Origin: an uncultured Candidatus Saccharibacteria bacterium
Lineage (GTDB): Bacteria; Patescibacteriota; Minisyncoccia; Phycocordibacterales; UBA9973
DNA: 64,000 nucleotides
Assembly (NCBI GenBank): GCA_964596395.1
Contig: CAZQSY010000003.1
Location: 25,678 to 89,677 of the forward strand
Direction: 5' to 3'
Part shown: positions 1 to 64,000 of the stretch, in pieces
How positions within the stretch are numbered: the first letter of the stretch is position 1
Layout: each line of letters opens with the position of its first letter
Made by a program: the position numbers and the translations under genes
Notes under the pieces: generated by a model
Told to the model about the DNA's origin: nothing
Database searches by the model: none
What the model saw: the letters and a program-made list of their open reading frames with translations, nothing else

Positions 1-227
1 AATCAAATCGCGCACGCGGTTTTCCAAAATAAACGGAAAAAACACCCGCGTGGGGGTGCCATACTTCCTGACGATATCCATTATATTGTACTGGTAATGC
101 CCTTCTTTCACCACCAAGTCGCCATCCGGGCTCACGTCAAAATACTGGGTGTTGAATTCTTCCATTCCGAGCTTCCAGAACTTTTTTAAATTTTTTTGCC
201 GCTGTCTTTTCTTCTTGTTGTCCCCCA
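1..227 (-). CDS. PLP-dependent decarboxylase (Orn/DAP/Arg decarboxylase fold), N-terminal fragment continuing past window start
   Basis: Minus-strand ORF absent from the track; ATG is the complement of 225-227. Translation: MGDNKKKRQRQKNLKKFWKLGMEEFNTQYFDVSPDGDLVVKEGHYQYNIMDIVRKYGTPTRVFFPFILENRVRDLI... The 'YGTPtrVFfpfileNrvRdL' stretch resembles the conserved 'GTPlyVyd...l..N...l' N-terminus of fold-III PLP decarboxylases. Partial, and judged from a short fragment only. Confidence 0.3.
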
Positions 228-357
228 TCTCTAGTGAACCCCGCTTAAAGGGATAAAAACTTGACAGGGGCTAGTATAGCAAGCTTGTAGGAAATGTAAA
301 CCCCGTCGCGCGCCCTGTAAATACCGAAAGACACGGCGAGCCACGGGGTAAAGAGGT

Positions 358-696
358 CTAGATAGGTGCGTACATTTCGTTGCGAATCTTCTCGAGCTCG
401 ACGATGATTTTCGGGTCGGTTATTTTCTTAAACCTGGGAAAAGTCCGGCCATCTTTCGTCACCTCTTCGAAAAACATATCAAACGGTCGCGCCGTCCAAT
501 AATTCGCTACCCTCCCTTTATCCCACTCCCCTCGGTAAAGCGGCCGATACATGGCCAACTTTCCAGCATTTGGGTTGTCCGAGATGTCAATCTCACTATT
601 ATAAGCCACATTCAAAAACTCGTAAGCGTAATTATTGACCGGTCCGGCAGGGTCATGCTTGTAGTGGTAATAAAATCCTTTCAAATTATTTTCCAT
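358..696 (-). CDS. hypothetical protein (112 aa)
   Basis: Clean ORF of 112 aa with no motif I recognise. It lies in the same orientation as, and close to, the downstream tgt gene. Confidence 0.4.
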   Translation of the reverse strand: MENNLKGFYYHYKHDPAGPVNNYAYEFLNVAYNSEIDISDNPNAGKLAMYRPLYRGEWDKGRVANYWTARPFDMFFEEVTKDGRTFPRFKKITDPKIIVELEKIRNEMYAPI

Positions 697-720
697 ATAA
701 TTATTTTATCACCAAAATCT

Positions 721-2037
721 TTATTTTATGTACTGACCCAGAAAGTTTTCCTTAAATTTAAAAAATTTATCTTCAAATATGGATTGGCGGATTTTTTTAA
801 CCAGGTTCACGATAAAGTATAAATTGTGAATCGAGGCGAGGGTGCCGGCGAGCATCTCTTTGCCGTGAAAAAGGTGCGCGATGTATGCTTTTGTAAAATC
901 CTTACAGGTGTAACAGCCACAATCTCTTTCTATCGGCAAAAAATCATTTCTGTATTTTGTATTCATGATAATTATTTTCCCGTTCTTCGTGTAAATCGTG
1001 CCGTTGCGACCCAGACGAGTCGGCGCGACGCAATCAAAAAGGTCGACGCCGTTTTCAATTCCCATAAACAAATCCTCCGGCTCACCGATACCCAAAAGAT
1101 GCCGAGGTTTAGCCTCGGGAAGTATTTCGTTTACCCACTTTACGGCGCTCGACATGTCAACTTTCGCGAAAGACCCGCCAATGCCGAAACCGTCAAAATC
1201 CAAACTGCTGATAAACTTTGCCGATTTCTCGCGCAAAGATTTTTCCCGTCCGCCTTGGACGATGCCAAAAAGGGCGGGAGAAATATCCTCAGAGCGGGTT
1301 ATGAGCCCCGAGCGGGCATGGTTTTCGCGAAGCGAAAGAGCGAGGGGCGAATCCCTGAGGCCGTCTCGCTGGGACGGCCGAGGAAAGCGAGGAGGATATT
1401 TCTCCCGCCCTGCCAACCTCTTATGTTCCGCCAAACTTCTCTCTGCCCAGCGGTGGGTGCGCTCGAGCGCTTCTTCCTGATATTTCAAATCCTCCGTCGG
1501 CGAAGTACATTCATCGAATGCGAAAATTATGTCCGCGCCGAGATTGTGCTGAATCTCTATTGATTTCTCGGGTGTAATATAGTGAATGATTCCGTCTAAG
1601 TGCGATTTGAAAGAAACCCCGTCCTGCCCGATTTTTGCCAAACGCGGAGCGCCTGAATCATCAAAGCGCTCGGGAATAAGCAAAGACGGGTCGGTAATCT
1701 TGGTAATTTTTGAAATGTCTTTGCCGTAAGCCGCGCCCAGAGAAAAAACTTGAAATCCGCCCGAGTCGGTCATGGTCGGCCCCGGCCAATTCATGAACTT
1801 CCCTATTCCGCCAGCATTCCGCACAATTTCATCGCCCGGCTGAAGATACAAGTGATAAGTATTGCCGAGCACTACTTGCGTGCCGGCTTCCCTCACCTGC
1901 TCGGGGTTTAAGGACTTCACCGTGGCCTTGGTCCCCACCGCCACAAACGCCGGCGTCTCAATCACCCCGTGAGCAGTTTCAAGCATCCCCGCCCGGGCTA
2001 AACTATTTTTTAGTCTTTTCTCAATTTTGAATCGCAT
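721..2037 (-). CDS. tgt: queuine tRNA-ribosyltransferase
   Basis: N-terminus 'LETAHGVIETPAFVAVGTKATVK...VVLGNTYHLYLQPG', 'TDSGGFQVFSLG', and C-terminal Zn site 'CGCYTCKDFTKAYIAHLF...E' all match Tgt. The protein is 438 aa, so it carries an internal insertion relative to the typical ~375-aa enzyme. Confidence 0.9.
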   Translation of the reverse strand: MRFKIEKRLKNSLARAGMLETAHGVIETPAFVAVGTKATVKSLNPEQVREAGTQVVLGNTYHLYLQPGDEIVRNAGGIGKFMNWPGPTMTDSGGFQVFSLGAAYGKDISKITKITDPSLLIPERFDDSGAPRLAKIGQDGVSFKSHLDGIIHYITPEKSIEIQHNLGADIIFAFDECTSPTEDLKYQEEALERTHRWAERSLAEHKRLAGREKYPPRFPRPSQRDGLRDSPLALSLRENHARSGLITRSEDISPALFGIVQGGREKSLREKSAKFISSLDFDGFGIGGSFAKVDMSSAVKWVNEILPEAKPRHLLGIGEPEDLFMGIENGVDLFDCVAPTRLGRNGTIYTKNGKIIIMNTKYRNDFLPIERDCGCYTCKDFTKAYIAHLFHGKEMLAGTLASIHNLYFIVNLVKKIRQSIFEDKFFKFKENFLGQYIK

Positions 2038-2068
2038 AATTTGTGTATTTTACTGCTGTGGATAAACA

Positions 2069-2104
2069 TTGATTAAAAAATAATTATGGTGTATGATATA
2101 TAAT
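2069..2104 (+). promoter_or_regulatory. sigma70-like promoter (TTGATT-17-TATGAT, with an overlapping TATAAT)
   Basis: ttgatt at 2069-2074, 17-nt spacer, tatgat at 2092-2097 and tataat at 2099-2104. It points into the tgt / NYN intergenic region on the plus strand. Confidence 0.3.
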
Positions 2105-2149
2105 GTCTTAGGGTTTTATCCATAAACCTTAAGGGTATTACATCCAAGG

Positions 2150-2179
2150 GTAGCCCTCCGCAAGGAGGGCTACTTTTTT
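2150..2179 (+). terminator. intrinsic terminator (GTAGCCCTCC-gcaa-GGAGGGCTAC followed by T6)
   Basis: Perfect 10-bp stem with a 4-nt loop followed by tttttt. This is a strong terminator only on the plus strand, because on the minus strand the hairpin is followed by CCUUGG rather than a U-run. Together with the promoter at 2069 it delimits a ~70-nt plus-strand transcript. Confidence 0.45.
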
Positions 2180-2184
2180 GTTAT

Positions 2185-2769
2185 TTATTTACCTTCTTTG
2201 TGTCTTAGGTCTCTACCCCAGATATCTTCGGTTATACTCAACACGTCCGTATACCCATCTGCGCCCGTCCTTAACTCTTGTGACACATTGTTTTTAGAAG
2301 AGAAAACAAAAACTTTTTTGCCGCCGTTGCGCAAGTAATTGACAAGCGCCAAGAAATCAGAATCACCGGTAAAAAGAACAGCGGTGTCATAATTTTTGCA
2401 AAAATGGATGGCATCGATAGTCATTTCGACATCCATGTTGCCCTTTTCCAGCACCAAATCGCCCAAGTCGCTGTGCCCAACAATCCTTTTTAATTCTTTT
2501 TTTCTGACGACAAAACCCAGCCCCTTCTTTAGATATGTAAAGAATTTATGCTTCCCGTCTTGGCTTTGTTCCCTGGTCCCGTTTTTGGGATAAGCTGTAT
2601 AGTAAAATATTTTTATTTCCAAAGCTGAGAATTTTTCTTTCAAAAATATCTTGAGCTTCCCGTAATCAAACATTTTTCCTTTCGCCTTTTGCGCCTGCCA
2701 TAAGTTAGAAGCGTCAATAAACGCGTACACGATACCGCCTTTTTCAAAACTGTTTTCTCTTGGTTTCAT
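2185..2769 (-). CDS. NYN-domain / LabA-like (DUF88) predicted RNase
   Basis: 'IVYAFIDASNLW', 'AVLFTGDSDFLALVNYLRNGGKKVFVFS': a conserved acidic residue pattern typical of NYN/LabA proteins. Confidence 0.7.
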   Translation of the reverse strand: MKPRENSFEKGGIVYAFIDASNLWQAQKAKGKMFDYGKLKIFLKEKFSALEIKIFYYTAYPKNGTREQSQDGKHKFFTYLKKGLGFVVRKKELKRIVGHSDLGDLVLEKGNMDVEMTIDAIHFCKNYDTAVLFTGDSDFLALVNYLRNGGKKVFVFSSKNNVSQELRTGADGYTDVLSITEDIWGRDLRHKEGK

Positions 2770-2842
2770 AAATTATTTCAGTTTATTGTACATCTATTTT
2801 CTTTCATAATTTTAGAGAGATAGTTCAATATATTTTCACCAG

Positions 2843-3637
2843 TCAATCAATCTCCACCTGCACGAATTTTATCTCAAAAATATTCACCGGCGAGATGAGC
2901 AGGGCTTTTTGGAAAGCGTCGCGCGGGTCGGAGATTATTTTTTCCACCCTCGCCAAAACGTAAGGGGTAACGCCCGGCAAGACGACTTCAGCCCCTTCAG
3001 CCAGAGCAAAATCCCTCGGCAGAACCATTTCAAAATTTCCCCCGCCCCGGCCGACGACCTGCATAAAAACATCCCGACCCGAGACGACAACTTCCGTCTG
3101 CTCGCCGGGGGTAGAGTAAAGAACCACCTTTGAGGATTTGGCGAAGGTCTCGGCTACTTTTCCTATCGGTATGTTGCCGAAAGCAAAAACATTTTGCCCT
3201 GCTTTGACACCCGCTTCGGCTCCTGCGTCTATTATGAAAGCATCGTACAGCGACTGGTCGGGCCTGCCTAAAATTCCAGCCAACAGCATCTGCACCGTCT
3301 CGTTTTTTCTGCCCAAAATTTCCTTGAGTTTTATGTTTTCATCTAAGACCGTCTGATGTTCGGAAATGCCAGCGGCGGTCTCGTAAAGTTTTTGCTTCAG
3401 GGTCTCGTTTTCAAGTTCTAGGGATTTTTTCGAAGAAAAATAAACACCCAGGGAAGAAATTTTTTCTCCCGCGCCCCTTCCCAAGGCAAGCAACGGGCGA
3501 AAAACCGCGTGCGCCGCGACTGAAAGCCCGCGGCCGACACCGCCGCGGAAATATAAGAGTACTAGAACGAGCAGAACCAGCGCTGAATATTTGAGAATGT
3601 TTTTTTTCTTCGCCTTTTTATCTAGGAGGTAATTCAT
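2843..3637 (-). CDS. mreC: rod shape-determining protein MreC
   Basis: N-terminal TM segment, a coiled-coil stretch (LELENETLKQKLYE...IKLKEIL), then a Gly-rich beta domain. It lies immediately downstream of mreB and overlaps it by 20 nt. Confidence 0.7.
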   Translation of the reverse strand: MNYLLDKKAKKKNILKYSALVLLVLVLLYFRGGVGRGLSVAAHAVFRPLLALGRGAGEKISSLGVYFSSKKSLELENETLKQKLYETAAGISEHQTVLDENIKLKEILGRKNETVQMLLAGILGRPDQSLYDAFIIDAGAEAGVKAGQNVFAFGNIPIGKVAETFAKSSKVVLYSTPGEQTEVVVSGRDVFMQVVGRGGGNFEMVLPRDFALAEGAEVVLPGVTPYVLARVEKIISDPRDAFQKALLISPVNIFEIKFVQVEID

Positions 3638-4662
3638 CTTGATTCCCGATTAGCACTTCTTTATATGATTCAAGGTCGTCTAAAATAACGCCGGCTCCGC
3701 GGGCCACCGCAGAAAGCGGGTCGTCTACCACGTGCACCGGAATTTTCAGAATGTTTTGCAAAAATTCGCCCATGCCCGAAATAAGCGCGCCACCGCCGGT
3801 CAGAGTGATGCCTCCCCTCATCACGTCTGAAAGAATTTCGGGCGGAGTCGTTTCTAAAACGTCTTTCACTCCGTCTACCAGTTCCCGAACCGAGGCGGAA
3901 AAGGCCTCGCGTATGTCCCCATCGGTCACCGAGACCTCCCGCGGCAGGCCCGTCAGAATGTCGCGCCCGCGCACTTCGGTCTCGGTATACTGCCCCGGCA
4001 AGACAGAGCCAATCGCGATTTTCACCGTCTCGGCTGTGGTCTCGCCGACCAGTAATTTGAATTCGTTCCGCATGTACGCGATGATGTCGTTATTGAATCT
4101 GTCTCCGGCGATTTTCAAACTTTTTGATTTCACGATCCCGCCTAGCGAAATCACCGCGATGTCGGTAGTCCCGCCGCCGAAATCCACAATCATCGAGCCG
4201 ACCGGGTCTTTGATGGGCAAGCGTATACCGATGGCCGCGGCCATCGGCTCTTCAACTAGGTACACTTCTCGCGCGCCGGCCGAACGGGTCGCGTCGTACA
4301 CGGCGCGCGTCTCGACATTGGTAGTGCCACACGGTACGCCGACTAAGACGCGGGGGCGGGCAAGTTTTTTAGAAATTTTGTCGGCCTTACTGATAAGATA
4401 CGAAAGCATTTCTTCGGTTACTTCAAAATCTGAAATCACGCCCTCAACCAGCGGGCGCACCGCGCGGATGTGCCCCGGGGTCCGGCCGAGCATTTCTTTG
4501 GCTTTTTCGCCGACGGCCAGTATCTGGTTTGTCTTGATGTTTACCGCCACCACCGAGGGCTCGTTAATCACGATGCCGTGCCCTTTCAAATACACCAGCG
4601 TATTCGAAGTACCCAGGTCTATGCCGATGTCGTTTGAAATTAATTTGTAAATTTTTTCAAGC
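3618..4662 (-). CDS. mreB: rod shape-determining protein MreB (actin-like ATPase)
   Basis: 'IGIDLGTSNTLVYLKGHGIVINEPSVVAV', 'DFGGGTTDIAVISLGGIV', 'LTGGGALISGMGEFL'. The track ORF begins at 4727, but the likely start is the internal Met of 'MLEKIYKLISNDIGIDLGT' near 4662. That leaves only a short gap to the upstream gene proS, which ends at 4675. Confidence 0.9.
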
Positions 4663-4674
4663 ATAAAAAACCCG

Positions 4675-5976
4675 TCACTTGGCGGTCGGACTACCAAGCA
4701 AATCGAGCAATTCTTCCAGAGAAACAATTTTGCCTTTCTCTTCGTTCCGTTTTTTCAGCTCCACACCCCCCTCTTTCATGCTCCGTAGGGAGATAACTGC
4801 CCTGTACGGCATGCCCAACAAATCGGCGTCGGCGAATTTTTCCCCGGCCGAAATTTCTTCCCGGTCGTCAAAAAGCGCCTCTACCCCCCTCGCCCGCAAA
4901 GCGCCATAGACGCGCTCGGCTTCTTTTTTCACCGCTTCGCTCCCAGAAAGCGAGAGAAGGTGCACTTTAAACGGAGCGATCGATTCGGGCCAGATGATAC
5001 CCTTGTCGTCAGATAAAACCTCAACCACCGTGCCCATCAGGCGTCCCAAGCCGATGCCGTAGCTTCCCATTATTACCAATTTCTCTTCCCCTTTCTCATC
5101 CCGATATTTAAGGTCAAAAGGCGCCGAGAATTTCGTCCCGAGAGAAAAGATATTCCCGACTTCGATTGCCTTGCGCTCCGCCAGTTTTTCCCGCGCCAGA
5201 CCCAAATCCGCAAGTACTTCGTCGTTTGATACTTCCTGGTTCACGGCGATGTTTTTTTCTTCGTCTATATATATGGTGTCTTCTCCGGCCGAGGTCACCG
5301 TCTGGAACTCGTGCGAGAATTTTGAAAAAGTTCCGCCCGAAGCAAAGGTCAGGTACGTCAAATGCCCGATGCCGGCGCGCTTGAAAATATTCACGTAAGC
5401 GCCTTTTATTTTTTCGTAGAAAGCGTTGTGCTCTGCCTCGTCTCTGCAAAAAGAATACAGCGCCTTCCAGTAAAACTCCCTGCCCCGCATCATGCCCGAC
5501 TTGCTCCTTACCTCATTTCTGAAAATATTTTTAAAATCGTACGGATAAATCGGCAGGTCTTTGTAAGAGCTCACGTACTGTTTCAATATGTTCGAGTAGG
5601 CCTCTTCGTTGGTAAAAGACAAACCGACTTCCCCGCCGTTTTTTAATTTTGCCTTAAACCAAACGTCCACCACTTCGTCGCTCCAGCGGTTAGTTTTTTC
5701 CCAGATTTCTTTGTTCTGAAGCACCGCCGTGCGCATTTCCGCGCCACCGACGGCATCCATCTCTTCGCGAATTATATTTTCAATTTTGTTTAAAACCCGC
5801 AAGCCGAGAGGCAGGTACGAATAAACCCCCGCCATTTCCTTGCTTATATATCCCGCGCGAATCAGAAGCTCTGCGTTTTTAGACGTCTCGTCGGCCGGGG
5901 CTTCTTTTCTGGTTTTGGTAAAAAGTTGAGATTGTCTCATGTCCCCCATACTAACCGAAAAAACCCCTTCGGTCAA
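4675..5976 (-). CDS. proS: prolyl-tRNA synthetase, bacterial type lacking the editing (INS) domain
   Basis: 'MRQSQLFTKTRKEAPADETSKNAELLIRAGYI' matches the bacterial ProRS N-terminus. Class II motifs are present, there is a C-terminal anticodon-binding domain, and the length is 433 aa. Confidence 0.9.
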   Translation of the reverse strand: MTEGVFSVSMGDMRQSQLFTKTRKEAPADETSKNAELLIRAGYISKEMAGVYSYLPLGLRVLNKIENIIREEMDAVGGAEMRTAVLQNKEIWEKTNRWSDEVVDVWFKAKLKNGGEVGLSFTNEEAYSNILKQYVSSYKDLPIYPYDFKNIFRNEVRSKSGMMRGREFYWKALYSFCRDEAEHNAFYEKIKGAYVNIFKRAGIGHLTYLTFASGGTFSKFSHEFQTVTSAGEDTIYIDEEKNIAVNQEVSNDEVLADLGLAREKLAERKAIEVGNIFSLGTKFSAPFDLKYRDEKGEEKLVIMGSYGIGLGRLMGTVVEVLSDDKGIIWPESIAPFKVHLLSLSGSEAVKKEAERVYGALRARGVEALFDDREEISAGEKFADADLLGMPYRAVISLRSMKEGGVELKKRNEEKGKIVSLEELLDLLGSPTAK

Positions 5977-5990
5977 AGATTAATTCCGTG

Positions 5991-6019
5991 TTGCAAAAAC
6001 AGTTTTCTTCTGCTAGAAT
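5991..6019 (+). promoter_or_regulatory. sigma70-like promoter with extended -10 (TTGCAA-17-TGCTAGAAT)
   Basis: ttgcaa at 5991-5996, 17-nt spacer, tgc-tagaat at 6011-6019. An ATG at 6027 sits about 7 nt after the -10 element, so the rpsB transcript may be leaderless. Confidence 0.45.
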
Positions 6020-6026
6020 GCCTCGC

Positions 6027-6767
6027 ATGCAAAAAACCGAAAACACCGGCGCCGGGGCGGCGGCTGACATCGAGAAAATGTTCGAAGTGGGCGCGCATTA
6101 CGGCTACACGAGAGGCAGAAGGCACCCTTCAATCTCTCCTTATATATACGCCACCAAGAAAAACGGGGACATAATTGACTTAGAGAAAACATCCGCCCTG
6201 CTTCAAAACGCGGCGGAGTTCGTAAAACACCTCGGCTCGCAGAACAAGATAATGCTCTTGGTAGGAGCGAAGCCGGAAGCGAGAGATACGATAAAAAACG
6301 CGGCCGAAAAGCTTTCTATGCCTTTCGTCGCTCTGCGCTGGATAGGCGGAACCATTTCGAACTTCGGAGAAATAAAAAAGAGGATCGCCGAACTGGAAAA
6401 ATACAACAAAGATGTCGCCGAGGGCAATCTGGAAAAGTACACCAAAAAAGAAAGAGTGGTACTGGCCAAGAAAATGGAGAAGCTTACAAAATACTACTCG
6501 GGACTGCTTTCGCTCAAGAAAACCCCAGACGCGCTTTTCGTAATTGACGCAAAAGCCGAAAAAATCGCCGTTACCGAAGCGAGAGACGCCGGCGTGCCGG
6601 TGGTGGCGCTTCTTAATTCTGATTCAGACATAAAGGCCGTCGACTGGCCCATCGTGGCAAACGACGCGAGCGTGCCTTCAATCAAACTTTTCGTAAACGC
6701 GATTGTGTCGGCTTACGAGGAAGGAAAGATGTCTATACCGGAGCCGAAAATAGAAACAAAAAAATAA
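6027..6767 (+). CDS. rpsB: 30S ribosomal protein S2
   Basis: 'VGAHYGYTRGRRHPSISPYIYATKKNGDIIDLEKT', 'IMLLVGAKPEA', 'ALRWIGGTISNF', 'VIDAKAEKIAVTEARDAGVPVVALLNSDSD'. The track start at 5988 lies inside the promoter. A start at 6027 (or 6078) is more likely. Confidence 0.85.
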   Translation: MQKTENTGAGAAADIEKMFEVGAHYGYTRGRRHPSISPYIYATKKNGDIIDLEKTSALLQNAAEFVKHLGSQNKIMLLVGAKPEARDTIKNAAEKLSMPFVALRWIGGTISNFGEIKKRIAELEKYNKDVAEGNLEKYTKKERVVLAKKMEKLTKYYSGLLSLKKTPDALFVIDAKAEKIAVTEARDAGVPVVALLNSDSDIKAVDWPIVANDASVPSIKLFVNAIVSAYEEGKMSIPEPKIETKK

Positions 6768-6768
6768 A

Positions 6769-7548
6769 ATGCCGGGAGCAGTAACCACCAACTTGATAAA
6801 GGACTTGCGGGACGCGACGGGCGTCTCGGTGATGCAATGCAAGAACGCACTCGAAGAAGCCGGGGGTGACATGGAAAAAGCGCTCTCTATTTTGAAACGG
6901 GTCAGCGCCGACATAGCGCTCAAAAAAGCAGGCCGCGATGCCAAGGATGGCAGGGTCTCGGTAAAAAGCGACGGCAAAAAGTCAGTACTGGTGGCGCTCC
7001 ACTGTGAGACGGATTTCGTGGCCAAGAACGAGGATTTTGTGAAGCTTCTTGCTTCCCTATCCGATATTGCCTTTGAAGAAGGGCCTGAAAAAATGAAAGA
7101 AAAAGCCGAAGACATGATAAACCCGGTGATTCAGAAAACCGGCGAGAAAATAGAACTCGGGGACGTGTACGAAGTGAAAGGAGAAATATTGGGAAGCTAT
7201 GTGCACAACGACAAATCGGCGGTTATCGTGTCTCTTTCGGGAGGCAGCGCGGAACTGGCCAAAGACATAGCCATGCACATCACCGCCATGAAGCCCGAAT
7301 TTTTCTCGCGCGAAGAAATCACCGAAGAAGCCCGAAAGGCGGCAAACCAGATGTTCTCGAAAGAAGTCGAGGAATCCGGCAAACCCGAAGACATAAAGAA
7401 AAAAATCCTGGAAGGCAAGGTAAGTTCTTACTTTAAGGAAAAGACCCTGCCCGACCAGGCATTCATAAAAGACCCCGATACGACGATAGAAAAACTTCTC
7501 TCGGACAACAAAGCGAAAGTGCGGGAGGTGAAACGTTATACTATATGA
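6769..7548 (+). CDS. tsf: elongation factor Ts
   Basis: 'LIKDLRDATGVSVMQCKNALEEAGGDMEKALSILKR' is the UBA-like N-terminal domain of EF-Ts. The gene sits in the conserved rpsB-tsf arrangement. Confidence 0.9.
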   Translation: MPGAVTTNLIKDLRDATGVSVMQCKNALEEAGGDMEKALSILKRVSADIALKKAGRDAKDGRVSVKSDGKKSVLVALHCETDFVAKNEDFVKLLASLSDIAFEEGPEKMKEKAEDMINPVIQKTGEKIELGDVYEVKGEILGSYVHNDKSAVIVSLSGGSAELAKDIAMHITAMKPEFFSREEITEEARKAANQMFSKEVEESGKPEDIKKKILEGKVSSYFKEKTLPDQAFIKDPDTTIEKLLSDNKAKVREVKRYTI

Positions 7549-7976
7549 GCATAATAATGGCATTACCCACACCCCTGTATTTTCTTCTAGCTTCGCTTTT
7601 GGGAATGGTTTTCATGGTCAGCCGAAAAATCTTCCAGCTTAAAAACGGAGAAGCCGAATACGCGACGAATGCGGACACGATGGGCTTTGACCTTGAAAAA
7701 ATAAGGCATTTCGTCTGGCGAGGCGTCAGAAATCTGGGATACATCACCCTCTTCCTGTCCCTCCGTTTATTCATGAAAACGTCAAACTTTTTGAAAGTGA
7801 AAGGCAAGATGCTCTTGCAGAAGATAGAAGACAGATTCATGCGGGATGAAGAAAAGCTCATGGGCGGAATAGTTAAAAACAAAGAGGTCTCAAAATACCT
7901 GCGGATGATTTCGGATTACCGCGAGAAAATCCGCCGAATGAAGCATATAATAAAAGAGGAGGAGGGTATAAAATAA
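7545..7976 (+). CDS. hypothetical small membrane protein, 2 predicted TM segments
   Basis: Its start codon overlaps the tsf stop in an ATGA arrangement. Hydrophobic segments LYFLLASLLGMVFMV and GYITLFLSLRLF are followed by a Lys/Glu-rich tail. Confidence 0.4.
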   Translation: MSIIMALPTPLYFLLASLLGMVFMVSRKIFQLKNGEAEYATNADTMGFDLEKIRHFVWRGVRNLGYITLFLSLRLFMKTSNFLKVKGKMLLQKIEDRFMRDEEKLMGGIVKNKEVSKYLRMISDYREKIRRMKHIIKEEEGIK

Positions 7977-8004
7977 CCAAGAAGTTAACTCAGTAATTAG
8001 TTTT

Positions 8005-8078
8005 GCCGGTGTAGCTCAGGTGGTTAGAGCGCCACTTTTGTAAAGTGGATGTCGAGGGTTCGAATCCTTCCACCGGCT
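8005..8078 (+). tRNA. tRNA-Thr (anticodon TGT)
   Basis: GCCGGTG/CACCGGC acceptor stem, D-arm GCTC-AGGTGGTTA-GAGC, anticodon stem CCACT/AGTGG with loop TTTGTAA, T-arm GAGGG-TTCGAAT-CCTTC. Total 74 nt, and the 3' CCA is not encoded. Confidence 0.85.
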
Positions 8079-8081
8079 CAG

Positions 8082-8159
8082 TTGGTACCTGCCTGCCGGC
8101 AGGCAGGGAACAACGCTTTCGTAAAGCGAAGGTCCTCGGTTCGAATCCGACGAGCCAAG
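8082..8159 (+). tRNA. aberrant tRNA-like sequence (possible tRNA-Thr, anticodon CGT) with the D-arm replaced by the 20-bp REP-like palindrome
   Basis: Canonical T-arm GGTTCGAATCC at 8138-8148. Anticodon hairpin ACGCT-TTCGTAA-AGCGA with one mismatch. Acceptor stem TTGGTAC/GAGCCAA is 6 of 7 paired including a G-U wobble. The D-arm position is occupied by CCTGCCTGCCGGCAGGCAGG (8088-8107), and ~6 extra nt precede the anticodon stem. This is either a non-canonical tRNA or a tRNA pseudogene disrupted by the repeat. Confidence 0.35.
8088..8107. repeat. REP-1 palindrome copy 1 (CCTGCCTGCCGGCAGGCAGG, perfect 10+10)
   Basis: Perfect 20-bp palindrome. Related copies lie at 19597, 22765 and 50064. Confidence 0.8.
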
Positions 8160-8452
8160 CTCCAGCAAAATCTATAAATAAAATTGAAACGTTCAACACC
8201 TTTCCACCTCCACAATCACCCTCAAAAAGTGATATGAGTAACGCCTACGAAAATGATTACAAAGAAATCGTTCCCATACAGACAGCTAGCGTTCCTATCG
8301 GCAACTATCTGGCGACGGTAGCGGCGGTGGCAGCGGCGATAGTTCTCAGGTTTTTTCTAATCAGAAAAATAGGGCTAAAAAGAAAAAGGCGCTAACTGCG
8401 TCACTACAATATAAAGAGTGAACATCTTTTTATTGCCCGCACACGTGCGAAC

Positions 8453-9559
8453 GTGCTAAAATTAACAGCACGAATGTGCAGGCAATTTTTCAGGGCACAA
8501 AATTTTTTGCTTGTTCTCCTTTTGTCGGGGGTCTGGTTTATCTTTGCGGGAACAAGTATCCGCTCTTCCGCGCAAGAGACAAGCACGGTCAGCACCGACA
8601 CCGCTGAAATAATTCCGCAGGACGAGACGCCCGCAAGCGCGGAAGAAAATCCTCCTCCAGATGAGACGAGTGCCGTAAGCGGCGATAATGCTGAACCAAT
8701 CCCGCAAAATGAAACACCTGTGACTGTGGAAGAAAATCTTTCCCCCTCTAATGAGACAAACACAACAACAAGTGGTGTTGGTACCGAACCAATCCCGCAA
8801 AATGAAACACCTGTGACTGTGGAAGAAACCGCCGTAGAGAATCCGGAGGAAACAATTTCCCCGACAACTCTTCCGCCAGAAGAAAACCCGATACCGGAAA
8901 CACCCGAAGAAGAAGCCGGCGCGGCTGATGTCCCGGGAGAACTGCCTCCCGAATCACTGCCTCCCGAATCAGACACAAACATTGTCCCGGCAGAAGAAAC
9001 AACAGAGACAGGCGCTCCCGCGGATACCGGGGGTGAAGAAACAGCCGCACCGGCAACCGAAGATCTCGAAGGAATCTTCACCGAGGAAGAACCAGAAGCG
9101 GCGCTTCCTGAAGAACTGGCGGAAGAGGTCTTACCCGAAGCACTTGTCGAGGAGCCCCCTTTCATAGCTCCTCTCGTACAGAGATTAAAAGATAGAAGAT
9201 TAGACAGGGAAATAAAAATCGACAGCGGCGCTTCTCATAAATGCGAAGTTATTGATTTTAATCTTGATGTCTCGAACCAAGACCTGGCAGTAGCCGAAAT
9301 GATACTGGACGGCGATCGGGAAAATTTTTCAAAAGAAGAACTGGAAATCGGCAACTTGCCGCCCGGCATAGATATGACGTTTTTGGGAAGCGGAGGATAC
9401 AAGTACTCGCCGACTAAAGACGAAAATTCTCTATATCTGCAGGTAACCAAAGAAGAAAACACGCTCGAGGGAAATTTTAATCTGTCAATAATATACACCG
9501 GAACAAAGGAAAACAGCGACTCGATAACTTTGTGTCAAATAAATGTGATAAATCTTTGA
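8453..9559 (+). CDS. secreted acidic low-complexity protein with an internal tandem repeat and a C-terminal globular domain
   Basis: N-terminal hydrophobic signal/anchor (FLLVLLLSGVWFIFAGTSIRSSAQE). A long E/P/T-rich region contains the duplicated peptide EPIPQNETPVTVEE. The non-repetitive C-terminal ~130 aa favours this strand over the overlapping antisense ORF. Confidence 0.55.
   Translation: MLKLTARMCRQFFRAQNFLLVLLLSGVWFIFAGTSIRSSAQETSTVSTDTAEIIPQDETPASAEENPPPDETSAVSGDNAEPIPQNETPVTVEENLSPSNETNTTTSGVGTEPIPQNETPVTVEETAVENPEETISPTTLPPEENPIPETPEEEAGAADVPGELPPESLPPESDTNIVPAEETTETGAPADTGGEETAAPATEDLEGIFTEEEPEAALPEELAEEVLPEALVEEPPFIAPLVQRLKDRRLDREIKIDSGASHKCEVIDFNLDVSNQDLAVAEMILDGDRENFSKEELEIGNLPPGIDMTFLGSGGYKYSPTKDENSLYLQVTKEENTLEGNFNLSIIYTGTKENSDSITLCQINVINL
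8693..8735 (+). repeat. 43-bp perfect direct repeat, copy 1 (GAACCAATCCCGCAAAATGAAACACCTGTGACTGTGGAAGAAA)
   Basis: Identical to 8786-8828. It encodes the duplicated peptide EPIPQNETPVTVEE in the acidic protein. Confidence 0.9.
8786..8828 (+). repeat. 43-bp perfect direct repeat, copy 2
   Basis: Identical to 8693-8735. Confidence 0.9.
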
Positions 9560-9565
9560 GTAAAA

Positions 9566-11344
9566 ATGAAAGGTAAAAAAAAATTATTTCTGAAAATATT
9601 TCTACTCGTGATTTCTTTTTCCTGCCTTTTCCTGGTTCCGAAAAAATCCGAAGCAGTCATAGCGACCAGCGGCTCGGCACAGCTCAAGACCATAACCACT
9701 GGCGACACGCTGGTTTTTGATTCTTGGACGCCAACGGCAAACATACTGACAATAGTAATGATAGCTCAAAGAGACGAATCTATTTCCGCCACTATTTCCG
9801 GCAACAACTTGACTTGGACGCAAATCCGCGACAAGGATTGCGGACGCGCGCAGTGCGGCGTGGTGGTATGGAAAGGCACCGGGGCAAGTCCGTCTACCGG
9901 CACAACGACGGTTACCATAACCGGCAACTTAAAGCCCGTGTCCGGCATTATCCAGCAATTCAGCGGTGTTGACGCGACCACGCCGGTCGAGGCAGATAAT
10001 GTTGATTCGCATGGCTCGACCGACGACGACGACATGCTGGCCTCGGTGACAACAGTAACCTCGGGCGCTTGGGCGGTAGCCTTCGGCACAAGCCGGGGTA
10101 CAAACGCATTCACTACTCCCGGCGGAGAAAACACAATCAGCATAAACCAAATAGCCGGGTCTGGCGGTGATTTGATAAGGGCGCATATGTGGTATGAGGG
10201 GCCAGTATCCACACCCGCTTCAACCCAGCTCGGCGCATTAAACGACCTCTCGGGAGCATCCGACTGGGCTGAGGTCGTCATTTCGATAAAGCCCTCCCGT
10301 TTATTCACACAATCCGCGTACCGTTTTTTCGAAAACATCGATTCAGCCACTGCCACTACCCCGATGGTGGCGCAAGATACAGCGGCCACGCTCTCGGCCG
10401 CAGGAGACGCTTTTCGCCTTAAAATGCTCTTGCACTATGACGGTCCTGATTTTCCAGCCAATGGAGAAACCTGGAAACTTCAATTCGCCGAAAAATCCGG
10501 CACCTGTGACACGGGTTTTTCGGGAGAATCATATTCAGATGTTACTGCCGCCACCGTAATAGCTTACAAAGACAATTCCACTCCGGCTGACGGCAACAAC
10601 ACGGGTGCCGACGGCGACGACCCGACGCATAGCGGCCACACCATAGTGAACGAAAATTACGAGGAATCAAACAACTTCGCAAACGCCGGTTCATACATCC
10701 CCGACGGCGCGGACGCGAAATGGGATTTTTCGCTTAAAGACAACGGTGCCACCGCAAGCACGGCCTACTGTTTTCGTGTATTAACGTCGGGCGGCTCGCA
10801 GCTTAATACTTATTCGGTGATACCGCAAATCACGACTGCTTCTTCCAGCGCGCTTACTTTCAGCATTTCCGACAACTCGGTCGGCTTCGGCACGCTCTCT
10901 ACCAGTGCCGCGCGTTACGCCACAGGGGATTTGAGCGGAAGCGCATCTGAAACACCTGCCCACACAATTATTGCGTCCACTACCGCTTCGTCCGGATATG
11001 TAATTACCGTAAACGGCTCCACACTCGCCTGCTCCGCCTGCGGGGGCGCGACTGTAAGCGCAATCGGCGGCACAGCTACCGCGTCTTCGGCGGGTACGGA
11101 ACAATTTGGCATAAACTTAGTTTACTCCGGCGGCTCGGGAACGGCATCTTCCCCTTACAACGACCAAACATCCGCTTATACTTTCGCTTTTGACACGGCA
11201 AATTTTCCCGACCAAATAGCGTCATCTTCGGGCACATCTACCGATACCACTTATTCGGTGTATTATCTTGGAAACATATCCCCCACCACCGATGCCGGGA
11301 GTTACAGCACCACGCTTACTTATATAATCACAGCCACTTTTTAA
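9566..11344 (+). CDS. large secreted T/S/G/A-rich surface protein with a WxL-like C-terminal motif
   Basis: Signal peptide MKGKKKLFLKIFLLVISFSCLFLVPKKSEA. 592 aa of beta-rich, low-charge sequence. The C-terminus '...SYSTTLTYIITATF' is shared with the next gene ('...DYTDTLTFIATANF'). Confidence 0.5.
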   Translation: MKGKKKLFLKIFLLVISFSCLFLVPKKSEAVIATSGSAQLKTITTGDTLVFDSWTPTANILTIVMIAQRDESISATISGNNLTWTQIRDKDCGRAQCGVVVWKGTGASPSTGTTTVTITGNLKPVSGIIQQFSGVDATTPVEADNVDSHGSTDDDDMLASVTTVTSGAWAVAFGTSRGTNAFTTPGGENTISINQIAGSGGDLIRAHMWYEGPVSTPASTQLGALNDLSGASDWAEVVISIKPSRLFTQSAYRFFENIDSATATTPMVAQDTAATLSAAGDAFRLKMLLHYDGPDFPANGETWKLQFAEKSGTCDTGFSGESYSDVTAATVIAYKDNSTPADGNNTGADGDDPTHSGHTIVNENYEESNNFANAGSYIPDGADAKWDFSLKDNGATASTAYCFRVLTSGGSQLNTYSVIPQITTASSSALTFSISDNSVGFGTLSTSAARYATGDLSGSASETPAHTIIASTTASSGYVITVNGSTLACSACGGATVSAIGGTATASSAGTEQFGINLVYSGGSGTASSPYNDQTSAYTFAFDTANFPDQIASSSGTSTDTTYSVYYLGNISPTTDAGSYSTTLTYIITATF

Positions 11345-11481
11345 GTACTCAAAGTTATCCACAGCCCCGCAGACAAAAATACGTTTACGCTGTTATATAA
11401 TGATATATGTTGAAGCTCGCAAGGGTGCTCATAATCAAAAGTCGCTACTTTACTAATTTATAATTTTTATGTTGCTTTTTT

Positions 11482-12657
11482 ATGAATAAAAAATCGTTTA
11501 AGTTTTGGAAGTCGTTCGTCGGCACCTGGCTCATAGCAGGTCTTTTCCTACTGACCATCGCAGGGCTCTTACCAAATAAAGCGCAAGCCGCGACACTCCT
11601 CAACATGAGCGACACTCTAAGCACTCAAAAAGCGAGCACGGTGGCGAACCACACAATCGTCTTCCGCACTCCTACCGGCGCCGCTGAAAACACCGACACC
11701 ATAACACTCACCTTCTCGGCCGACTTTACCATGAACTCGGTCGCCTTCGGCGACTTTGACCTCGCGCACTCGGCCGGTAGCCAGTCCGACTGTGCCGCCC
11801 CAACATACACAAACGAAGAAACTCTGGCAGCTAGCGCCTCGGACACCGAATGGGGTGCGGCTCTTTCCGGCCAAGTCATAACCTTCACCGCCCCGACCGA
11901 CGGCGTAGGTGCGGCAGCAATCGCGACGAATGCCTGCGTACAGATACAAATCGGTACCAATGCCACCGCGGGCGCTACCGGCGACACCCAAATCACGAAC
12001 GGCGCCGCCGATGACGATGACACGGTAGCTATCGCCGGAACCTTCGGCGATTCGGGCACTATCACGGTAGATATAATTGATGACGACCAGGTAAGCGTCT
12101 CAGCTACCGTTAACCAATCCGTGACTTTCGATATAGACGTCGGTACGGCCGGGAATGAAAACACCGACACTCCTTACGATGTGGCTTTGGGAACAATTAC
12201 CGTAACAGATACGCGCGTCTCAGGAGCGACGGACTCGGTAAACAGAATAATGATGGACTTGGATACAAACGCCACCAGCGGCGCCACAGTAACAGTTAGA
12301 AATACCAACGGCGCCAACGGTCTTGTCTCTACGGCAGTGGGAGCCGACAACATAGGCAGTGCTGACGGCGCGATAGCCGACGGCACCGAAAATTATGGTC
12401 TGTGTGTTATATCCGTAACGCAAACCACCGGAACCCTTTCAAAAGCTTCTCCTTATAACTCTGGTTCCTGCGCGGCAGACACTGAAACAAACGATATACA
12501 AGGATTAACCACTACCGGAGAAAATATTGTGACTTCTACGGCTCCGCTTGCCGGAGGCCGGGCACAAGTAGCCGTAAACGCGGCAATCAGCGGAGTCACC
12601 GTGGCCCACTCGGATTATACTGATACGCTCACCTTTATCGCTACGGCGAACTTTTAA
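11482..12657 (+). CDS. secreted surface protein, paralogous C-terminal motif (WxL-like)
   Basis: Signal peptide ...LLTIAGLLPNKAQA. 'TITVTDTRVSGATDSV' resembles the v.DtRg..GWsL region of WxL domains. The C-terminus 'YTDTLTFIATANF' resembles the terminal 'LtWtL' WxL motif, with W replaced by F/Y. Confidence 0.5.
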   Translation: MNKKSFKFWKSFVGTWLIAGLFLLTIAGLLPNKAQAATLLNMSDTLSTQKASTVANHTIVFRTPTGAAENTDTITLTFSADFTMNSVAFGDFDLAHSAGSQSDCAAPTYTNEETLAASASDTEWGAALSGQVITFTAPTDGVGAAAIATNACVQIQIGTNATAGATGDTQITNGAADDDDTVAIAGTFGDSGTITVDIIDDDQVSVSATVNQSVTFDIDVGTAGNENTDTPYDVALGTITVTDTRVSGATDSVNRIMMDLDTNATSGATVTVRNTNGANGLVSTAVGADNIGSADGAIADGTENYGLCVISVTQTTGTLSKASPYNSGSCAADTETNDIQGLTTTGENIVTSTAPLAGGRAQVAVNAAISGVTVAHSDYTDTLTFIATANF

Positions 12658-12723
12658 CCGAAAAAGAATAATTAGAACCGGCAGAAGCTCCCGAAGCTCG
12701 ACAATATCGAGAAAGAACACATT

Positions 12724-13731
12724 ATGCGAAAACTTTTTTTCATAATATTCACCCTGGCGGCACTTTTTACGGCGGGTTCTGTATCGGCGCTTACCGTATC
12801 TCCCGTACGTATAGAAATCGCGGGCGACCCGGGAACGACCCTTTCGGGTGCAATAGAGCTTTTTAACGAACAAAATAACCAGGGAGAAAAAGTTTTCTAT
12901 ACTTCTTTTGAAAATTTTGAACCATCTGGCGACACGGGAGCTCCGCGCTTCATTGGGGCAAAAGACGGTCTGGCTACCTGGATAAAATCAGAGGGTAAAG
13001 TCGTTCTCGATTCGGGTGTACGAGTCACCGTCCCTTATTCTATCGATATACCCAAAGAAGCAGAGCCGGGCGGATATTTCGCGGCAATCTTTTTCGGCAC
13101 GCAAGACCCGGGGTCCCAAGGAGAGGGCCAGGTTTCGGTGGGCGGCAAAATCGGGGTACTCATGATGCTTCGGGTTACCGGCGACATAGAAGAAAATGCC
13201 GGACTTTTGGATTTTTCAGCCAAAGAAAAAAAGAGGTTTTTCACTTCCCTGCCCGTCACTTTTACCTATAGAATAAACAACGCGGGCGGAGACAGAATTA
13301 TGCCGAGCGGGGAAATAAAAATCAAAAACACTTTTCAATTTAAAACCGCCGAGCTTCCGGCCAATAAGAACTCGGGAAACATTTTACCGGGAAGCTCCAG
13401 AAAATACGAAGTAACCTGGGGAGAAGAAACGGCAGGGACCTCTGCCGAAGAAAACGCGGAAATTTCAAAGATAAAAAAATATTGGCAGGATTTCTTAGGG
13501 AAAACAAAAAACCAGCTGAAGGCGTTTCATTTTGGATGGTATAGGGCAGAACTAGACCTATCTTGGAGCGCCGAGAAACAAACCGCCAATGCTTCTTATA
13601 GTTTCTTCATTATACCTTGGCAGATTCTCTTGTTGGCCGGTATCGTTTTGCTCATACTGCTCAATCTGGGTGGAAGAATAATAAGAAGATACAACCGATG
13701 GATTATTGCTAAGGCAAGCGCGCAAAGATGA
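12724..13731 (+). CDS. cell-surface protein with signal peptide, two beta-sandwich-like domains and a C-terminal TM anchor (DUF916/DUF3324-like architecture)
   Basis: Signal peptide ...AGSVSALTVSPVRIEI..., where 'VSPV' resembles the start of DUF916. A C-terminal TM segment IIPWQILLLAGIVLLILLNLGG is followed by the basic tail RIIRRYNRW. Same strand as, and directly after, the two WxL-like genes. Confidence 0.4.
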   Translation: MRKLFFIIFTLAALFTAGSVSALTVSPVRIEIAGDPGTTLSGAIELFNEQNNQGEKVFYTSFENFEPSGDTGAPRFIGAKDGLATWIKSEGKVVLDSGVRVTVPYSIDIPKEAEPGGYFAAIFFGTQDPGSQGEGQVSVGGKIGVLMMLRVTGDIEENAGLLDFSAKEKKRFFTSLPVTFTYRINNAGGDRIMPSGEIKIKNTFQFKTAELPANKNSGNILPGSSRKYEVTWGEETAGTSAEENAEISKIKKYWQDFLGKTKNQLKAFHFGWYRAELDLSWSAEKQTANASYSFFIIPWQILLLAGIVLLILLNLGGRIIRRYNRWIIAKASAQR

Positions 13732-14250
13732 ATGAAGCCGAGAAAGCTCAAGCAAAACATATCGGCGGCAATTCTATGCTTAAGTTTGGGATTCTTCGCC
13801 TTTTCTCTCGTTAGCCGAGCGGATATAGACGTGCAAGTAACCGCTACTGTAGAGGGTTGCGGGGATGGCGCTATCGGGGCAGGAGAAGAATGTGATGGTG
13901 CAAACCTAAATGGCGCTTCATGTGTTTCGCAGGGATTTGACGGTGGCACCCTCTCCTGCGGAACTTTCTGTCTCTTTAATACCACCTCCTGTACTCTGGG
14001 CGGAGGAGGCGGAGGCGGGGGTATTCGCACGCCTATAAGAGAAACCGATACTGAGTCGCCAAAATGCGGCATCGCCGATTTTAACTGCGACACCAGGGTG
14101 GATATTCTCGACTTCAGCATTCTGCTCTATTATGAAAGTTCCGGCGCTGGAAGCACATTATATGAAGAACACGACCTTTCCGGCGACCAGAAAATAAATA
14201 TGGTCGATATATCTATAATGTTCTATTACTGGACCAACACCGAAGTATAA
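13732..14250 (+). CDS. secreted protein with a Cys-rich repeat (myxococcal CGDG...EECD type), a poly-Gly linker and a C-terminal dockerin domain
   Basis: Signal peptide. 'CGDGAIGAGEECDGANLNGASC' is the Cys-rich repeat. GGGGGGGG is the linker. Two 12-residue Ca-binding loops match the dockerin consensus D-x-[ND]-x-D-x-x-[VI]-[ND]-x-x-D: DFNCDTRVDILD (+FSILLYY) and DLSGDQKINMVD (+ISIMFYY). Confidence 0.6.
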   Translation: MKPRKLKQNISAAILCLSLGFFAFSLVSRADIDVQVTATVEGCGDGAIGAGEECDGANLNGASCVSQGFDGGTLSCGTFCLFNTTSCTLGGGGGGGGIRTPIRETDTESPKCGIADFNCDTRVDILDFSILLYYESSGAGSTLYEEHDLSGDQKINMVDISIMFYYWTNTEV

Positions 14251-14259
14251 AATTTTTAA

Positions 14260-15159
14260 ATGGTAAAAGACAAACACGCATTAAAATATAAAAAATGGCC
14301 AGCGGTGATTCTGATTCTGGCGGTTTTTGCGGTTTTTGGAAAGACGTTTGCCGAAAGTCCGTCCATCAACCAAATTTACCTAGAGGGTCCGGTTTCAGTT
14401 ATGGCTCCAGGGTCAGAATTTGCGGTAAGCGTTTACGCCCAAACAAAAAGCCCGATAAATGCCTTTGAGGTTGAACTCGAATATCCGAGAGAAAATCTAC
14501 GCTTTTTAAATTACGACAACGCCGGCTCGATTGCCGATATCTGGCAAACGGAACCATCCCCCGCGAAAGACGGAAAAATCAAAATGACGGGCGGAATCAT
14601 CGGAGCTTTTCGGGGAGAGGAAGGACTTGTAGCAAAATTACACTTCAGAGCCGTCAAAAGCGGCCTAGCTCGATTCTCCGTTGTTAAAAAAAATTTCTAC
14701 TTGGCTGACGGTAGGGGTACGGAGGTAGAAGCTGCGACAAATAATTTCTCTGTGAACATCGCGGGGGGAGCAAGTGTACCGTTCTTATTCCTTCCTCCGC
14801 CTCCAAAAGACAACACTCCGCCCAATCTTTATTTGGAAGTAGTCAAGAATCCGCCCGGCAGTCCCCCCTTGGTAACATTTTACGCCGCCGATAAAGAATC
14901 GGGCATAAAAAACACGGAAATGCGTTTCAAAAATTGGCTCAACTTCACGGAATGGCAAAAAGTCAAAAGTCCCGCCCTGTACCCTTCCGGGGCATGGTAT
15001 CTTGAAATCAAGGCCACAAACGGAGCCGGAAAAGAAACGACAGAAAACTTCTTATCTATTGAGAATCTGACTTTAAAAATAGCCAAGGTATTCTTCGCCT
15101 CCACAATCTTGGCCGTCTTGGTGAATGCGTTGTATAATAAATTTAGGCGGAAAAAATAA
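14260..15159 (+). CDS. membrane-anchored cohesin-domain protein
   Basis: N-terminal TM/signal (WPAVILILAVFAVFG). A cohesin-like segment '...EFAVSVYAQTKSPINAFEVELEYPRENLRFLNYDNAGSIADIWQ...DGKIKMTGG...GLVAKLHFRAVKSGLARFSV' matches the cohesin pattern (source strands, then 'v.l.yDp..L..v....G.l', then 'g.i.f.g', then 'tl..i.Fk.'). C-terminal TM IAKVFFASTILAVLVNALY. Confidence 0.55.
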   Translation: MVKDKHALKYKKWPAVILILAVFAVFGKTFAESPSINQIYLEGPVSVMAPGSEFAVSVYAQTKSPINAFEVELEYPRENLRFLNYDNAGSIADIWQTEPSPAKDGKIKMTGGIIGAFRGEEGLVAKLHFRAVKSGLARFSVVKKNFYLADGRGTEVEAATNNFSVNIAGGASVPFLFLPPPPKDNTPPNLYLEVVKNPPGSPPLVTFYAADKESGIKNTEMRFKNWLNFTEWQKVKSPALYPSGAWYLEIKATNGAGKETTENFLSIENLTLKIAKVFFASTILAVLVNALYNKFRRKK

Positions 15160-15163
15160 ACAC

Positions 15164-17173
15164 ATGAAACGCTTCACTTTTTTTATTGTTTCTCTTGTTT
15201 TTCTGGCTCTGCCGGGGATAAGCAAAGCGGCAACTTTGTTGCTTTCTCCGCAAGTCGGCAATTTTTCTGTCGGCTCCACTTTCAATGTCTCAATACTTTT
15301 AGATACCAAGGGTCAATCGGTAAACGCCCTGGAAGTTTCGCTTTCCTTTCCCCCCGACATGCTCCAAGTTATATCGCCGTCAACCGGCCGCTCCATAATA
15401 GAGGTCTGGACGGCTAGTCCGAAATTTGACAACAAAAGCGGCAAAATAGAACTCAGGGGCGGCATCCCGGGGGGCATAAGTGCTTCGAGCGCCCTCGTTT
15501 CTACCGTAACTTTCAGGGTTAAGTCCGTAGGAGAAAGCGCGATTAAGTTCTTAGATAACTCAAAGGTGCTACTCAACGACGGCCTAGGCACCAATGTTTT
15601 GAATCAGACGGTAAATGGGGTCTACGGTTTTAATCTTCCGCCTCCAGCCGGTCCAACTGTGGTTTCAGACACTAATCCCGACCAGGCAACATGGTATTCA
15701 AGCAAAACGGTCTCTTTAAAATTCATAAGCCAAGGTGGGGGCACGGAAGACGGATACAGTTACATACTCTCAGACAATCCCACCACTATCCCAGACGACA
15801 TAAGCGAAGGTAAGAAAAATTCAGTTTCCTACACGAACCTCACCGACGGTACGCATTATTTCCACGTCAAAGCCATGCGGGCGGGAAGCTGGGGAGGAAC
15901 GACTCATTTCGCGATTAAAATTGATTCTACTCCGCCGGCTGATTTCAAAATTGACATCGCCCCTTCAGCCCGCACCTCCACCCGCCAGCCGATTATCCAA
16001 TTCTTGACGACCGATACCCTGTCGGGAATCGAGAGTTATGATTTAAAAATAGTACCCTTGTCCGCCTATGGAAACAAAACCAGCGCCGGCGAATTTTTCA
16101 TTGAAGCAGAAAGCCCTTATTTCCCGCAAACCCTATCCGTCGGCAATTACGACGTGATTGTCCGCGCTTATGACAAATCCGGCAATTTCAGGGAGGTGAC
16201 AAAACGCCTGCAGGTGGTAGCTCCCGTTTTCTCTTTTATCTCCGCCGACGGAATAAAAATCTGGAGCATTTTAATCCCGTGGATTTATGTTTGGATTTTC
16301 CTTTTCTTGTGTATCATCGCCTTGGCGTACCTGGCTCACCGCACTAGACGCTGGCGGCACACGGTGCACTCCGCGCAAACCGAAGGCAAATTGCCGGAAG
16401 ACGTGCAAAGAGAACTCGAAGAGCTCAAGAAATACAGGGAAAAATACGGCACAGCTGTTTTGGTGCTGGCTTTGATTTTATCTTTGACACTCATCTTCCC
16501 CGGCCTGACCGAGGCCCAGACCCCCCAAATCGCTCCGCCACTCATCCAAAGCATTTCTAAAAATATTTCCAACGAAGAAATATTTTACGTCGGCGGAAAA
16601 ACGGATTTTGCCGACGAGAAGGTAATCATCTATCTGCAAAACCTGCAAACCGGCGAAACCTTCAGCCAATACATCGAAAGCGACAGTAAAGGCGACTGGT
16701 TCTATCGGCATGGCGGCTTTCTGTCTCCAGGAAACTATCTTTTGTGGACGCAGGGAAAAATAGGCGAAGAACTCTCCCCTCCCAGCCCTCAAGCCAAAAT
16801 GACGGTGAGCAGGACAGCGGTAGAATTCGGTAGCGGTCGACTTAGCTACGAGATGATTTACCTACTGATAGTGATTTTGCTCTCGGTGTGCCTGTTGGGG
16901 TTGGGTATTTATATAATTTTCCATCTCTATCACGGAAAGAAAAAGCACGCTGAACTAAAAAAGGACATCATGGAAGCAGAAGAATCTATAAAGCGGGGTT
17001 TTGCGGTGCTAAAAAGAGACATAGAAGCCGAACTCAGACTCATAAACAAAATGAAGTTATCATCCGCTATGTCTGCTGAAGAGAAGATTAGAGAAAACCA
17101 GCTTTTGTCAGACCTGGAAAACATCCAGCAAAAAATCGGCCAAGAAATCTGGGAAATTAGCGAAGAGGCCTAG
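15164..17173 (+). CDS. multi-domain membrane protein: signal peptide, cohesin domain, Ig/FN3-like domains, 3 TM segments, C-terminal coiled coil
   Basis: Likely start is MKRF at 15164. Cohesin-like 'FNVSILLDTKGQSVNALEVSLSFPPDMLQVISPSTGRSIIEVWTASPKFDNKSGKIELRGG...ALVSTVTFRVKSVGESAIKF'. 'DGTHYFHVKA' marks the Ig-like domains. TM helices lie at approximately residues 385-410, 450-470 and 555-580. C-terminal EELKKYREKYG and KDIMEAEESIKRGFAVLKRDIEAEL are coiled coil. Confidence 0.55.
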   Translation: MKRFTFFIVSLVFLALPGISKAATLLLSPQVGNFSVGSTFNVSILLDTKGQSVNALEVSLSFPPDMLQVISPSTGRSIIEVWTASPKFDNKSGKIELRGGIPGGISASSALVSTVTFRVKSVGESAIKFLDNSKVLLNDGLGTNVLNQTVNGVYGFNLPPPAGPTVVSDTNPDQATWYSSKTVSLKFISQGGGTEDGYSYILSDNPTTIPDDISEGKKNSVSYTNLTDGTHYFHVKAMRAGSWGGTTHFAIKIDSTPPADFKIDIAPSARTSTRQPIIQFLTTDTLSGIESYDLKIVPLSAYGNKTSAGEFFIEAESPYFPQTLSVGNYDVIVRAYDKSGNFREVTKRLQVVAPVFSFISADGIKIWSILIPWIYVWIFLFLCIIALAYLAHRTRRWRHTVHSAQTEGKLPEDVQRELEELKKYREKYGTAVLVLALILSLTLIFPGLTEAQTPQIAPPLIQSISKNISNEEIFYVGGKTDFADEKVIIYLQNLQTGETFSQYIESDSKGDWFYRHGGFLSPGNYLLWTQGKIGEELSPPSPQAKMTVSRTAVEFGSGRLSYEMIYLLIVILLSVCLLGLGIYIIFHLYHGKKKHAELKKDIMEAEESIKRGFAVLKRDIEAELRLINKMKLSSAMSAEEKIRENQLLSDLENIQQKIGQEIWEISEEA

Positions 17174-17874
17174 GGTTTTGAAACGCTTTCGCTTCCCTTC
17201 TCCTCTGTCGCGCCTTCTTCGAGCTTAAAGGATTTCTTTATCCGTGAATCAAGCTCTTCAATATCGCGGAAGCCGGTCAAAACATCGTCCTCGATAACAA
17301 GCGCCGGCAATTCCGTATCCTTGATTTTGTAAATCTGGAGCATCGAGCGCACCGCCGAAAGGTCTATATTGAAATCAAAAGAATAAACGCGCAGGTCGCT
17401 ATATTTCTCGCGCAAGGCAGAGAGCACCAAACCTTCTTTCTCGCAGTCAGAGCACCTGTTCTTATCGGTGTAAAAATAAAGTATAAAAGCCGTTTTCTTG
17501 CCGCAACGCTCCGAAATTCTCTTGGAAAGCAGGTAATCTTTTATCTCTAACAGAGAGTAATATTTCTTTAAATACATAACTTCATCAGTCATACCAAGAT
17601 TTTTTTCACTCCATTCCAGTTTCTGCCCGAGCTCCGAGAGCTCCTGGGACAAAACAGAGTGGGAAATATTCTTACAGGAAAGCTCCGACAAGAGCGAATA
17701 CTGCGCCTCAGAGGAAAGAATGTCTATGGCGATATTGTCTTGTATCGATTTGAGCTGCTTCACCTTTCTGTCGCTGAGATAGCCGCTCAGGTAACTAGCC
17801 GATAAAAAAATACCGGCGGTAAACAAAAAAACTATTAAATATTTTTTCCAGTCAATGTTGTGTTCTGGGTGCAT
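17170..17874 (-). CDS. membrane-anchored thioredoxin-fold-like protein with a CxxC motif (hypothetical)
   Basis: N-terminal TM (LIVFLFTAGIFLSASYL). 'TAFILYFYTDKNRCSDCEK' is a CxxC motif in a beta-alpha context reminiscent of thioredoxin/DsbA. The assignment is weak. Confidence 0.3.
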   Translation of the reverse strand: MHPEHNIDWKKYLIVFLFTAGIFLSASYLSGYLSDRKVKQLKSIQDNIAIDILSSEAQYSLLSELSCKNISHSVLSQELSELGQKLEWSEKNLGMTDEVMYLKKYYSLLEIKDYLLSKRISERCGKKTAFILYFYTDKNRCSDCEKEGLVLSALREKYSDLRVYSFDFNIDLSAVRSMLQIYKIKDTELPALVIEDDVLTGFRDIEELDSRIKKSFKLEEGATEEKGSESVSKP

Positions 17875-17901
17875 GTTTTTTTCGTTTAAAACCGCCCTGG
17901 G

Positions 17902-19149
17902 TTACCTCCAGGACGGGCTTCTGGAAAGGAGTGTATTGTATACCGCCTTAATGAGCCAAAACGGACCAAAAATACTGAAAACAAAAAAATAATAAAATAT
18001 ACTCGAGGGAAAGGCCCACCGGCCTTCTACCATTCTTTTACCTAAAGTCACCGAAATGACCACCAGCGCATACAAAAGAAGAGACACGAAAAAGGCGGAT
18101 TTGGTATTTATGAAAAATGGGTCAAAGCGGGTTATGCCGGATAAGAAATAACCGAAACCGGCCGTCTTCCACTGTAAAATTTTTGAAAACAGGAAACTGC
18201 CTAAATTGTAGGCAGTCGTTCCTAAAATAAAACCTACGGAAAAAATAGAAATAATACCGGCCGGCACGGTAAAAAAAGAAAAGTTTCCGTATTTCCTGTT
18301 GAAAAGCATGTCCCGGTAATCAATCGTGTTGTTAATGAAACCGTAAATCCAGCGCAATCTTTGCTTAAAAAGTTTCCTTACTGTGGATGGCGTATTGGTG
18401 TAAACGTAGGCATCGTTGCATTGCTCTATGCGATAGCGGTGCCTCTGCATCCGGTAAGCGATTTCCATGTCTTCGGTGGTGTGAGCATGCCGGTACAAGC
18501 CCAGGTCGTCAAAAACTTTCCTGCGGAAAATAGTCAGGGGGCCGGGCGTCACATGAATAGCTCCGAGGAAGGATTGTACCTTTTTCACAAAAACCGACAT
18601 ATTATATTCAGCTTTCTGCGCCTTCTGCACCAAACTCCGGCTGTCGCCCGACAAGATTGAAGGCGTTACCGCCATGACTCCTGGGTCTTTTTCAAAATAA
18701 CTCATTATGCGCGCCAGGGCCTCCGGGTCGGCTACCGAGTCAGCATCCAAACAGCCCACAAACTCGGTATCTGAACGAAGGATACCGTAATTCAAAGCGG
18801 TGTACTTCCCGCCGTTTTCTTTGCGGAAAATCTGCACATTTTTGCGGCCGGAAAATCTAGAAATCCTCTCCCAGGTGCTGTCGGTAGAGCCGTCGTCTAT
18901 TAAAAAAATTTTCAGCTTATCCTTCGGATAGCGAAGTCCGAGCAGCGAACAGACGGTGCGATAGACCGTTTGTTCTTCATTCCAACAAGGAACGATAACA
19001 GTAACCGATGGATACTTGCCCAGTTTTATCTGGCTGTTTCTCCTCACTATTTTTTTGCGGTTTTCTAAAAAGGTAATCAAAAAGAATACCTGCACGTAAA
19101 CAGACAAAAAAACCAATATGTAAAAAAGCGCGCTTGAAATTGAAGCCAT
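17902..19149 (-). CDS. family-2 glycosyltransferase, processive type (chitin/cellulose/NodC-like synthase) with flanking TM helices
   Basis: 'VTVIVPCWNEE', 'LIDDGSTD', 'GCLDADSV' (DxD motif), 'QRLRWIYG' (the Q-x-x-RW motif of processive GT2 enzymes). N- and C-terminal TM segments. Confidence 0.8.
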   Translation of the reverse strand: MASISSALFYILVFLSVYVQVFFLITFLENRKKIVRRNSQIKLGKYPSVTVIVPCWNEEQTVYRTVCSLLGLRYPKDKLKIFLIDDGSTDSTWERISRFSGRKNVQIFRKENGGKYTALNYGILRSDTEFVGCLDADSVADPEALARIMSYFEKDPGVMAVTPSILSGDSRSLVQKAQKAEYNMSVFVKKVQSFLGAIHVTPGPLTIFRRKVFDDLGLYRHAHTTEDMEIAYRMQRHRYRIEQCNDAYVYTNTPSTVRKLFKQRLRWIYGFINNTIDYRDMLFNRKYGNFSFFTVPAGIISIFSVGFILGTTAYNLGSFLFSKILQWKTAGFGYFLSGITRFDPFFINTKSAFFVSLLLYALVVISVTLGKRMVEGRWAFPSSIFYYFFVFSIFGPFWLIKAVYNTLLSRSPSWR

Positions 19150-19202
19150 GTTTTACCGGCAAAACCGCGCAAAAACCGCGGGATTCCTTATATTATAGCA
19201 TA

Positions 19203-19240
19203 AAAATCAAAACTCCGCCACCTTTTTCAGGCCGGCGGAG
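19203..19240 (-). terminator. intrinsic terminator downstream of the DUF378 gene
   Basis: On the minus strand, the hairpin CTCCGCC-(14 nt)-GGCGGAG is followed by UUUUGAUUUUU. Confidence 0.4.
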
Positions 19241-19267
19241 CTTTGAAAAACGCTGAGTATTCTTTAA

Positions 19268-19564
19268 CTACATACTGCTTCCTTGCCCGCCGTCTTGCTT
19301 TGGCTCACAAACCCCGTCTTTGCATTTTTCACACCCGCAACCAAATATCGTCATCACACCCGCCACACCGACAAGCAAATAAACCAGCGCTTCAACAAGC
19401 GGAACCGAACCGAGCAGCATACCGACTATGTTCCATCCGCTGTAACTTCCAAGGAACATACCGAGGCCAACTAGACCCCAGTTTACGGCACCTACGACAA
19501 CCAGCACCTTGACCAAAACGCTCACGGTGCAACCCCACTTGCCGCAGCAATATCCTTTACACAT
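19268..19564 (-). CDS. DUF378-family small membrane protein with Cys-rich termini
   Basis: 'VVGAVNWGLVGLGMF...WNIVGMLLG' matches the DUF378 pattern. Cys clusters MCKGYCCGKWGC and CGCEKCKDGVC lie at the termini. Confidence 0.55.
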   Translation of the reverse strand: MCKGYCCGKWGCTVSVLVKVLVVVGAVNWGLVGLGMFLGSYSGWNIVGMLLGSVPLVEALVYLLVGVAGVMTIFGCGCEKCKDGVCEPKQDGGQGSSM

Positions 19565-19596
19565 AGTTTTTTGTTTTTAATTATTTATAATTTTCA

Positions 19597-19616
19597 ACCT
19601 GCCTGCCGACAGGCAG
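19597..19616. repeat. REP-1 palindrome copy 2 (CCTGCCTGCCGACAGGCAGG, 1 substitution)
   Basis: Intergenic, about 100 bp upstream of the RAYT-like transposase gene. Confidence 0.75.
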
Positions 19617-19663
19617 GGACCCTTCACGGTACATATTATACCACGACTTCGTTTTCTTTAGTT

Positions 19664-19690
19664 AAAATGAGCAAGGACTCCCCTTGCTCA
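19664..19690 (+). repeat. 27-bp hairpin repeat, left copy (AAAATGAGCAAGGACTCCCCTTGCTCA; 9-bp stem, 5-nt loop)
   Basis: Identical to 20394-20420, in direct orientation, flanking the Y1 transposase gene. Confidence 0.85.
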
Positions 19691-19719
19691 AGATGGGAGT
19701 AAAATTATATAATTGAAGG

Positions 19720-20394
19720 ATGTATAGAAAAACCCCATTTGCAGAAAATGAGCATTATCACATCTATGACAGAGGAGTGGAAAAGCGCAAAATTTTTCTT
19801 TCAAAAAAAGATTATCAGCGCTTTGTGGCCCTCCTGTACATTATGAATCAGGACGAGTCGTTCAGAATGGACAATTTTTTGCGCGAAGAAGAAAACAAGC
19901 TAGGCAATATATTCAACGAAGAAAGGAGCAAAACCCTGGTCGCCGTTTTAGGTTATTGCCTAATGCCAAACCATTTTCATTTGATTCTATATGAAAAGAG
20001 GGAAGGGGGTATAAGTAAATTTATGGCCAAACTTTTAACCGCTTACTCAATGTACTTCAACACAAAATATGAAAGAAGCGGCCCGCTCTTTACCCGACCT
20101 TTCAGGTCAGAATATATAGATAACGAACCGCAATTTATGTATATATTCTCGTATGTGCACTTGAATCCTCTTTCAGTCTTAGACAGAAAGTGGAAAGAAA
20201 ATGGCATAAAAAACAGAGACGAAGCGGAGAAATTTCTGGAAAATTATGATTACTCCAGTTATCAGGACTTCCTTAGTGCAGAAAGAGTAGAATCAAAAAT
20301 CGTTGACTTTTCTCTTGTGCCGAAATATATAAAAAACATGAGAATGGATTTAGACACGCAAGAAAAAAACCTGAGCATAAATGACGAGAGGTGA
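19720..20394 (+). CDS. HuH Y1 transposase of the IS200-like / REP-associated tyrosine transposase (RAYT, PF01797-like) family
   Basis: 'YHIYDRGVEKRKIFLSKKDYQRFVALL' matches the 'YHVtqRG..r..IF.ddeD...fl.lL' pattern. 'GYCLMPNHFHLIL' is the HuH motif. 'FMYIFSYVHLNPL' places the catalytic Tyr in the Y-x-x-x-NP context. At 224 aa it is longer than classic IS200 TnpA. Confidence 0.7.
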   Translation: MYRKTPFAENEHYHIYDRGVEKRKIFLSKKDYQRFVALLYIMNQDESFRMDNFLREEENKLGNIFNEERSKTLVAVLGYCLMPNHFHLILYEKREGGISKFMAKLLTAYSMYFNTKYERSGPLFTRPFRSEYIDNEPQFMYIFSYVHLNPLSVLDRKWKENGIKNRDEAEKFLENYDYSSYQDFLSAERVESKIVDFSLVPKYIKNMRMDLDTQEKNLSINDER

Positions 20395-20420
20395 AAATGA
20401 GCAAGGACTCCCCTTGCTCA
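20394..20420 (+). repeat. 27-bp hairpin repeat, right copy
   Basis: Identical to 19664-19690. Confidence 0.85.
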
Positions 20421-20432
20421 TTTTGTACGCTT

Positions 20433-21614
20433 TTAGTCAAAGTAATTCTTCAGCCGGGCGATTTTTTCGTGCTGGCGCAGTTTCTCATGCACTTTTGCCT
20501 CAATCTGGCGGATGCGTTCGCGAGTCACGCCAAATCTTTCCCCGACATTCTCTAACGTGTGCTGAATACCGTCTTTCAGGCCGTAGCGCATTTCTAAAAT
20601 TTCCCGCTCCTTGTCTGAAAGCTCAGCGAGTACTTCGCGAATCTGGTCAGAAAGAATTCTCCTAGACGACTCCTGGTCGGGACGCAGGATTTTGTCGTCC
20701 GGAATGAAGTTTTCCAGAGTGGACTTGTCGTCATCATCCCCTACCGGCTGTTCCAAGGATATAGTATCCTGGCTGATGCTTTCAATGGTGTGAATTTTCT
20801 CCACCGGCACGCCCATTTCGGTGGCAATCTCTTCGGCCAGGGGCTCCCGGCCCAAATCCTGCGAAAGTTTTCTGTAAACCTGTTTGTATTTGGAAATCGT
20901 TTCCACCATGTGCACCGGTATGCGGATGGTTCTGGACTGGTCGGCCAGCGCGCGGGTTATAGATTGTCGAATCCACCAAGTGGCATAAGTCGAAAACTTG
21001 TAGCCCTTGGTCCAGTCGAATTTTTCCACTGCCTTAAACAGGCCCAGATTGCCTTCTTGGATAAGGTCAAGGAGTGAAAGGTTGGCGGAGCGGCCGACAT
21101 ATTTCTTGGCAATAGACACAACTAAGCGCAGGTTTGCCCTAGCCAGCAGATTTTTCGCCTCCACATCCCCCGCTTCTATGCGCTTAGCAAGTTCTTTTTC
21201 GTCCACCGCGTGAATAAGCGAATACTGCCCGATTTCCTTCAGATACATCTGTATCGAATCATGCGTAGAGGATTTAGAGAGTTCTTTGTCTAGGGTATCT
21301 TCTTCAAGGTTGAGCAAATTCCCGCCTTCGAGCACGTCCACCCCGGCCGCAGAAAACTTCTCGTACAGCTCATCCAAAAAGAGAATATTGTTCTCTATAT
21401 CCGGAAAGGTCTTTAATATTTCGTCGTAAGTAACGAACCCCCTCTTTCTGCCTTTCTCTAAGAGAATCAAGGACAACCTGCTAAATTCGTCGGCCTTCTT
21501 AGCGGAAACGGACGGCCTGAGGGATTTTGTTTTCTTCGCCTCTTTCTTTTTTGAAATTTTTTTCTTCGTTTTTTTTCTGCCGGACTTCAATTTTTTGCTC
21601 GTTTTTTTCTTCAT
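20433..21614 (-). CDS. rpoD: RNA polymerase primary sigma factor (sigma-70)
   Basis: Lys-rich N-terminus. '[16 protein letters not shown]' is region 1.2. '[39 protein letters not shown]' is region 2. '[23 protein letters not shown]' is region 4. Confidence 0.9.
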
Positions 21615-21628
21615 TGTGTTTATTTTTT

Positions 21629-23488
21629 TTAAACGACCGTTTTTAATTCTTGTATCTTTTTGTTTATCTCGTTTATTTCCCGCAAAATTTTCTCCGCTCC
21701 TTCTTTCTCTGCCCTTGATTCCATTCCGTGCAGCGCGTTCATTTTGGATGCAAGCGTCTCCCTCAAATGTTCTAAAACAAAATTCCGCGCGAGCTCGTCA
21801 AAATCTTTTCTGATGTCGACATCCCCTCCATAAAAAACCTCCGCTTCAAAAATTAAATCACCTTCGTTCTCCTGCGTACCCGAAAAAATTTCTTCTGCCT
21901 TGCATCCTAGCATATCCGAAATTTTATCAAGCACCTCCTCTACATTTATGGCCGGTTCGGGTAATTTTTTTTGCCACAAAATTATTCCCAAAATCCTTTG
22001 CTTGATATAGTCCTTTCTGGAGGGAAAATTTTTCGTTTCTCCGGTTCCGCTCCTTCCCCCCGTTTCGGCCGAAGAACCTTTTTCTTTTTCCAACCCGGCT
22101 AAATCCTCACGCAAAGCGCTTTCGCTGATTCCCGACAAGTCAGCGATTTTTTTGATGAACACGTCTCTTTCGATACGGCTCGGAAGTTCCAGAACGTACG
22201 GCAATACTTTTTCCCTTATTCCCCGGCCGGCCTTACGCGCATCTTTCCCGCTTTCCTTAAGTACCGCCCGCAAAACGAATTCTATTATGTGACAAGAATC
22301 GCGCACGGCTTTCTTCCAAGCATCCGGCCCTAATTTAGAAATGACGTCTGCCGGGTCCATACCTTCGGGTATAGAGGCAATTTTCACATCCATCCCCAAA
22401 GATAGCGCGATTCTGCCGGCCCGCATAGCGGCACCAAAACCGGCCTTATCCGCATCAAAGGAAAGAATAATATTCTGCGAAAGCCGCCCCAGAAGCCCTA
22501 GTCCCGAAACAGACTTTTCTCGGGAACGTTCTTCTTCCGAGGAAATTTTTGAAATCGTGGATTCCGACAAGGCAGTGCCCGAAGTGGCCACGGTATTTCT
22601 GAAGCCCGCCTGATGTGAAAGCAGCAAGTCCATCTGTCCTTCGACCATAATCGAGAAATTATTTCTGCGTATTGAATCCTTGGCTTTGTCTAAACCGTAC
22701 AAAACCGAGGACTTGTTGAAAATCGGCGTTTCCGGACTGTTCAGATATTTGGCCTGACTTATCACCTGCCTGCCGCCTGCCTGTCCGGTAGACAGGGCAG
22801 GCAGGTCGTCTTTAAAAATCCTGCCCGAAAAAGCTATTACTCGGCCGCTCGAATCGGAAATCGGGAAAACAATTCGCCCGCGAAACCTGTCGTAAAAACC
22901 CGAGCCGTTGTCAGCTTTTTTGATAAGCCCCGCTTGCTCCATTTCTTTCTCAGAAAAACCGAGGGTCTTCAGATGAGAAAAAAGCGCCCGCCATTCTTCC
23001 TGCGCCCAACCCAGTTTGAATTCCTTTATAGTGGAGTCCTTAAGTCCTCTATCTCTCAAGTATTTAAGCGCCTCTTCGTTTTGCCAAAGATTTTTTTCAA
23101 AGAACCCGGCCGATTCCAAAACCGCACGGTATAGTCTATCTTTTTCGCCTTCTTTTTCCTGATTCCATTCACGAAGAGATATGCCGGCACGGTCAGCGAG
23201 CACTTTGAGCGCTCCCCGAAAATCAAGCCCCTCAAACTCTTCCACAAAAGAAAATATATCCCCCTTCGCCCCGCAGCCGAAACAATAGTAGCTCCCGCGG
23301 TCGGGCGACACGAAGAAAGAAGGAGTTTTTTCGCTGTGAAAGGGACACCTTGCTTTTAGGTTCTTGCCCGCTTTTTCCAATTTCAGATATGAAGAAACCA
23401 CTTCTTCTATAGAGAGCCTCTCCTTGATTTGTTCCGCAGGAGAAATCATCGCTTTTTTTGTTTGGCGAAAAAAATTTCCGTCAGCCAC
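21629..23488 (-). CDS. dnaG: DNA primase
   Basis: CHC2 zinc finger '[30 protein letters not shown]'. TOPRIM motifs '[10 protein letters not shown]' and '[11 protein letters not shown]'. '[11 protein letters not shown]' is also present. There is a 16-aa insertion encoded by the REP-like palindrome (see findings). Confidence 0.9.
22765..22805. repeat. REP-1 palindrome copy 3, expanded imperfect variant (CCTGCCTGCCGCCTGCCTGTCCGGTAGACAGGGCAGGCAGG), in-frame inside dnaG
   Basis: Read on the minus strand it encodes [16 protein letters not shown] within DnaG. Confidence 0.75.
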
Positions 23489-23512
23489 ACTCGGAAAATT
23501 TCTTCCACTTTC

Positions 23513-26500
23513 TTAATTTTTTTGCTTCTTAAATCCCGTTCCGGCGGGGATTAGTCGGCCGATTATTACGTTCTCTTTAAGACCGCGCAACGAGTCAATC
23601 CCACCCTTGACGGCATTTTCTATCAAGACGCGGTTAGTGTTCTGGAATGACGCAGCCGAGAGCCAGCTCTTGGTGCGCAAAGAAACTTCAGTGATGCCGA
23701 GCACGATTGTTTCTGCCTTCGCTTCTTTCTCACCCAAGGCCAGTACTCTCCTGTTTTCTTCTATAAGTTCGGTATTTTCCACTACATCGCCGGCCGAAAA
23801 GGTGGTCTCCCCCGCGTCTTTGATTTTCCTTCTGGAAAACATTTGACGGATTATTATTTCCGTATGCTTGCGGGCAATCGACGCGCTTTGTAATTCATAA
23901 ACCTTGTTTATTTCGCGGGCGATGTATTCCTCAACCATTTCTTTAGTGCCGCTCTTGAACATCTCGGTAATATCCGCCGAGCCGTCGGTCAGAAGCTCTC
24001 CTTTTTTGACTTTTTGCCCGACTTTTACTATCGGAGTCCTGCGGAAAGGAACCGTGTATTCTATCTCCTTCGATTTCTTGTCTCCCTCTTCCGGGTCTGA
24101 AAGAACTTTGATTATTTTTTCCTTTTCATCTTTGTCCTTTATCTCAAAAACCTCTCCATTCGTCTTGGAAATTACGGCCGGATTCTTTGGAATTCTTCTT
24201 TCAAAGATTTCTTCCACGCGGGGTAAACCAGTGGTGATGTCGGTACCGGCCACGCCTCCGGCGTGGAAGGTGCGCAGGGTAAGCTGAGTTCCCGGCTCGC
24301 CGATGGCCTGAGCCGCGACAATACCAACCGCCTCGCCCATATCTACCAGACGGTTGCGGCCCAAATCGAGCCCGTAGCACATCTGGCATATTCCGTGAAC
24401 AGTTTTACAAGTAAGGGGCGAACGCACAAAGACCTCTTCAAAACCAGCTCCCTCTATGTTGGCCGCTTCTTCCTTGGTTATAAGGAAGCCCCTCTTGTAC
24501 ACAACCTTGCCGTCTTTATCTTTCAAATCCGAAGCTAGGATGCGTCCGCGGATATTCTTGGAAAGCGGTATTTCTATCCCGGAAATATTTTCCCGCGTCA
24601 CCATTTTTCCTTCCTTGGTGCCGCAGTCCTCCTCGGTTATCACAACGTCTTGCGCGACATCCACCAACCGGCGGGTAAGGTATCCGGCCTTGGCAGTGTT
24701 CAAGGCGGTGTCGGAAGCGCCTTTTCTGGCGCCGTGAGTAGTGACGAAATACTCTATCGGAGAAAGCCCTTCCTTGTATGAAGGTATAACCGGAAATTCC
24801 AAAGTTTTACCCTGGTTGTTTTGAATCAGGCCTTTCATTCCGGTCACCTGCATCAGCTGACCCATGCTGCCTCTGGCTCCCGACGTTAAAAGGTCGAAAG
24901 CCGAACCGTTTTTATCTAAGGTTTTCGGGAGAATTTTCTCCATGTCTTTCTTGGCCTGGGTCCAGATTTCTATTATTTTCTGATACCTTTCTTCTTCCGA
25001 CAAAAGACCTTCCTTCCATTGAGATATTATTTCTTCCTCTCTTTTTCGGCTATCCGCGACTATTTTCTCCTTTTCCGCCGGCACGTTCACGTTATCGAGT
25101 CCCCAGGTAGTCCCAGAAAAAGTAGAATACTTGAAGCCAAACTGCTTTATTTTGTCCAGAACCGGAGGAGTGTTATCCACTCCGTAATACATAATTAATT
25201 CATCTACTAAGGAAGACAATCTCTTCTGGTTCATCTCGTCACCGATGTAAGCAAAATCGGAAGGCAGAATACTGTTGAACAAAAGCTTGCCCACAGAGGT
25301 TTCAAAAAGTTCTCCGGAAAATTTCTTGTATTTCACCGTATCGGTGGCCAAAACCTTAATTTTGGCGCGGATAGAGAGAACCCCGTATTCGTAGGCCGTG
25401 ATAGCGGCATTCGGGCTGGAAAAATATTTCCCTTCGCCTTTCTCGCCGTCCACCGCTTTCGTCATCCAATAAACGCCTAGTACTATGTCTCTCGAGGGGT
25501 GCACAATCGGGTCGCCGTTTTGTGGCTTGAGCAGATTTTTGTTGGCCGCCATTAATTCCCGCGCTTCGGACTGCGCTTCATCCAAAAGCGGCACGTATAC
25601 GGCCATCTGGTCGCCGTCAAAGTCAGCATTGAAAGCCGTGCACACCAGCGGATGCACCCGAACAGCGTTGCCTTCTATAAGCACCGGGTTAAAGGCCTGA
25701 ATGCCTAATCGGTGCAAAGTCGGCGCGCGGTTTAGGAGCACGTACTTTCCCTGAATCACTTCTTCCAGCATCGCCCACACTTCCGGAGTGCGTTCTTCTA
25801 TCAATTTATTCGCCCCGCGGATGTTGAAGGCGAGTTCCGCCTGCAAAATTTTCGAAATTACGAAAGGCCGGAAAAGCTCCAAAGCCATGTGTTTCGGCAA
25901 GCCGCACTGGTTGAGATTCAGTTCCGGGCCGACCACAATGACGGACCTGCCTGAATAGTCCACCCGTTTACCGAGCAGATTCTGCCGGAAAAGGCCCTGC
26001 TTTGATTTCAAATTATCCGAAAGGGATTTCAGCGGGCGCTTCTGCGACTGGCTCATGGCCGCGCTTTCGTTTTGCTTCGCGATAGAGTTGTCTATCAGCG
26101 CGTCCACGGCCTCTTGGATGATTCTTTTTTCGTTTCGCAAAATTACATCCGGCGCGTTTATTTCCTTCAGTTTCTTCAGCCGGTTGTTGCGGTTGATTAC
26201 TCGGCGGTACAGATCGTTCAAGTCAGAGGTCGCGTGCCGTCCGCCGTCAAGCGCCACCATCGGGCGAAGCACCGGCGGTATAACCGGAATCACGGTGAGA
26301 AACATCCATTCCGGCCGAATGTCGGCGTAAATCATTGATCGTATCAGGGAAAGCCGTTTTTGCAGTTTCTCTTTTTCAACTGCGCTCGATTTTTCAAGCA
26401 TCTTCTCGGTATGCGCTTTCAGCTTATTCAGATCGAGATTCTTGAAAATCGAATATATCGCCTCGGCTCCGATGTTTGCTTCGAAACAAGTGCCGTACTT

Positions 26501-27109
26501 CAGCGAATAATGATGGAAGGAAATTTCGTTCAACACTTTCCCTTCGTAGATTTCCTGTATTTCTTTCTTGCTGTTGGTGAAAAGATTTTTCAGTTTCTCC
26601 TTGGTGTCGGCGTCGGCGGAAGTTTTCAGCTTGGTCTTGTATTCCTTTTCCAAATTCTGCAGAACGGATTCTTTTTCTTCTTCGTGGACTTTGGTGATTA
26701 TATAGCCGGCGAAGTAAATGACTTTTTCTAGGTCGGTAACGGAAATGTTTAAAAGGGTGCTCATCCTCGAAGGCACGCCTCGCAAAAACCAAATATGGGC
26801 CACGGGGGTAGAGAGTTCTATGTGACCCATGCGCTCCCGGCGGACGATGGAACGAGTAACTTCCACTCCGCACTTCTCGCAGATGATATCCTTGTAGCGA
26901 ATACGGCGGTATTTTCCGCAGTAGCATTCATAGTCCTTTTCCGGCCCGAATATTTTCTCGTCAAACAATCCGCCGCGCTCGCTTCGGCCGGTGCGGTAAT
27001 TAATCGTCTCCGGCTTGGTCACTTCTCCGTATGACCACTCTTTTATTTTCTCGGGGGAAGCGAGTCTAAGCGTGATGTAATCAAAATCAGTTTTGTTTAA
27101 AGTTTTCAT
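23513..27109 (-). CDS. rpoC: DNA-directed RNA polymerase subunit beta'
   Basis: Zn-binding 'CYCGKYRRIRYKDIICEKCGVEV', catalytic 'NADFDGDQMAV', 1198 aa. It follows rpoB on the same strand. Confidence 0.95.
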   Translation of the reverse strand: MKTLNKTDFDYITLRLASPEKIKEWSYGEVTKPETINYRTGRSERGGLFDEKIFGPEKDYECYCGKYRRIRYKDIICEKCGVEVTRSIVRRERMGHIELSTPVAHIWFLRGVPSRMSTLLNISVTDLEKVIYFAGYIITKVHEEEKESVLQNLEKEYKTKLKTSADADTKEKLKNLFTNSKKEIQEIYEGKVLNEISFHHYSLKYGTCFEANIGAEAIYSIFKNLDLNKLKAHTEKMLEKSSAVEKEKLQKRLSLIRSMIYADIRPEWMFLTVIPVIPPVLRPMVALDGGRHATSDLNDLYRRVINRNNRLKKLKEINAPDVILRNEKRIIQEAVDALIDNSIAKQNESAAMSQSQKRPLKSLSDNLKSKQGLFRQNLLGKRVDYSGRSVIVVGPELNLNQCGLPKHMALELFRPFVISKILQAELAFNIRGANKLIEERTPEVWAMLEEVIQGKYVLLNRAPTLHRLGIQAFNPVLIEGNAVRVHPLVCTAFNADFDGDQMAVYVPLLDEAQSEARELMAANKNLLKPQNGDPIVHPSRDIVLGVYWMTKAVDGEKGEGKYFSSPNAAITAYEYGVLSIRAKIKVLATDTVKYKKFSGELFETSVGKLLFNSILPSDFAYIGDEMNQKRLSSLVDELIMYYGVDNTPPVLDKIKQFGFKYSTFSGTTWGLDNVNVPAEKEKIVADSRKREEEIISQWKEGLLSEEERYQKIIEIWTQAKKDMEKILPKTLDKNGSAFDLLTSGARGSMGQLMQVTGMKGLIQNNQGKTLEFPVIPSYKEGLSPIEYFVTTHGARKGASDTALNTAKAGYLTRRLVDVAQDVVITEEDCGTKEGKMVTRENISGIEIPLSKNIRGRILASDLKDKDGKVVYKRGFLITKEEAANIEGAGFEEVFVRSPLTCKTVHGICQMCYGLDLGRNRLVDMGEAVGIVAAQAIGEPGTQLTLRTFHAGGVAGTDITTGLPRVEEIFERRIPKNPAVISKTNGEVFEIKDKDEKEKIIKVLSDPEEGDKKSKEIEYTVPFRRTPIVKVGQKVKKGELLTDGSADITEMFKSGTKEMVEEYIAREINKVYELQSASIARKHTEIIIRQMFSRRKIKDAGETTFSAGDVVENTELIEENRRVLALGEKEAKAETIVLGITEVSLRTKSWLSAASFQNTNRVLIENAVKGGIDSLRGLKENVIIGRLIPAGTGFKKQKN

Positions 27110-27113
27110 ATTT

Positions 27114-30100
27114 TTACTCTTTTTCGCTAAACTTTTCTAAGTTTACATCGAGCGCTAGCCCCCTCAGGTAATTAAGCAGCACGTTGAAAGAGGCCGGAGA
27201 ATTCGGCGGCTTGATTGCTTCATTTTTGATAATGGAGTCAAAGGTAGAAGACCTTCCCATAATGTCGTCCGATTTTATGGTAAGCATTTCCCGCAGAGTG
27301 TAAGCGGCGCCATACCCTTCCAGTGCCCACACTTCCATTTCTCCGAACCGCTGGCCTCCGCCCTGCGCTTTTCCGCCGAGCGGCTGCTGGGTTATCAGAG
27401 AGTAAGGTCCGATGGAGCGCATATGAATCTTGTCTTCCACCATGTGATGAAGTTTAAGCATGTACATATAGCCCACCGCCACGTCCTGCTCAAACGGCTC
27501 GCCGGTACGTCCGTCAAAAAGCTGCAGTTTGCCGTTTTCGGGAAGACCGGCCTTTTTCAGTTCTTCTTTGATTTCTTCGTGGCTCGCGCCCATAAAAGGA
27601 GGAACGACGGCCTGGTATCCCAGAGAGTTCGCGGCCATGCCTAAATGCATTTCAAGTATTTGCCCCAAGTTCATGCGGGAGGGAACGCCCAAGGGCGAAA
27701 GAATTATGTCTACGGGGGTGCCGTCGGCCGAGTACGGCATGTCTTCTTCCGGTAGAATTCTGGAGATGACTCCTTTGTTTCCGTGCCGGCCGGAAAGTTT
27801 GTCGCCCACGGAAACATTCCGTACCTGCGCCACTTCAATCACAATTTTCTTTATGATTCCAGCTTCCAGCGCGTGTCCCAAATCGCGGGAGAAAATTTTC
27901 ACGCCGATAATACGCCCGCGTTTGCCGTGCTCTACGCGCAAGGATGTGTCTTTCACATCTCTGGCTTTTTCCGCGAAAATCGAACGCAGTAATCTTTCTT
28001 CCGGCGTAAGTTCCGTCTCGCCTTTCGGGGTAATCTTGCCCACCAGGATATCGTTTTCCCTCACTTCCGCTCCTATCCGCACGATGCCGTCTTCGTCCAA
28101 ATCCTTCAGTTTAAGCTCCCCGACATTCGGAATATCTCTGGTAGTAACCTCCGGTCCCAGTTTTGTGTCTCGCACCAGGCAGGTAAACTCTTCAATATAA
28201 ATTGAGGTGAATTTGCTTTTCTTCACCAAACGCTCGGAGATTATTATGGCATCCTCATAGTTGTATCCAGACCAGGAAAGAAAAGCGACGAACACGTTTT
28301 GTCCGACCGAAATCTGTCCTCCGGTCGAGCTGGTAGTATCTGCCAACACGTCACCCTTTTTGACTTTCTGTCCCACGGACACAATCGGGCGCTGGTGAAA
28401 ACCGGCAAAGTTGTTGTTGCGCAGGAAATTTACTAGTGGATAAGTTTTTTCTGAATTGCCATTGACTGTGATTTTCCTGGCATCCAGATAGGCAACCACG
28501 CCGTCTTCTTCGTTTATTACCATCCGTCCGCTGGCGCGGGAAGCCAATGCCTCAACGCCGGTAGAGACAAGCGGGGCCTCCGGCAACACGCACGGCACCG
28601 CCTGCTTTTGCATATTGCTTCCCATGAGCGCGCGGTTGGCATCGTCATGGTCTAGGAAAGGAATCATAGAAGTCGCGATGGAAAAGGCCTGGTTCGGAGC
28701 GACATCTATGAAATCAACTTCTTCCCTGCTTATTGTGCCTGGTTCGGTTTTTATGCGGGCCGCGACTTTCTCGGCTGTGATTTTCCCGTCTCTATCGTAT
28801 GGCGTAACAGCGTGAGCAATCACGTACTTTTCTTCTTCAAGGGCGTTTAAGTACACCACCTCGCCGGTTATTTTTCCGTTTTTTACTTTCACATACGGGG
28901 TCTCGATTATGCCGAAATCGTTTATCTTCGCGTAAGTGGAAAGGTGAAGTATCAAACCGATGTTCGGACCTTCTGGGGTGTGTATCGGGCAAACCCTGCC
29001 GTAGTGCGAAGGATGCACGTCGCGCACTTCGAGCCCGGCCCGCTCGCGGGTCAGCCCGCCGGGGCCCAAGGCCGAGAGTGTGCGCAGATGCTCAAGTTCA
29101 GCCAAAATATTTTCCTGCAGCATGAACTGCGAAAGCTGGTTGGTGGTGAAAAATTCCTTGATGCGAGCCTGCAGAGGCCTTTGGTTTATGATGTGAATCG
29201 GCATGGCCGTATCCGCGTCTATGATAGACATCCTGTCCTGGATATTTCTCTTGATTTGCATCATGCCGGTGCGGAACTTTTGCTGCAGCATCTCGCCCAC
29301 GAAACGCACCCTCCTTTGCCCCAAGTGGTCTATGTCGTCCGAACCGGCTCCGGGAGTATTGTTAAGGGTGATTATGTTTGAAACGACCAATAGCATGTCT
29401 TCTTTTGAAATAGTCCGTCTGGTCAAATCCTTTTCATCCACCGTTTTGTCAAAGCGCTTGTTGAATCTGTATCTGCCAACCGGAGAAAGGTCATATCTTT
29501 CTTGGGTAAACAGAGAATCCACGAATTCCTTCGCGTTCTCGGCGGTAGCCAAATCCCCGTCGCGCAAGCGCTTGTATATCTCGACATAAGCGTCGCTTAC
29601 TGATTTAGAAGGGTCTTTCGCCAAGCATGCTTCAAGAACATCCTTGTGCGGAAAATTTTTATCCAATGCTTCGAGTATCGCCTCGTTCGTTTCGTAACCC
29701 ATGACACGCAAAAGCGCCGTGACGGGAAACTTTCTTTTCTTGTCGATGCGCACGTATATGCCCCCGTCCGATTCTGATTCTATTTCTATCCAAACCCCGC
29801 GGGCCGGAATAATTTTCGCGCCGAAAAACCTCCTGCCCTTGTTTTCAGATTCAGTGAAGAAAACGCCGAAACTCCTAGCAAGCTGCGGCACTATGATGCG
29901 CTCTACCCCGTTGATGATAAACGTGCCGTGCGGCGTCATGAGCGGCAACTCGGTCATGAATATTTCCTGCTCTTTCACCGTACCCAAAATTTTATTCGCG
30001 AGCTTTACTCTTGCCTTCAAAAGGCCCTGATATGAGAGCTTGTTCACCTTCGCCTCATTCTCGGTGGCATTCGGTTCGGAAAGCGAAAAAGACAGAAACT

Positions 30101-30281
30101 CCATTTCGAACTTTCTGCCTGAATAATCCGCAATCGGGGAAAACTCTTTAAAAACTTCTTTGACGCCTTCTTCAACCAGCCATTTGAAAGACCGGGTTTG
30201 GGCTTCCAGAAGGTCGGGAAATTTTATGAGAGGGTCTTTATGGCGAGAAAAATACTTCTTAGGAAGATTAAGTGTTTGCAT
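27114..30281 (-). CDS. rpoB: DNA-directed RNA polymerase subunit beta
   Basis: 'GRHGNKGVISRILP', 'FGEMEVWALEGYGAAYTLREMLTIKSDD', 1055 aa. Confidence 0.95.
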   Translation of the reverse strand: MQTLNLPKKYFSRHKDPLIKFPDLLEAQTRSFKWLVEEGVKEVFKEFSPIADYSGRKFEMEFLSFSLSEPNATENEAKVNKLSYQGLLKARVKLANKILGTVKEQEIFMTELPLMTPHGTFIINGVERIIVPQLARSFGVFFTESENKGRRFFGAKIIPARGVWIEIESESDGGIYVRIDKKRKFPVTALLRVMGYETNEAILEALDKNFPHKDVLEACLAKDPSKSVSDAYVEIYKRLRDGDLATAENAKEFVDSLFTQERYDLSPVGRYRFNKRFDKTVDEKDLTRRTISKEDMLLVVSNIITLNNTPGAGSDDIDHLGQRRVRFVGEMLQQKFRTGMMQIKRNIQDRMSIIDADTAMPIHIINQRPLQARIKEFFTTNQLSQFMLQENILAELEHLRTLSALGPGGLTRERAGLEVRDVHPSHYGRVCPIHTPEGPNIGLILHLSTYAKINDFGIIETPYVKVKNGKITGEVVYLNALEEEKYVIAHAVTPYDRDGKITAEKVAARIKTEPGTISREEVDFIDVAPNQAFSIATSMIPFLDHDDANRALMGSNMQKQAVPCVLPEAPLVSTGVEALASRASGRMVINEEDGVVAYLDARKITVNGNSEKTYPLVNFLRNNNFAGFHQRPIVSVGQKVKKGDVLADTTSSTGGQISVGQNVFVAFLSWSGYNYEDAIIISERLVKKSKFTSIYIEEFTCLVRDTKLGPEVTTRDIPNVGELKLKDLDEDGIVRIGAEVRENDILVGKITPKGETELTPEERLLRSIFAEKARDVKDTSLRVEHGKRGRIIGVKIFSRDLGHALEAGIIKKIVIEVAQVRNVSVGDKLSGRHGNKGVISRILPEEDMPYSADGTPVDIILSPLGVPSRMNLGQILEMHLGMAANSLGYQAVVPPFMGASHEEIKEELKKAGLPENGKLQLFDGRTGEPFEQDVAVGYMYMLKLHHMVEDKIHMRSIGPYSLITQQPLGGKAQGGGQRFGEMEVWALEGYGAAYTLREMLTIKSDDIMGRSSTFDSIIKNEAIKPPNSPASFNVLLNYLRGLALDVNLEKFSEKE

Positions 30282-30375
30282 CGGGTGCTCAAAACTAATT
30301 TAGCCTCCCTGGAGGCCTGTTAATTTATAAGGAGATGCACCCGAAACTCAATCAATCTCGTATCTCCGAGTATAC

Positions 30376-31056
30376 TCATTTCGTCTTTTTTGTCAAATTT
30401 GTTCTTCCCTTTTTCCACCCCTCGATTTTTTTGTGATTGCCGGAAAGAAGAACCTTCGGGACGCGGTAGTTTTTTCCTTTGTGCTTTAGAATTTCAGGGC
30501 GGGTGTAGACCTCGCTCGAAGAAATCCGCTCTTCTTCGAGAGATTCATGTTTGCCCAGCACGCCGGGAATCTGGCGGGCGATGCAATCGATTAAAACCAT
30601 GGCCGGCAATTCCCCGCCGGTAAGCACGTAGTCGCCGATTGAAATTTTCTTGGTTTTGAAAATTTTATCAACCCTCGCGTCAACACCTTCGTACCGGCCG
30701 CAAATCATAATTATGTCGGTATACTTCCTGGAAAATTTTTTAGCCAGAACGGTCGTAAATCTGGGAGCGCTCCAAACAAAATTCAGAACCAAAATTTTAT
30801 TTTTGGGTTTGGAGATTTTTCCGAGCACGAAATCCAGGGTTTTTATCAAGGGTTCCGCCCGCATTACCATACCCGGTCCCCCGCCGTACGGCCGGTCGTC
30901 GACCGGACGGTAATTATTCTTTGGGGCTTTGATAAAATCGCGCGGATTGTAAAATTTCACCGACACGAGTTTCTTCTCCACGGCCCGTCCTAAAATCGAC
31001 TCTCCCAGATAAGAATCAAAGGCCTCGGGAAAAATTGTGATTATGTGAAAGCGCAT
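30376..31056 (-). CDS. trmD: tRNA (guanine37-N1)-methyltransferase
   Basis: 'MRFHIITIFPEAFDSYLGESILGRA', 'VDDRPYGGGPGMVMRAEPL', 'MICGRYEGVDARV'. The start is probably at MRFHII (31056), not the track's 31065. Confidence 0.85.
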   Translation of the reverse strand: MRFHIITIFPEAFDSYLGESILGRAVEKKLVSVKFYNPRDFIKAPKNNYRPVDDRPYGGGPGMVMRAEPLIKTLDFVLGKISKPKNKILVLNFVWSAPRFTTVLAKKFSRKYTDIIMICGRYEGVDARVDKIFKTKKISIGDYVLTGGELPAMVLIDCIARQIPGVLGKHESLEEERISSSEVYTRPEILKHKGKNYRVPKVLLSGNHKKIEGWKKGRTNLTKKTK

Positions 31057-31060
31057 AAAA

Positions 31061-31095
31061 AACAAACCCCGTCGCTCGCAAGCGACAGGGTTGTT
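31061..31095. repeat. hairpin containing the 13-mer CCCCGTCGCTCGC (shared with the 53540 palindrome)
   Basis: AACAAACCCCGTCGCTCGCAAGCGACAGGGTTGTT forms a ~15-bp imperfect stem. On the minus strand it is followed by a U-run (terminator-like), and it sits between the KH-protein gene and trmD. Confidence 0.5.
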
Positions 31096-31102
31096 TATAG
31101 AA

Positions 31103-31441
31103 CTATATTCCCTTCAAATCTTCCATGGCCTGGTCGACGGTCTTGGTCGCTTGGCTCGGGCCCATCGGCCTCTCCGCCCGCATGCCGCCCTCCGGCTCGT
31201 TAATCTTCAGATTCACCCGAGCATTGTTCTTCATGCCGATGATGCGAAGAAGGGTGCGAATGGCTTTTGCCGTGTTGCCCATTCTTCCGATAATTTTCCC
31301 CATGTCCGCCGGGTTTACGGTGAGGGTTATGAGAACACCCATTTCATCTACCGTGCGTTCAATCTTCACATCGTTCGGGTTATCTACTAATGCCTTTACT
31401 ACGTATTCCAGAAATACCTTGTCAGCGTCCTGTTCATGCAT
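31103..31441 (-). CDS. KH-domain RNA-binding protein (YlqC/UPF0109-like)
   Basis: 'IIGRMGNTAKAIRTLLRIIG' is the GxxG KH motif. It sits in the conserved position between rpsP and trmD. Confidence 0.7.
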   Translation of the reverse strand: MHEQDADKVFLEYVVKALVDNPNDVKIERTVDEMGVLITLTVNPADMGKIIGRMGNTAKAIRTLLRIIGMKNNARVNLKINEPEGGMRAERPMGPSQATKTVDQAMEDLKGI

Positions 31442-31583
31442 AACGCAAAAAATACTTTTAAAGTTTTTAATGTTCCGCAGCGTTCCGACCCAAAGTTATT
31501 TGGCGCTGCTTGCGAGTAATTATATACAACTCGCCAGACGAGGGCAAGCGCTTGGAATTTTTTTGGGGATTTTTAGAGAAAAA

Positions 31584-31898
31584 TTATTTTTTAGCCGCCA
31601 GTTCTTTTCTTTTCTGCGTGGGCTTTTTCCTCGGTAAAACGTTCAGCTTTTTTCCTTCGATAATCCCCTTGCTCACCATGAAATTATGCATAGTGTCCGA
31701 AAGCTTGGCGCCTTTAGAGAGCCAGTATTTTATTTTCTCGGACTGAAAAGACGTTTCTCCGGATTTCGGGTTATAAGTTCCCACCACTTCCAAGAATTTT
31801 CCGCTTTTGGTGCTGTTTTTTGAATCAGTCAAGACCACCCGGAAAGAAGGGTCGTTTTTCCTGCCGATTCTCTGTAATCTGATTTTTAGCATAGGCAC
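31584..31898 (-). CDS. rpsP: 30S ribosomal protein S16
   Basis: 'MLKIRLQRIGRKNDPSFRVVLTDSKNSTKSGKFLEVVGTYNP' compares well with the bS16 N-terminus ([25 protein letters not shown]...G.FIE.VG.YNP). The start is probably at MLKIRL (31892). Confidence 0.85.
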   Translation of the reverse strand: MPMLKIRLQRIGRKNDPSFRVVLTDSKNSTKSGKFLEVVGTYNPKSGETSFQSEKIKYWLSKGAKLSDTMHNFMVSKGIIEGKKLNVLPRKKPTQKRKELAAKK

Positions 31899-31979
31899 AT
31901 ACTAACACAAGCGACAAAAAAGGCAAACTGCCGAGCGTTCCGCCTGACGCAGGCAAAACCATATGTTATATTATCTTAA

Positions 31980-33911
31980 ATGGCCAGAAAAAACGCACCC
32001 AATAAAACCGCGACCGGAATCATGTATGTCACCTCTAAAGGAACCGGCTACGTGAAAATCCCCGAACAAAAAGAAGACGTGGAAGTCGATTCCGCACGCT
32101 TAAACACGGCGTTAAACGGCGATACTGTTCTGGTTTCCTTGTATTCCAGGAGCGGCAAACGCCCGGCCGGTGAAGTCCTAAAAATAATTTTGCGCGCCAA
32201 AACCGGCTTCTCGGGCGTACTGCGAAAGGAAAACGGTCTCTACTTTTTAAGGCCGGACGATACAAAGATGTACGCCGATATATTAATCTCCCAAGAAGGC
32301 CTCGCAGGTGCCCGGGCCGGAGAAAAAGTCTACGTCGAGATGACTTCCTGGCGAGACCCTAAACAGAACCCGACGGGGAAAATAATAAAAATCCTGGGCG
32401 TGCCCGGCGACAATGATACCGAAATGAAAGCCATAGCGATGGAAAAAGGATTCGACGACAAACTGCCGAAAGCGGCGCAAAACGAAGCCAAAAAAGCAGA
32501 AAAACTCTCGGGTAGCAGGAGTGACTTGTCGGAAAGGAGGGACTTCCGAAAAATTCTAACCTTTACCATAGACCCTGAAAATGCCAAGGACTTTGACGAC
32601 GCGATATCGATAAAAGAAGCGGGCGCCGGCAAATGGGAGGTAGGGGTGCATATCGCGGACGTCACGCATTACGTGAAAGAAGGAAGCGAGCTGGATAAAG
32701 AGGCGCTCAAAAGAGGCACTTCAGTCTACCTGGTAGACAGAACCATACCAATGCTTCCGGAAATCCTTTCAAACGACGTGTGTTCGCTCGTCCCAAACCA
32801 AGACCGGCTCACCATGAGCGCGGTTTTCGTCCTAGATAAAAACGCGCGCGTGCTCGATGAATGGTACGGCAAAACGGTAATCCGCTCCCAAAAAAGATTT
32901 ACCTATGAAGAAGCAGAAGACGCGATAAAAAACTCTTCTGCGGTCTATCACGGGGAGCTTTCCATTTTGAACGAACTGGCAAAAAAGATGAGGAAGGAGA
33001 GATTCAGGAAAGGCGCCATTTCTCTCGACCAGGAGGAAGTAAAATTTATTCTGGATGAAAAAGGAACGCCGATAAAAATTTCAAAAAAAATGCGCGGGGA
33101 TTCCAGCCGGATGATAGAAGAATTCATGCTCCTGGCAAATCAAAAAGTGGCCGGGAAAATTTCTCTGGCTTCCGGCGAATCGGGCCAGGCGAAAGAAGTG
33201 TTCGTCTACCGGGTGCACGACAAACCAAGTAAAGAAAAAATGAATGAGCTTTGCCTGTTTCTCTCGGGAATGGGATACAAAGTTCCGATGAAAAACGGAA
33301 TCGTCCCGGCGAACGTAATCAACAGTTTACTCGAAGAACTTGCCGGTAAAAACGAAGAAGATGCCGTTCAGCGAGCGGTGGTTCGTTCCATGGCTAAAGC
33401 TGTTTACTCCACCAAAAACATCGGGCACTATGGCCTGGCTTTCAAACATTACGCGCATTTCACTTCGCCAATCCGCAGGTATCCCGACATGATTGCGCAC
33501 CGGCTCCTGTACGATTATCTGCAGGGTAAAAAAACCGGCCGGGAAAAAATTCGCGCCTATCAGGAAATCGCGGAAAGGTGCTCGGAGCGGGAAAAACAGG
33601 CAGGCGAAGCGGAAAGGGCTTCCATAAAATACAAACAGGCGGAATACATGTTCCCGCGTGTGGGGAAAATTTTCGGGGGAATCGTCTCGGGCGTTACAGA
33701 GTGGGGCATCTATGTCGAAGAAAAAGACACGAAGTGCGAAGGCCTGGTGAGAGTGCGGGACATGGCCGACGATTTTTACGCTTTTAACGAGAAAAAATCT
33801 GAAATGGTCGGACAGAAAAAAGGCAAGAAATACCGCCTGGGCACCGAGGTGAAAGTAAAAGTGAAGAACGTTGATTTGGAAAGGAAAAACATCGACTACG
33901 TGCTGATATGA
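31980..33911 (+). CDS. rnr: ribonuclease R / RNase II-family 3'-5' exoribonuclease
   Basis: N-terminal cold-shock-like OB folds. The RNB catalytic region 'LTFTIDPENAKDFDDAISIKEAG...WEVGVHIADVTHYV' and 'HYGLAFKHYAHFTSPIRRYPDMIAHR' is present. A C-terminal S1 domain follows. Confidence 0.85.
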   Translation: MARKNAPNKTATGIMYVTSKGTGYVKIPEQKEDVEVDSARLNTALNGDTVLVSLYSRSGKRPAGEVLKIILRAKTGFSGVLRKENGLYFLRPDDTKMYADILISQEGLAGARAGEKVYVEMTSWRDPKQNPTGKIIKILGVPGDNDTEMKAIAMEKGFDDKLPKAAQNEAKKAEKLSGSRSDLSERRDFRKILTFTIDPENAKDFDDAISIKEAGAGKWEVGVHIADVTHYVKEGSELDKEALKRGTSVYLVDRTIPMLPEILSNDVCSLVPNQDRLTMSAVFVLDKNARVLDEWYGKTVIRSQKRFTYEEAEDAIKNSSAVYHGELSILNELAKKMRKERFRKGAISLDQEEVKFILDEKGTPIKISKKMRGDSSRMIEEFMLLANQKVAGKISLASGESGQAKEVFVYRVHDKPSKEKMNELCLFLSGMGYKVPMKNGIVPANVINSLLEELAGKNEEDAVQRAVVRSMAKAVYSTKNIGHYGLAFKHYAHFTSPIRRYPDMIAHRLLYDYLQGKKTGREKIRAYQEIAERCSEREKQAGEAERASIKYKQAEYMFPRVGKIFGGIVSGVTEWGIYVEEKDTKCEGLVRVRDMADDFYAFNEKKSEMVGQKKGKKYRLGTEVKVKVKNVDLERKNIDYVLI

Positions 33912-35803
33912 GAAAAACAAGAGAAAAATTAAGGACTGCCGGTTGGACGATTTTTTCAGTTGGTCTGGGGGTACTGCTGGCTCATTTGGGTTCCGTCAGC
34001 GCCGGATATCAAAAAATAATTCCGGCAGCGGAAAACGTGGCGTTCGTCTCACCCGACACTAAAATCACAGACAGCGGTGAATCTTCTTCCCAGTATTTCT
34101 ATTTCACCAAAAACCCCAAACAACATCCGAGGGTATCTGCCCCTTCATACCTGGTCGGGGATTTGGATACCGGCGAAGTGATACTTTCAAACGGAAACGA
34201 CAAAACCTTCCCCATAGCGTCGGTAACCAAGCTTATGACCGCGCTAGTTGCTTCAAACTGGGCGGAAGAAAAAGACGCGGCTCTGGTTTCTAAGAAAGCG
34301 CTGGCCACTTACGGACGGAACGGCGGTCTGCGCGCCGGAGAAAAAGTAAAAGTGTCCGACCTACTGTATCCCCTGCTTCTGGAATCGAGCAACGACGCGG
34401 GAGAAGTGCTGGCCGAACATTTCAAGAGAGAGGACTTCGTCAGAGAAATGAATCTAAAAGCCATAGAGCTCGGCATGCTCAAAACCGAGTTTGAAGACCC
34501 GAGCGGCCTCTCCGCCAAAAACCAATCGACAGTTTTGGATTTATTCAAGCTGGCTTCGCACATAAACAAAGAATTGCCTGAACTGCTTCAAGTCACAACC
34601 AAAAGAAGCTATTTCACCGATAAACACAAATGGTTTTCAAACAATCAATTTCTGTCAGAAGAAGGATACTTGGGAGGCAAGAGCGGCTACACCGTCCCGG
34701 CCGGGCAAACGGTCGTTTCACTTTTTTCGGTTCCTTTGTCTGAAGAAGGCGCGCGGAATGTAGCTATAACCCTGCTCCAAAGCAAAGACCGCAAAAAAGA
34801 CGTTGAGAATATCCTGAAGTATTTGAATAAAAACATTTATTACGGCACTGAAGCCGATGCCGACACACTCTGGGTAAAGCGTAAAAGCGATATCGTGAAC
34901 GGCTCTTACGACCAAGATTTCGTCACTCTGGTTTTTGGCGGAGACATAATGCTTGACCGCGGAGTGCGAAATTCAGTAAACAAAAATTTCGGCGGCGACT
35001 ATTCTTCGCTGTTCGAAAACCTTCTTTCCTTAAAGAGAGCCGATATTTCTTTCGCCAACCTCGAAGGCCCGGCATCCGGGGAAGGCACCGACCAACGCAA
35101 CTTGTATTCTTTCAGAATGGACCCTGGGGTGATACCGGCGCTTAAGGGAGGAGGCATATCAATTGTCTCCGCCGCCAACAATCACGTCGGGGATTGGGGC
35201 CGCGACGCCTACACCGATACTTTAAAACGGCTTCAGGAAAATGAAATTCTTTACGCCGGCGGCGGAATGAGCGCGGCAGAAGCGGAACAGCCCGCGGTAA
35301 TTGAAAAATACGGAATGAAAATCGGATTCTTGGGATTTTCCGACGTCGGGCCGAATTGGATGAAGGCAGAGGAAGATAAGGCTGGAATTCTGCTCGCCAG
35401 CAATCCGCGATTCGAAGAAATCATAAAAAGCGCCGCCAGGCAGGTTGACTACCTCGTCGTTTCTTTCCATTTCGGAGAAGAGTACAAAGAAAAACACAAC
35501 GAACGGCAGGAAAATCTGGCGCATCGCGCCGTAGACGCCGGCGCAAAAATCGTGGTCGGCCACCACCCGCACGTGGCGCAAGACGTCGAAGTGTATCGGG
35601 ACGGCTTTATCGCCTACTCGCTCGGCAATTTCATTTTTGACCAGGGATTTTCAGAAAAAACGATGCAGGGCATGCTGCTAGAGGCAAAACTCTGGAAGAA
35701 CGGAGATATGACTGTGCGCAAAAACACCGTGAAGCTCAACAAATTCTTCCAGCCCGAAAGAGTGATAAACGGCAAGGAGGAGAGAATAAAGTTTGAGGAG
35801 TGA
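33908..35803 (+). CDS. fusion protein: N-terminal S11 D-alanyl-D-alanine carboxypeptidase (PBP5-like) plus C-terminal CapA/PGA_cap-like metallophosphoesterase
   Basis: Signal/TM (WTIFSVGLGVLLAHLGSVSAG). SxxK 'IASVTKLMT' and SxN 'LESSNDA' are the S11 motifs. The second half, 'LVFGGDIMLDRGV...ANLEGP...VSAANNHVGDWG...VVSFHFGEEY...VVGHHPHVAQ...GNFIFDQ', matches the CapA-type calcineurin-like phosphoesterase pattern. Confidence 0.65.
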   Translation: MRKTREKLRTAGWTIFSVGLGVLLAHLGSVSAGYQKIIPAAENVAFVSPDTKITDSGESSSQYFYFTKNPKQHPRVSAPSYLVGDLDTGEVILSNGNDKTFPIASVTKLMTALVASNWAEEKDAALVSKKALATYGRNGGLRAGEKVKVSDLLYPLLLESSNDAGEVLAEHFKREDFVREMNLKAIELGMLKTEFEDPSGLSAKNQSTVLDLFKLASHINKELPELLQVTTKRSYFTDKHKWFSNNQFLSEEGYLGGKSGYTVPAGQTVVSLFSVPLSEEGARNVAITLLQSKDRKKDVENILKYLNKNIYYGTEADADTLWVKRKSDIVNGSYDQDFVTLVFGGDIMLDRGVRNSVNKNFGGDYSSLFENLLSLKRADISFANLEGPASGEGTDQRNLYSFRMDPGVIPALKGGGISIVSAANNHVGDWGRDAYTDTLKRLQENEILYAGGGMSAAEAEQPAVIEKYGMKIGFLGFSDVGPNWMKAEEDKAGILLASNPRFEEIIKSAARQVDYLVVSFHFGEEYKEKHNERQENLAHRAVDAGAKIVVGHHPHVAQDVEVYRDGFIAYSLGNFIFDQGFSEKTMQGMLLEAKLWKNGDMTVRKNTVKLNKFFQPERVINGKEERIKFEE

Positions 35804-35807
35804 AAAA

Positions 35808-36596
35808 TTATTTCTTATATTCTTTTAGAACATCAAGGATCTCTTTGAGTATGGGAGCGCTGTTGCTTGCTATGAAAATCCTATTGGTATCGTCGGTCTC
35901 GGGATTGCCGTCAAAATCTGTAATCAACGCCCCGGCTTCCCGGCAAATCAGCTTGCCAGCCGAGAAATCATAAAGCTCCGCATTGTTATTGATAACCGCT
36001 TCGGCTTTTCCTGAAGCAAGCATGCAAAAATCAAAAGTGGGAGACCAATTATGCATTACCCTTTTTGTTTCTTTCGCATATAAATCAATAGTTACCTGTT
36101 GAGCTTTATTGGTAAAATAATTCTTGTAATCGTTGTTACAACAAATAGTAGCCCGCTTTATATCTGTCTCGCCGCTTACTTTCAGTTTCCTGCCATCGCA
36201 ATACGCGCCCTTGCCTTTCTCCGCGCAATAGATGTTGTCAATAACCGGGCTGTAAATTACTCCCGCGATTATTTCTTTCCCGAAAAGCAAGCCGATGGAA
36301 ACGGAGAAATTCGGAATCCCAAGCACAAAATTGTTTGTTCCGTCAAGCGGGTCAATGACAAAGGTATACTCTGAACCGTTGTCCGCGCTTCCCTCTTCTT
36401 CCGAATAGATGCTGTAATCGGGAAAATCTTTTTTAAGGGCGTAAATTATCGCCTCTTCCGATTCCAGGTCGGCCTTCGTTTTAAAATCGGCCGCATTCGT
36501 TTTCTGCGAAACCTCCAAGCTTTGGCCGAAATATTTGTTCAGTATCAGGCCTCCCACTTTCGCGGCTTCAATCATATTTTTCAAGGTTTTGCCCAT
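35808..36596 (-). CDS. inositol monophosphatase family protein (SuhB/IMPase-like)
   Basis: 'FVIDPLDGTNNFVLGIP' is the metal-binding motif of the IMPase/FBPase family. 'WSPTFDFCMLASGKAEAVI' is the second conserved stretch. Confidence 0.75.
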   Translation of the reverse strand: MGKTLKNMIEAAKVGGLILNKYFGQSLEVSQKTNAADFKTKADLESEEAIIYALKKDFPDYSIYSEEEGSADNGSEYTFVIDPLDGTNNFVLGIPNFSVSIGLLFGKEIIAGVIYSPVIDNIYCAEKGKGAYCDGRKLKVSGETDIKRATICCNNDYKNYFTNKAQQVTIDLYAKETKRVMHNWSPTFDFCMLASGKAEAVINNNAELYDFSAGKLICREAGALITDFDGNPETDDTNRIFIASNSAPILKEILDVLKEYKK

Positions 36597-36619
36597 GGCT
36601 ATAATTTTAAATTTTTAAC

Positions 36620-38764
36620 CTATTTCGCTATCGCTTCGGCTTCTTCGAGCTTTACTGAAAGAATTTTAGAGGCGCCGTCGGCTCCGATAGTAACGCCGTA
36701 TAAAATCCCGGCGCGAGACATCGTCTCGCGGTTGTGCGTCACCACCACCAGCTGGGAGTTTTTCGAAAGCAGTTCTAGCATGTCGCCGTATTTGCGCGAG
36801 TTGGCTTCGTCAAGCGCCGCATCTGTCTCATCAAGCACCAAGAAAGGCGGAGGGTTCACGTACGACATGGCAAAAAGTACGGCAATCGAAGTAAGCGACC
36901 TCTCCCCGCCCGAAAGGGCATCAAGCTCCCGCACCTTTTTGTGCGGCAGCGACACTTCTATTGCGAGCCCTTCTTCCGTTTCTTCCTCCTCTTCTTCTTC
37001 AAGCGCCTCCGTTTCCTCTTCGCTTTTTACCTTCCTTCTTTCCTGCGCCACCACCGACAGCAAAGCAGTCCCGCCCCCGAACATCAGCGCGAAAAAGTTC
37101 TGAAATTCCTTGTTGATTCTTTCAATCCCTTTCCTGAATTCAACGTCGATTTTTTCCTTCAACTCGGCAATCAATGAATTGATGGATTCTACGCTCTTTT
37201 CCAGGTCCAAGAGCTCTTTCGCCAAAAACTCGTCCCTTTCTGAAACCTCTTTAAATTCTTTGGCAACTTCTTCCCCTCCCCCGGCGCCCATGTCTTCAAG
37301 CCGAATTTTTATGCGCTCGATTTTTTTCCGCGCTTCTTCCTGTAAAACACGGTCAACTTTTTCATCTTCTTCTTCCTCCGAAGAAGGTTCTTTTTTGAAG
37401 CGAAGTATTTCTTCCCCGACCAGCACCACCCCTTCTTTTATTTCGTTTTCCAGAAAAAGCGCTTCTTTGGATAAATTATCCTCGCGCGCCCGCAGGAACT
37501 GGAGGGCAGAATTGAGTTCCTGTTCTTTAACTTTCAAAGAAAACTTCTCTTTTTCCAAAAGGTGCATCGACTCCATCTCTTTGTTTACTTCCCGCTTCAA
37601 GAGTTCCGTCTTTTCCAAAATCCTTTTTTCTTCGGACTTACCGTTTTCCAGCTCGGCCAGTAATTTGTCTCTCGAATTTTTAAGTTCGGCTACTTCGCGC
37701 TCTTCGTTTTGTTTCTTTTCAATCTGCTCCGGTGTGGTTTCTGCCAGGATGCTGCCGCACATGGGGCACTTCCCCGACACCTTCACCCTGTTTTCTTTTG
37801 CTTCCAGCATGCCCTCTATCCTGCCCAATTGCCTGCCTTTCTCGGCGCCTTCCGCCCGCAATCTGATTATTTCCTGTTCCAGCGTTTTAATTTCTCCGAT
37901 TTTCGCGCTGCCCTGCGGTGAAATATTCCCTTCTCTTTCCGCCAGCGAAATTTTAGAGGAAATTTTTTTTATCTCCTCCTCTAATCTGCTTTTTTCCCGG
38001 CTTATCGCCTTCCCTTCTTTTTTCAAATATGAACTTTCCTTCCTGAAATATTCAAAATAGAGCACTTTCAGTTCTTCCTGAATCTCTTTCGCCTTATCCA
38101 GCTTTTCCATCTGCTTCTTTAAAAAATTAAGATGCGGGGCGTTCTCTCGCCGAAGCATCGACACCTCTTTCATATTCTCTTCGGTTTTCAAAAGTTTCCG
38201 CTCCGATTCCCTTATCCGGTAGCGGTAAATTTTTAGGCCTAAAGCGTCCTCCACCATCTCGCGGCGCTCTCTGGGATTCGCGTTCAAAATCCTGTCCGCC
38301 TCGCCCTGGGAAATTATGTGGTGTCCCGACGAGCCGATATTCACCGAAGCAAGCAAACTGTTCACGTCTTTCAAACGCACACCTTCCCCGTTCAAAAGAT
38401 ATTCATTCAGCCCGTCCGAAAATACCTCGCGCCCGATAGAAACGGTCTCGTAATTCAAATTTACTTTCTCGCCCTCCTCGTTTGACAGCTGAAAAACTTT
38501 GTCGGAGTTGTTGAAATATATTGAAACCGCCGCGCGCGAACTTTTCGGCAAATTTTTGGAGCCCTTAAAAATCATGTCCGCGCCACTCCCGCCGCGCATC
38601 GACTTCATTGATTGTTCGCCCAAGACAAAGCGAATCGCTTCTACCACGTTTGATTTGCCCGAGCCGTTCGGGCCGACAATCGCCACAATCGGTTTCCCAA
38701 ACTCCAAAACCGTCTTTCGGGAGAATGATTTAAAACCGTTCAGTTCAAGATGTTTGAGCCGCAT
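36620..38764 (-). CDS. smc: SMC-family ATPase, miniaturised (714 aa) with a CPxC motif at the coiled-coil apex instead of a hinge domain
   Basis: N-terminus 'LELNGFKSFSRKT...IVGPNGSGKSNVVEAIRFVLGEQSMKSMRGGSGADMIF' is the SMC Walker A head. C-terminus 'LSGGERSLTSIAVLFAMSYVNPPPFLVLDETDAALDEANSRKYGDML...VVTHNRETM' is the signature, Walker B and D-loop. The middle is all coiled coil with 'KCPMCGS' near residue 330 and no globular GGxG hinge. It lies immediately downstream of rnc, in the conserved rnc-smc order. Confidence 0.7.
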   Translation of the reverse strand: MRLKHLELNGFKSFSRKTVLEFGKPIVAIVGPNGSGKSNVVEAIRFVLGEQSMKSMRGGSGADMIFKGSKNLPKSSRAAVSIYFNNSDKVFQLSNEEGEKVNLNYETVSIGREVFSDGLNEYLLNGEGVRLKDVNSLLASVNIGSSGHHIISQGEADRILNANPRERREMVEDALGLKIYRYRIRESERKLLKTEENMKEVSMLRRENAPHLNFLKKQMEKLDKAKEIQEELKVLYFEYFRKESSYLKKEGKAISREKSRLEEEIKKISSKISLAEREGNISPQGSAKIGEIKTLEQEIIRLRAEGAEKGRQLGRIEGMLEAKENRVKVSGKCPMCGSILAETTPEQIEKKQNEEREVAELKNSRDKLLAELENGKSEEKRILEKTELLKREVNKEMESMHLLEKEKFSLKVKEQELNSALQFLRAREDNLSKEALFLENEIKEGVVLVGEEILRFKKEPSSEEEEDEKVDRVLQEEARKKIERIKIRLEDMGAGGGEEVAKEFKEVSERDEFLAKELLDLEKSVESINSLIAELKEKIDVEFRKGIERINKEFQNFFALMFGGGTALLSVVAQERRKVKSEEETEALEEEEEEETEEGLAIEVSLPHKKVRELDALSGGERSLTSIAVLFAMSYVNPPPFLVLDETDAALDEANSRKYGDMLELLSKNSQLVVVTHNRETMSRAGILYGVTIGADGASKILSVKLEEAEAIAK

Positions 38765-38767
38765 TTT

Positions 38768-39472
38768 TTATTCAGTCCAGTTCTTCAGCTTTAGCGCCGC
38801 TTCGGCCGCTTTTTGTTCGGCCTCCTGTTTCGATTTCCCCCTCCCTTCGGTCACCAGTTCGGAACCAAAGAAAATTCCGACCGTAAAGTGCTTGTCATGG
38901 TCGGGACCGGTCTCGCGCAAAATTTTATAGGACGGAGTAACGCCGATAATTTCCTGCACCTTCTCCTGCACCAAGCTCTTGGCATCCCGCCAAAGTTTCC
39001 TGGAAACAATTTCTTCCGTTCTGGGAAGCAAAGTCGAAGCGATAAATTTTTTTGCCGTTTCGTATCCCTGGTCTAGATAAACCGCCCCGATATAGGCCTC
39101 GAAAGTATTGGCCAGGATATACTGCCGCGCCTTGCCGTTGTCTTTGGATTCCCCTTTTGAAAGTAAAAGATAATCGTTCATGCCGATTTTCGCGGCAATT
39201 TCTGAAATTATAATGGCGTTCACCAGCGCCGAACGAATAGCAGTGAGCTCCCCTTCGGTATGCGAAGGATACTTCCGGTAAAGAAAATCAGTCACGATAA
39301 GCTCCAAAATCGCGTCGCCAAGAAACTCCAGGCGTTCGTTGTGCGATAACTTGGAAGCCGGATTTTCATTGATATACGAACGGTGTATGAACGCCTGTTT
39401 TAGCAGTCCTTTGTCTTTGAAAATTATTTTTGTTTTTTTCTCAAACTCGGAAAAGTTTTTTGTTTTATCCAT
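38768..39472 (-). CDS. rnc: ribonuclease III
   Basis: '[20 protein letters not shown]' is the signature. A C-terminal dsRBD follows. Confidence 0.9.
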
Positions 39473-40403
39473 TTCGTTTAAAATTACCTTTGGCTAAAAT
39501 CTCAACGGCCCTGCTTATAAGGGGAATTATGTCGCCGTAAATGCGCAACTCGGGAATCTCCGAGAGCTGAAACCATTTGGCGTCATCCAGCCCTCCGGAA
39601 GTTCCTAGAGATAAATCCTTGTACTCGGCCTCGCCCAGAAAATAAGTGACTCTCTTTAAAACTTTGCCGGTTTCCGGATGAGTGGCCACATATTCGTTTT
39701 CGCCGAGTTTTTCCTTGATTACAATATCCAGGCCAATTTCTTCTTTTATTTCCCTAATAGTGCCTTCTTCCACGTTTTCGTTTTCTTCAATGCGTCCCTT
39801 AGAAAGTGTCCAATACCCGAACACGTCGTGCACTAAAGCAATTAAGACACTATCGTTGTGCCGCGCGTAGACCAGCGCTCCACCGAGTTTCTCTTTGCGC
39901 ATTTGAGAAGTATCCGCGACCTCTTCCGTTTTGTTTTTTTTGCTGACCTGCTCTTTGCCGGGCTCGCCGATTTCCTTGTACACGGCACCCAGCACTCCGT
40001 TCACAAATTTGCTGGAATTCTCGCCCCCGAAGGTTTTGGCCAGTTCTATCGCTTCGTTAATGGCCACCTTCGGCGGCACTTCCTTGCGGTCTCCAAAAAG
40101 AAGTTCCGTCAGCCCGATGCGCAGGATATTCCTGTCTACGACAGAAATCTTATCCAGGGGCCATTCCGGGGCGGCTTTCTCTATTATTTCATCTACCACA
40201 GAACGTTTTTTGAGAACCCGTTCGGCTAGAAAAAAAACGAACGAATCGTCTTCGAGCCCGGGTGCGAACTCCCGCATGTTTCTCTTTATCGCTTCTTTAA
40301 CCTTTTCTTCATCGAAAGAGCCGGGATGTCCGGTTTCAGACATAAAATCCCGTTCAAAGAGGGCTTGGAGCACTATTGACCTTGAAAGGTGCCGATTCGC
40401 CAT
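39465..40403 (-). CDS. nusB: NusB-Nudix fusion protein
   Basis: N-terminal half '[14 protein letters not shown]...[28 protein letters not shown]' is a near-verbatim NusB signature. C-terminal half carries the Nudix box '[23 protein letters not shown]' (Gx5Ex7REUxEExGU). Confidence 0.7.
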
Positions 40404-40466
40404 GAGTTAGATTCTAGTGTCTGGGTTATAGCTTCTAGAACCTAGACACCAGCAGCTAGCCGTTAA

Positions 40467-40697
40467 TTACTTCCCTGCTTCTGCTTTCTTCGCTTTTTCC
40501 TTTTTCTGCTTCTTTTCCGCTTTTTTCACCAGGTCAAGAACTTTTTTACCTCGGTAAAAACCGCACGAAGCGCAAACAGTATGGCCTTTCTTTGCCGCCC
40601 CGCAATTGTCGCATTTGGCAAAAACCGCCTGCGCAAGCGCGTGGTGCGAGCGACGGTTTCCGGTATGCGACCTAGTGCTTCTCATTCGTACTACCAT
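40467..40697 (-). CDS. rpmF: 50S ribosomal protein L32 (zinc-ribbon form)
   Basis: 'RSTRSHTGNRRSHHAL' plus 'CDNCGAAKKGHTVCASCGFYRGKKV' (4 Cys), followed by a Lys-rich tail. Confidence 0.65.
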   Translation of the reverse strand: MVVRMRSTRSHTGNRRSHHALAQAVFAKCDNCGAAKKGHTVCASCGFYRGKKVLDLVKKAEKKQKKEKAKKAEAGK

Positions 40698-40719
40698 AAT
40701 GGGGATAATACTAGCATCT

Positions 40720-40747
40720 TTGACAAAAAAAACAAGTTTGCTATTAT
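40720..40747 (+). promoter_or_regulatory. sigma70-like promoter for the thrS leader (TTGACA-16-TATTAT)
   Basis: ttgaca at 40720-40725 and tattat at 40742-40747. Confidence 0.5.
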
Positions 40748-40753
40748 TTTTAC

Positions 40754-40960
40754 GGTAGAGATTGTCGCGCCTACCAAACGCGAGCCACCTTCCGCCAGCC
40801 GGCGGAAGCGAACCTCAAAAAGCTAATCTACCGAAAACGAGAGTCCCCCGCTTAGACGGAGGAAAACCAGGTGGAACCGCGAGGAGATTTCGTAGCTTCC
40901 CCGTCCTGGCAAGAATGCGACCCGTCGCATTTTTACCAGAACGGGGATTTTTAATTTCAA
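40754..40960 (+). promoter_or_regulatory. T-box riboswitch leader (Thr-specific, ACC specifier) with terminator, upstream of thrS
   Basis: Stem I GTAGAGATT...AATCTAC, with a specifier loop containing ACC followed by A (cgcgcctACCAaacgcg). The T-box consensus AACCAGGUGGAACCGCG (40865-40884) matches AA..GGGUGGNACCGCG. The terminator hairpin CCCCGTCCTGG...CCAGAACGGGG plus AUUUUU (40899-40955) overlaps the antiterminator 3' half. Confidence 0.6.
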
Positions 40961-40964
40961 AAAC

Positions 40965-42758
40965 ATGGACAAAGAAAAATTGCAAGGCATAAGGCATTCG
41001 CTGGCGCATCTTCTGGCGGCCGCAGTATTGGAATTGCATCCGGACGCCAAGAACACCATCGGCCCGGCTATTGAAGACGGGTTTTATTACGATTTTGAAT
41101 TCTCTGCCCCTGTTTCCGACAAAGACCTCCCGAAGATAGAAAAGAAGATGAAGGAAATCCTGAAATCCTGGAAAGAATTTTTGAGCGAAGAGAAAAGCGA
41201 GGTAGAAGCAAAAGAATACTTCAAGAACAATATTTATAAACAAGAACTCATCGATGAGATAAAAACAAAAGGAGAAAAAATAACTTTCTACACCTGCGGA
41301 GGATTCACCGACCTGTGCCGGGGCGGGCATGCCGAAAATCCGAGCAAAGATATAGACCCCGACTCTTTCAAGCTCGACCGCGTGGCCGGGGCCTACTGGC
41401 GCGGGAATGAAAAAAATAAAATGCTAACGCGTATTTACGGTCTTGCTTTTGCGACAAAAGAAGAATTAGATGATTATATAAATCAACGGGAAGAAGCGAA
41501 AAAAAGAGACCATCGAAAGCTTGGTAAGGAATTAGACCTATTCCATGTTAACGACATAGTGGGATTAGGGCTTCCCTTATGGCATCCAAAGGGAGCACTT
41601 TTGTGGAGAATTGTTGAAGAATTTTGGTATAAAGAACATTTAAAGAATGGCTATGATTTGGTTAGATCTCCCCATATAGGAAATAAAATACTTTGGGAGA
41701 AGTCCGGTCACTGGGGTTTTTATAATAAATCTATGTATCCACCAATAGAAGTCGGTCAAACACTAGAAGAAAAACAACAAAATAAGAAAGTGGAAATTTC
41801 TGAAGAATATTTATTAAAACCAATGAATTGTCCTTTTCACATAGAAATTTTCAAAAATAATCCAAAATCTTATAGAGATCTTCCTCTACGTTTGGCTGAA
41901 TGTGGAACTGTTTATAGATTTGAAAAAAAGGGTGAATTATCTGGACTTACCAGAGTAAGAGGATTTACTCAAGACGATGCTCATATTATCTGCAGAAAAG
42001 AACAAGTTGAAGAAGAACTGAAAAAAGTAATAAATTTTATACTTTTTATTTATAAATCTTTCGGCTTTGATATAGAAACTGTAAAAGTTTTTCTTTCTTT
42101 ACGAGATCCAGAAAATAAGGAAAAATATGCAGGTAATGACAGTGGCTGGAATTTTACGGAAGAAGTATTGAGAAAAATTGCTATTGAAGAAAAATTAGAC
42201 TTCAAAGAAGAAAAGGGAGAGGCAGCTTTTTATGGACCTAAATTAGATTTCAAAATTAAAGATACATTAGGAAGATTATGGCAATGTTCTACGTTACAAT
42301 TTGATTTTAATTTACCGGAAAGATTCGACATAACTTTTACAAATCAAAAAGGAGAACAAGAAAGAGCTTATATGCTTCATCGTGCATTATTCGGTTCTTA
42401 TGAAAGATTCCTTGGTCTTCTGATAGAACATTATGCCGGGGCTTTTCCATTATGGTTATCACCTATACAGGTTAAAGTTATTCCCGTACGAGAAAATCAT
42501 AACGAATATGCTAAAAAGATTTTTGAATTATTGAAAGAAAATGGAATTCGCACCGAACTTGATGACAAAGAGGAAAATCTCGGTACCAAAGTTCGCGATG
42601 CCAAAAATAACAAGCTTCCTTACTGGATAGTTATTGGTGATAAAGAAATATCAGCTGAAAAGGTAAATCTAGAATCTCGCGACAAAGGTCAACTTGGTCA
42701 AATGTCAAAAGAAGAACTCCTCGCCAAATTTGTCGAAGAAATAAAAAACAAGAAGTAA
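40965..42758 (+). CDS. thrS: threonyl-tRNA synthetase (short form lacking the N-terminal TGS domain)
   Basis: It starts directly in the second additional domain (HSLAHLLAAAV). Class II motifs and the Zn ligands are present ('CPFHIEIF', 'HRALFGSYERFLGLLIEHYAGAFPLWLSP'). C-terminal anticodon-binding domain. Confidence 0.9.
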   Translation: MDKEKLQGIRHSLAHLLAAAVLELHPDAKNTIGPAIEDGFYYDFEFSAPVSDKDLPKIEKKMKEILKSWKEFLSEEKSEVEAKEYFKNNIYKQELIDEIKTKGEKITFYTCGGFTDLCRGGHAENPSKDIDPDSFKLDRVAGAYWRGNEKNKMLTRIYGLAFATKEELDDYINQREEAKKRDHRKLGKELDLFHVNDIVGLGLPLWHPKGALLWRIVEEFWYKEHLKNGYDLVRSPHIGNKILWEKSGHWGFYNKSMYPPIEVGQTLEEKQQNKKVEISEEYLLKPMNCPFHIEIFKNNPKSYRDLPLRLAECGTVYRFEKKGELSGLTRVRGFTQDDAHIICRKEQVEEELKKVINFILFIYKSFGFDIETVKVFLSLRDPENKEKYAGNDSGWNFTEEVLRKIAIEEKLDFKEEKGEAAFYGPKLDFKIKDTLGRLWQCSTLQFDFNLPERFDITFTNQKGEQERAYMLHRALFGSYERFLGLLIEHYAGAFPLWLSPIQVKVIPVRENHNEYAKKIFELLKENGIRTELDDKEENLGTKVRDAKNNKLPYWIVIGDKEISAEKVNLESRDKGQLGQMSKEELLAKFVEEIKNKK

Positions 42759-42759
42759 A

Positions 42760-44898
<2,139 letters not shown>

Positions 44899-45012
44899 TT
44901 AGTTAAAATAAATCAAAAAATAAAGGCAAAAATCACTTTCTGCTTGTACATAGTATAACAAAAACCAGCGCAAAAAACCAGCTTACCCCGTCGGTAGGCG
45001 GGGTCAAAATTT

Positions 45013-45235
45013 GAATAAAAAAATCCCCGAACGACACTGTGTGCCGTCCGGGGAGGACCGGACCTGGGGTGGCTATTTCTTATCGCCACCCCCAAGGTCT
45101 GGCCAATCCTTGGGTTCATCGAAGGGCCGCATAGGCCCTCCTTTCTTTTAGTTGCCGCTATCCGCGGTAGGACTCCCTTCTTGACTTTCAAAGGGAGAAA
45201 ATTGTGCTCAATAAATTGAATCCAATTTTCTCCCC
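45013..45235 (-). ncRNA. candidate structured RNA / regulatory leader upstream of gyrB with alternative antiterminator and terminator hairpins
   Basis: On the minus strand there is a series of perfect hairpins: GAGAAAATT/AATTTTCTC, GGGCC/GGCCC, CCCAAGG/CCTTGGG, GGTGGC/GCCACC. Then GTCCGG-TCCTCC-CCGGAC overlaps the terminator CCCCGGACGG...CGTTCGGGG plus U-run (45013-45052). No coding potential. Identity unknown. Confidence 0.3.
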
Positions 45236-45275
45236 TCAAAAAGAAAGATAAAGAACAAATTGAAAGAACTAAAAC

Positions 45276-45313
45276 AAAAACCAGCCCGTTTTCTAGAGGG
45301 CTGGTTTTTGTTT
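45276..45313. terminator. bidirectional intrinsic terminator (A5-CCAGCCC-gttttctaga-GGGCTGG-T5)
   Basis: Perfect 7-bp GC-rich stem flanked by an A-run and a T-run. On the minus strand it lies downstream of pheT. Confidence 0.55.
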
Positions 45314-45484
45314 TGTAAGTTTCTTTTTTGTGGAGATTATTTACAACGCAAGAATCAGACCTCTAGACCTTTTCGGCCAGACCTTAATAAAGAGGCGGTT
45401 ATTAATATATGCGTGTAAAACTTTATTCACAGTTTTTATGTATATCAAACTTGTTTACCCAAGTAAAGTGCCACCTGTGGATAA

Positions 45485-45553
45485 CCCGCACACTTACTTT
45501 TTTGATGCGCCCTGGGCGCATTGTAATCAATATCAAGAAAGTAAGTGTGCGGG
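45485..45553. repeat. 16-bp perfect inverted repeat (CCCGCACACTTACTTT...AAAGTAAGTGTGCGGG) enclosing an inner 8-bp palindrome (ATGCGCCC tg GGGCGCAT), 4 nt past the pheT stop
   Basis: Read directly from the sequence. It forms a long stem-loop in the pheT 3' UTR. Confidence 0.7.
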
Positions 45554-45557
45554 ATAA

Positions 45558-47450
45558 CTACCTCACCCGCCAGCCAGAGTTTTCCTCAAGCTTTGCTTTA
45601 ATTTTTTCCATCACGGCGTTGACTTCTTGGTCGGTAAGCGTGCGTTCGTACGATTGAAATACCAGCCGAAAGGCATAAGAGGTCTTATCCCCTTTTGTGA
45701 AAGAATCAAAAAGCGTCGGGCCTTTGATTACCATTTCTCCCGTATTTTCTTTGATAACTTTTTCTACTTTTGAAACTTCCACTCCTGACGGCACCCACAG
45801 CGCGATATCGCGAGCGATGAAAGGAAACAAAGACCAGGGCCTAAAAGCCGAACCCGTATGCTTTTCTGAATGGTCTGGTTGAGCCCGCTCTTCCAAAGAA
45901 TCTTGCGCGGGCGACCCGAGGACCTGAAGAAAAGCATCGGGTGAGGCGTCCTTACAAAATTCATCAAGCGTCATTTCTTTTATTCCCTTTTTATCGCCAT
46001 AAGCGACGCGTGCCTCTTCTTTGTCTTTCAAAAACACAGTTCCGATTTCAAAAATTTTAATTTCCTCCGCATCCAGAAGCGGAGCATTGAGCATGTTCAG
46101 CTTCAGACTCTCTTTCAGTCCGTCCGCCAAATTCGTCCGCAAATGTTTTTTGTCCGAGGCCGAAGCTAGCACTTCAACATCACCCTTATCTCTGAAAACA
46201 TAAGTCATCACTTCCGAGTACCCTTCTTCAAGCAGTTTGTTTCTTGCCCAACAAATCTTGGCGTAAGTATTATTTGCTTTCGGCTCGAATTCTATCTTCG
46301 GGATTTCTCCTTTTACCCTGTCGTACCCCAAAATCCTCCCAATTTCTTCTGCCATGTCTTCTTCAATCACCAAATCAAGCCGGAGAGGAGGGACGATAAT
46401 TTCAAACAAAACCCCCTCTGCCCCCTTATCAGGGGAAACTATTTTGTAAGGAAAATTATATCTCTTCAAGATTCCTTCGATCTCTTCCTTGGAAACTTCC
46501 AACCCCAGAATTTTTGAAATCTTTTCCGCGCTGAAAGTAAGTTTGTGTTCCGGCTGTTTCTTGGGATAAACATCCACGATATCCTCGAAAACCGCCCCGG
46601 GGCACATTTCGTAAATCAGAGCCGAGAGTTCTCGCATTCCATATTCGGCAAGCTCGGGAGACAAGTCGTTTTCGAAACGCTTGCGGGCGTCAGTAAAAAT
46701 GTTTTGCGTTTGCGCCGTCTTGCGCACCGATACCGGGTCAAAATTCGCTACTTCCAAAATTACATCCGAGGTACTTTCATCAACCTCGGCAATTTTTCCG
46801 CCTTTGATGCCGGCCAGCGCCAACACTCTTTCACCATCGGCAATCACCATGTTGGCGGGGCCGAGCTTTAATTCTTTGTTGTCTAGAGTTGTCATATCCT
46901 CCCCTTCCCGCGCCTGGCGCACTACCAATTTTTCTTTTACTTTTTTCAAATCAAAAACGTGCGTGGGCTGGCCGCAATTAAACATCACTAAATTCGCGGC
47001 ATCTACCATATTGTTTATGCTCCGCTGACCTATAGCTTCAAGATGCGCTTTTACCCAGTCGGGCGAAGGGCCGACTTTCACTCCCCTCACAATCCGCCCC
47101 ATGTACCGGCGGCATTTATCGCTCGCGATTTCTATCTTCAAGCCGGTCGGCCTGGATTCGGGCAATTTGTATTTCGGCGTCGGGTCGTTAAATTTTATAT
47201 CAAGCAGCGAAGCGAGCTCGCGCGCCACGCCCAAGTGAGAAAGCAAATCATGCGCCCGGTTCGGCAGAATGTTTATGTCAAAAATCACGTCGCCATCTTC
47301 TCTTTTTTCAACGCTTTCAACTTCGCACAAGTGATAAGTGAAAACATCCCGTAGTTTATCCACGTCGGGAACTCCCGCCTGTCCCCGATTATTCAGGAGG
47401 GCGGGCAGGTCCGGTATATACCATTTGAGCCAATTGTAGGAGATTTTCAT
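45558..47450 (-). CDS. pheT: phenylalanyl-tRNA synthetase beta subunit (short form)
   Basis: B3/4 and B5 domains plus the C-terminal class-II-like core. 630 aa. It follows pheS with a 3-nt gap. Confidence 0.9.
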   Translation of the reverse strand: MKISYNWLKWYIPDLPALLNNRGQAGVPDVDKLRDVFTYHLCEVESVEKREDGDVIFDINILPNRAHDLLSHLGVARELASLLDIKFNDPTPKYKLPESRPTGLKIEIASDKCRRYMGRIVRGVKVGPSPDWVKAHLEAIGQRSINNMVDAANLVMFNCGQPTHVFDLKKVKEKLVVRQAREGEDMTTLDNKELKLGPANMVIADGERVLALAGIKGGKIAEVDESTSDVILEVANFDPVSVRKTAQTQNIFTDARKRFENDLSPELAEYGMRELSALIYEMCPGAVFEDIVDVYPKKQPEHKLTFSAEKISKILGLEVSKEEIEGILKRYNFPYKIVSPDKGAEGVLFEIIVPPLRLDLVIEEDMAEEIGRILGYDRVKGEIPKIEFEPKANNTYAKICWARNKLLEEGYSEVMTYVFRDKGDVEVLASASDKKHLRTNLADGLKESLKLNMLNAPLLDAEEIKIFEIGTVFLKDKEEARVAYGDKKGIKEMTLDEFCKDASPDAFLQVLGSPAQDSLEERAQPDHSEKHTGSAFRPWSLFPFIARDIALWVPSGVEVSKVEKVIKENTGEMVIKGPTLFDSFTKGDKTSYAFRLVFQSYERTLTDQEVNAVMEKIKAKLEENSGWRVR

Positions 47451-47453
47451 AAA

Positions 47454-48170
47454 TTAAAATTGGTTCAACCGCAAATCGCCCTGGTAAAAAAGCCGTATGT
47501 CGGGAACGCCGAATTTTACTATGGTTAATCTATCTAAGCCGAAACCGAAAGCGAAACCCTGCCACTTGGCCGGGTCAAGACCGCAGTTCCTGATTACGTT
47601 CGGGTGAATCATGCCCGCGCCCAAGAGTTCCATCCACTTGCCGTTATGCTTCACATCAACTTCAAAACCGGGTTCCACGAACGGAAAGAAGCTGGGCCGA
47701 AGGCGTATTTCGGCGTCTTCGCCCAAAAATTTTTTGAAAAATTCGGTCAGAACCCATTTCATGTTCGCCACGCTCACGTCTTCGCCCACCATAAATCCTT
47801 CGAGCTGAAAGAACTGCATTTCATGGCCGGCATCGGTGGCCTCGTTGCGAAAAACTTTTCCCGGGACGACAACGGCAAACGGCGGATTCTTGCCTTCCTT
47901 CACGATTTTTTCCATGTAGCGAATCTGAACGTTCGAAGTGTGCGTGCGCAAGACATGTCCCGGTCTGTCTTTTATAAAAAAAGTGTCCTGCATATCGCGA
48001 GCCGGATGGTCCTTAGGGAAATTAAGCGCCTCAAAATTGTGCCAGTCGTCTTCAAGTTCTGGCCCGGTCGCCACCTCAAAACCAAGGCCGGAAAAAATTC
48101 CAACGGCCTCGTTGATTACCATCGAAATCGGATGCTCCCTACCGTGAAGTTCTTGATCTTTTTCGGTCAT
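47454..48170 (-). CDS. pheS: phenylalanyl-tRNA synthetase alpha subunit, N-terminally reduced (238 aa)
   Basis: 'GLGFEVATGPELEDDWHNFEALNFPKDHPARDMQDTFFI' is motif 1. 'FRNEATDAGHEMQFFQLEG' is motif 2. 'GFAFGFGLDRLTIV' is motif 3. It lacks the ~90-aa N-terminal coiled coil of canonical PheS. Confidence 0.85.
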   Translation of the reverse strand: MTEKDQELHGREHPISMVINEAVGIFSGLGFEVATGPELEDDWHNFEALNFPKDHPARDMQDTFFIKDRPGHVLRTHTSNVQIRYMEKIVKEGKNPPFAVVVPGKVFRNEATDAGHEMQFFQLEGFMVGEDVSVANMKWVLTEFFKKFLGEDAEIRLRPSFFPFVEPGFEVDVKHNGKWMELLGAGMIHPNVIRNCGLDPAKWQGFAFGFGLDRLTIVKFGVPDIRLFYQGDLRLNQF

Positions 48171-48176
48171 TTCTTG

Positions 48177-48383
48177 CTAATTGGGAGACCAGGTTAGTTC
48201 GTAGTCGAAACCTTCCAGATGTTTTAAAGTGTAAACGCCCTTAACGCCATCAACCATAAAAGTACTTGTTTTGTACGTATGTGCCCTGTCAAAAAGATAT
48301 TCGTGCTCTTTTAAATAGCCCAGCCCCTTTTCTGATTTCCCATCATTCTTAACGCTTCTATCGCCTATTTTTTCCCAATCCAT
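48177..48383 (-). CDS. hypothetical small protein (68 aa) immediately upstream of pheS
   Basis: ORF with a 6-nt gap to pheS and no recognisable motif. Confidence 0.3.
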   Translation of the reverse strand: MDWEKIGDRSVKNDGKSEKGLGYLKEHEYLFDRAHTYKTSTFMVDGVKGVYTLKHLEGFDYELTWSPN

Positions 48384-48440
48384 AAATTTTAAAATTATTA
48401 AAACAAATAATGCATTTATTATACAAAAAACGGAAAATTT

Positions 48441-48449
48441 TGCTAGAAT
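48441..48449 (+). promoter_or_regulatory. extended -10 element TGCTAGAAT placed 6 nt upstream of a small ORF (leaderless arrangement)
   Basis: The element is identical to the rpsB promoter -10 (tgctagaat). The ATG at 48456 sits at the predicted transcription start site. Confidence 0.35.
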
Positions 48450-48455
48450 GAGGGA

Positions 48456-48551
48456 ATGGAGAAAAACTACCGGCTTTTGATTCTTCTGGCGATTGTGTTG
48501 CTTTCAATAGGCCTCTATCTCGGCTGGCTCGACAACGGGCCGGGGTTCTAA
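48456..48551 (+). CDS. putative 31-aa hydrophobic micropeptide MEKNYRLLILLAIVLLSIGLYLGWLDNGPGF
   Basis: Below the ORF-track size cutoff. A single TM helix follows a leaderless-type promoter. Speculative. Confidence 0.25.
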   Translation: MEKNYRLLILLAIVLLSIGLYLGWLDNGPGF

Positions 48552-48616
48552 CCTTCGAGATATCATTATTTTGTTATAAACTTTGCGATAGCAAAGATAA
48601 TAACAAGAGAAGGTGG

Positions 48617-49093
48617 TCATTTATATCCTTTTGCCAGCTTAAAGGTCTTCACGCTATCCTTCAGTTTTATCTTTTCCAAATAATCCAGAAACTCTTGCGG
48701 TAGAGGCGAAGGTCCGACCCAGACACTTTTTTGTATCATTGTGTATTTAAATTTTTTCAGGTGCCAACGCAACCATTCCCTCTCAGCTTTCTTAGCTTCA
48801 GGCACATCAAACATAAGCATGAGGTTTTTGGGCGCGTTTTTCTCAAACATAAAATCAAATTGTCGTAAGGAATCAATTTTCCTCCTAATGTAATCTCTGC
48901 CCCTTCTGGTCACACACAAACCTTCGTCACTCTCTCCCACTAATCCATCTTTGACTAGATTTGACATGGTGGCACGCAAAGAATTGGATGGGTACTTCCT
49001 AAATTTTGGCAAACCAAGGAAGTTCACGCGCATTCCCTTATAGTTAAGAGAATCCCTGCTAAGTTCCTTCAAAATATCCAGAATGATTGTCAT
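48617..49093 (-). CDS. PaaX-like winged-helix transcriptional regulator (short)
   Basis: N-terminal wHTH-like 'LRATMSNLVKDGLV'. C-terminal 'LMLMFDVPEAKKAEREWLRWHLKKFKYTMIQKSVWVGPSP' resembles the PaaX C-terminal pattern (W.G.W.lv.ydvPe..r..LR..L...G...L..SVW..P). Confidence 0.4.
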   Translation of the reverse strand: MTIILDILKELSRDSLNYKGMRVNFLGLPKFRKYPSNSLRATMSNLVKDGLVGESDEGLCVTRRGRDYIRRKIDSLRQFDFMFEKNAPKNLMLMFDVPEAKKAEREWLRWHLKKFKYTMIQKSVWVGPSPLPQEFLDYLEKIKLKDSVKTFKLAKGYK

Positions 49094-49191
49094 GTTTTTA
49101 TAGTATATTAAATTGTTAGAAATTCTGCTATAGCAGAAAATATAACAATATAGACGACGTGGTCGAGTGAATGAAAGTTATAAAAAAAGAA

Positions 49192-50010
49192 CTAAGCGAT
49201 AAGTTCTCTGATAATATCGGCTTTGTGCACAACGTCGTTATACCCTATACGCATAGTTTTTATTATATGTTCCCTAGTATTGTCTAAGGTACCCGAAAAT
49301 AACCTTACACCGGGCTTTATAATTAAAATATTTTTATCTTTATAGTTATGTCTCGTCTCCCGAGTATAAGACCACACTTTTTCCCTGACGTATTTTCCCA
49401 AAAACAAGGAAAAAAATCGCAGAAGATTTTTAGAGAAGAAATCATGATGTGAATTATCAAAAGCAATAATTACTTCGGCTCCCTCCTGTTTTGCCTTCTT
49501 GATATTCACATCCAAGGGAGCCTCAATGGCGCCGTCTATATAAAGGTTTCTTTTTATTCTCACTAATTTGTTGTAAACAACGGGAGCGGCGTTTGAGGCC
49601 CGCAATGCTTCAAATATATCTACGTCATCCTTGTTGCTCACGTACTCTATCTTCTTATTATTAACGTTCGTCACGGAAACAAAAAACTTTATTTTTGACT
49701 CTTTAACCGACCGAGTATCAAGGGGGTCCTGTTTCTTGAAAATTTCGTCTATCAGATAATCAATATCCATAATTTCTCCCAACCTCCAGAATGAAACAAA
49801 TTTTTTCGAAGGGAGAAGATTCTGCCAAATATTTTTTATTGAACCGTATTGCCTGGCGACGTAATACGCGAGCGTACCGGTACTGCCGGAACTGCCTACG
49901 ACCATGTACGGGTCGGTGAAATTCAATTTTTCCACGAGCGCTAAAATAGCACCGGTAAAATAGGCGCAGGACATACCTCCTTCCGAACCGATAATGGCAA
50001 CTTTCTTCAT
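49192..50010 (-). CDS. patatin-like phospholipase
   Basis: Oxyanion 'VAIIGSEGGMSCAYFTG' (GxGxxG). Nucleophile elbow 'GSSGS' (GxSxG). Catalytic Asp region 'YIDGAI'. The likely start is MKKVAII at 50010, whose ATG overlaps the helicase TGA stop in an ATGA arrangement. The track start is 50043. Confidence 0.8.
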   Translation of the reverse strand: MKKVAIIGSEGGMSCAYFTGAILALVEKLNFTDPYMVVGSSGSTGTLAYYVARQYGSIKNIWQNLLPSKKFVSFWRLGEIMDIDYLIDEIFKKQDPLDTRSVKESKIKFFVSVTNVNNKKIEYVSNKDDVDIFEALRASNAAPVVYNKLVRIKRNLYIDGAIEAPLDVNIKKAKQEGAEVIIAFDNSHHDFFSKNLLRFFSLFLGKYVREKVWSYTRETRHNYKDKNILIIKPGVRLFSGTLDNTREHIIKTMRIGYNDVVHKADIIRELIA

Positions 50011-53000
50011 GCGGTTTTGTAGATTCTCTTCATCATCTCGCAATATTCACAGGAATTTGTCACCTGTCTGCCGGCAGGCAGGAAAGATTTATAATCGCAA
50101 GGCCTGTCGAGCCATTTGCCCGTCTTGACTAAGGTTTCATAATCTTTTATGTCCTGCAGAAGCAGGTCAAACCGGTCTCGCCCGATGGTGGTGCTGTAAA
50201 CGCTTTCTTTCCCGTCTTTGGCTTCCAAAAATTCCAGACGGGATTCATTCACACTCACTCGGCCTTTCGAGCTACGCTCTAGAAGAAAAGAATACATCGC
50301 GAGCTGGCGCATGTAATCGCTCATGCGGCCTCTCGCCCCGTCTGTAAAGGCGGGGTCTTCATTTATTTTCTCAATATCCGACTTTTTGCGCACACTGCCC
50401 GTCTTGAAATCGGTCACCCGCACATCCCTCTCGCCTAATTTCTCGACCAAATCTATCTTTCCGTAAATACTCAAGCGGGGAAACTCCGCGGCTCGCACGG
50501 ACACGCTTTTCTCGGTTTCCCTGTCGGGGTTTATCTCGGCGAATCTTTCTTTCACCCACCTCGAAATTATTCTAAGCAAACCCTTCTCGCCTTGCGCGAT
50601 TTCCTCCAAATCTTTTCCAGAAGGCGGTTTTCTGAATTTTAGAATCTTTTCCATAGCCGCGTGCACTCTGGACCCGAATTCAAGGGTCTCATTTTTCGGC
50701 TCGGGCAGTTTGAGCAGATTGCGGAAATACCATTTTCTGGGACATTCAAAAAAATTATTCAGGAGCGAGACCGAAACATTCACCTCGGCGTATTCTTTCG
50801 AAACCATCTCTAGAAGTTTAGGGATTGTATCTTGGACGTCGTTTTTCTCGCCAGAGGCGACATAATTTTTCGGGTCGTCCGATAAAATTTTCTCTTCAGT
50901 TTCGCTGAAGGTTAATTTTTCAAAAACACTGTCTGCTTGCCCCGCGTTGGCGGCGGCAAGCTCTGATACGATTTTGGCCAACTCCTGCTCCCGACCCGAA
51001 TAAGAGAACCTGGGGTAAGAAAGTCGGCAAAATCTCTTGGCTCTGGTGATGGCCACGTAGAGTTCTCTCTTGGCCGCCGCTTCGTCTTTTTCTTCCACCT
51101 TCAGGGCAACTGATTCGGGCAATCTGAAATTCCGCCGCCGGCCTTTCATGAGCGAACCTTCGTCTAAGTGGGCAACCCAGACAAAATCAAATTCCAAACC
51201 CTTCGAAGCGTGCAGGGTTATGACTTTTACTCCTTCGTCGCTTTTAAACGAGGCGAGCGGAAAATCCTCTCCGTATTCGCGCAACCTTTCAATGAAAGCG
51301 ATAAATCCCGGGAGAGAATTCTTTTCCTGGCGGTTTTCCTTTTCCGCAAACGAAAGAGCGAGATGCAAGACGCTGCGGACTACTTCTATTCTCTCCAAAA
51401 GTTCCGTGTGGCCCTTGGCGGTCTTCAACAAAACCTCGTCGCCGACTTTTTGCACAAATTCCTGCATATCTAGCGAAGACGAAAAAGAAACCAACCGGAG
51501 CAATTTTTCTCCCCATTCTTTTATCTCCCGGGTTCCGCTCGAACCGAACAAGTCCTCTCTTTGGCCGGCCATATCCTGCAAGCTTACTGTCTTGCCTCTT
51601 TCTTGGTACAGATACGAGTGCGCGGCGAGACGGGGTATCCCCGATACCGGGTCTAAGATGCTTTCGGCGAGCGGTACGGGGTCGTGAATATTCGCGCAAA
51701 TTTTGAAAACTCGAAGCAAAGCAGAAAATTCCGCCGTTGCAAAAAGCGACAGGCCCCGCGCCCCGGCCACTTTTATGCCCAAACCTCCGAGAACCCGCAT
51801 GGCCTCGCGGGCCTGCGTATTCTTCGGCACCAAGATGGCGCAATCGCTTTCTTTCACTTCCTTGCTCAGCAGTTTTTCTTTGAGCTCAATTCCGCAAGCG
51901 ATAACCTCGTCGCGCGGATAGTCGCATTCAAAAAGCTTCAGGTTGTGATTTTCTTTGAGGGTAGCGACCAATTTTTCCTCTGAGAAAGAACTCGACAGAA
52001 GCTTATCGGCGGCAGCGAGTATTTTTTGAGTGGAGCGATAATTCTGGGTCAGAAATATAACTTTTGCTTTGCCGAAAATGTCTTTGAATTCTTCAAAATA
52101 AGAGAACTTCGCCCCGCCGAAAGCGTAGATGAGCTGACGGTCGTCGCCGACGGCAAAAATGTTGGGCTTTTCTACTTTCTGCCAAATCGTTTTCAGCAGA
52201 GCGTTTTGCGCGCCACTCGAATCCTGATGTTCGTCAACCAAAACATACAAATATCTTACCTGTATTTCGGCCCGGGCATTTTCGGATTCTTCTAAAATTT
52301 GGAGCGCGTATTTTATCTGGTCGTCATAATCCAAGAGCCCCTTTTCTTGCTTAAGCTTTTCGTACATATCGTAGAAGGACACGATTTCTTTGGTGCGCTC
52401 CAGACCTTCTATCTTTTCCAAATATTCTTTTTTCATTTTTCCTTTCGTTTCTCCCCGGCTCGAAATGCTCTCGGGGTCGTTTTGTATCGCCTGGATTTCT
52501 TTTTCAATTTCATCCAGAAAATCCCGTGGCGACAATCTTTCGCGCTTCAAAAGCGAGACAAGCGAGCGCAGTTCTTTGAAATGCCTGCCGATGTCGCCCC
52601 TGGGACGGAGGTACTGCCATTCGTTCTGGCGCAAAATCTGGTCGCATAAAGATACGGCCTCGGTATCCTCTAAAATTCGCGGAGCAAAAGGCAGAGAAAG
52701 AACGTGAAAAAATTCATCAATGATTTTCCCGCAAAAACTGTGAAAAGTAAGCACTTCTACCCGCCCGCCTTCTTCGCCTATATACTTCTGTAATCGCTCG
52801 CGCATGGCGCGAACGGCCGAATTGGTGAAAGTAAGACATAAGATAGAATCTGCGCCGACATCCGTTTTTTTTAAAATATTGCCTATGCGCAAGGCCAAAA
52901 TCTGGGTCTTGCCCGTACCTGGCCCGGCCACCACCATGACCGGACCGTCTATCGTGTCTACCGCCTCTTTTTGAGCGGGATTTAATTTGCGATATTCGTC

Positions 53001-53060
53001 GTCAAATAATCCGGGAGCCATCGTGCCCCTATTATACCCCGCCTTTTGTTTCAGCGACAT
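50007..53060 (-). CDS. UvrD/PcrA-like SF1 helicase fused to a C-terminal PD-(D/E)xK (RecB/Cas4/AddB-type) nuclease with 4 Cys (Fe-S cluster-type)
   Basis: Helicase motif I 'VVAGPGTGKTQIL', 'CLTFTNSAVRAMRERL', motif II 'VLVDEHQDSSG', plus later helicase motifs. C-terminal 'CPRKWYF', then 'IYGKIDLVEKL' and 'VTDFKTGS' (DYKTG-like), then 'RPCDYKSFLPAGRQVTNSCEYC'. A REP-1 copy encodes LPAGRQV between the Cys residues. Confidence 0.8.
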   Translation of the reverse strand: MSLKQKAGYNRGTMAPGLFDDEYRKLNPAQKEAVDTIDGPVMVVAGPGTGKTQILALRIGNILKKTDVGADSILCLTFTNSAVRAMRERLQKYIGEEGGRVEVLTFHSFCGKIIDEFFHVLSLPFAPRILEDTEAVSLCDQILRQNEWQYLRPRGDIGRHFKELRSLVSLLKRERLSPRDFLDEIEKEIQAIQNDPESISSRGETKGKMKKEYLEKIEGLERTKEIVSFYDMYEKLKQEKGLLDYDDQIKYALQILEESENARAEIQVRYLYVLVDEHQDSSGAQNALLKTIWQKVEKPNIFAVGDDRQLIYAFGGAKFSYFEEFKDIFGKAKVIFLTQNYRSTQKILAAADKLLSSSFSEEKLVATLKENHNLKLFECDYPRDEVIACGIELKEKLLSKEVKESDCAILVPKNTQAREAMRVLGGLGIKVAGARGLSLFATAEFSALLRVFKICANIHDPVPLAESILDPVSGIPRLAAHSYLYQERGKTVSLQDMAGQREDLFGSSGTREIKEWGEKLLRLVSFSSSLDMQEFVQKVGDEVLLKTAKGHTELLERIEVVRSVLHLALSFAEKENRQEKNSLPGFIAFIERLREYGEDFPLASFKSDEGVKVITLHASKGLEFDFVWVAHLDEGSLMKGRRRNFRLPESVALKVEEKDEAAAKRELYVAITRAKRFCRLSYPRFSYSGREQELAKIVSELAAANAGQADSVFEKLTFSETEEKILSDDPKNYVASGEKNDVQDTIPKLLEMVSKEYAEVNVSVSLLNNFFECPRKWYFRNLLKLPEPKNETLEFGSRVHAAMEKILKFRKPPSGKDLEEIAQGEKGLLRIISRWVKERFAEINPDRETEKSVSVRAAEFPRLSIYGKIDLVEKLGERDVRVTDFKTGSVRKKSDIEKINEDPAFTDGARGRMSDYMRQLAMYSFLLERSSKGRVSVNESRLEFLEAKDGKESVYSTTIGRDRFDLLLQDIKDYETLVKTGKWLDRPCDYKSFLPAGRQVTNSCEYCEMMKRIYKTA
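50064..50083. repeat. REP-1 palindrome copy 4 (CCTGTCTGCCGGCAGGCAGG, 1 substitution), in-frame in the helicase-nuclease C-terminus
   Basis: It encodes LPAGRQ on the minus strand within the Cys-cluster linker. Confidence 0.75.
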
Positions 53061-53063
53061 TTC

Positions 53064-53462
53064 TTATTCCGAGGTGTTGCCGTCAAACTCTTCGGCGTCT
53101 TTTTCCGCTTCCGCCTTGGTCGCATGCACCGTGCCGTCTTTGTGGTGGGCCGGCGAATAGACTGTGTAAAACTTCAAGTCCTCGGTGTCGGAAGTGTTGA
53201 TGATGTTGTGCTCGGCTCCCGCCGGCACAATTATCGCCGAACCGTCCCGCAATTCGTAAAAATTCCCGCTCAGCGCGCACCTGCCCTCGCCTTTCTCGAA
53301 ACGGAAAAACTGGTCGTTCCCAGGATGCGTCTCCATCCCGATTTCTTCGTGGGGTTTAAGGCACATCAAGACAAGCTGGCTGTGTTTAGAGGTGTACAGC
53401 ACCTTGCGGAAATTTTTGTTCTCCAGAGTTTCTTTTTCTATATTCGTGTTAAAACCTTTCAT
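53064..53462 (-). CDS. cupin-domain protein
   Basis: 'GMETHPGNDQFFRFEKGEG' and 'GSAIIVPAGAEHNI' are the two cupin metal-site motifs (G(X)5HXH...E / ...H). There is a 3-nt gap to the helicase-nuclease gene. Confidence 0.65.
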   Translation of the reverse strand: MKGFNTNIEKETLENKNFRKVLYTSKHSQLVLMCLKPHEEIGMETHPGNDQFFRFEKGEGRCALSGNFYELRDGSAIIVPAGAEHNIINTSDTEDLKFYTVYSPAHHKDGTVHATKAEAEKDAEEFDGNTSE

Positions 53463-53539
53463 GGTCTTCTTTTTTAAAAATTAGATTATCGACCTTTTCC
53501 AAAACCTATTTAATTGTATCATGTATGCAGAGATGTCAA

Positions 53540-53591
53540 CCCCGTCGCTCGCCCTGTCATTCGCGAATGACGGGGCTCGCGAGCGACGGGG
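53540..53591. repeat. 52-bp nested palindrome: outer 13-bp arms CCCCGTCGCTCGC/GCGAGCGACGGGG enclosing a 26-bp near-perfect palindrome GCCCTGTCATTCG|CGAATGACGGGGC
   Basis: Read directly from the sequence, intergenic between the 53724 gene and the cupin gene. It shares its 13-mer with the hairpin at 31067. Confidence 0.8.
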
Positions 53592-53723
53592 TCAAGAGCG
53601 CGGCAGAAAACGCTATTTGCTTTTTGTTTGTCGTTCATTTTAACTTTCCTCAAAATATTCCATAGCCCGTGAAGCTCGTGATGCTCCGCGAGCTACCGCG
53701 CTTGTTCTTGCGCGCCATCGGCA

Positions 53724-54272
53724 CTAATCATACATCCACCAAAATAAGCGATCACGCATGAAATTCCACGTTTGATCAGGATATTTAAAATGCATTAAGT
53801 ATTCCTGAACTATCTTGGGCGCTGCGGCGACGACCAGCCACGCGATAAGACGTTTTGCCGTAAACTTGTAATCCTTGTACCACTTATTCACTATCCCGCC
53901 GATCAAATAGAAATTTTCAAAAATATTCGGCGCAAGGAAAAATATTGGCTTCCAGTTGGTGACTTCAAAGATAGCAAAACCCATAAATCGCCACCAGAAC
54001 AGCACTGACGCCGTATTGCGCGCTAACCCATCTTGCCAGCGTCTCGATACCCACCAAAGGAGAAAAAGATAATAAGTATCAAAAAACTTATCATAATTGT
54101 GGTAAAGAGAATCGCGAATGGGACCACCCGACCACTGCTCTAAAATCATCACATCCGATATGTCCCCGAGTACCGCCAATAAAAAACCAAACATCGGCCA
54201 ACGCAAAATCGTCAGCGGGAGACCAAGTCTGATGATCAAAATAGCGATTACCGCAATAGTATCTGGTGACAT
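53724..54272 (-). CDS. hypothetical Trp-rich integral membrane protein
   Basis: 4-5 hydrophobic segments and no recognised motif. Confidence 0.45.
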   Translation of the reverse strand: MSPDTIAVIAILIIRLGLPLTILRWPMFGFLLAVLGDISDVMILEQWSGGPIRDSLYHNYDKFFDTYYLFLLWWVSRRWQDGLARNTASVLFWWRFMGFAIFEVTNWKPIFFLAPNIFENFYLIGGIVNKWYKDYKFTAKRLIAWLVVAAAPKIVQEYLMHFKYPDQTWNFMRDRLFWWMYD

Positions 54273-54525
54273 AAAACTATGCTAGATTTTAATATAGTGT
54301 CTCAACTCTTGCAAACTAATGCACGGGGTATCATTTTTGCAACGAACACTTGATACTTAGTATCAAGTGTTCACAAAATTATTTTATGACTAATGTTTGA
54401 TACCAAGTGTAGGTGGACATAAAATTTATTCCACCGGGCAATTATTCTTCCCCATTAATTGATTAAGCGCGCAATAAAAACCCTTTTGGTTTCGGGAATT
54501 TTGGGGAGCTTTGAATTCCGAATTC

Positions 54526-54613
54526 TGGCGGAACCGGAGGGATTCGAACCCTCGAGACCTTTCAGCCTACGCGCTTTCCAAGCGCGCGCACTCGACCACT
54601 ATGCGACGGTTCC
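54526..54613 (-). tRNA. tRNA-Ser (anticodon GGA), CCA encoded
   Basis: On the minus strand: acceptor GGAACCG/CGGTTCC, D-stem GCAT/GTGC, anticodon stem CGCGC/GCGCG with loop TTGGAAA, a 16-nt variable arm (type II), T-arm GAGGG-TTCGAAT-CCCTC, discriminator G plus CCA. 88 nt. Confidence 0.85.
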
Positions 54614-54733
54614 GTAATTACTAATTTACCTTATTTAAATAAAAAGAAAAGCGCGGGCCAACGCCTTCATTTGCTGTAAATAAGCTGTTCGGGATTTGAA
54701 AAAAATAAAAAACCTGCTAAATTTATCTTCATC

Positions 54734-56098
54734 ATGAAAAAAATACATTATTTTGCGCTTGCTTTTTTGCTGATCATGTTGCCTGCCCTGCTTTTTGCCT
54801 CCACCGAAGGAGGGTCAGAAGGGTCAGCGCATGGAAACGTGCAGACAATCCTGTGGATGGGAGTGATAATTTTCTTTGCGATGCTTGGCCGGCTAATCGA
54901 AAAAGCCAAACAACCCTCAGTATTGGGCGAACTTCTTATAGGCATAGTATTAGGTAATCTGGGGCTTCTAGGCATCAGCGTTTTTGAGCCAATAAAGACC
55001 GATGCGTATATTTCGTTTTTGGCGGAACTCGGAGTAATCATTCTCCTTTTCCAGGTGGGGCTTGAATCAAATCTGGAAACAATGAAGAAGGTCGGAATGA
55101 AGGCATTCACTGTGGCAGTGGTAGGCGTCGTTGCCCCTTTCGTACTTGGGACTTGGGTGGTGGGCCCGATGCTTCTGCCGGGGCTTTCCTTTAATTCTTA
55201 TCTTTTTTTAGGCGCAGCGCTAACGGCCACTTCGGTGGGCATCACCGCTAGGGTATTCAAGGACTTCGGAAAATTGCAAACAAAAGAAGCACAGATTGTG
55301 CTTGGCGCGGCAGTGATAGACGACGTGCTCGGCCTTGTTATTTTGGCAGTGGTATCCGCGATGGTCACTATCGGGGCGGTAAGCGCGGGGGTTATCAGCT
55401 GGATAGTGGCGAAAGCGGTACTGTTCCTAGTCGGCTCTATATTAATAGGTAAACTTTTTGCTCCAACTCTGGGAAAAATATTTTCCAAAATCAATACCGG
55501 AGTCGGGGCCAAAGTCACACTGGCAATAGTTTTTGCCTTATTTTATTCAGCGGTGGCTGGAGCGATAGGACTCGCGCCGATTGTGGGAGCTTTCGCGGCA
55601 GGACTAATTCTTGACCCAGTGCACTTCAGCTACTTTAAAAAGCCAAAAATTTCAGAGGATCTGGAAGAACACGCCAGAGCACTCGAAGGAGAACGTCGCT
55701 CCAAACTCCTAGAAGCCGCGAAACATCATGAAGAAAAACATGTCGAAGACCTGCTTGAGCCGATCGGTCACTTCCTGGCACCCGTTTTCTTCGTGTTCAC
55801 CGGCATCAGCGTAAATCTTGAAACCCTCTTTAATCCTAAAATCCTTCTGGTAGCTTTGGGTATCGCGGCTGTAGCTTTCTTCGGCAAATACATCACCGGG
55901 TTCTTCTCGGGTAAAGGGCTTAATAAAAATATCGTCGGCTTCGGTATGGTACCGCGCGGCGAAGTGGGACTGATATTCGCCACCATCGGAATGGGTCTGG
56001 GCGTCCTTACCGAAGAGCTGTTTTCGGTAATCGTAATAATGGTCGTGCTTACGACCGTGTTCACGCCGCCGATACTGGCGCATTTTTTGAGAAAGTAA
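54734..56098 (+). CDS. monovalent cation:proton antiporter-2 (CPA2, Kef/NapA-type) family transporter
   Basis: About 12 TM segments. Typical 'ELGVIILLFQVGLE' and 'GMVPRGEVGLIFATIG' motifs of Na+/H+ exchanger-family proteins. Confidence 0.8.
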   Translation: MKKIHYFALAFLLIMLPALLFASTEGGSEGSAHGNVQTILWMGVIIFFAMLGRLIEKAKQPSVLGELLIGIVLGNLGLLGISVFEPIKTDAYISFLAELGVIILLFQVGLESNLETMKKVGMKAFTVAVVGVVAPFVLGTWVVGPMLLPGLSFNSYLFLGAALTATSVGITARVFKDFGKLQTKEAQIVLGAAVIDDVLGLVILAVVSAMVTIGAVSAGVISWIVAKAVLFLVGSILIGKLFAPTLGKIFSKINTGVGAKVTLAIVFALFYSAVAGAIGLAPIVGAFAAGLILDPVHFSYFKKPKISEDLEEHARALEGERRSKLLEAAKHHEEKHVEDLLEPIGHFLAPVFFVFTGISVNLETLFNPKILLVALGIAAVAFFGKYITGFFSGKGLNKNIVGFGMVPRGEVGLIFATIGMGLGVLTEELFSVIVIMVVLTTVFTPPILAHFLRK

Positions 56099-56106
56099 AA
56101 GAATAA

Positions 56107-56649
56107 CTACTTGTTACCCTTCCATGATAAGGGAAGGGTTGTGAGAAATTTGTGTTCCAGCGAGAAAAATTTTTCCGAAGCGAGCCACTTGCCTATGAGC
56201 GGGCTTAGGGTAAGGGCAAAGCCCAAGTTGCCGGCAAGGTGGAGAAGAGTGAAAGGAATTTGCAGCATAAACGCGGTATAAATACTCTGCCCGAAAAGCG
56301 GGGCGAGCAGTACGCCGGTCGCGAGGTCGAACAAAATCGTGGCGAAGAAGGTGAACTTCGCGAAATTCCAAATTGACGCTTTTTCTTTATTTTTGAAATA
56401 CAAAGACGAGGCCGCACCCACTAGGCCATAGGCAATGCCTACTGTCCACGTCCAATAGCCGTAGTTTGTGAGAAGGTCGTACAAAAAAATCGAGAGGAAC
56501 CCGAAAGCGAAAGAAAATAGGGCGTTATGCTTCTTACCAAGAGGCATCAGCGAAGCCATCAAGGGCTCGACATTCGGCGCGCGCAGGGGCAGAAGGCGAA
56601 AAAGAAGACAGCCGAGGAAAATCGTGAAAATTTTAAACTTGTTCTGCAT
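56107..56649 (-). CDS. hypothetical integral membrane protein (5-6 TM, possibly a transporter substrate-binding-type small subunit)
   Basis: Hydrophobic profile only. Confidence 0.4.
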   Translation of the reverse strand: MQNKFKIFTIFLGCLLFRLLPLRAPNVEPLMASLMPLGKKHNALFSFAFGFLSIFLYDLLTNYGYWTWTVGIAYGLVGAASSLYFKNKEKASIWNFAKFTFFATILFDLATGVLLAPLFGQSIYTAFMLQIPFTLLHLAGNLGFALTLSPLIGKWLASEKFFSLEHKFLTTLPLSWKGNK

Positions 56650-56650
56650 A

Positions 56651-58837
<2,187 letters not shown>

Positions 58838-61800
58838 TTACGGCAGACCTACCTCCGCGCCAACCGTATAGAAAGTAGACGGAGAACTTTGATTGTTGTA
58901 AGAAGTTTTGAGCCAATCAGCCGAACGTCCGACATTAGAAATGCGCACTTCATCAAGCTTTCCGGTATACGGTTCACCGGTGCCATTGGTCGCGCCGTTG
59001 TAAGTACTCATATAGATTGTATTTGGGGTTCCTGTAAGCGGAGCAGTAGTTGAAGTACACGATGAAGTACACTGTACTCCATCTATGTAAAGTTTGTTGT
59101 TGCTTCCGACACGGGTAAAGGCGATATGATGCCACACAGAATTTGAAGGAACGGCAGTTGAACCGATAATATTTGTGCCGGCAGATTGTTTTATTCTGAG
59201 TCTTCCCGAAGAGTCAAGAACAACCTGGGTAGCGTTACCGCTCGAAGAAACCTTAACTGTGAATATAGATTCCTGGTTTCCACTCGCTGATGGTTTGTTT
59301 AACCAAAATTCCATGGTCTGATCTGTGTTCAAAGCAGGCAAACTTGTAGCTGAGGTTTTTGATATATTTGCGCTACCGGGGAAATTTGCTCCGCCGTCAA
59401 ACTGGCCGGTAGTAGCCGTAACACTGCCATTAATTGTACCGTTATTCAAGCTAGAAGTTGAGTCAAGCGCGCCTAGTGTTACACCGTCGGGCAAGTGCCA
59501 CACGCCTTTGTAATTCGCATCCCACACCGCTGTTTTGCTCGACTGGTCGGTTGTAATACTTGCATCCCCGTAACCCATATAGAAAACTGTGTCTGCCGTA
59601 GCCGAGACCATCGGCACTTTCACCCAATACGCCACCTCGCCGGTTGCGGCCACGTACTTTTCCGTCTCCCAGGCAAGCTTCGTTGTTAAATTAGCATCGG
59701 AGTAGAAACCTATGTCGTAACCGTTCGCATTTTTTACTTTTCCGGTTGGCGGAATGTTGGAAAGATAAGGATAAGTCCCCGAGACCAGCACCGGAAAGTT
59801 CGTCTGGTTTGAACCTTGCACCTGCAGATAACTGATAGTAATTGCCCGCGCGTATCTGGAAGCAGGCGGAGCTGTGTTGAAAGTAGCCGTTACACTTTTA
59901 TCTGAAGTCATAGACAAAACGCACGAGCCCGTGCCGGTGCAAGCGCCCGACCAACCGACAAAACTTGAGTTTGCGCCCGCCAAAGCGGTGAGGGTGACGC
60001 TTGTGCCGTCGGTGAAGCTCGCAAAACAGGTAGGACTGCACGAAATTCCCGAAGGGCTTGAAGAAACTGTACCCGAGCCGGTACCGGCCAGAGAAACAGT
60101 TAGTGAACGAGAAACCGGCGGAGGAGCGGCCCCGGGCTTGAGCGGAACGGCTACCATGGCCCACCTTTCAGGGGGGGTAATGCTTGGATTCGCAGTCCAA
60201 GACATTGAAGTAGAGGTGGAACCCGGCTTGTCTGACCCTGCGATGAGCACATTGTTGTCGCCTGTGTTGGAAATCTTGTTATACCGCTCTGTTTGCCCTA
60301 CGGCTTTGGTCAGGGTCTGAGTAGCAGAGGCGCTTGTCTTTACTCCTACTACATCAACTACCAATTCCCCGCTCTGACTGGTTACGCTAATAGAAGGATT
60401 TGTTCCCGCTCTGCCGTCAACAACTGCCGTTCCTAGAGGTGTCGTTTGATTAACGCCGGAATAAGAAACAACACCCGCTGCCGCCCTGGTACTGACAGAA
60501 AAAGGAATATATACATTATTAAGCCCGGAAGGCGGGCTCAACATGTACCACAGTTCAGTGTAAATTCGCGCTCCGGAAACCGCGTCTTTGTGTTTTGCTA
60601 TAAGAGTCATCGGTTGTCCCGCGTAAGTCATTCCGGTTCCAGACACTTGGGGAGCATTAGTGCTCCACATACTGACCCCAACTACAAGAATTCTATTTGA
60701 GCCGGCACCGACGGTGTGAGGGATAGTAAGACTTCCCGCTGCGGTTCCTCCCGTGGTACCGTCTGACGACGCATCAAAAGCAATCTGCGCCGAAAGGTTG
60801 AAAGTTGCCATCACGGCCTGGTCGGAAGTCATAGAAAGAACGCACGAACCCGTACCAGTACAGGCGCCCGACCATCCAGCAAAGCTTGAATTGGCATCGG
60901 GTGTGGCGGTGAGGGTAACACTCGCGCCGTCTGAGAAACCCGCGCTGCAAATAGAACCACAGGAAATTCCCGACGGGCTAGAGGTAACCGTGCCGATTCC
61001 TCCGCCAGCCGGGGTTACGGTCAAAACGCGGCTTCCGGGCGGAGGTGTCGGACTTCCTGACATAATTTCCACCGTTCTCGCTTTCCATCCGCTTATGAAA
61101 GGGTCCATCGAAACGTCGGCACTTCCCCAAGAAGAAACCCCTTCGCCGGTGTCGTGTCCGGCTGCGCTTCCTGCCGCAGAAGCGTAAGTCCTGTTTATCA
61201 TACCCAAGGGGGGATTGTATACCGGCGCGCTTCCTCCGCGGTGGCCGGCGAAGCTGGCCACCCAGGAAGAACCGCTGGTATTGTTGAGGGACAGCGCCGG
61301 GTAAGTGATTATTGAACCGTATCCCCAAGAACTCGCGTTCGCGCCTATGGGGGTCGTAGAGCTGTTCCCGCGATAAATGTGCACCAGCGTTTCGGTGGCA
61401 TTTGTAGAAGTTACACTTCCTATACTACCGTCAGAGTCGATTATGTAAGCGAGACGGCTGGAATTGGTATCAGAACCCTCGGAAGTGCCGATTTCTGTCC
61501 AACCGGCAGGGGTCTGCGGCTTGACCGTACTGGCTCCGTCGCGATAAGCAAAAAGAATCAAGAGGTCGCCGGCTTGATGCACGGGCACCAATACCGTATC
61601 TCCCCCGGCATCGTTAGCCGCCACGAAAGTTACATTGCTGTTTGAAGTACTGCCGAAGTTTGCTCCCACACTCATGTTACCGGCTAAGGTAAGATTGCAA
61701 GCGCCGGTGCCGGTGCACGCGCCGGACCAGCCGTTAAAGACAGAACTCGCGTCCGGAGAAGCCGACAGAGTTACCATGTCTCCTTCGGTGAAATTGAACG

Positions 61801-62446
61801 TACAAGAAGCGCCGCAATCAATGCCGGCCGGAGACGAGGTCACGGTCCCGCCGCCAGTTCCACCCTTGCTCACTGTAAGCACCGATTCACCCGGTAGAGG
61901 AGGGTCGCCGACCCCCGTACCGCCGACAGAAACCTGAAGCTCGCGCTCGACATTTCCAGAAACCACGGAACCGCACGAGCCGTTTTCTTTATTGTATCCC
62001 TTAGAGTTTATGAAAACCTCCGGAGGAGTTGATTTATCCACCGTTACTCTGGCACATCCGTCACCGCCATTTCCCAAACCAGAAATTATGAAAGACCAAA
62101 AGGGATAACCCCCCGACAGGCCCATCGTATCCCCCAAGCAGGTTACCGTGCCCGTGCCGCCGGTCTGCACAAAAGAATTTTTCCCGGCCTTGTCGTTAAG
62201 CAAAGCGCATTCAACGCCGACATCGGCGGCAAAAAAAGCGTCGTTGGTTTCCACCCCCGAGGTGCCGAACTTTACTTCTTTGACGGCAATATTCATCACC
62301 CCCATGGTGATGGCCAAGAGCATTGAAGAAAGCACAATGGCGTAAAGTAAAACAAAACCGGTATCGCGCGTATTTTCTTTTTTTGTTTTCAGAAAGTTTA
62401 ACATTGTTTTATACCGAATCATTCCGCGGCGTTTTATTCCGTCCAA
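58838..62446 (-). CDS. giant (1202 aa) surface protein: pilin-like hydrophobic N-terminus, three InlB-B-repeat-like Cys-containing domains, DUF2341-like and LamG (concanavalin-like lectin) C-terminal domains
   Basis: N-terminus '...TRDTGFVLLYAIVLSSMLLAITMGV' resembles a minor-pilin (GspK-like, no Glu5) segment. Three repeats of '...F.GWSGACTGTGSCVLSMTSD..V.ATF'. C-terminal 'GKLDEVRISNVGRSADWLKTSYNNQ' is typical of the LamG_3 end. The start overlaps the upstream pilin gene by 13 nt. Confidence 0.65.
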   Translation of the reverse strand: MDGIKRRGMIRYKTMLNFLKTKKENTRDTGFVLLYAIVLSSMLLAITMGVMNIAVKEVKFGTSGVETNDAFFAADVGVECALLNDKAGKNSFVQTGGTGTVTCLGDTMGLSGGYPFWSFIISGLGNGGDGCARVTVDKSTPPEVFINSKGYNKENGSCGSVVSGNVERELQVSVGGTGVGDPPLPGESVLTVSKGGTGGGTVTSSPAGIDCGASCTFNFTEGDMVTLSASPDASSVFNGWSGACTGTGACNLTLAGNMSVGANFGSTSNSNVTFVAANDAGGDTVLVPVHQAGDLLILFAYRDGASTVKPQTPAGWTEIGTSEGSDTNSSRLAYIIDSDGSIGSVTSTNATETLVHIYRGNSSTTPIGANASSWGYGSIITYPALSLNNTSGSSWVASFAGHRGGSAPVYNPPLGMINRTYASAAGSAAGHDTGEGVSSWGSADVSMDPFISGWKARTVEIMSGSPTPPPGSRVLTVTPAGGGIGTVTSSPSGISCGSICSAGFSDGASVTLTATPDANSSFAGWSGACTGTGSCVLSMTSDQAVMATFNLSAQIAFDASSDGTTGGTAAGSLTIPHTVGAGSNRILVVGVSMWSTNAPQVSGTGMTYAGQPMTLIAKHKDAVSGARIYTELWYMLSPPSGLNNVYIPFSVSTRAAAGVVSYSGVNQTTPLGTAVVDGRAGTNPSISVTSQSGELVVDVVGVKTSASATQTLTKAVGQTERYNKISNTGDNNVLIAGSDKPGSTSTSMSWTANPSITPPERWAMVAVPLKPGAAPPPVSRSLTVSLAGTGSGTVSSSPSGISCSPTCFASFTDGTSVTLTALAGANSSFVGWSGACTGTGSCVLSMTSDKSVTATFNTAPPASRYARAITISYLQVQGSNQTNFPVLVSGTYPYLSNIPPTGKVKNANGYDIGFYSDANLTTKLAWETEKYVAATGEVAYWVKVPMVSATADTVFYMGYGDASITTDQSSKTAVWDANYKGVWHLPDGVTLGALDSTSSLNNGTINGSVTATTGQFDGGANFPGSANISKTSATSLPALNTDQTMEFWLNKPSASGNQESIFTVKVSSSGNATQVVLDSSGRLRIKQSAGTNIIGSTAVPSNSVWHHIAFTRVGSNNKLYIDGVQCTSSCTSTTAPLTGTPNTIYMSTYNGATNGTGEPYTGKLDEVRISNVGRSADWLKTSYNNQSSPSTFYTVGAEVGLP

Positions 62447-62919
62447 TTAAAAAGCATCTCTGAAAAAGTAACGCTAAGAGAACTGCCGGCTCGGGAATAC
62501 GAAACGGTTGAGGAAATCTCAACCTCGTCCGGCCTGCTCGGAAAAACCGTCATCGTGATTGTCCTCGTAAAATTGGAAACAGTACTGGGATAACTTACGC
62601 CGGCCGAACCGAGAGCCGTGAAATCATTCCAGGTTTTACCGGTAAACGAAGAATAGAAAATATAATTGTCCCTCAAGTTTCTTGCATACTCTATGCCTTC
62701 TTGGGCAAGATAAGTGGCTGAAATTTTGGCCTGGGCCCGGTCTATGTCAGAGATCCCGCTCCCGAGAACCGACATCAAAGCCACTACCGATACTGAAAAG
62801 ATTGCGATAGCTATAAGCGTCTCTATTAGAGTAAACCCCGGTGCTCCCCGCGGTTTTATTTTTGTTTTGCCTGATTTGTTTTTGAAAAATATTTTTCGCA
62901 TAATTTTTCTACGGCGCAT
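62434..62919 (-). CDS. type IV pilin / pseudopilin (prepilin-type N-terminal cleavage/methylation domain)
   Basis: '...KPRGAPG|FTLIETLIAIAIFSVSVVALMSVL' is the canonical G|FTLIE class-III signal with Glu5. Confidence 0.75.
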   Translation of the reverse strand: MRRRKIMRKIFFKNKSGKTKIKPRGAPGFTLIETLIAIAIFSVSVVALMSVLGSGISDIDRAQAKISATYLAQEGIEYARNLRDNYIFYSSFTGKTWNDFTALGSAGVSYPSTVSNFTRTITMTVFPSRPDEVEISSTVSYSRAGSSLSVTFSEMLFNWTE

Positions 62920-63478
62920 CCACTGAACGCTGTGAGACAGAAGTCCTAAGAAAAAAAGGCGTATTCACCTCGCGGTAACTTATCGTACCCAAAAGTTCTA
63001 TGGTGATGTACGGCTGAGAGGTATCCGACAGTTCCGCGCCCGATACGATGAAGCGCGAAGACGGGTCTACTATTATCTCTGGCGGTGTAAGCGATATGAA
63101 AGGTCCGCCGGCCACCGATTTCTTCACATTGAGGTCTTCTATTAGATATTTTATCCTGTCCCCGGCATCTGATTTAAAAGAAACCCCCTTGCCGGAGATA
63201 CAGCTCTTCGGCTCTATCGCGCTGGTATTGCCGTCGTCTATGCAATGGTAGCCGTAGCCGGTGCGCAAGTTTCGGGATATATCTTCCATAGCAAAAGAGA
63301 GGCTATCTACCACCGAGCGCATGTCGTCGGATTTCTGGTGTAAGACATTCGCGTTGAGCAGAGCAGTCGTGCCCACCAAAATAACCACCAGAAAAACAGA
63401 AATGGCTATCATGGTCTCTACTATAGTGTAGCCACTGTTTTTCCCGCTCTGCAGTTTTTTTCCTTTTATTGTTTGCAT
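62909..63478 (-). CDS. type IV pilin / pseudopilin
   Basis: '...SGKNSG|YTIVETMIAISVFLVVILVGT' is the prepilin motif with Glu5. It overlaps the next pilin gene by 11 nt. Confidence 0.75.
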   Translation of the reverse strand: MQTIKGKKLQSGKNSGYTIVETMIAISVFLVVILVGTTALLNANVLHQKSDDMRSVVDSLSFAMEDISRNLRTGYGYHCIDDGNTSAIEPKSCISGKGVSFKSDAGDRIKYLIEDLNVKKSVAGGPFISLTPPEIIVDPSSRFIVSGAELSDTSQPYITIELLGTISYREVNTPFFLRTSVSQRSVDAP

Positions 63479-63487
63479 AAGGCCGTT

Positions 63488-64000
63488 CTAATCTATCTGC
63501 ACCCTGCCGGAAGGGTACACCCTGATGCTCGCGCCGAGTCCTTCTGGAGAAGCGACGCTAATGCGCACGTAATTTACTTCGCAGAAAATACCGGGGCTCG
63601 AGCTAATCAGGGCGCCGGAATCGGGACGCCGGAAAACTATGCTCAGATTGTCTACGATGCCGGGGCATCCCGAACCGAGCACTTCGAGCATGGTTACGGC
63701 ATTTCCTTTGGTTATGGTTATTTCCTCCAAACATTCGTTCGTGCTTCCCGCGGACCCCGGACAGCTAGTGGTAACGGTATAATCCCCCAATTGGTCAAGG
63801 TCGGCGAAGTAAACAAATTTTTGGCCGTCTCCCGGATTTTCGGTGCTGAAAATAATCCCGTAGGAAGGGCGCCAGTTGGCGCTCAAACTGCGGGCCGGCA
63901 GCAGGCCAGAAGACGCGTTTTTGTGCGCTTCCACAATCTTTAAAGCAATGTCGTTCGCCAACACCTTTATGTCTACCTTCGCCTGAAAGGCCTGGTAATT
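63488..64000 (-). CDS. pilus-cluster protein, C-terminal part only (ORF continues beyond window end)
   Basis: The reading frame stays open upstream of the track's GTG start (...NYQAFQAKVDIKVLANDIAL...) through to position 64000. It lies in the same operon orientation as the pilins. Confidence 0.35.
   Translation of the reverse strand, partial: NYQAFQAKVDIKVLANDIALKIVEAHKNASSGLLPARSLSANWRPSYGIIFSTENPGDGQKFVYFADLDQLGDYTVTTSCPGSAGSTNECLEEITITKGNAVTMLEVLGSGCPGIVDNLSIVFRRPDSGALISSSPGIFCEVNYVRISVASPEGLGASIRVYPSGRVQID

What the first reader, a model, noticed from the sequence alone, without database searches (positions are those of the whole stretch)
39465..40403. NusB fused to a Nudix hydrolase
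The N-terminal 150 aa carry the NusB signature almost verbatim ([28 protein letters not shown]). After a Lys/Glu linker comes a complete Nudix box ([23 protein letters not shown]). NusB is a transcription antitermination factor. A covalently attached Nudix pyrophosphohydrolase, whose possible substrates include (p)ppGpp, NAD-caps or Ap4A, could couple transcription or rRNA antitermination to nucleotide-signal or RNA-cap turnover. I do not know this fusion as a described architecture.
Basis: partly seen in the sequence, partly recalled or inferred. Interest (0 to 1): 0.5.

Follow-up and report, generated by a model that had tools for sequence, protein, structure and literature searches.

The report
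NusB with tethered Nudix domain
This is a real gene, conserved in one group of ultra-small (CPR/Patescibacteria) bacteria, in which the transcription factor NusB carries an extra Nudix domain related to enzymes that strip protecting groups from RNA 5' ends. The fusion is in public databases labelled only "NusB", I found no paper describing it, and the catalytic residues of the extra domain are often lost in relatives.

Summary
ORF 39465-40403 (-) is an uninterrupted 312-aa protein with three parts:
- A NusB domain (res 1-146), which scores above the NCBIfam equivalog cut-off.
- A disordered Lys-rich linker (147-172).
- A Nudix domain (173-~307) with a complete Nudix box.

It is not a frameshift artefact. 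All 120 listed homologs, from many separate assemblies, have the same two-domain architecture.

The gene occupies the ancestral nusB slot. The order rpmF-nusB-rnc(-smc) holds in about 80 Patescibacteria genomes. About half, mostly within Paceibacteria lineages, carry the Nudix extension.

The Nudix domain is closest, by sequence and by fold, to Aquifex aq_158 (PDB 3I7U). That "Ap4A hydrolase" was shown in 2026 to be a broad RNA 5'-end pyrophosphatase and decapping enzyme.

The domain as a whole is under purifying selection, but its catalytic glutamates are not. E218, which corresponds to RppH E53, is replaced in 38% of close homologs. Only 9 of 55 divergent fusion clusters keep a full box, against nearly all standalone relatives.

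Best reading: this is the resident NusB with a tethered module that recognises a 5'-end or dinucleoside polyphosphate. The module is probably catalytic in this genome and binding-only in many relatives.

The architecture is undescribed in the literature I could search but visible in databases, so I rate it a new variant of a known kind.

The parts
39465..40403 (-). Whole nusB::nudix ORF, 312 aa plus stop
   Evidence: ORF list. Both Pfam domains lie in one frame. All 120 listed homologs have the same architecture.
39966..40403 (-). NusB domain, residues 1-146, all-helical (7 helices)
   Evidence: PF01029 E 2.1e-32. TIGR01951 116.6 bits, above the 88.35 cut-off. Best PDB sequence match is T. maritima NusB 1tzt, 1.4e-19. 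The model matches NusB 1tzw (TM 0.81) and 1eyv (0.79). R4, R8, E100, P110, V113, F133 and G136 are invariant in 32 diverse fusions.
39888..39965 (-). Flexible Lys-rich linker, residues 147-172 ([26 protein letters not shown])
   Evidence: pLDDT < 50 for residues 148-163 and pTM 0.54, so no fixed orientation between the domains. Linker length is 13-43 aa across the family, with K+R about 25%.
39483..39887 (-). Nudix-fold domain, residues 173-307, of the Ap4A-hydrolase / aq_158 type
   Evidence: PF00293 E 1.1e-12. Best PDB sequence hit is 3i7u, 1.3e-8. Best Foldseek hit is 3i7u, TM 0.90 (normalised to the target), rmsd 2.1 A. Next come MutT1, Rv2985, NrtR, CT771, Ndx1 and Dcp2.
39729..39797 (-). 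Nudix box, residues 203-225 (G203, E209, R217, E218, E221, E222, G224), complete in this copy
   Evidence: Translation. By alignment, E222 = aq_158 E51 and Ndx1 E50. E218 = E. coli RppH E53 by position in the motif, which spans residues 38-60. E218 is variable in the family.
38768..39472 (-). rnc (RNase III), next gene downstream. Its ATG overlaps the nusB::nudix stop codon by 8 nt.
   Evidence: Pfam Ribonucleas_3_3, Ribonuclease_3 and dsrm. Sequence at the junction is AAATGGATAA. rnc follows nusB in nearly all 80 related loci.
40467..40697 (-). rpmF (ribosomal protein L32), next gene upstream
   Evidence: Pfam Ribosomal_L32p. It lies upstream of nusB in most related loci.
40414..40452 (-). 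39-nt RNA hairpin in the rpmF-nusB spacer, with no U tract. Its role is unknown (a processing or attenuation site is possible).
   Evidence: Present in both the MFE and the centroid structure. Its sequence is not conserved in relatives.

Best explanation
This gene is the organism's ordinary, resident NusB. NusB pairs with ribosomal protein S10 to bind boxA RNA and rides on RNA polymerase during rRNA transcription. In one large group of Paceibacteria (Patescibacteria/CPR) it has gained a C-terminal Nudix domain on a disordered linker about 25 residues long.

The Nudix domain is of the dinucleoside-polyphosphate hydrolase type, whose best-studied relative is Aquifex aq_158. That enzyme removes triphosphates and non-canonical caps from RNA 5' ends. 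Tethering to NusB would hold this module beside the nascent transcript near its 5' end.

In this genome all Nudix-box residues are present. The domain is therefore probably a Mg-dependent pyrophosphohydrolase that converts a 5'-ppp or Np4/NAD-type capped leader end (or free Np4N) to a 5'-monophosphate. That would prime the rRNA leader for 5'-end-dependent decay, alongside cleavage by the co-transcribed RNase III.

Across the family the conserved residues are non-catalytic aromatic and basic ones (W198, K202, Y238, Y254, W277, Y289) plus E222. The full catalytic set is not conserved. The conserved core function is therefore most likely recognition (binding) of the 5'-terminal polyphosphate or nucleotide, with hydrolysis kept in some lineages and lost in many.

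**Shown here:** the architecture, its conservation, the synteny, the fold affinity, and the pattern of residue conservation.
**Inferred:** S10/boxA binding, the ligand, catalysis, and the link to rRNA leader processing.
For: **Identity of the NusB part**
- It scores above the equivalog cut-off and has the NusB fold.
- The N-terminal R4 and R8 and the VPxKV...KFxNG motifs are invariant in 32 fusions that are 32-54% identical to this one.
- The gene lies between rpmF and rnc, exactly like the unfused nusB of 41 other Patescibacteria loci. Those loci have no Nudix gene in the slot.

**A real, selected fusion**
- All 120 listed homologs have both domains.
- There are 56 fusion clusters at 50% identity among the top 150 representatives.
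- Mean pairwise identity of the Nudix domain is 0.79, against 0.83 for NusB.

**Ligand class**
- The best sequence hit (1.3e-8) and the best fold hit (TM 0.90, rmsd 2.1 A) are both aq_158/3I7U. Next come Ap4A/Ap6A hydrolases (CT771, Ndx1, Rv2985, C. elegans and human Ap4A hydrolase) and Dcp2.
- aq_158 removes ppp, pp, m7Gp3, Np4, NAD, FAD and sugar caps from RNA. Its E51A mutant is dead (PMC13145063). aq_158 E51 aligns with E222, which is invariant in close homologs.

**Tether and operon**
- The linker is disordered and no fixed domain packing is predicted.
- The stop codon overlaps the rnc start codon.

**Binding rather than only catalysis**
- A full Nudix box is present in 66 of 120 close fusions and 9 of 55 divergent fusion clusters, against 43 of 64 relatives without NusB. 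Nearly all genuine standalone relatives have it.
- E218 ranks 112th of 133 Nudix positions for conservation. It changes between E and non-E at least about 14 times on a rough tree.
- The equivalent RppH E53A mutant is inactive (PMC6061791).
Against: - There is no experimental or direct computational evidence for any ligand, for catalysis, or for contact with RNA.
- The Nudix domain is acidic (pI 5.0, net charge about -4). That does not suggest extensive RNA backbone binding.
- Identity to aq_158 is only 27%. Nudix substrate specificity is notoriously hard to predict from homology.
- The window contains no rRNA operon or boxA. The distance from the 5' end to boxA in this organism is therefore unknown.
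- Frequent loss of catalytic residues could equally mean that the domain has a role unrelated to nucleotides.
- A rough NJ tree does not show a clean single origin of the fusion.
Confidence: 0.4

Rival explanations
1. The Nudix domain is a small-molecule sensor, following the same logic as NrtR. It binds a free nucleotide signal (Ap4A, ADP-ribose or a similar metabolite). Through that binding it modulates assembly of the NusB-S10-boxA complex, coupling rRNA antitermination to metabolic state. Hydrolysis, where retained, only resets the signal.
For: - The NrtR Nudix domain (3gz8, ADP-ribose complex) is the fourth-best fold match.
- Non-enzymatic Nudix domains in transcription regulation are an established class (PMC5389931).
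- Catalytic Glu residues are degenerate while the rest of the domain is conserved.
- Related Nudix domains also occur fused to Sigma70_r4 + DnaA_C helix-turn-helix modules and, together with NusB, to Rho_N.
Against: - The disordered linker and the lack of predicted interdomain packing give no obvious route for allostery onto NusB.
- The best matches are hydrolases, not NrtR.
- E222, the key catalytic/metal-binding Glu of aq_158 and Ndx1, stays nearly invariant. A pure sensor would not need it.
Confidence: 0.2
2. The Nudix domain is a free-nucleotide housekeeping hydrolase, for example an Ap4A/Np4N or oxidised-NTP 'sanitiser'. It became fused to NusB by gene-order accident in a streamlined genome. 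The two halves work independently, and the fusion only ensures co-expression.
For: - The Nudix box is complete in this copy.
- The closest relatives were first characterised as Ap4A-Ap6A hydrolases.
- The flexible linker allows the two domains to act independently.
- CPR genomes are compact and their genes often overlap.
Against: - A housekeeping enzyme should keep its catalytic residues. Standalone relatives do, but fused ones lose them repeatedly while the domain stays conserved.
- The fusion has persisted across lineages that are only 32-54% identical.
- No unfused copy of this Nudix sits in the slot in NusB-only relatives.
Confidence: 0.15
3. The Nudix fold has been re-purposed as a protein-protein interaction or dimerisation module. 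It might contact RNA polymerase, S10, NusA/NusG or RNase III. It might also replace a Nus-complex component missing from CPR genomes. In this reading it has no nucleotide ligand.
For: - The Nudix box is degenerate in most divergent lineages. In 25 of 55 fusion clusters, two or fewer of the four Glu residues remain.
- The conserved surface aromatic residues could form an interface.
- Non-enzymatic, protein-binding Nudix domains are known (PMC5389931).
Against: - The residues that stay conserved (the W198-x-x-S/P-K202-G203 motif, E222, Y238, Y254, Y289) are shared with aq_158 and Ndx1 in the alignments. From my recollection of Ap4A-hydrolase structures, not tested here, they lie in or near the nucleotide pocket.
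- More than half of the close homologs retain a perfect box.
Confidence: 0.15
4. Artefact: two adjacent genes (nusB and a Nudix gene) were merged by a frameshift or a missed stop codon in this assembly.
For: None found.
Against: - The same single-ORF architecture appears in all 120 listed homologs from independent assemblies and sources.
- It appears in 37 of 78 species-representative genome loci.
- The linker is conserved in sequence among close homologs.
Confidence: 0.01

Closest known systems
Canonical bacterial NusB (TIGR01951 / PF01029; e.g. T. maritima 1TZT, Aquifex 3R2C, E. coli 3D3B)
   Same: - The N-terminal 146 residues score above the equivalog cut-off.
- It has the all-helical fold, the Arg-rich N-terminus, and the [15 protein letters not shown]...KFVNGVL core.
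- It occupies the same genomic slot as the unfused nusB of sister lineages.
   Different: - It carries a C-terminal extension of about 165 residues (linker plus Nudix domain). The solved NusB proteins matched here are 139-156 aa and lack it.
- Position 139 is Gly. From memory, not checked here, E. coli has Asp118 at this position (the nusB101 site).
Aquifex aeolicus aq_158, 'Ap4A hydrolase' / 'Omnivore RNA pyrophosphatase' (PDB 3I7U/3I7V; PMC13145063)
   Same: - It is the best sequence and fold match to the Nudix domain (27% identity, TM 0.90).
- Shared features are the W-x-F/L-P/S-K-G lead-in to the box, the full Nudix box, and conserved Tyr residues after the box.
   Different: - aq_158 is a free-standing 134-aa enzyme.
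- Here the domain is tethered to NusB, and its orthologs frequently lack the 'RE' glutamate and other box residues.
- No activity has been measured for any member of the fused family.
RppH (E. coli NudH / NCBIfam PRK00714) and eukaryotic Dcp2
   Same: [quoted passage not shown]
- Dcp2 Nudix domains are among the sequence and fold hits (E about 6.5e-6).
   Different: - This is not a member of the RppH family. RppH models give 25.6 bits against a cut-off of 118, covering only the box region.
- No Dcp2 regulatory domain is present.
NrtR-type regulators and other non-catalytic Nudix modules (TRPM2 NUDT9-H, DBC1)
   Same: - A Nudix fold is fused to a nucleic-acid or transcription-related module.
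- The Nudix box is degenerate in many family members while the fold is conserved.
- The NrtR Nudix domain is a top-5 fold hit.
   Different: - The partner domain is NusB (RNA- and S10-binding), not a winged-helix DNA binder.
- This particular copy keeps an intact box.
RsmB/Sun: NusB-like N-terminal domain fused to a 16S rRNA m5C methyltransferase
   Same: It is a precedent for a NusB-fold domain joined covalently to an RNA-modifying catalytic domain. There are weak partial hits to RsmB N-termini.
   Different: - In RsmB the NusB-like domain is a diverged paralog. Here the N-terminal domain is the orthologous NusB itself.
- The RsmB equivalog cut-offs are far from met (44.8 bits against 319).

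Membership tests
NusB (TIGR01951 equivalog / PF01029) | Profile score above the curated cut-off over the full domain length | tested here: met
   TIGR01951 116.6 bits against 88.35, model positions 2-130 of 131. PF01029 112.7 bits against 23.1.
NusB (TIGR01951 equivalog / PF01029) | All-alpha NusB fold | tested here: met
   The AF2 model has seven helices in residues 4-145 with pLDDT mostly 80-95. Foldseek TM (normalised to the target) is 0.81 to 1tzw and 0.79 to 1eyv.
NusB (TIGR01951 equivalog / PF01029) | Orthologous genomic position; sole nusB of the genome | tested here: inconclusive
   The rpmF-nusB-rnc slot is shared with unfused nusB in 41 related loci. Whole genomes could not be scanned for a second copy.
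NusB (TIGR01951 equivalog / PF01029) | Forms a heterodimer with S10 (NusE) and binds boxA RNA; supports antitermination | not testable with these tools
   Only residue conservation is available (R4, R8, F16, E100, F133, G136 and others). There is no rRNA operon or boxA in the window.
Nudix hydrolase superfamily (PF00293) | Nudix box GX5EX7REUXEEXGU | tested here: met
   [23 protein letters not shown] at residues 203-225 matches every specified position. The box is not conserved in orthologs: full in 66 of 120 close homologs and 9 of 55 divergent fusion clusters.
Nudix hydrolase superfamily (PF00293) | Alpha/beta/alpha Nudix fold and profile score above the cut-off | tested here: met
   PF00293 48.5 bits against 21.1. 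The model shows a beta-sheet plus helix 211-223 that carries the box. More than 500 PDB matches have E <= 0.001, and the listed top 50 are almost all Nudix proteins.
Nudix hydrolase superfamily (PF00293) | Metal-dependent pyrophosphohydrolase activity | not testable with these tools
   This needs an enzyme assay. Comparative data show the catalytic Glu residues are dispensable in many orthologs.
Dinucleoside-polyphosphate hydrolase / aq_158-type RNA 5' pyrophosphatase | Closest sequence and structural similarity to characterised members | tested here: met
   3i7u is the top hit by phmmer (1.3e-8) and by Foldseek (TM 0.90, rmsd 2.1 A). CT771, Ndx1, Rv2985, 1ktg and 4ijx follow. No curated family model exists against which to test membership formally.
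Dinucleoside-polyphosphate hydrolase / aq_158-type RNA 5' pyrophosphatase | Hydrolysis of Ap4A-Ap6A, or removal of 5' ppp or caps from RNA | not testable with these tools
   The activity is known only for aq_158 itself (PMC13145063).
RppH (NCBIfam PRK00714) | Equivalog score above the cut-off | tested here: not met
   Best RppH model gives 25.6 bits against a cut-off of 118 and matches only residues 183-227. No RppH chain appears among PDB sequence hits at E <= 0.001.
NrtR (Nudix-related transcriptional regulator) | Nudix effector domain plus a C-terminal winged-helix DNA-binding domain | tested here: not met
   No winged-helix domain is present; the partner domain is NusB. The only resemblance is the Nudix fold (3gz8).
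RsmB/Sun | NusB-like N-terminal domain plus a C-terminal SAM-dependent m5C methyltransferase | tested here: not met
   44.8 bits against a cut-off of 319, matching only the N-terminal region. The C-terminal domain is Nudix, not a methyltransferase.

The most novel reading that the evidence does not exclude
In a large CPR lineage the rRNA antitermination factor NusB carries a dedicated reader or eraser of RNA 5' ends. The Nudix module captures the triphosphate or non-canonical cap of the nascent rRNA leader while NusB-S10 holds boxA on the elongating polymerase. This would physically couple the 5'-end status of the transcript to antitermination and to RNase III / 5'-exonuclease maturation. It would be a bacterial, co-transcriptional analogue of eukaryotic cap surveillance. 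Within the family, catalytic 'eraser' versions would repeatedly have turned into non-catalytic 'reader' versions.
Probability: 0.2. Interest if true: 0.8.

Novelty: new variant of a known kind. Interest (0 to 1): 0.5.

Why it matters
- **A built-in link between two fields.** NusB and its antitermination complex, and RNA 5'-end chemistry (triphosphate removal, Np4A/NAD caps), have been studied separately. A natural covalent fusion of the two, conserved across many CPR species and co-transcribed with RNase III, is 'Rosetta-stone' evidence for a functional link between rRNA antitermination and 5'-end processing.
- **It is directly testable.** The experiments need only recombinant protein.
- **A natural experiment in one orthologous family.** The family contains versions with an intact box and versions with a degenerate box.
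- **Annotation.** Hundreds of database entries named just 'NusB' hide a second domain.
- **If the domain is only a housekeeping Ap4A hydrolase,** the finding is a minor architectural curiosity of streamlined genomes.

Tried and rejected
1. **Frameshift or merged-gene artefact.** Rejected: the same ORF architecture is found in all 120 listed homologs and in 37 of 78 genome loci.
2. **Split-gene test.** In genomes where nusB is unfused, a Nudix gene next to it would have been a classic Rosetta-stone pattern. None was found: rnc follows nusB directly in the NusB-only loci.
3. **Context of a standalone relative.** P0148 is a singleton Nudix gene on a mobile-element-like contig (integrase, TraG-like gene, methylase). 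This was uninformative.
4. **Many 'Nudix-only' representatives are not standalone genes.** They begin inside the linker (MGEP..., MPVE...). They are probably truncated gene calls of fusions, so I did not count them as independent evidence.
5. **Single origin of the fusion.** A rough NJ tree of the NusB domain puts most fused genes together but is not cleanly monophyletic. No claim is made.
6. **SuhB link.** An IMPase-family gene lies three genes downstream. It is not conserved near nusB in relatives and reaches no equivalog cut-off.
7. **Hairpin in the rpmF-nusB spacer.** It is not significant against shuffles over the 91-nt segment (z = -1.35), and its sequence is not conserved.
8. **rRNA operon or boxA in the window.** Rfam found only two tRNAs.
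9. **AFDB fold search** for the spread of the architecture in UniProt: the library was unavailable.
10. **Literature.** NusB+Nudix, NusB+'Candidate Phyla Radiation', Nudix+Patescibacteria, and the 2017 Nudix-clan survey were searched. None mentions this fusion.
11. **CxxC 'zinc hook' in the neighbouring short SMC.** It is present only in this genome (0 of 34 relatives), so I dismissed it as chance.
Full report
**1.

The minus strand of 39465..40403 is one open reading frame of 312 codons. Pfam places NusB (PF01029) at residues 7-143 (E 2.1e-32) and NUDIX (PF00293) at residues 186-286 (E 1.1e-12). The NCBIfam equivalog model for NusB (TIGR01951) scores 116.6 bits against a curated cut-off of 88.35.

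The Nudix box [23 protein letters not shown] lies at residues 203-225 (39729..39797). It satisfies every specified position of GX5EX7REUXEEXGU. Between the domains is [26 protein letters not shown].

An AlphaFold2 model built on 116 homologs has mean pLDDT 81.5. It shows a seven-helix N-terminal domain and an alpha/beta C-terminal domain. Residues 148-163 are disordered and pTM is 0.54, so the two domains are folded independently on a flexible tether.

**2. It is not an assembly artefact, and it is not rare**

The 120 best hits in a 5.8-billion-protein collection are 297-325 aa long and 71-100% identical. They come from NCBI, JGI, ENA and Logan assemblies. Every one carries both Pfam domains. 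Where a source gives a name, it is only 'transcription antitermination factor NusB' or 'N utilization substance protein B'. Named organisms are Candidatus Nomurabacteria, Paceibacterota or Patescibacteria.

One close homolog is in NCBI nr and UniRef (PIZ85253.1 / UniRef100_A0A2J0MI58).

An exhaustive HMMER search with the Nudix domain alone, against 1.84 billion cluster representatives at 50% identity, gave 167 clusters at E <= 1e-10. Among the best 150, 34 are full-length NusB+Nudix fusions and 22 are partial ones.

**3. Genomic setting**

The local order on the minus strand is:
- rpmF (L32)
- nusB::nudix
- rnc (RNase III)
- a short smc
- an inositol-monophosphatase-family gene

. The rnc ATG overlaps the nusB::nudix stop codon by 8 nt.

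A scan of one genome per GTDB species returned 80 Patescibacteria loci. A tblastn search with the window's proteins shows the order rpmF-nusB-rnc(-smc) in nearly all of them.

- In 37 of the 78 loci that could be typed (including the window), nusB carries the Nudix extension. Named organisms include Kaiser-, Zambryski-, Niyogi-, Ryan- and Nomurabacteria and 'Paceibacterota'.
- In the other 41, nusB is 140-180 aa and rnc follows directly, with no Nudix gene in between. Named organisms include Azam-, Yanofsky-, Staskawicz-, Wildermuth-, Harrison-, Nealson- and Doudnabacteria.

The Nudix domain was therefore added to the 3' end of the resident nusB. This is indirect evidence that the fused gene is the organism's NusB and not a paralog. 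I could not scan whole genomes for a second copy. A rough NJ tree groups most fused genes together but is not cleanly monophyletic.

**4. What kind of Nudix domain it is**

By sequence, the best solved relative is Aquifex aeolicus aq_158 (3I7U, E 1.3e-8). Next come a MutT/NUDIX family protein (3ID9), Thermus Ndx1 (an Ap6A hydrolase), Chlamydia CT771 and the Dcp2 Nudix domains.

By fold, 3I7U is again first (TM 0.90 normalised to the target, rmsd 2.1 A). It is followed by mycobacterial MutT1 and Rv2985 (a diadenosine polyphosphatase), the NrtR Nudix domain, CT771, Ndx1, C. elegans and human Ap4A hydrolases, and Dcp2.

No curated NCBIfam Nudix equivalog is reached. RppH models give 25.6 bits against a cut-off of 118. 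The domain is therefore not a member of the RppH family.

A 2026 paper shows that aq_158, previously known as an Ap4A-Ap6A hydrolase, removes many groups from RNA 5' ends: triphosphate, diphosphate, m7G, Np4, NAD, FAD and sugar caps. Its E51A mutant is inactive (PMC13145063). In the pairwise alignment, aq_158 E51 and Ndx1 E50 correspond to E222 here, and aq_158 E47 corresponds to E218.

**5. Catalytic residues are not what the family conserves**

In the 120 close homologs, these positions are invariant: G203, E222, W198, K202, Y238, H242, K247, Y254, G270-D273, W277, Y289 and D291.

E218, the Glu of 'RE', behaves differently. It is E in 74 homologs, K in 38, R in 4, A in 3 and N in 1. R217 is R in 85 and K in 32.

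E218 sits at the position of E. coli RppH E53 (the RppH motif spans residues 38-60). The E53A mutant is the standard catalytically dead RppH (PMC6061791).

| Set | Full box (G, E209, R217, E218, E221, E222) |
|---|---|
| Close fusions | 66 of 120 |
| Divergent fusion clusters | 9 of 55 |
| Representatives without NusB | 43 of 64 |

In 25 of the 55 divergent fusion clusters, two or fewer of the four Glu residues remain. Essentially all genuine standalone relatives keep the full box.

The domain itself is not decaying. Mean pairwise identity in the close set is 0.79 for Nudix against 0.83 for NusB. Within the Nudix domain, E218 ranks 112th of 133 positions for conservation. On a rough tree of 116 close homologs, position 218 switches between E and non-E at least about 14 times. 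E222, W198, K202 and Y238 never change.

In 32 full-length fusions that are only 32-54% identical to this one, the invariant or >=90% conserved Nudix positions are W198, Y289, G175, D193, F195, T199, K202, Y238, Y254 and W277. No box glutamate reaches 90%.

Several of these residues are shared with aq_158 and Ndx1 in the alignments: the W-x-x-P/S-K-G lead-in and the Tyr residues after the box. From my own recollection of Ap4A-hydrolase structures, aromatic pairs at such positions stack the adenine base. I did not test this here.

**6. Interpretation**

*Shown*
- A genuine fusion under selection, sitting in the orthologous nusB slot.
- A flexible tether between the domains.
- A Nudix domain of the dinucleoside-polyphosphate / RNA-5'-pyrophosphatase type.
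- An intact box in this copy.
- Repeated loss of catalytic residues in orthologs, while the non-catalytic residues shared with aq_158 and Ndx1 are retained.

*Inferred*
- The NusB half binds S10 and boxA and travels with RNA polymerase.
- The tethered Nudix half therefore sits next to the nascent transcript.
- Its conserved job is most likely recognition of a 5'-terminal polyphosphate or cap, or of a related free dinucleotide.
- Hydrolysis is retained in lineages like this one and lost in many others.
- In this genome the likely reaction is conversion of a ppp- or Np4/NAD-type leader end to a monophosphate. This would work together with the translationally coupled RNase III in rRNA leader removal.

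I put about 0.4 on this mechanism.

*Rivals*
- A free-nucleotide sensor with NrtR-like logic (0.2).
- An independent housekeeping Np4N hydrolase that merely shares an ORF (0.15).
- A protein-interaction module with no nucleotide ligand (0.15).
- Artefact (0.01).

*Points against my preferred reading*
- The Nudix domain is acidic (pI 5.0).
- Identity to aq_158 is only 27%.
- Nudix specificity is poorly predicted by homology.
- There is no rRNA leader in the window to check the geometry.

**7. Comparison with known systems, and novelty**

The N-terminal half passes the membership tests for NusB that could be run: profile cut-off, fold and synteny.

The C-terminal half is a member of the Nudix superfamily and is closest to the aq_158/Ap4A-hydrolase group. 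It is not RppH. It is not NrtR, because there is no winged-helix domain. The protein is not RsmB, although RsmB is a precedent for a NusB-fold domain joined to an rRNA-modifying enzyme.

Full-text searches found nothing on this architecture: NusB+Nudix (36 papers, none about a fusion), NusB+'Candidate Phyla Radiation', Nudix+Patescibacteria, and the 2017 survey of the Nudix clan.

It is therefore an undescribed but database-visible variant of two well-known families: a new variant of a known kind. Interest is moderate (0.5). A transcription or RNA-decay specialist would find the covalent link, and the mix of catalytic and non-catalytic versions, worth an experiment. No new fold, chemistry or system type is demonstrated.

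Noticed in passing
window 36620-40697 (-); loci L001-L080: The gene order rpmF-nusB-rnc-smc is conserved across about 80 Patescibacteria species representatives, whether or not nusB is fused. In the window the rnc ATG overlaps the nusB::nudix stop codon by 8 nt. A persistent nusB-rnc operon is itself a hint of coupling between antitermination and RNase III processing of rRNA.
   Followed up: partly
window 36620-38764 (-): The 'SMC' is only 714 aa. Its head domains match TIGR02168 (491.7 bits, below the 567 cut-off), but the hinge and most of the coiled coil appear to be missing. Relatives are similarly short (690-850 aa). A Rad50-hook-like GKCPMCG motif near residue 336 occurs only in this genome (0 of 34 relatives), so it is probably chance.
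   Followed up: partly
window 35808-36596 (-): An inositol-monophosphatase-family gene (Pfam Inositol_P, 2.6e-53; no NCBIfam equivalog reached) lies just downstream of smc. E. coli SuhB, from the same family, is part of the rRNA antitermination complex together with NusB. The neighbourhood is not conserved in related loci.
   Followed up: partly
window 40414-40452 (-): A 39-nt hairpin (16 base pairs in three stacked segments, no U tract) lies in the 63-nt rpmF-nusB spacer. Fused relatives often have some hairpin or terminator-like stem there, but the sequence is not conserved. NusB-only relatives mostly have spacers of 0-20 nt.
   Followed up: partly
window 33908-35803 (+): A single 631-aa ORF combines a D-Ala-D-Ala carboxypeptidase domain (Peptidase_S11, res 71-271) with a PGA_cap capsule-synthesis domain (res 340-579). 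This is an unusual-looking pairing.
   Followed up: no
proteins P0133, P0144, P0216, P0225: Relatives of this Nudix domain occur in other architectures linked to transcription or nucleic acids:
- NusB+NUDIX+Rho_N tail (P0133 above the Pfam cut-off, P0144 below it).
- Sigma70_r4+Bac_DnaA_C (helix-turn-helix)+NUDIX.
- A 577-aa protein with about 315 extra N-terminal residues before NusB+NUDIX.
   Followed up: partly
locus L081 8001-8453: The closest clearly standalone relative with a canonical box (P0148, 41% identity) is a singleton. It is encoded on a mobile-element-like contig next to an integrase, a TraG/TrwB-like coupling protein and a DNA methylase.
   Followed up: no
window 31980-33911 (+): An RNase R/II-type exoribonuclease (RNB, CSD2 and S1 domains) lies a few kb from the nusB-rnc cluster. 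Together with trmD and rpsP nearby, this makes the region rich in RNA-processing genes.
   Followed up: no

Follow-up and report, generated by a model that had tools for sequence, protein, structure and literature searches.

The pheT-gyrB spacer

The window, a 64,000-nt stretch of DNA from an uncultured Candidatus Saccharibacteria bacterium, carries pheT and gyrB on its minus strand, on either side of a long spacer that measures 660 nt. A first-pass annotation had flagged positions 45005-45280 of this spacer as a structured region with no ORF, in which a small antiterminator hairpin and a terminator might form a novel cis-regulator of gyrB. The genes and the features of the distal part of the spacer are as follows.

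45558-47450, minus strand: pheT, the upstream flank of the spacer
45250-45268, minus strand: two GUUCUUU repeats on the 3′ side of terminator T1 (see below), nearly identical in the homologous locus L169
45191-45237, minus strand: H1, a long hairpin with a perfect 15-bp stem, a small internal loop and a 5-bp apical stem (-26.9 kcal/mol, z -5.75)
45119-45143, minus strand: hairpin that sequesters a Shine-Dalgarno sequence and holds an AUG in its loop (-15.3 kcal/mol, z -3.8)
45073-45132, minus strand: predicted 19-codon ORF, MRPFDEPKDWPDLGGGDKK and stop, translated from the sequence and presumably translated in the cell
45066-45092, minus strand: hairpin GGGGUGGC/GCCACCCC; the UAG stop of the ORF spans the junction of its loop and 3′ arm
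45046-45063, minus strand: hairpin GUCCGG-UCCUCC-CCGGAC, the earlier 'antiterminator' (-10.8 kcal/mol, z -1.2)
45017-45054, minus strand: T2, a strong intrinsic terminator at the end of the module, with a 14-bp stem that includes two G-U pairs, followed by U7
44952-44960, minus strand: extended -10 element TGTTATACT of gyrB's own promoter, outside the module and downstream of T2, conserved in relatives
42760-44898, minus strand: gyrB, the downstream flank of the spacer

Fold and shuffle tests bear out the multiple hairpins and the strong terminator that had been described. For 45010-45250, the minus-strand fold has an energy of -114.9 kcal/mol compared with -72.3 +/- 4.7 kcal/mol for 200 dinucleotide shuffles (z = -9.0), none of which was as good, and the plus strand of the same region gives a weaker fold (-99.8 kcal/mol, z = -7.35). 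The T2 hairpin (45054-45024) has 14 pairs, nine of them G-C, a 3-nt loop and the U7 run, at -25.3 kcal/mol (z -6.95). Both T2 and the Shine-Dalgarno hairpin, the latter with arms GGAGGGCC and GGCCCUUC, contain G-U pairs, which favour a minus-strand RNA. Further hairpins are formed by CCGC/GCGG and CCAAGG/CCUUGG. The claim that the region lacks an ORF is wrong in detail, since a GGAGG sequence at 45141-45137 is followed 4 nt on by an AUG (45132-45130) that opens the 19-codon frame at 45132-45073. A 108-aa ORF with a TTG start that spans the region (44913-45239) has no Pfam match and was taken as spurious.

The sequence CCGGAC is indeed common to the small hairpin and the 5′ arm of the terminator. 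However, the proposed role of GUCCGG/CCGGAC as an antiterminator is not borne out. Of 200 shuffles, 24 fold as well as this hairpin; it is absent when 50 nt of its context are folded, the terminator being some 15 kcal/mol more stable there; and it has no counterpart in L169, the sole homologous locus. The terminator had also been placed about 110 nt before the gyrB start, whereas the distance from its U-run to the ATG is 119 nt and includes gyrB's own promoter.

The gyrB promoter lies outside the structured region

The promoter and 5′ UTR of gyrB (44981-44902) have homologues directly upstream of gyrB in relatives that lack the insert, with 78.8% over 80 nt relative to L013 (the last 80 nt before gyrB). 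The -10 element aligns with TGCTATAAT in L003, L013, L007 and L016, loci in which it comes straight after the upstream gene. The conserved core of the module described below is present in only five of the 80 closest gyrB loci, and most relatives are without the whole insert. A homology search with 45005-45270 gave no match among 80 related gyrB loci, in which just the gyrB promoter part aligned, and a single distant homologue (L169) among 186 loci. The nearest relative found by a PheT search is 69% identical, and these comparisons are thus above the species level. Comparative alignment of the gyrB upstream region therefore does not reveal aptamer-like conservation of 45005-45270 with covariation across relatives. 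In three other loci (L006, L113 and L185), terminators with different stem sequences are followed by an identical UUUUUUAUUCAAAUUUU tail before gyrB. With a conserved promoter downstream of T2 and an insert that most relatives lack, the notion of a novel cis-regulator of gyrB is not sustained; on sequence grounds, gyrB is not the regulated gene and keeps an ordinary conserved promoter. A possible duplication of the pheT 3′ end, suggested when MAFFT aligned ATTCAAATTTT after T2 with the relatives' pheT 3′ end, was set aside as an AT-rich coincidence because the window's own pheT end differs.

A proposed leader-peptide attenuator upstream of the flagged region

An attenuator-type RNA with mutually exclusive hairpins does appear to be present in the spacer, as had been proposed, but it is located upstream of most of the flagged region and its target is not gyrB. 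We consider it probable that 45005-45280 represents the payload, or distal, half of an autonomous transcription unit of about 460 nt (45484-45017, minus strand). The flagged region would then be what the upstream switch controls and not the switch itself. Features of the proximal half are listed below.

45271-45484, minus strand: proximal half of the module, belonging to a family with about 104 unique copies in Patescibacteria
45476-45484, minus strand: TTATCCACA box, an exact match to the DnaA-box consensus, just upstream of the module promoter
45439-45447, minus strand: putative extended -10 element TGATATACA of the module promoter, read from the sequence and placed by analogy
45341-45430, minus strand: leader ORF of 29 codons plus stop, V/M-NKVLHAYINNRLFIKVWPKRSRGLILAL in translation, with an intact frame
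45354-45365, minus strand: r2, UAGAGGUCUGAU, which can pair with r3 (antiterminator) or with the upstream segment r1; matched by the family core
45294-45303, minus strand: r3, CAGCCCUCUA, the 5′ arm and loop of T1 and the partner of r2, assigned by complementarity and folding
45271-45304, minus strand: T1, the intrinsic terminator of the attenuator, with stem 45304-45298 paired to 45287-45281, then UUUUUGUUUU

In this half, a near-leaderless ORF and the r2/r3/T1 switch lie downstream of a promoter that has the TTATCCACA box at a fixed place. The family core is matched at 45370-45270 (nhmmer, E 1.2e-18) and occurs as a single copy in the window. The segment from r2 to r3 folds as an antiterminator at -20.0 kcal/mol (z -5.9), and T1 consists of a 7-bp G+C stem and a U-tract (-15.1 kcal/mol, z -3.8) whose U-run overlaps the beginning of the flagged interval. 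The 2:3 (antiterminator) and 3:4 (terminator) pairings are mutually exclusive in the window and in the family, and this predicted arrangement of r2, r3 and T1 is the classical geometry of ribosome-mediated attenuation. A further helix (P0), in which the beginning of the leader ORF would pair with the sequence that follows r2, was also considered but is not claimed here, the gapless complementarity score being 14.5 compared with 14.1 for shuffled sequences. By eye, a bulged version of this helix seems plausible.

Other modules carry TGCTATAAT-like -10 boxes 4-9 nt upstream of their GTG or ATG, and by analogy we infer that transcription in the window starts 2-3 nt ahead of the leader GTG. We know of no demonstration of leaderless translation from GUG in Patescibacteria, which counts against this model. 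The same is true of several traits of the window copy. Its leader is divergent, scoring 62 bits where 80-95 is typical; r2:r3 has one U-C mismatch; and the r1:r2 hairpin (z 0.14) is no better than shuffles. The leader peptide also has no run of at least three identical residues, the corresponding stretch reading NNRLFIKVW. With these features, this copy could be decaying. Relative to the family consensus, the changes at the conserved end of the leader ORF are synonymous or conservative. A reading of the TTATCCACA boxes as part of a DnaA-dependent origin (oriC) was dropped, given that they are promoter-proximal, that one precedes tgt and not dnaA, and that GC skew does not switch.

A putative attenuator family in Patescibacteria

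The family comprises 104 unique instances, which are not independent events because its members are related; five lie on genome contigs near gyrB. Among metagenome sequences, 106 stretches matched a 23-mer, and the family drew on 80 of these and on further copies on the same loci that lack the exact 23-mer. As part of the family was gathered with this exact sequence, r2 and the stop region appear more conserved than an unbiased sample would show, and most of the evidence for covariation comes from r3 and from positions that the 23-mer does not cover.

Upstream of the core, a TT[AT]TCC[AC]CA box is found in 45 of the 104 modules, always on the same strand and at a constant position of about -105 relative to the conserved core, and no module has it on the opposite strand. 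Judged from its sequence and position, the TTATCCACA box of the window belongs to the conserved elements of the module promoter. The leader ORFs have 20-30 codons, and in 85 of 103 instances the frame of the GTG/ATG runs without a stop as far as r2, compared with 7 and 15 for the other frames. The conserved motif in the r2 region contains stop codons in each of the three frames. Many of the leaders contain runs of Phe, Leu, Ile or Val. Specifically, 54 of 95 peptides have at least three identical residues in a row (F 30, L 11, I 9, V 4), whereas shuffles give an expected 12.5 and a maximum of 24. The codons within a run are a mix of synonyms, and most runs finish about 11 nt upstream of r2.

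The r2:r3 helix has 10 contiguous pairs in all 104 instances, with a complementarity of 18.1 out of 20 compared with 13.2 for shuffled windows, and its position 2 is seen as A-U, G-C, C-G and U-A, as expected for covariation. Downstream of the T1 hairpin, the next 9 nt contain 5.7 U on average (at least five in 88 of 104 modules), and 57 of 104 modules have GTTC[TC][TCG] no more than 35 nt beyond T1. By downstream gene, 22 modules precede aspS, one valS and one pheS. Some pairings are suggestive, such as VVVV before valS, FFFF before pheS and LLL before leuA, yet leaders with F-runs also precede aspS.

The statement that the region matches no known class is supported. No Rfam family reaches its gathering threshold in the window spacer or in family members, and comparison of the family with Rfam 15, Pfam, NCBIfam and the literature searched gave no match. 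The Rfam scan that had been called for yields only two tRNAs in the window, with all matches in the spacer far below threshold. At a permissive setting (E up to 10), just chance miRNA- or terminator-like matches appear. Eight loci with typical family members returned nothing relevant from Rfam, ARAGORN found no tmRNA, and a search of viral contigs for the linked core motif gave no match.

Payloads of the window and of sister modules

The only detectable homologue of the window payload, L169 (nhmmer E 6e-5), has the same order of parts: T1, two GUUCUUU repeats, a long hairpin, a Shine-Dalgarno sequence, an ORF beginning MRP and a terminator. Its hairpin at the place of H1 has the same architecture with different arm sequences, which amounts to several compensatory changes. 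Its mini-ORF, MRPVKPKRITGPNDDEKEDDNGWGT and stop, lies behind an AAAGGAG site at the position seen in the window. That the homology is restricted to this one locus, and that the two mini-ORFs have little in common besides MRP and a few aligned residues, counts against the cassette model, as does the shortness of a 19-codon ORF whose Shine-Dalgarno sequence is locked in a hairpin of -15 kcal/mol.

Sister modules carry Shine-Dalgarno-led ORFs of 8-110 aa at the payload position, several pairs of which encode clearly homologous proteins, and hairpins of 20-25 bp occupy the H1 position in L081, L086, L100 and L164. Upstream of aspS, valS and gyrB, the modules consist of the leader, a Shine-Dalgarno sequence and small ORF, and a strong terminator, followed by the -10 element of the large gene itself. 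A second terminator and a promoter of their own thus separate the synthetase, gyrB and leuA genes from the attenuators. The genes directly downstream of the attenuators are diverse small ORFs and not amino-acid genes, so no cognate gene is found where a classical attenuator would place it, which again weighs against the model. No Pfam or NCBIfam family was found for the leader and payload peptides, and ten longer payload proteins gave only sub-threshold hints of zinc ribbons. A second, translation-coupled switch at T2 is not proposed, as modules vary in how far the payload stop lies from T2.

Proposed mechanism

Each module is likely to be a cassette in which a conserved leader-peptide attenuator, widespread in Patescibacteria, probably controls a tiny structured gene with its own terminator. 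The following order of events is our reading of the sequence at every step. Transcription would begin 2-3 nt before the GTG, and the 29-codon leader ORF would therefore be translated with almost no 5′ leader. The r2 segment, within and after this ORF, could pair with r3 to form the antiterminator (-20 kcal/mol), or r3 could instead pair with r4 to form terminator T1 (-15 kcal/mol and a U-run). A ribosome that reaches the stop codon just past r2 would mask r2, in the manner of the trp, phe and leu attenuators, so that T1 forms and transcription ends at about 45271. A ribosome that stalls earlier, at hydrophobic codons next to r1, would leave r2 free to capture r3 and allow RNA polymerase to read through. 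The read-through RNA would be the flagged region, with its GUUCUUU repeats, H1, the hairpin that hides the Shine-Dalgarno sequence and the start codon, the 19-codon ORF and T2. H1 might serve as a processing or stabilizing element, possibly as a substrate of the RNase III type, and T2 would insulate gyrB, which is presumably transcribed from its own promoter. Such a unit would probably serve to make expression of a micro-protein that evolves fast, or of a structured RNA, depend on the supply of charged tRNA.

Alternative explanations

Several other readings of the flagged region were weighed against this cassette model. That the region is the 5′ leader of gyrB, with GUCCGG/CCGGAC and the terminator setting read-through into the gene, is very unlikely. 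The two structures do share CCGGAC, and family modules lie directly upstream of gyrB in about 10 loci, where some contribution of read-through is conceivable. However, the conserved extended -10 and 5′ UTR downstream of T2 are all that most relatives possess, and T2, at -25.3 kcal/mol with U7, faces a competitor of -10.8 kcal/mol (z -1.2) that is missing from the context fold and is not conserved in L169. Rfam offers no match for such a leader, and the same type of module precedes aspS, valS and other genes, each time with its own terminator and promoter. We regard this reading as largely refuted. Even less probable, to the point of being very hard to credit, is a palindromic element acting at the DNA level (REP/MITE-like, or a recombination site) that was inserted before gyrB. 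Such an element would account for perfect stems, good folds on both strands and an insert that some relatives have and others lack. Against it, no part of the region has a second copy in the 64-kb window, neither terminal inverted repeats nor a target duplication was identified, the linked core motif is unmatched in viral contigs, and the G-U pairs point to an RNA read from the minus strand, whose fold is the more stable by 15 kcal/mol.

Two readings that keep the RNA but change its meaning deserve more weight. An independent non-coding sRNA of about 220 nt that starts at an unrecognized promoter of its own and ends at T2, with a fortuitous 19-codon ORF, is quite unlikely. Its appeal lies in the extreme, strand-biased structure, in the retention of H1 structure by L169, and in an ORF that is tiny, poorly conserved and has its Shine-Dalgarno sequence and AUG buried in a hairpin. 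Of the first-pass suggestion of an independent small RNA, the independence from gyrB stands, but a promoter of the RNA's own was not found: a scan for the sigma-70 consensus only, which Patescibacterial promoters may evade, gave no -10/-35-like site between T1 and H1 (45270-45238). In addition, clearly conserved Shine-Dalgarno-led proteins occupy the same position in sister modules, L169 likewise has a Shine-Dalgarno sequence and an ORF beginning MRP there, and the best conservation between the window and L169 falls directly after T1, suggesting one continuous transcript. The remaining reading, unlikely but the strongest of the four, is that the payload is a decaying remnant of a longer small-protein cassette in which only T2 still matters and the other hairpins have lost their function. 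The leader of the window is divergent and without a codon run, its payload ORF falls in the shortest class seen, and payloads differ greatly even among orthologous modules upstream of gyrB. Moreover, when the stop is translated through, the product weakly resembles L109's 61-aa payload (E 0.07 among 380 proteins, with 39% over 36 aa). Decay is harder to reconcile with an intact leader ORF whose conserved end carries synonymous or conservative changes, with perfect long stems (15/15 and 8/8 pairs) of the kind that decay fast when selection is absent, and with the compensatory changes in H1 relative to L169. On balance, we prefer the cassette model.

Implications

Patescibacteria generally are reported to lack most amino-acid biosynthesis and to depend on external amino acids. 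We tentatively suggest, as a possibility that is well worth entertaining, that those of the Paceibacteria type carry an undescribed 'ribulon' of multi-copy, near-leaderless attenuators. These would share one scaffold, interchangeable Phe/Leu/Ile/Val sensors and a DnaA-box-like promoter element, and each would gate a fast-evolving micro-protein or structured-RNA cassette located immediately before the promoter of a housekeeping gene, for example aspS, gyrB, valS, pheS or leuA. If this is true, the system would be a direct, ribosome-based sensor of amino-acid supply, and the flagged region would be one of the gated cassettes. Ribosome-mediated attenuation is best known from the amino-acid operons of Proteobacteria. 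Should the model hold, classical attenuation would extend to ultra-small Patescibacteria, where it would gate tiny proteins of unassigned function and not biosynthetic enzymes. About 100 natural variants with different sensor codons would then form a test set for the readout of ribosome stalling, dozens of unannotated micro-protein families would become candidates for a link to starvation, and the idea of a gyrB RNA switch in this lineage would be corrected. For annotation, the locus suggests that long 'empty' spacers of reduced genomes can conceal complete transcription units.

Comparison with known regulatory systems

The classical amino-acid attenuators (trpL, pheL/pheA, pheM/pheST, leuL, ilvL, hisL and thrL) have a known geometry of a leader ORF, segments r1-r4 and a U-tract. 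The family resembles them in its short and presumably translated leader ORF with single-residue codon runs next to r1, in an r2 that can pair with r1 or r3, in an r3:r4 intrinsic terminator with a U-tract, and in a stop codon placed so that a terminating ribosome would mask r2. However, no sequence or covariance-model relationship connects it to these leaders; the best Rfam leader match, Thr_leader (RF00506), reaches 24.6-27 bits against a threshold of 55 and covers the terminator only. The family also differs in a leader ORF that is apparently leaderless and mostly initiated at GUG, in the three-frame stop codons embedded in the conserved r2 region, and in an antiterminator loop formed by a conserved, G-poor and A/C-rich linker of 40 nt. 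Its units occur in multiple copies, sometimes in tandem, in Patescibacterial hosts, and would control tiny fast-evolving ORFs instead of biosynthetic operons.

The mycobacterial 'Cys ribulon' of polycysteine, leaderless short-ORF attenuators (Canestrari et al., bioRxiv 10.1101/834739) offers a close parallel in logic. Both systems have leaderless AUG/GUG sensory mini-ORFs, apparently so in our family, with a single-residue run as the actual or presumed stalling site, and several independent copies per genome that follow one logic. In the mycobacterial system ribosome position remodels the downstream RNA (10.1101/834739), as it would in our family. The conserved competing structure of our family is an intrinsic terminator, which points to transcriptional control; its residues are Phe, Leu, Ile and Val and not Cys; and it belongs to another phylum and has no sequence similarity.

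Regulation of the tna operon depends on the nascent tnaC peptide and a Rho-dependent terminator. Like tnaC, the family has a leader of about 25 codons whose stop codon is followed by a G-poor, C/A-rich unstructured stretch, a possible Rho loading site. Unlike tnaC, it has a canonical hairpin and U-run, and the covarying r2:r3 pairing would account for the switch with no need of Rho. Nor is the RRLIFAL that is conserved at the C terminus of the leader peptide essential, since 24 of 103 members end sooner, in a different frame.

As a candidate sensor of tRNA charging that chooses between terminator and antiterminator, often near aminoacyl-tRNA synthetase genes, the family also recalls the T-box. 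It has no T-box sequence or T-box match in Rfam, and the synthetase genes near its modules have their own promoters behind a second terminator. Whereas a T-box binds tRNA directly, sensing in this family would use the translating ribosome.

Genomic context of the pheT-gyrB spacer

The window derives from a member of the Patescibacteria, of the Paceibacteria/Nomurabacteria type. Among 185,579 species representatives, no GyrB exceeds 81% identity to that of the window, and the closest PheT in a collection of 5.8 billion proteins shares 69% identity. A spacer of 660 nt separates the last two of three genes that follow one another on the minus strand:

48170-47454, minus: pheS
47450-45558, minus: pheT
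44898-42760, minus: gyrB

In line with a reduced genome, the encoded PheS (238 aa, consisting of just the catalytic core) and PheT (630 aa) are unusually short for bacterial enzymes of this kind. On the other side of gyrB, which ends at 42760, the convergent plus-strand gene thrS ends at 42758. With virtually no spacer, the two genes leave no space for intervening terminators. Directly 3ˊ of the pheT stop is a long hairpin (45482-45556, minus) with 25-nt arms that are 92% complementary; it encloses a smaller one, TGCGCCCAGGGCGCA, and includes a TTATCCACA box in its 3ˊ arm. The long hairpin lacks a U-run and is therefore not an obvious terminator. It explains a spurious Rfam match to mir-1468.

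The gyrB gene has its own promoter

The hairpin-rich region at 45005-45280 (minus strand) was proposed in the first-pass annotation to be possibly a riboswitch or attenuator leader of gyrB, or else an independent small RNA. In related loci such as L001, L002, L003 and L013, gyrB follows pheT within about 70-100 nt, and this short spacer comprises a conserved TG-n-TATAAT promoter and a UTR of ~50 nt. The 80 nt before gyrB in the window (44981-44902) are homologous to this promoter and UTR, with 78.8% identity to L013, and carry an extended −10 element, TGTTATACT (44960-44952, minus), located downstream of a strong terminator (T2). Based on this homology with relatives that have a short spacer, the stretch of roughly 570 nt that separates the gyrB promoter from the end of pheT constitutes an insert, which ends with T2. 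Most relatives lack the insert, and a linked element is present in only 5 of 80 gyrB loci. The observation of a structured region was largely real, but its interpretation as a gyrB riboswitch is not supported. Rfam gives no match anywhere in the spacer, in agreement with the original impression that the region belongs to no recognised RNA class.

Between T2 and the promoter of gyrB there is another small hairpin, ACCCCG-CCUACCGA-CGGGGU (44985-45004), with two GCUGGUUUUU repeats after it. The same repeat motif occurs upstream of the gyrB −10 element in L003, L013 and L016.

Structure of the region between pheT and gyrB

The minus-strand RNA from 45250 to 45010 folds at −114.9 kcal/mol, compared to −72.3 ± 4.7 kcal/mol for shuffled sequences (z −9.0), and the plus strand folds less stably, by 15 kcal/mol. 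T2 has two G-U pairs and the Shine-Dalgarno hairpin has one, all of which are compatible with minus-strand RNA only. The abundance of hairpins is borne out, and three of them, listed here with a small ORF, stand well above chance:

45237-45191, minus: H1 hairpin (z −5.75)
within the region, minus: GGAGGGCC/GGCCCUUC hairpin (z −3.8)
45132-45073, minus: 19-codon payload ORF, MRPFDEPKDWPDLGGGDKK*, with its ATG 4 nt after GGAGG
45054-45024, minus: terminator T2, then U7 (z −6.95)

Two details of the earlier description do not hold. The region was said to be free of ORFs, but the ATG after GGAGG opens the 19-codon frame, whose Shine-Dalgarno sequence and AUG are locked in a hairpin of −15.3 kcal/mol. 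In addition, the GUCCGG/CCGGAC hairpin (45063-45046) had been put forward as the antiterminator, but it reaches only −10.8 kcal/mol (z −1.2) and is missing from the fold once T2 is included.

Translated through its stop, the payload of the window (45005-45275) shows a weak match to a 61-aa payload protein from comparison locus L109 (36 aa aligned at 39% identity; E 0.07 among 380 proteins), a hint that truncation of a longer frame may have left the 19-codon ORF. Also, AAGGUCUGGCC (45375-45385), one of three AGGUCU repeats inside the leader ORF described below, is perfectly complementary over 11 nt to GGCCAGACCUU (45094-45104) in the payload ORF. By a rough estimate, about 0.05 such matches are expected by chance in the spacer, and the two segments could form a long-range leader-payload pairing.

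A family of modules in Patescibacteria

Five insert-bearing relatives (L005, L006, L008, L017 and L025) have a conserved piece in common with window positions 45420-45270. An exact 23-mer from this piece matched JGI metagenome contigs in 106 places, of which 80 were collected, and had no match in viral contigs. An HMM of the core recovered extra copies on the collected loci that lack a 23-mer match. The family totals 104 unique instances, partly ascertained by the 23-mer. As the instances are related to one another, counts do not represent independent events. Two or more modules are present in 22 of 111 loci, often in tandem and 430-560 nt apart. In the window, the HMM finds exactly one copy of the core (45370-45270, E 1.2e-18). 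The family has the following anatomy, in order:

TT[AT]TCC[AC]CA box: upstream of the −35 element at fixed offset and orientation, in 45 of 104 modules and 0 on the other strand; window copy 45484-45476
−10 box: 4-9 nt before GTG or ATG
leader ORF: 20-30 codons, after the −10 box
conserved motif: U-UAG-AAGGC-UGA-UAUUUGCGCUG-UAA, after the leader-ORF stretch
linker: G-poor and A/C-rich (..ACUUACAACYCAAACACC), after the conserved motif
terminator hairpin: CCAGCCYUCUA..GGCUGG with a U-rich tail, at the end of the unit

Exact copies of TTATCCACA, the DnaA-box consensus, are found at 45476-45484, 2057-2065 and 11355-11363, each promoter-proximal. The copy at 2057-2065 precedes the tgt gene, not dnaA.

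Predicted leader peptide and proposed attenuator switch

Several features indicate that the leader ORF is kept as coding sequence. The GTG/ATG frame is open up to the conserved motif in 85 of 103 instances, versus 7 and 15 in the two alternative frames. The variable middle of the leader ORF differs in length, and accordingly the ORF ends at the UAG, UGA or, most often, UAA of the motif. Of 95 distinct peptides, 54 have a run of at least three identical residues (Phe in 30, Leu in 11, Ile in 9 and Val in 4), whereas residue shuffles give 12.5 run-bearing peptides on average and 24 at most. These runs use mixed synonymous codons, such as UUG CUU CUA CUC or GUG GUC GUC GUC, and most end 11 nt before a segment termed r2. 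Such a pattern reflects selection at the codon level.

Segment r2 (UAGAAGGCUG) is complementary over 10 contiguous positions to r3 (CAGCCYUCUA), which supplies terminator T1 with its 5ˊ arm and loop. This holds in all 104 instances, with r2:r3 scoring 18.1 of 20 compared to 13.2 in shuffled windows. The pair at position 2 is A-U in 85 instances, G-C in 5, and C-G and U-A in one each. An upstream UCAGCC beside the codon run (r1) pairs with the 3ˊ half of r2 (11.1 versus 9.7, with 90 of 104 above control), and the 9 nt after the terminator hairpin contain 5.7 U nucleotides on average. The window copy is divergent, having no codon run and one U-C mismatch in r2:r3. Its leader ORF (45430-45341) is intact, ending with ...RGLILAL* where the consensus is ...RRLIFAL* (two synonymous changes and one conservative change), and its predicted folds are −20.0 kcal/mol from r2 to r3 (z −5.9), −15.1 for T1 and −9.9 for r1:r2.

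Large genes next to the modules were identified by sequence inspection and clustering. In some cases the residue of the run agrees with the large gene that comes next, as a VVVV leader precedes a ValRS-like gene and an FFFF leader a PheS-like gene (L146, L162). However, Phe runs are found in 18 of 22 modules before AspRS-like genes (e.g. L102, L128, L133). Some modules with Leu-run leaders are followed by a second Leu-rich mini-ORF (e.g. MKHQISKFNTTLTLLLLTQ...) with its own alternative hairpins (L089 from about 4318 downward on the minus strand, L006 near 1630, L113 near 6489, L173 near 459). In L089, a LeuA-like gene, assigned by inspection, comes next, and this Patescibacteria contig looks like a case of tandem attenuators ahead of leucine biosynthesis.

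The probable payload downstream of T1

A GUUCUUU-type motif is present within 35 nt after T1 in 57 of 104 sister modules. The region that follows tends to be structured, with a best 70-nt fold averaging −23.6 kcal/mol versus −17.5 for shuffles, and −25 or lower in 42 of 104. Sister modules then carry a strong Shine-Dalgarno sequence and a small ORF (8-110 aa), followed by a strong terminator. Several pairs of these ORFs encode plainly homologous proteins with conservative substitutions, and many contain CxxC pairs; no Pfam domain was found in any. Only after the second terminator does a large gene begin, preceded by its promoter (aspS 22, gyrB about 10, and valS, pheS and leuA one each). The arrangement in the window is exactly the same, with T1 followed by two GUUCUUU repeats (45268-45250), H1, the Shine-Dalgarno sequence with the 19-codon ORF, T2 and finally the promoter of gyrB.

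For the region itself, a homologue was detectable only in L169 (nhmmer E 6e-5), where the order of elements is identical and the segment after T1 is nearly so. A long hairpin occupies the position of H1, although its arms differ (GGGGCGGUAUUUGG...CAAAUAUCGCCUC versus GAGGGGAGAAAAUUGG...CAAUUUUCUCCCUU), and thus both partners of several pairs have changed. Next come AAAGGAG and MRPVKPKRITGPNDDEKEDDNGWGT*, then a terminator with a different stem. This shared architecture with different arms and stems indicates that H1 and T2 are conserved as structures, whereas the middle hairpins and GUCCGG/CCGGAC are not conserved. Hairpins of 20-25 bp are found at the position of H1 in L081, L086, L100 and L164 as well. 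No promoter-like site was found between T1 and H1, and therefore, on the simplest interpretation, read-through of T1 is the sole source of transcripts from the region. Judged from sequence, the region is best interpreted as a cassette gated by a member of a new and widespread family of attenuators.

Proposed mechanism and relation to known systems

Presumably, transcription starts just before the GTG and the leader ORF is translated. A ribosome that reaches the stop codon would cover r2, permitting T1 to form and an RNA of ~160 nt to be released. A ribosome delayed at the hydrophobic codons would instead cover r1, whereupon r2 would capture r3 and polymerase would continue through the payload to T2. 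Ribosome stalling and regulated termination are both inferred features of the module, and gyrB is probably transcribed independently of it. H1 might speculatively serve as a processing or stabilising element, as its length suits RNase III. Because the payload Shine-Dalgarno sequence and AUG are sequestered, a further layer of control, or a lack of translation, is possible.

Full-text literature searches for the peptide motif and for attenuators or structured RNAs in Patescibacteria found no description of this element. Among Rfam leader families, the best match scores 27 bits, where the threshold is 55, and covers a terminator alone. The trp, phe and leu attenuators operate by a 1:2 / 2:3 / 3:4 pairing logic, to which r1:r2, r2:r3 and T1 correspond. 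The module resembles enterobacterial leader-peptide attenuators in its inferred mechanism, but belongs to none of their families. Its nearest conceptual relatives are the leaderless polycysteine short ORFs of mycobacteria, where leaderless translation from AUG or GUG has been documented (PMC4633059). These ORFs are reported to be Cys-responsive attenuators and are described as acting on access to the ribosome-binding site, not on a terminator (10.1101/834739).

What the first reader, a model, noticed from the sequence alone, without database searches (positions are those of the whole stretch)
49192..53462. Tightly coupled operon: cupin, then UvrD-helicase/Fe-S PD-(D/E)xK nuclease, then patatin phospholipase (candidate defence or repair module)
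Three minus-strand genes sit with a 3-nt gap (cupin to helicase) and an ATGA stop/start overlap (helicase to patatin), followed by a PaaX-like regulator. A single-polypeptide SF1 helicase with a Cas4/AddB-type Fe-S nuclease and no AddB/RecC partner is unusual. Patatin-like phospholipases are recurrent effectors in anti-phage systems such as CBASS CapV. Helicase-nuclease fusions are recurrent sensor/effector modules (Nhi-like, Gabija GajB-like). I am not aware of a described system combining exactly these three components. It could alternatively be a streamlined AddA-like end-resection enzyme with unrelated neighbours.
Basis: inference. Interest (0 to 1): 0.55.

Follow-up and report, generated by a model that had tools for sequence, protein, structure and literature searches.

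The report
Core helicase-nuclease with unrelated passenger genes
The genes are real and tightly packed, but the big helicase-nuclease is a housekeeping DNA-repair gene found across this group of tiny bacteria (Paceibacteria), and the cupin and patatin genes beside it are occasional neighbours, so the locus is ordinary rather than a new defence system.

Summary
On the minus strand a Cupin_2 gene sits 3 nt before a 1017-aa UvrD/PcrA-type helicase. That helicase carries a C-terminal four-cysteine PD-(D/E)xK nuclease. Its stop overlaps (ATGA) the start of a patatin gene. A short PaaX_M/Cas2-like gene follows after 98 nt.

The three-gene module reading is not supported.
- The helicase-nuclease is conserved full-length (46-66% identity) in hundreds of Patescibacteria/Paceibacteria species.
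- It sits in a housekeeping backbone: ligA ... helicase ... pheS-pheT-gyrB-thrS.
- Among 80 species representatives, patatin directly follows it in only 2 (4 distinct genomes in all, counting the window and one extra locus). These genomes do not form a clade on the helicase tree.
- Cupin is adjacent in 6 of 80.
- Other helicase neighbours (TerC, TruB, rhodanese, pheS) sit just as tightly, with gaps of -14 to +2 nt.
- The patatin family is rare. Elsewhere it lies next to GAPDH/aaRS, FtsH/SmpB, Xre or NUDIX genes.
- No defence-system partner (GajA, CD-NTase) is present.

UvrD-Cas4-like fusions were already described in 2017. The best reading is a lineage-core PcrA-like repair helicase-nuclease with unrelated passengers. 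Interest is low.

The parts
50007..53060 (-). Helicase-nuclease gene (1017 aa; alternative start M14 at 53021). PcrA/UvrD-family SF1A helicase fused to a C-terminal Cas4/AddB-like four-Cys PD-(D/E)xK nuclease. Core gene of the lineage.
   Evidence: Pfam. NCBIfam best hits PcrA > Rep > UvrD > AddA > RecB, all below equivalog cut-offs. PDB best hit PcrA 1pjr, 2.5e-52. More than 7600 homologues, and the top 120 are all 971-1027 aa with PF12705. Invariant motifs.
51018..52985 (-). Helicase motor region (aa 26-681): UvrD-helicase + UvrD_C domains, Walker A GPGTGKT, motif II DEHQD.
50034..50777 (-). Nuclease domain (aa 762-1009): PDDEXK_1 with C773/C988/C1004/C1007, D870, D884-x-K886, Q919xxxY923.
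   Evidence: AlphaFold model pLDDT 81. Foldseek PDB hits to AdnA, ACE1 (Cas4 family), RecE, RecB, Cas4, AddB, Dna2, Exo5 and MGME1 at E 2e-7 to 1e-3.
53064..53462 (-). Cupin_2 protein (132 aa), 3 nt upstream of the annotated helicase start. Function unknown. Part of the local backbone in one clade only.
   Evidence: 72-83% identical copies lie within 10 kb upstream in 15 of 80 loci and are directly adjacent in 6. All members of the window's clade (L001-L005) have it. PHROG 13536, unknown function.
49192..50010 (-). Patatin-like acyl hydrolase (272 aa). Its ATG overlaps the helicase stop (ATGA). Ser41 (GSSGS) and Asp159 (DGA) catalytic dyad. Accessory gene with lower GC.
   Evidence: S41 and D159 invariant in 35 homologues. 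GC 0.392 against 0.484 for the helicase. Only 64 clusters in the protein database. No PADLOC hit.
49179..49209 (-). Weak terminator-like hairpin (8 bp, -7.1 kcal/mol) plus a U7 run, overlapping the patatin stop. Probable end of the cupin-helicase-patatin transcript (inference).
   Evidence: (z = -1.76 only), sequence.
48617..49093 (-). 158-aa winged-helix + PaaX_M/Cas2-like domain protein. A separate accessory gene that recurs in the helicase-pheS gap.
   Evidence: Present in the gap in 8 loci including the window, scattered on the helicase tree. Promoter-like site 49166-49139.
53513..53539 (-). Promoter-like TTGACA-15 nt-(TGa)TACAAT upstream of the cupin gene, preceded by a GC-rich hairpin (about 53545-53587). 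Candidate start of the cupin-helicase-patatin transcription unit (inference).
   Evidence: Sequence read. Hairpin folded.
56798..58828 (-). NAD-dependent DNA ligase LigA. Upstream anchor of the conserved backbone.
   Evidence: Found upstream of the helicase in 25 of 80 loci and in L081/L082.
42760..48170 (-). pheS (47454-48170), pheT (45558-47450) and gyrB (42760-44898). Downstream anchors of the conserved backbone.
   Evidence: pheS in 60 of 80 loci, pheT in 45, gyrB in 42.

Best explanation
The 1017-aa protein is the Paceibacteria-wide (Patescibacteria/CPR) PcrA/UvrD-type SF1A DNA helicase, permanently fused to a C-terminal Cas4/AddB-like nuclease that has the four-cysteine signature of an Fe-S cluster. 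It is a housekeeping genome-maintenance gene. It lies in a conserved backbone: ligA ... helicase ... pheS-pheT-gyrB-thrS.

Proposed mechanism:
- Inferred from intact motifs and from the RecB/AddA/AdnB domain order: ATP-driven 3'-to-5' translocation and unwinding by the N-terminal motor.
- Inferred: the strand leaving the motor passes to the C-terminal nuclease.
- Inferred: one chain therefore processes DNA ends, gaps or stalled forks in genomes with little other repair machinery.

The cupin and patatin genes are lineage-restricted passengers. They share the compact transcription unit but have no obligatory functional link to the helicase.

The patatin has an intact Ser-Asp dyad and no signal peptide. 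It is most likely a cytoplasmic lipid acyl hydrolase used for lipid remodelling or scavenging, in organisms that cannot make their own lipids (inference).

The PaaX_M/Cas2-like gene is a separately transcribed small accessory gene.
For: Core status of the helicase-nuclease:
- More than 7600 homologues. The best 120 are all full-length with the nuclease domain, at 51-66% identity, and are named Paceibacterota, Nomurabacteria or Parcubacteria.
- At least 578 stretches encoding a relative in species-representative genomes.
- 20-sequence alignment with 67% mean column identity and every catalytic motif invariant.

Backbone synteny:
- pheS 60 of 80, pheT 45 of 80, gyrB 42 of 80, ligA 25 of 80.
- The same gene order in L081 and L082.
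- The rest of the window is core genes: rpoBC, dnaG, rpoD, SMC, RNase III, NusB, MreBC, TGT.

Neighbours vary:
- Immediately upstream: TerC/DUF475 (22 loci), TruB (7), cupin (6), Mur ligase (5) and others.
- Immediately downstream: rhodanese (13), pheS (13), patatin (4 including the window), PaaX-like (4).
- The helicase-pheS gap ranges from 49 nt to 4 kb. It also holds proline-biosynthesis genes and a reverse transcriptase.
- Unrelated neighbours show the same -14 to +2 nt spacing, so tight coupling is the norm in these genomes.

The patatin family has other contexts:
- Only 1 of 80 metagenome patatin loci has the helicase upstream.
- Other contexts are GAPDH-patatin-aaRS-SerRS (10 loci), FtsH/SmpB/cyclopropane-fatty-acid synthase (12), Xre HTH (5), and NUDIX plus a lipocalin-like protein.

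The motor is PcrA-like. The nuclease fold is RecB/Cas4-like.

No defence partners were found. PADLOC gives only generic GajB/UvrD hits for the helicase and nothing for patatin or cupin.

Patescibacteria lack lipid synthesis (PMC11665869).
Against: - In four divergent genomes (window, L005, L009/L081, L082; helicases 46-64% identical) the patatin ATG always lies within 4 nt of the helicase stop. The patatin and helicase similarities are roughly congruent. This is an old and stable adjacency, so a functional link in that sub-lineage cannot be excluded.
- I could not check whole genomes. Whether this is the only UvrD/PcrA paralogue, and whether AddAB/RecBCD/RecJ are absent, is untested.
- No biochemical data exist for this family. 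Fe-S binding, polarity and nuclease specificity are all inferred.
- The helicase scores far below the PcrA equivalog cut-off (273.7 against 911.2 bits), so orthology to PcrA rests on best-hit ranking and on proximity to ligA.
Confidence: 0.8

Rival explanations
1. In a sub-lineage, the helicase-nuclease and the translationally coupled patatin (with or without the cupin) form a functional pair. One example would be an abortive-infection module in which the helicase-nuclease senses foreign DNA ends and the patatin degrades the membrane.
For: - The patatin start lies within 4 nt of the helicase stop in all four genomes that have the pair, despite 46-64% helicase identity.
- Patatin and helicase-nuclease domains are recurrent in defence systems. 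The helicase gives GajB-type PADLOC hits.
- UvrD-Cas4 fusions have been linked to restriction-modification contexts (PMC5704561).
- The patatin has lower GC than the helicase, as expected for an acquired accessory gene.
Against: - The pair occurs in 2 of 80 species representatives, and the genomes that have it are not a clade.
- The closest relatives L001-L004 lack patatin.
- Patatins of the same family at 61-72% identity sit in unrelated housekeeping contexts.
- The patatin has no PADLOC CapV-type hit, and there is no cyclase, GajA or other sensor nearby.
- The flanks are ligA, tRNA-Ser, pheST and gyrB, which is not a defence island.
- Equally tight spacing is seen with TerC and TruB.
Confidence: 0.06
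2. The helicase-nuclease is one subunit of an AddAB/AdnAB-like two-subunit end-resection machine. Its partner would be encoded elsewhere in the genome.
For: - The domain order (SF1A motor + C-terminal RecB-family nuclease) is that of AddA, AddB, AdnA, AdnB and RecB.
- Foldseek hits AdnA and AddB nuclease domains.
- The four-Cys signature is typical of AddB.
Against: - No second UvrD/PDDEXK gene lies within 10 kb in any of 80 loci, or anywhere in 1.9 Mb of sampled Patescibacteria DNA. Known AddAB, AdnAB and RecBCD subunit genes are adjacent (established knowledge).
- AddA, AddB and RecB equivalog models score far below their cut-offs: 160 against 708, 23 against 904, and 127 against 696 bits.
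- The motor is closest to PcrA, UvrD and Rep.
Confidence: 0.1
3. The helicase-nuclease is itself a defence-type UvrD-Cas4 or Gabija-like (GajB) protein rather than a housekeeping enzyme.
For: PADLOC GajB models hit at up to 2.6e-67. The UvrD-Cas4 fusions described in PMC5704561 were proposed to be components of defence systems.
Against: - The GajB hits cover only the generic UvrD core, and no GajA (OLD-family) neighbour is present.
- Near-universal full-length conservation and fixed synteny with ligA, pheST and gyrB are the opposite of the patchy distribution typical of defence genes.
- No restriction-modification, Dcm or Vsr genes are nearby.
Confidence: 0.04

Closest known systems
UvrD-Cas4-like helicase-nuclease fusions (largest branch of pfam12705; Hudaiberdiev et al. 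2017, PMC5704561)
   Same: Same architecture: an N-terminal UvrD-like SF1 3'-5' helicase and a C-terminal PF12705 Cas4-like nuclease with four cysteines. Often stand-alone in non-conserved contexts.
   Different: The described clade is associated with Type III restriction-modification or Dcm/Vsr genes, occurs in genomes that also have RecB, and was interpreted as defence-ancillary. Here the gene is lineage-core and syntenic with ligA, pheST and gyrB. Monophyly with that clade was not tested.
PcrA / UvrD / Rep (SF1A helicases; the pcrA-ligA operon of Firmicutes is from established knowledge)
   Same: Best sequence matches to the motor are PcrA 1pjr at 2.5e-52 and TIGR01073 at 273.7 bits. All helicase motifs are intact. 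Recurrent proximity to ligA.
   Different: About 300 extra C-terminal residues form a nuclease in place of the PcrA/UvrD C-terminal tail. The score is well below the PcrA equivalog cut-off. ligA lies upstream with variable genes in between, rather than immediately downstream.
AddAB / AdnAB / RecBCD end-resection helicase-nucleases
   Same: A motor plus C-terminal RecB-family nuclease in one chain. AddB-type four-Cys signature. Structural similarity of the nuclease domain to AdnA, AddB and RecB.
   Different: No adjacent partner subunit. All equivalog models fail. In AddB the four-Cys nuclease sits on an inactive motor, whereas here the motor motifs are intact.
Gabija GajB
   Same: A UvrD-like core (PADLOC 2.6e-67; PDB GajB 1e-13).
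   Different: No GajA partner. GajB has no nuclease domain. The gene here is not sporadic.
CBASS CapV and other patatin defence effectors
   Same: Patatin fold with a Ser-Asp dyad.
   Different: No PADLOC hit for this patatin. No CD-NTase or other signalling gene. A 272-aa single-domain protein found mostly beside housekeeping or lipid-related genes.
Dna2 / bacterial Bad (Fe-S nuclease-helicase single chains)
   Same: A single polypeptide combining an Fe-S PD-(D/E)xK nuclease with an SF1 helicase (PMC7430649, listed; weak Pfam Dna2 hit; Foldseek hit 5eax).
   Different: Opposite domain order (nuclease N-terminal) and an SF1B 5'-3' motor in Dna2/Bad (established knowledge).

Membership tests
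UvrD-Cas4-like fusion (pfam12705 branch) | UvrD-like SF1 helicase N-terminal to a PF12705 nuclease in one polypeptide | tested here: met
   PF00580 4e-57, PF13361 1e-31, PF12705 3e-23, all above gathering scores.
UvrD-Cas4-like fusion (pfam12705 branch) | Four conserved cysteines plus the RecB nuclease motifs | tested here: met
   C773, C988, C1004, C1007, D870, D884, K886, Q919 and Y923 are invariant in 20-28 homologues.
UvrD-Cas4-like fusion (pfam12705 branch) | Membership of the single monophyletic helicase clade reported in 2017 | not tested
PcrA (TIGR01073 equivalog) | Score above the curated equivalog cut-off | tested here: not met
   273.7 bits against a cut-off of 911.2. It is nevertheless the best-scoring NCBIfam model.
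PcrA/UvrD functional orthologue | Sole or primary SF1A UvrD-family helicase of the genome | not testable with these tools
   Only 64 kb of this genome and 10-kb flanks of the others were available. No second paralogue was seen in 1.9 Mb of sampled loci.
AddAB | AddA or AddB equivalog score, and an adjacent partner subunit gene | tested here: not met
   TIGR02785 160.3 bits against 707.65; TIGR02773 23.2 against 903.7. No second helicase-nuclease gene within 10 kb in 80 loci.
RecBCD | RecB equivalog score, and adjacent recC/recD | tested here: not met
   TIGR00609 127.4 bits against 696.05. Neighbours are cupin, patatin and pheS.
Gabija | GajB (UvrD-like) encoded next to GajA (OLD-family ATPase-TOPRIM nuclease) | tested here: not met
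   GajB models hit the helicase core. No neighbour hits GajA in PADLOC or Pfam.
CBASS (CapV patatin effector) | Patatin effector matching CapV models, encoded next to a CD-NTase cyclase | tested here: not met
   The patatin has no PADLOC family at E<=0.01. No cyclase is present in the window neighbourhood.
Patatin-like phospholipase (PF01734) | Pfam domain above the gathering score, GxSx[G/S] nucleophile Ser and DG[A/G] Asp | tested here: met
   49.6 bits against 27.7. S41 and D159 are invariant, and G11-G12 (oxyanion region) nearly invariant. The usual Arg/Lys after GGG is absent.
PaaX transcriptional regulator (TIGR02277) | Full three-domain PaaX architecture and equivalog score | tested here: not met
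   22.9 bits against 264.55. Only the N-terminal and PaaX_M (Cas2-like) regions are present in 158 aa.
Nhi-like nuclease-helicase immunity | N-terminal nuclease followed by an SF1 helicase (recalled from memory), in a sporadic defence-island distribution | tested here: not met
   The domain order is reversed and the gene is lineage-core. No Nhi model appears among the best 25 PADLOC hits; the lower-ranked hits were not displayed.

The most novel reading that the evidence does not exclude
In one Paceibacteria sub-lineage the core helicase-nuclease has been paired with a translationally coupled patatin hydrolase. The pair would act as a DNA-sensing and membrane-attacking module, for example an abortive-infection pair. 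This would explain why the patatin start stays within 4 nt of the helicase stop in four genomes whose helicases have diverged to about 50% identity.

A less exotic but more likely novelty has roughly 0.3 probability. In it, this single chain combines PcrA's role with DNA-end resection in genomes that lack AddAB/RecBCD.
Probability: 0.05. Interest if true: 0.55.

Novelty: new member of a known kind. Interest (0 to 1): 0.15.

Why it matters
The main value is a clean negative. Tight spacing, stop/start overlap and defence-flavoured domains (UvrD helicase-nuclease, patatin, Cas2-like) are not evidence of a defence system in compact Patescibacteria genomes, because unrelated housekeeping genes are packed just as tightly there.

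A modest positive point remains. Paceibacteria appear to carry, as a near-universal core gene, a PcrA-like helicase permanently fused to a Cas4/AddB-type nuclease with a four-cysteine signature. If this is their only UvrD-family enzyme and they lack AddAB/RecBCD, it would be a minimal one-chain solution for end processing in reduced genomes, and a tractable target for biochemistry.

Tried and rejected
- Exact-sequence contig look-up of the window's helicase and cluster-member look-up gave no record or name. The organism is therefore assigned only through its relatives (Paceibacterota/Nomurabacteria).
- A PDB sequence search with the nuclease domain alone found nothing meaningful (one search was a frame error). 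The fold search was needed instead.
- Rfam found only two tRNAs. There is no leader or riboswitch in the 446-nt pheS upstream spacer.
- The promoter/terminator scan gave only weak consensus matches.
- PHROGs gave only an unknown-function hit for the cupin.
- Literature searches for DNA-repair gene content or patatins in Patescibacteria found nothing specific.
- I considered and rejected Gabija, CBASS/CapV, AddAB, RecBCD, Nhi and PaaX membership (see the membership tests).
- GC content as evidence that patatin was recently acquired is only suggestive. The core gene thrS is an even stronger GC outlier.


Full report
**Observation**

- Cupin, 53064-53462.
- Helicase-nuclease, 50007-53060.
- Patatin, 49192-50010. 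It starts at the ATG at 50010, as in its homologues.
- A 158-aa PaaX_M/Cas2-like gene, 48617-49093.

Pfam supports every domain call: Cupin_2 4.5e-16, UvrD-helicase 4e-57, UvrD_C 1e-31, PDDEXK_1 3e-23, Patatin 7e-13, PaaX_M 4e-14.

The 3-nt cupin/helicase gap and the ATGA helicase/patatin overlap can be read directly from the sequence. Homologues of the helicase begin about 13 residues later. The real start may therefore be the ATG at 53021, which gives a 42-nt gap.

The PaaX-like gene lies 98 nt further on, after an AT-rich spacer (25.5% GC). The spacer contains a weak hairpin plus U-run and a promoter-like site. This gene probably has its own transcript.

A TTGACA-15-TGaTACAAT element lies upstream of the cupin gene. 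It is a plausible promoter for a cupin-helicase-patatin unit. The transcript structure is inference.

**What the helicase-nuclease is**

The motor is closest to PcrA, then Rep and UvrD, and only then AddA and RecB.
- NCBIfam: PcrA 273.7 bits, Rep 231.5, UvrD about 205, AddA 160, RecB 127. All are below the equivalog cut-offs.
- PDB: PcrA 1pjr 2.5e-52, UvrD1, Rep, UvrD, then AddA 1e-26, AdnB 2e-15, GajB 1e-13.

A 20-sequence alignment has 67% mean column identity. Invariant residues include Walker A (GPGTGKT), motif II (DEHQD), the nuclease residues D870, D884-x-K886 and Q919xxxY923, and four cysteines (C773, C988, C1004, C1007).

An AlphaFold model of the last 317 residues (pLDDT 81) matches RecB/Cas4-family nucleases at E 2e-7 to 1e-3. 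These include AdnA, the Argonaute-associated Cas4-family protein ACE1, RecE, RecB, Cas4, AddB, Dna2, Exo5 and MGME1.

This architecture is not new. Hudaiberdiev et al. 2017 describe UvrD-Cas4-like fusions as the largest branch of pfam12705 (PMC5704561).

**Distribution and synteny**

The protein has more than 7600 homologues. The best 120 are all 971-1027 aa, all carry PF12705, are 51-66% identical, and are named Paceibacterota, Nomurabacteria or Parcubacteria where a name exists.

It returned 578 stretches that encode a relative.

I ran tblastn with the window's proteins against the 80 best loci, using 10-kb flanks (gene identities).

| Gene, relative to the helicase | Loci of 80 |
|---|---|
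| pheS downstream | 60 |
| pheT downstream | 45 |
| gyrB downstream | 42 |
| ligA upstream | 25 |
| Cupin within 10 kb | 15 |
| PaaX-like within 10 kb | 9 |
| Patatin directly downstream | 2 |

Pre-called genes on L081 and L082 show the same order: ligA ... helicase - patatin - (rhodanese) - PheRS - gyrB - ThrRS - L32.

The rest of the window is also core: rpoB/rpoC, dnaG, rpoD, SMC, RNase III, NusB, MreB/MreC, TGT, RNase R. This is not a defence island.

**Neighbours are variable and always tight**

I clustered the ORFs immediately flanking the helicase.
- Upstream: TerC/DUF475 (22 loci), TruB (7), cupin (6 plus the window), Mur ligase (5), metallophosphatase (5), ABC transporter (3).
- Downstream: rhodanese/UPF0176 (13), pheS (13), patatin (4 including the window and L082), PaaX-like (4).

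Gaps to TerC and TruB are -14 to +2 nt. Overlaps and 2-3 nt gaps are therefore the norm in these genomes and say nothing about function.

The helicase-pheS spacer ranges from 49 nt to about 4 kb. It holds assorted genes, including proline-biosynthesis genes and a reverse transcriptase.

**The patatin**

The family is small, with 64 clusters. Ser41 (in GSSGS) and Asp159 (in DGA) are invariant, so it is probably an active acyl hydrolase. It has no signal peptide.

Of 80 metagenome patatin loci, only one has the helicase upstream. That locus is L084, from the same species as L005.

Other recurrent contexts:
- GAPDH - patatin - class-II aaRS - SerRS (10 loci).
- Divergent FtsH, with SmpB or cyclopropane-fatty-acid synthase downstream (12 loci).
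- An Xre-type HTH gene upstream (5 loci).
- Single cases next to NUDIX plus a lipocalin-like protein, a methyltransferase, RNase Y, a nucleotidyltransferase, or a recombinase-bearing element.

This holds even for patatins that are 61-72% identical to the window's copy.

PADLOC has no match for the patatin or the cupin.

Patescibacteria cannot make lipids and are thought to take lysolipids from neighbouring bacteria (PMC11665869). A lipid-remodelling role is the most economical guess. This is inference.

**The residual signal**

Four distinct genomes carry helicase-patatin: the window, L005 (= L084), L009 (= L081) and L082.
- The patatin ATG lies 2-3 nt after the helicase stop, or overlaps it.
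- The helicases are 46-64% identical and the patatins 62-77%.
- On a rough NJ tree of the helicases these genomes do not form a clade. The window's nearest relatives L001-L004 lack patatin.

The simplest account is an old adjacency that was lost repeatedly, or that spread by recombination between the conserved flanks. A functional link in this sub-lineage cannot be excluded. I put it at about 5%.

**Partner subunit**

No second UvrD/PDDEXK gene lies within 10 kb of the helicase in any locus, or anywhere in the 1.9 Mb of fetched Patescibacteria DNA. This argues against an AddAB/AdnAB-type adjacent partner. Whole-genome content could not be examined.

**Verdict**

The sequence observation is confirmed.

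What is there is a lineage-core PcrA-like helicase fused to a four-cysteine Cas4/AddB-type nuclease, with unrelated and sporadic neighbours. It is an uncharacterised member of an already described architecture.

Interest is low (0.15). The one question worth asking is whether this single chain replaces both PcrA and AddAB/RecBCD in these reduced genomes.

Noticed in passing
L081 8088-9218 (-), L082 6849-7979 (-), L006 4961-5278 (-); also L009-L013, L020, L027, L032, L044-L046, L075, L078-L080: In about 16 of 80 Paceibacteria loci, the canonical pheS-pheT pair beside the helicase is replaced by one gene of about 376 aa. It combines the class-II PheRS core (PF01409) with an FDX-ACB anticodon-binding domain (PF03147). 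This is the architecture of mitochondrial-type monomeric PheRS. No full pheT is present in these loci. A quick literature search found no report of this for Patescibacteria.
   Followed up: partly
window 8453-17173 (+), next to tRNA-Thr 8005-8079: Seven consecutive plus-strand ORFs (172-682 aa), the six scanned having no Pfam hit, start right after a tRNA-Thr gene. AT skew also turns positive in this region. This could be an integrated element or a lineage-specific surface or unknown-function cluster.
   Followed up: no
window 19720-20394 (+): An IS200-like Y1 transposase (PF01797, 2e-8) sits between a glycosyltransferase gene and rpoD.
   Followed up: no
window 40965-42758 (+): The ThrRS gene has GC 0.363 (GC3 0.30) against 0.475 for the window and 0.52 for the adjacent gyrB. 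That is a strong compositional outlier for a core gene and may reflect horizontal replacement.
   Followed up: no
window 53513-53625 (-): A long GC-rich inverted repeat (CCCCGTCGCTCGC...GCGAGCGACGGGG) lies in the 261-nt spacer upstream of the cupin gene. It is immediately followed by TTGACA-15-TGaTACAAT. It could be a terminator for the upstream membrane-protein gene plus the cupin promoter, or a repeat element.
   Followed up: partly
window 48617-49093 (-); L005, L013, L016, L033, L043, L061, L066: A 158-164-aa winged-helix + PaaX_M/Cas2-like protein (61-71% identical) recurs in the helicase-pheS spacer. It is found in 8 genomes scattered across the helicase tree, independently of patatin. 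Its function is unknown. It gives weak Cas2 hits, and no CRISPR array was noted.
   Followed up: partly
window 47454-48170 (-) and 45558-47450 (-): PheS is only 238 aa and PheT only 630 aa, both markedly shorter than typical bacterial versions.
   Followed up: no
window 58838-62446 (-), 62434-63478 (-): A 1202-aa protein with Laminin_G_3 and InlB B-repeat-like domains is followed by small ORFs, one with an N-terminal methylation (type IV pilin-like) motif. This is probably a cell-surface or pilus-associated cluster.
   Followed up: no
L018 13282-14349 (+): A reverse transcriptase (RVT_1, 1e-24) lies in the helicase-pheS spacer of one genome. It could be a group II intron or a retron-like element.
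   Followed up: no
L059 8317-8775 (+): A distant patatin-like ORF fragment (30% identical) lies upstream of TerC and the helicase in one genome. This is probably coincidental.
   Followed up: no
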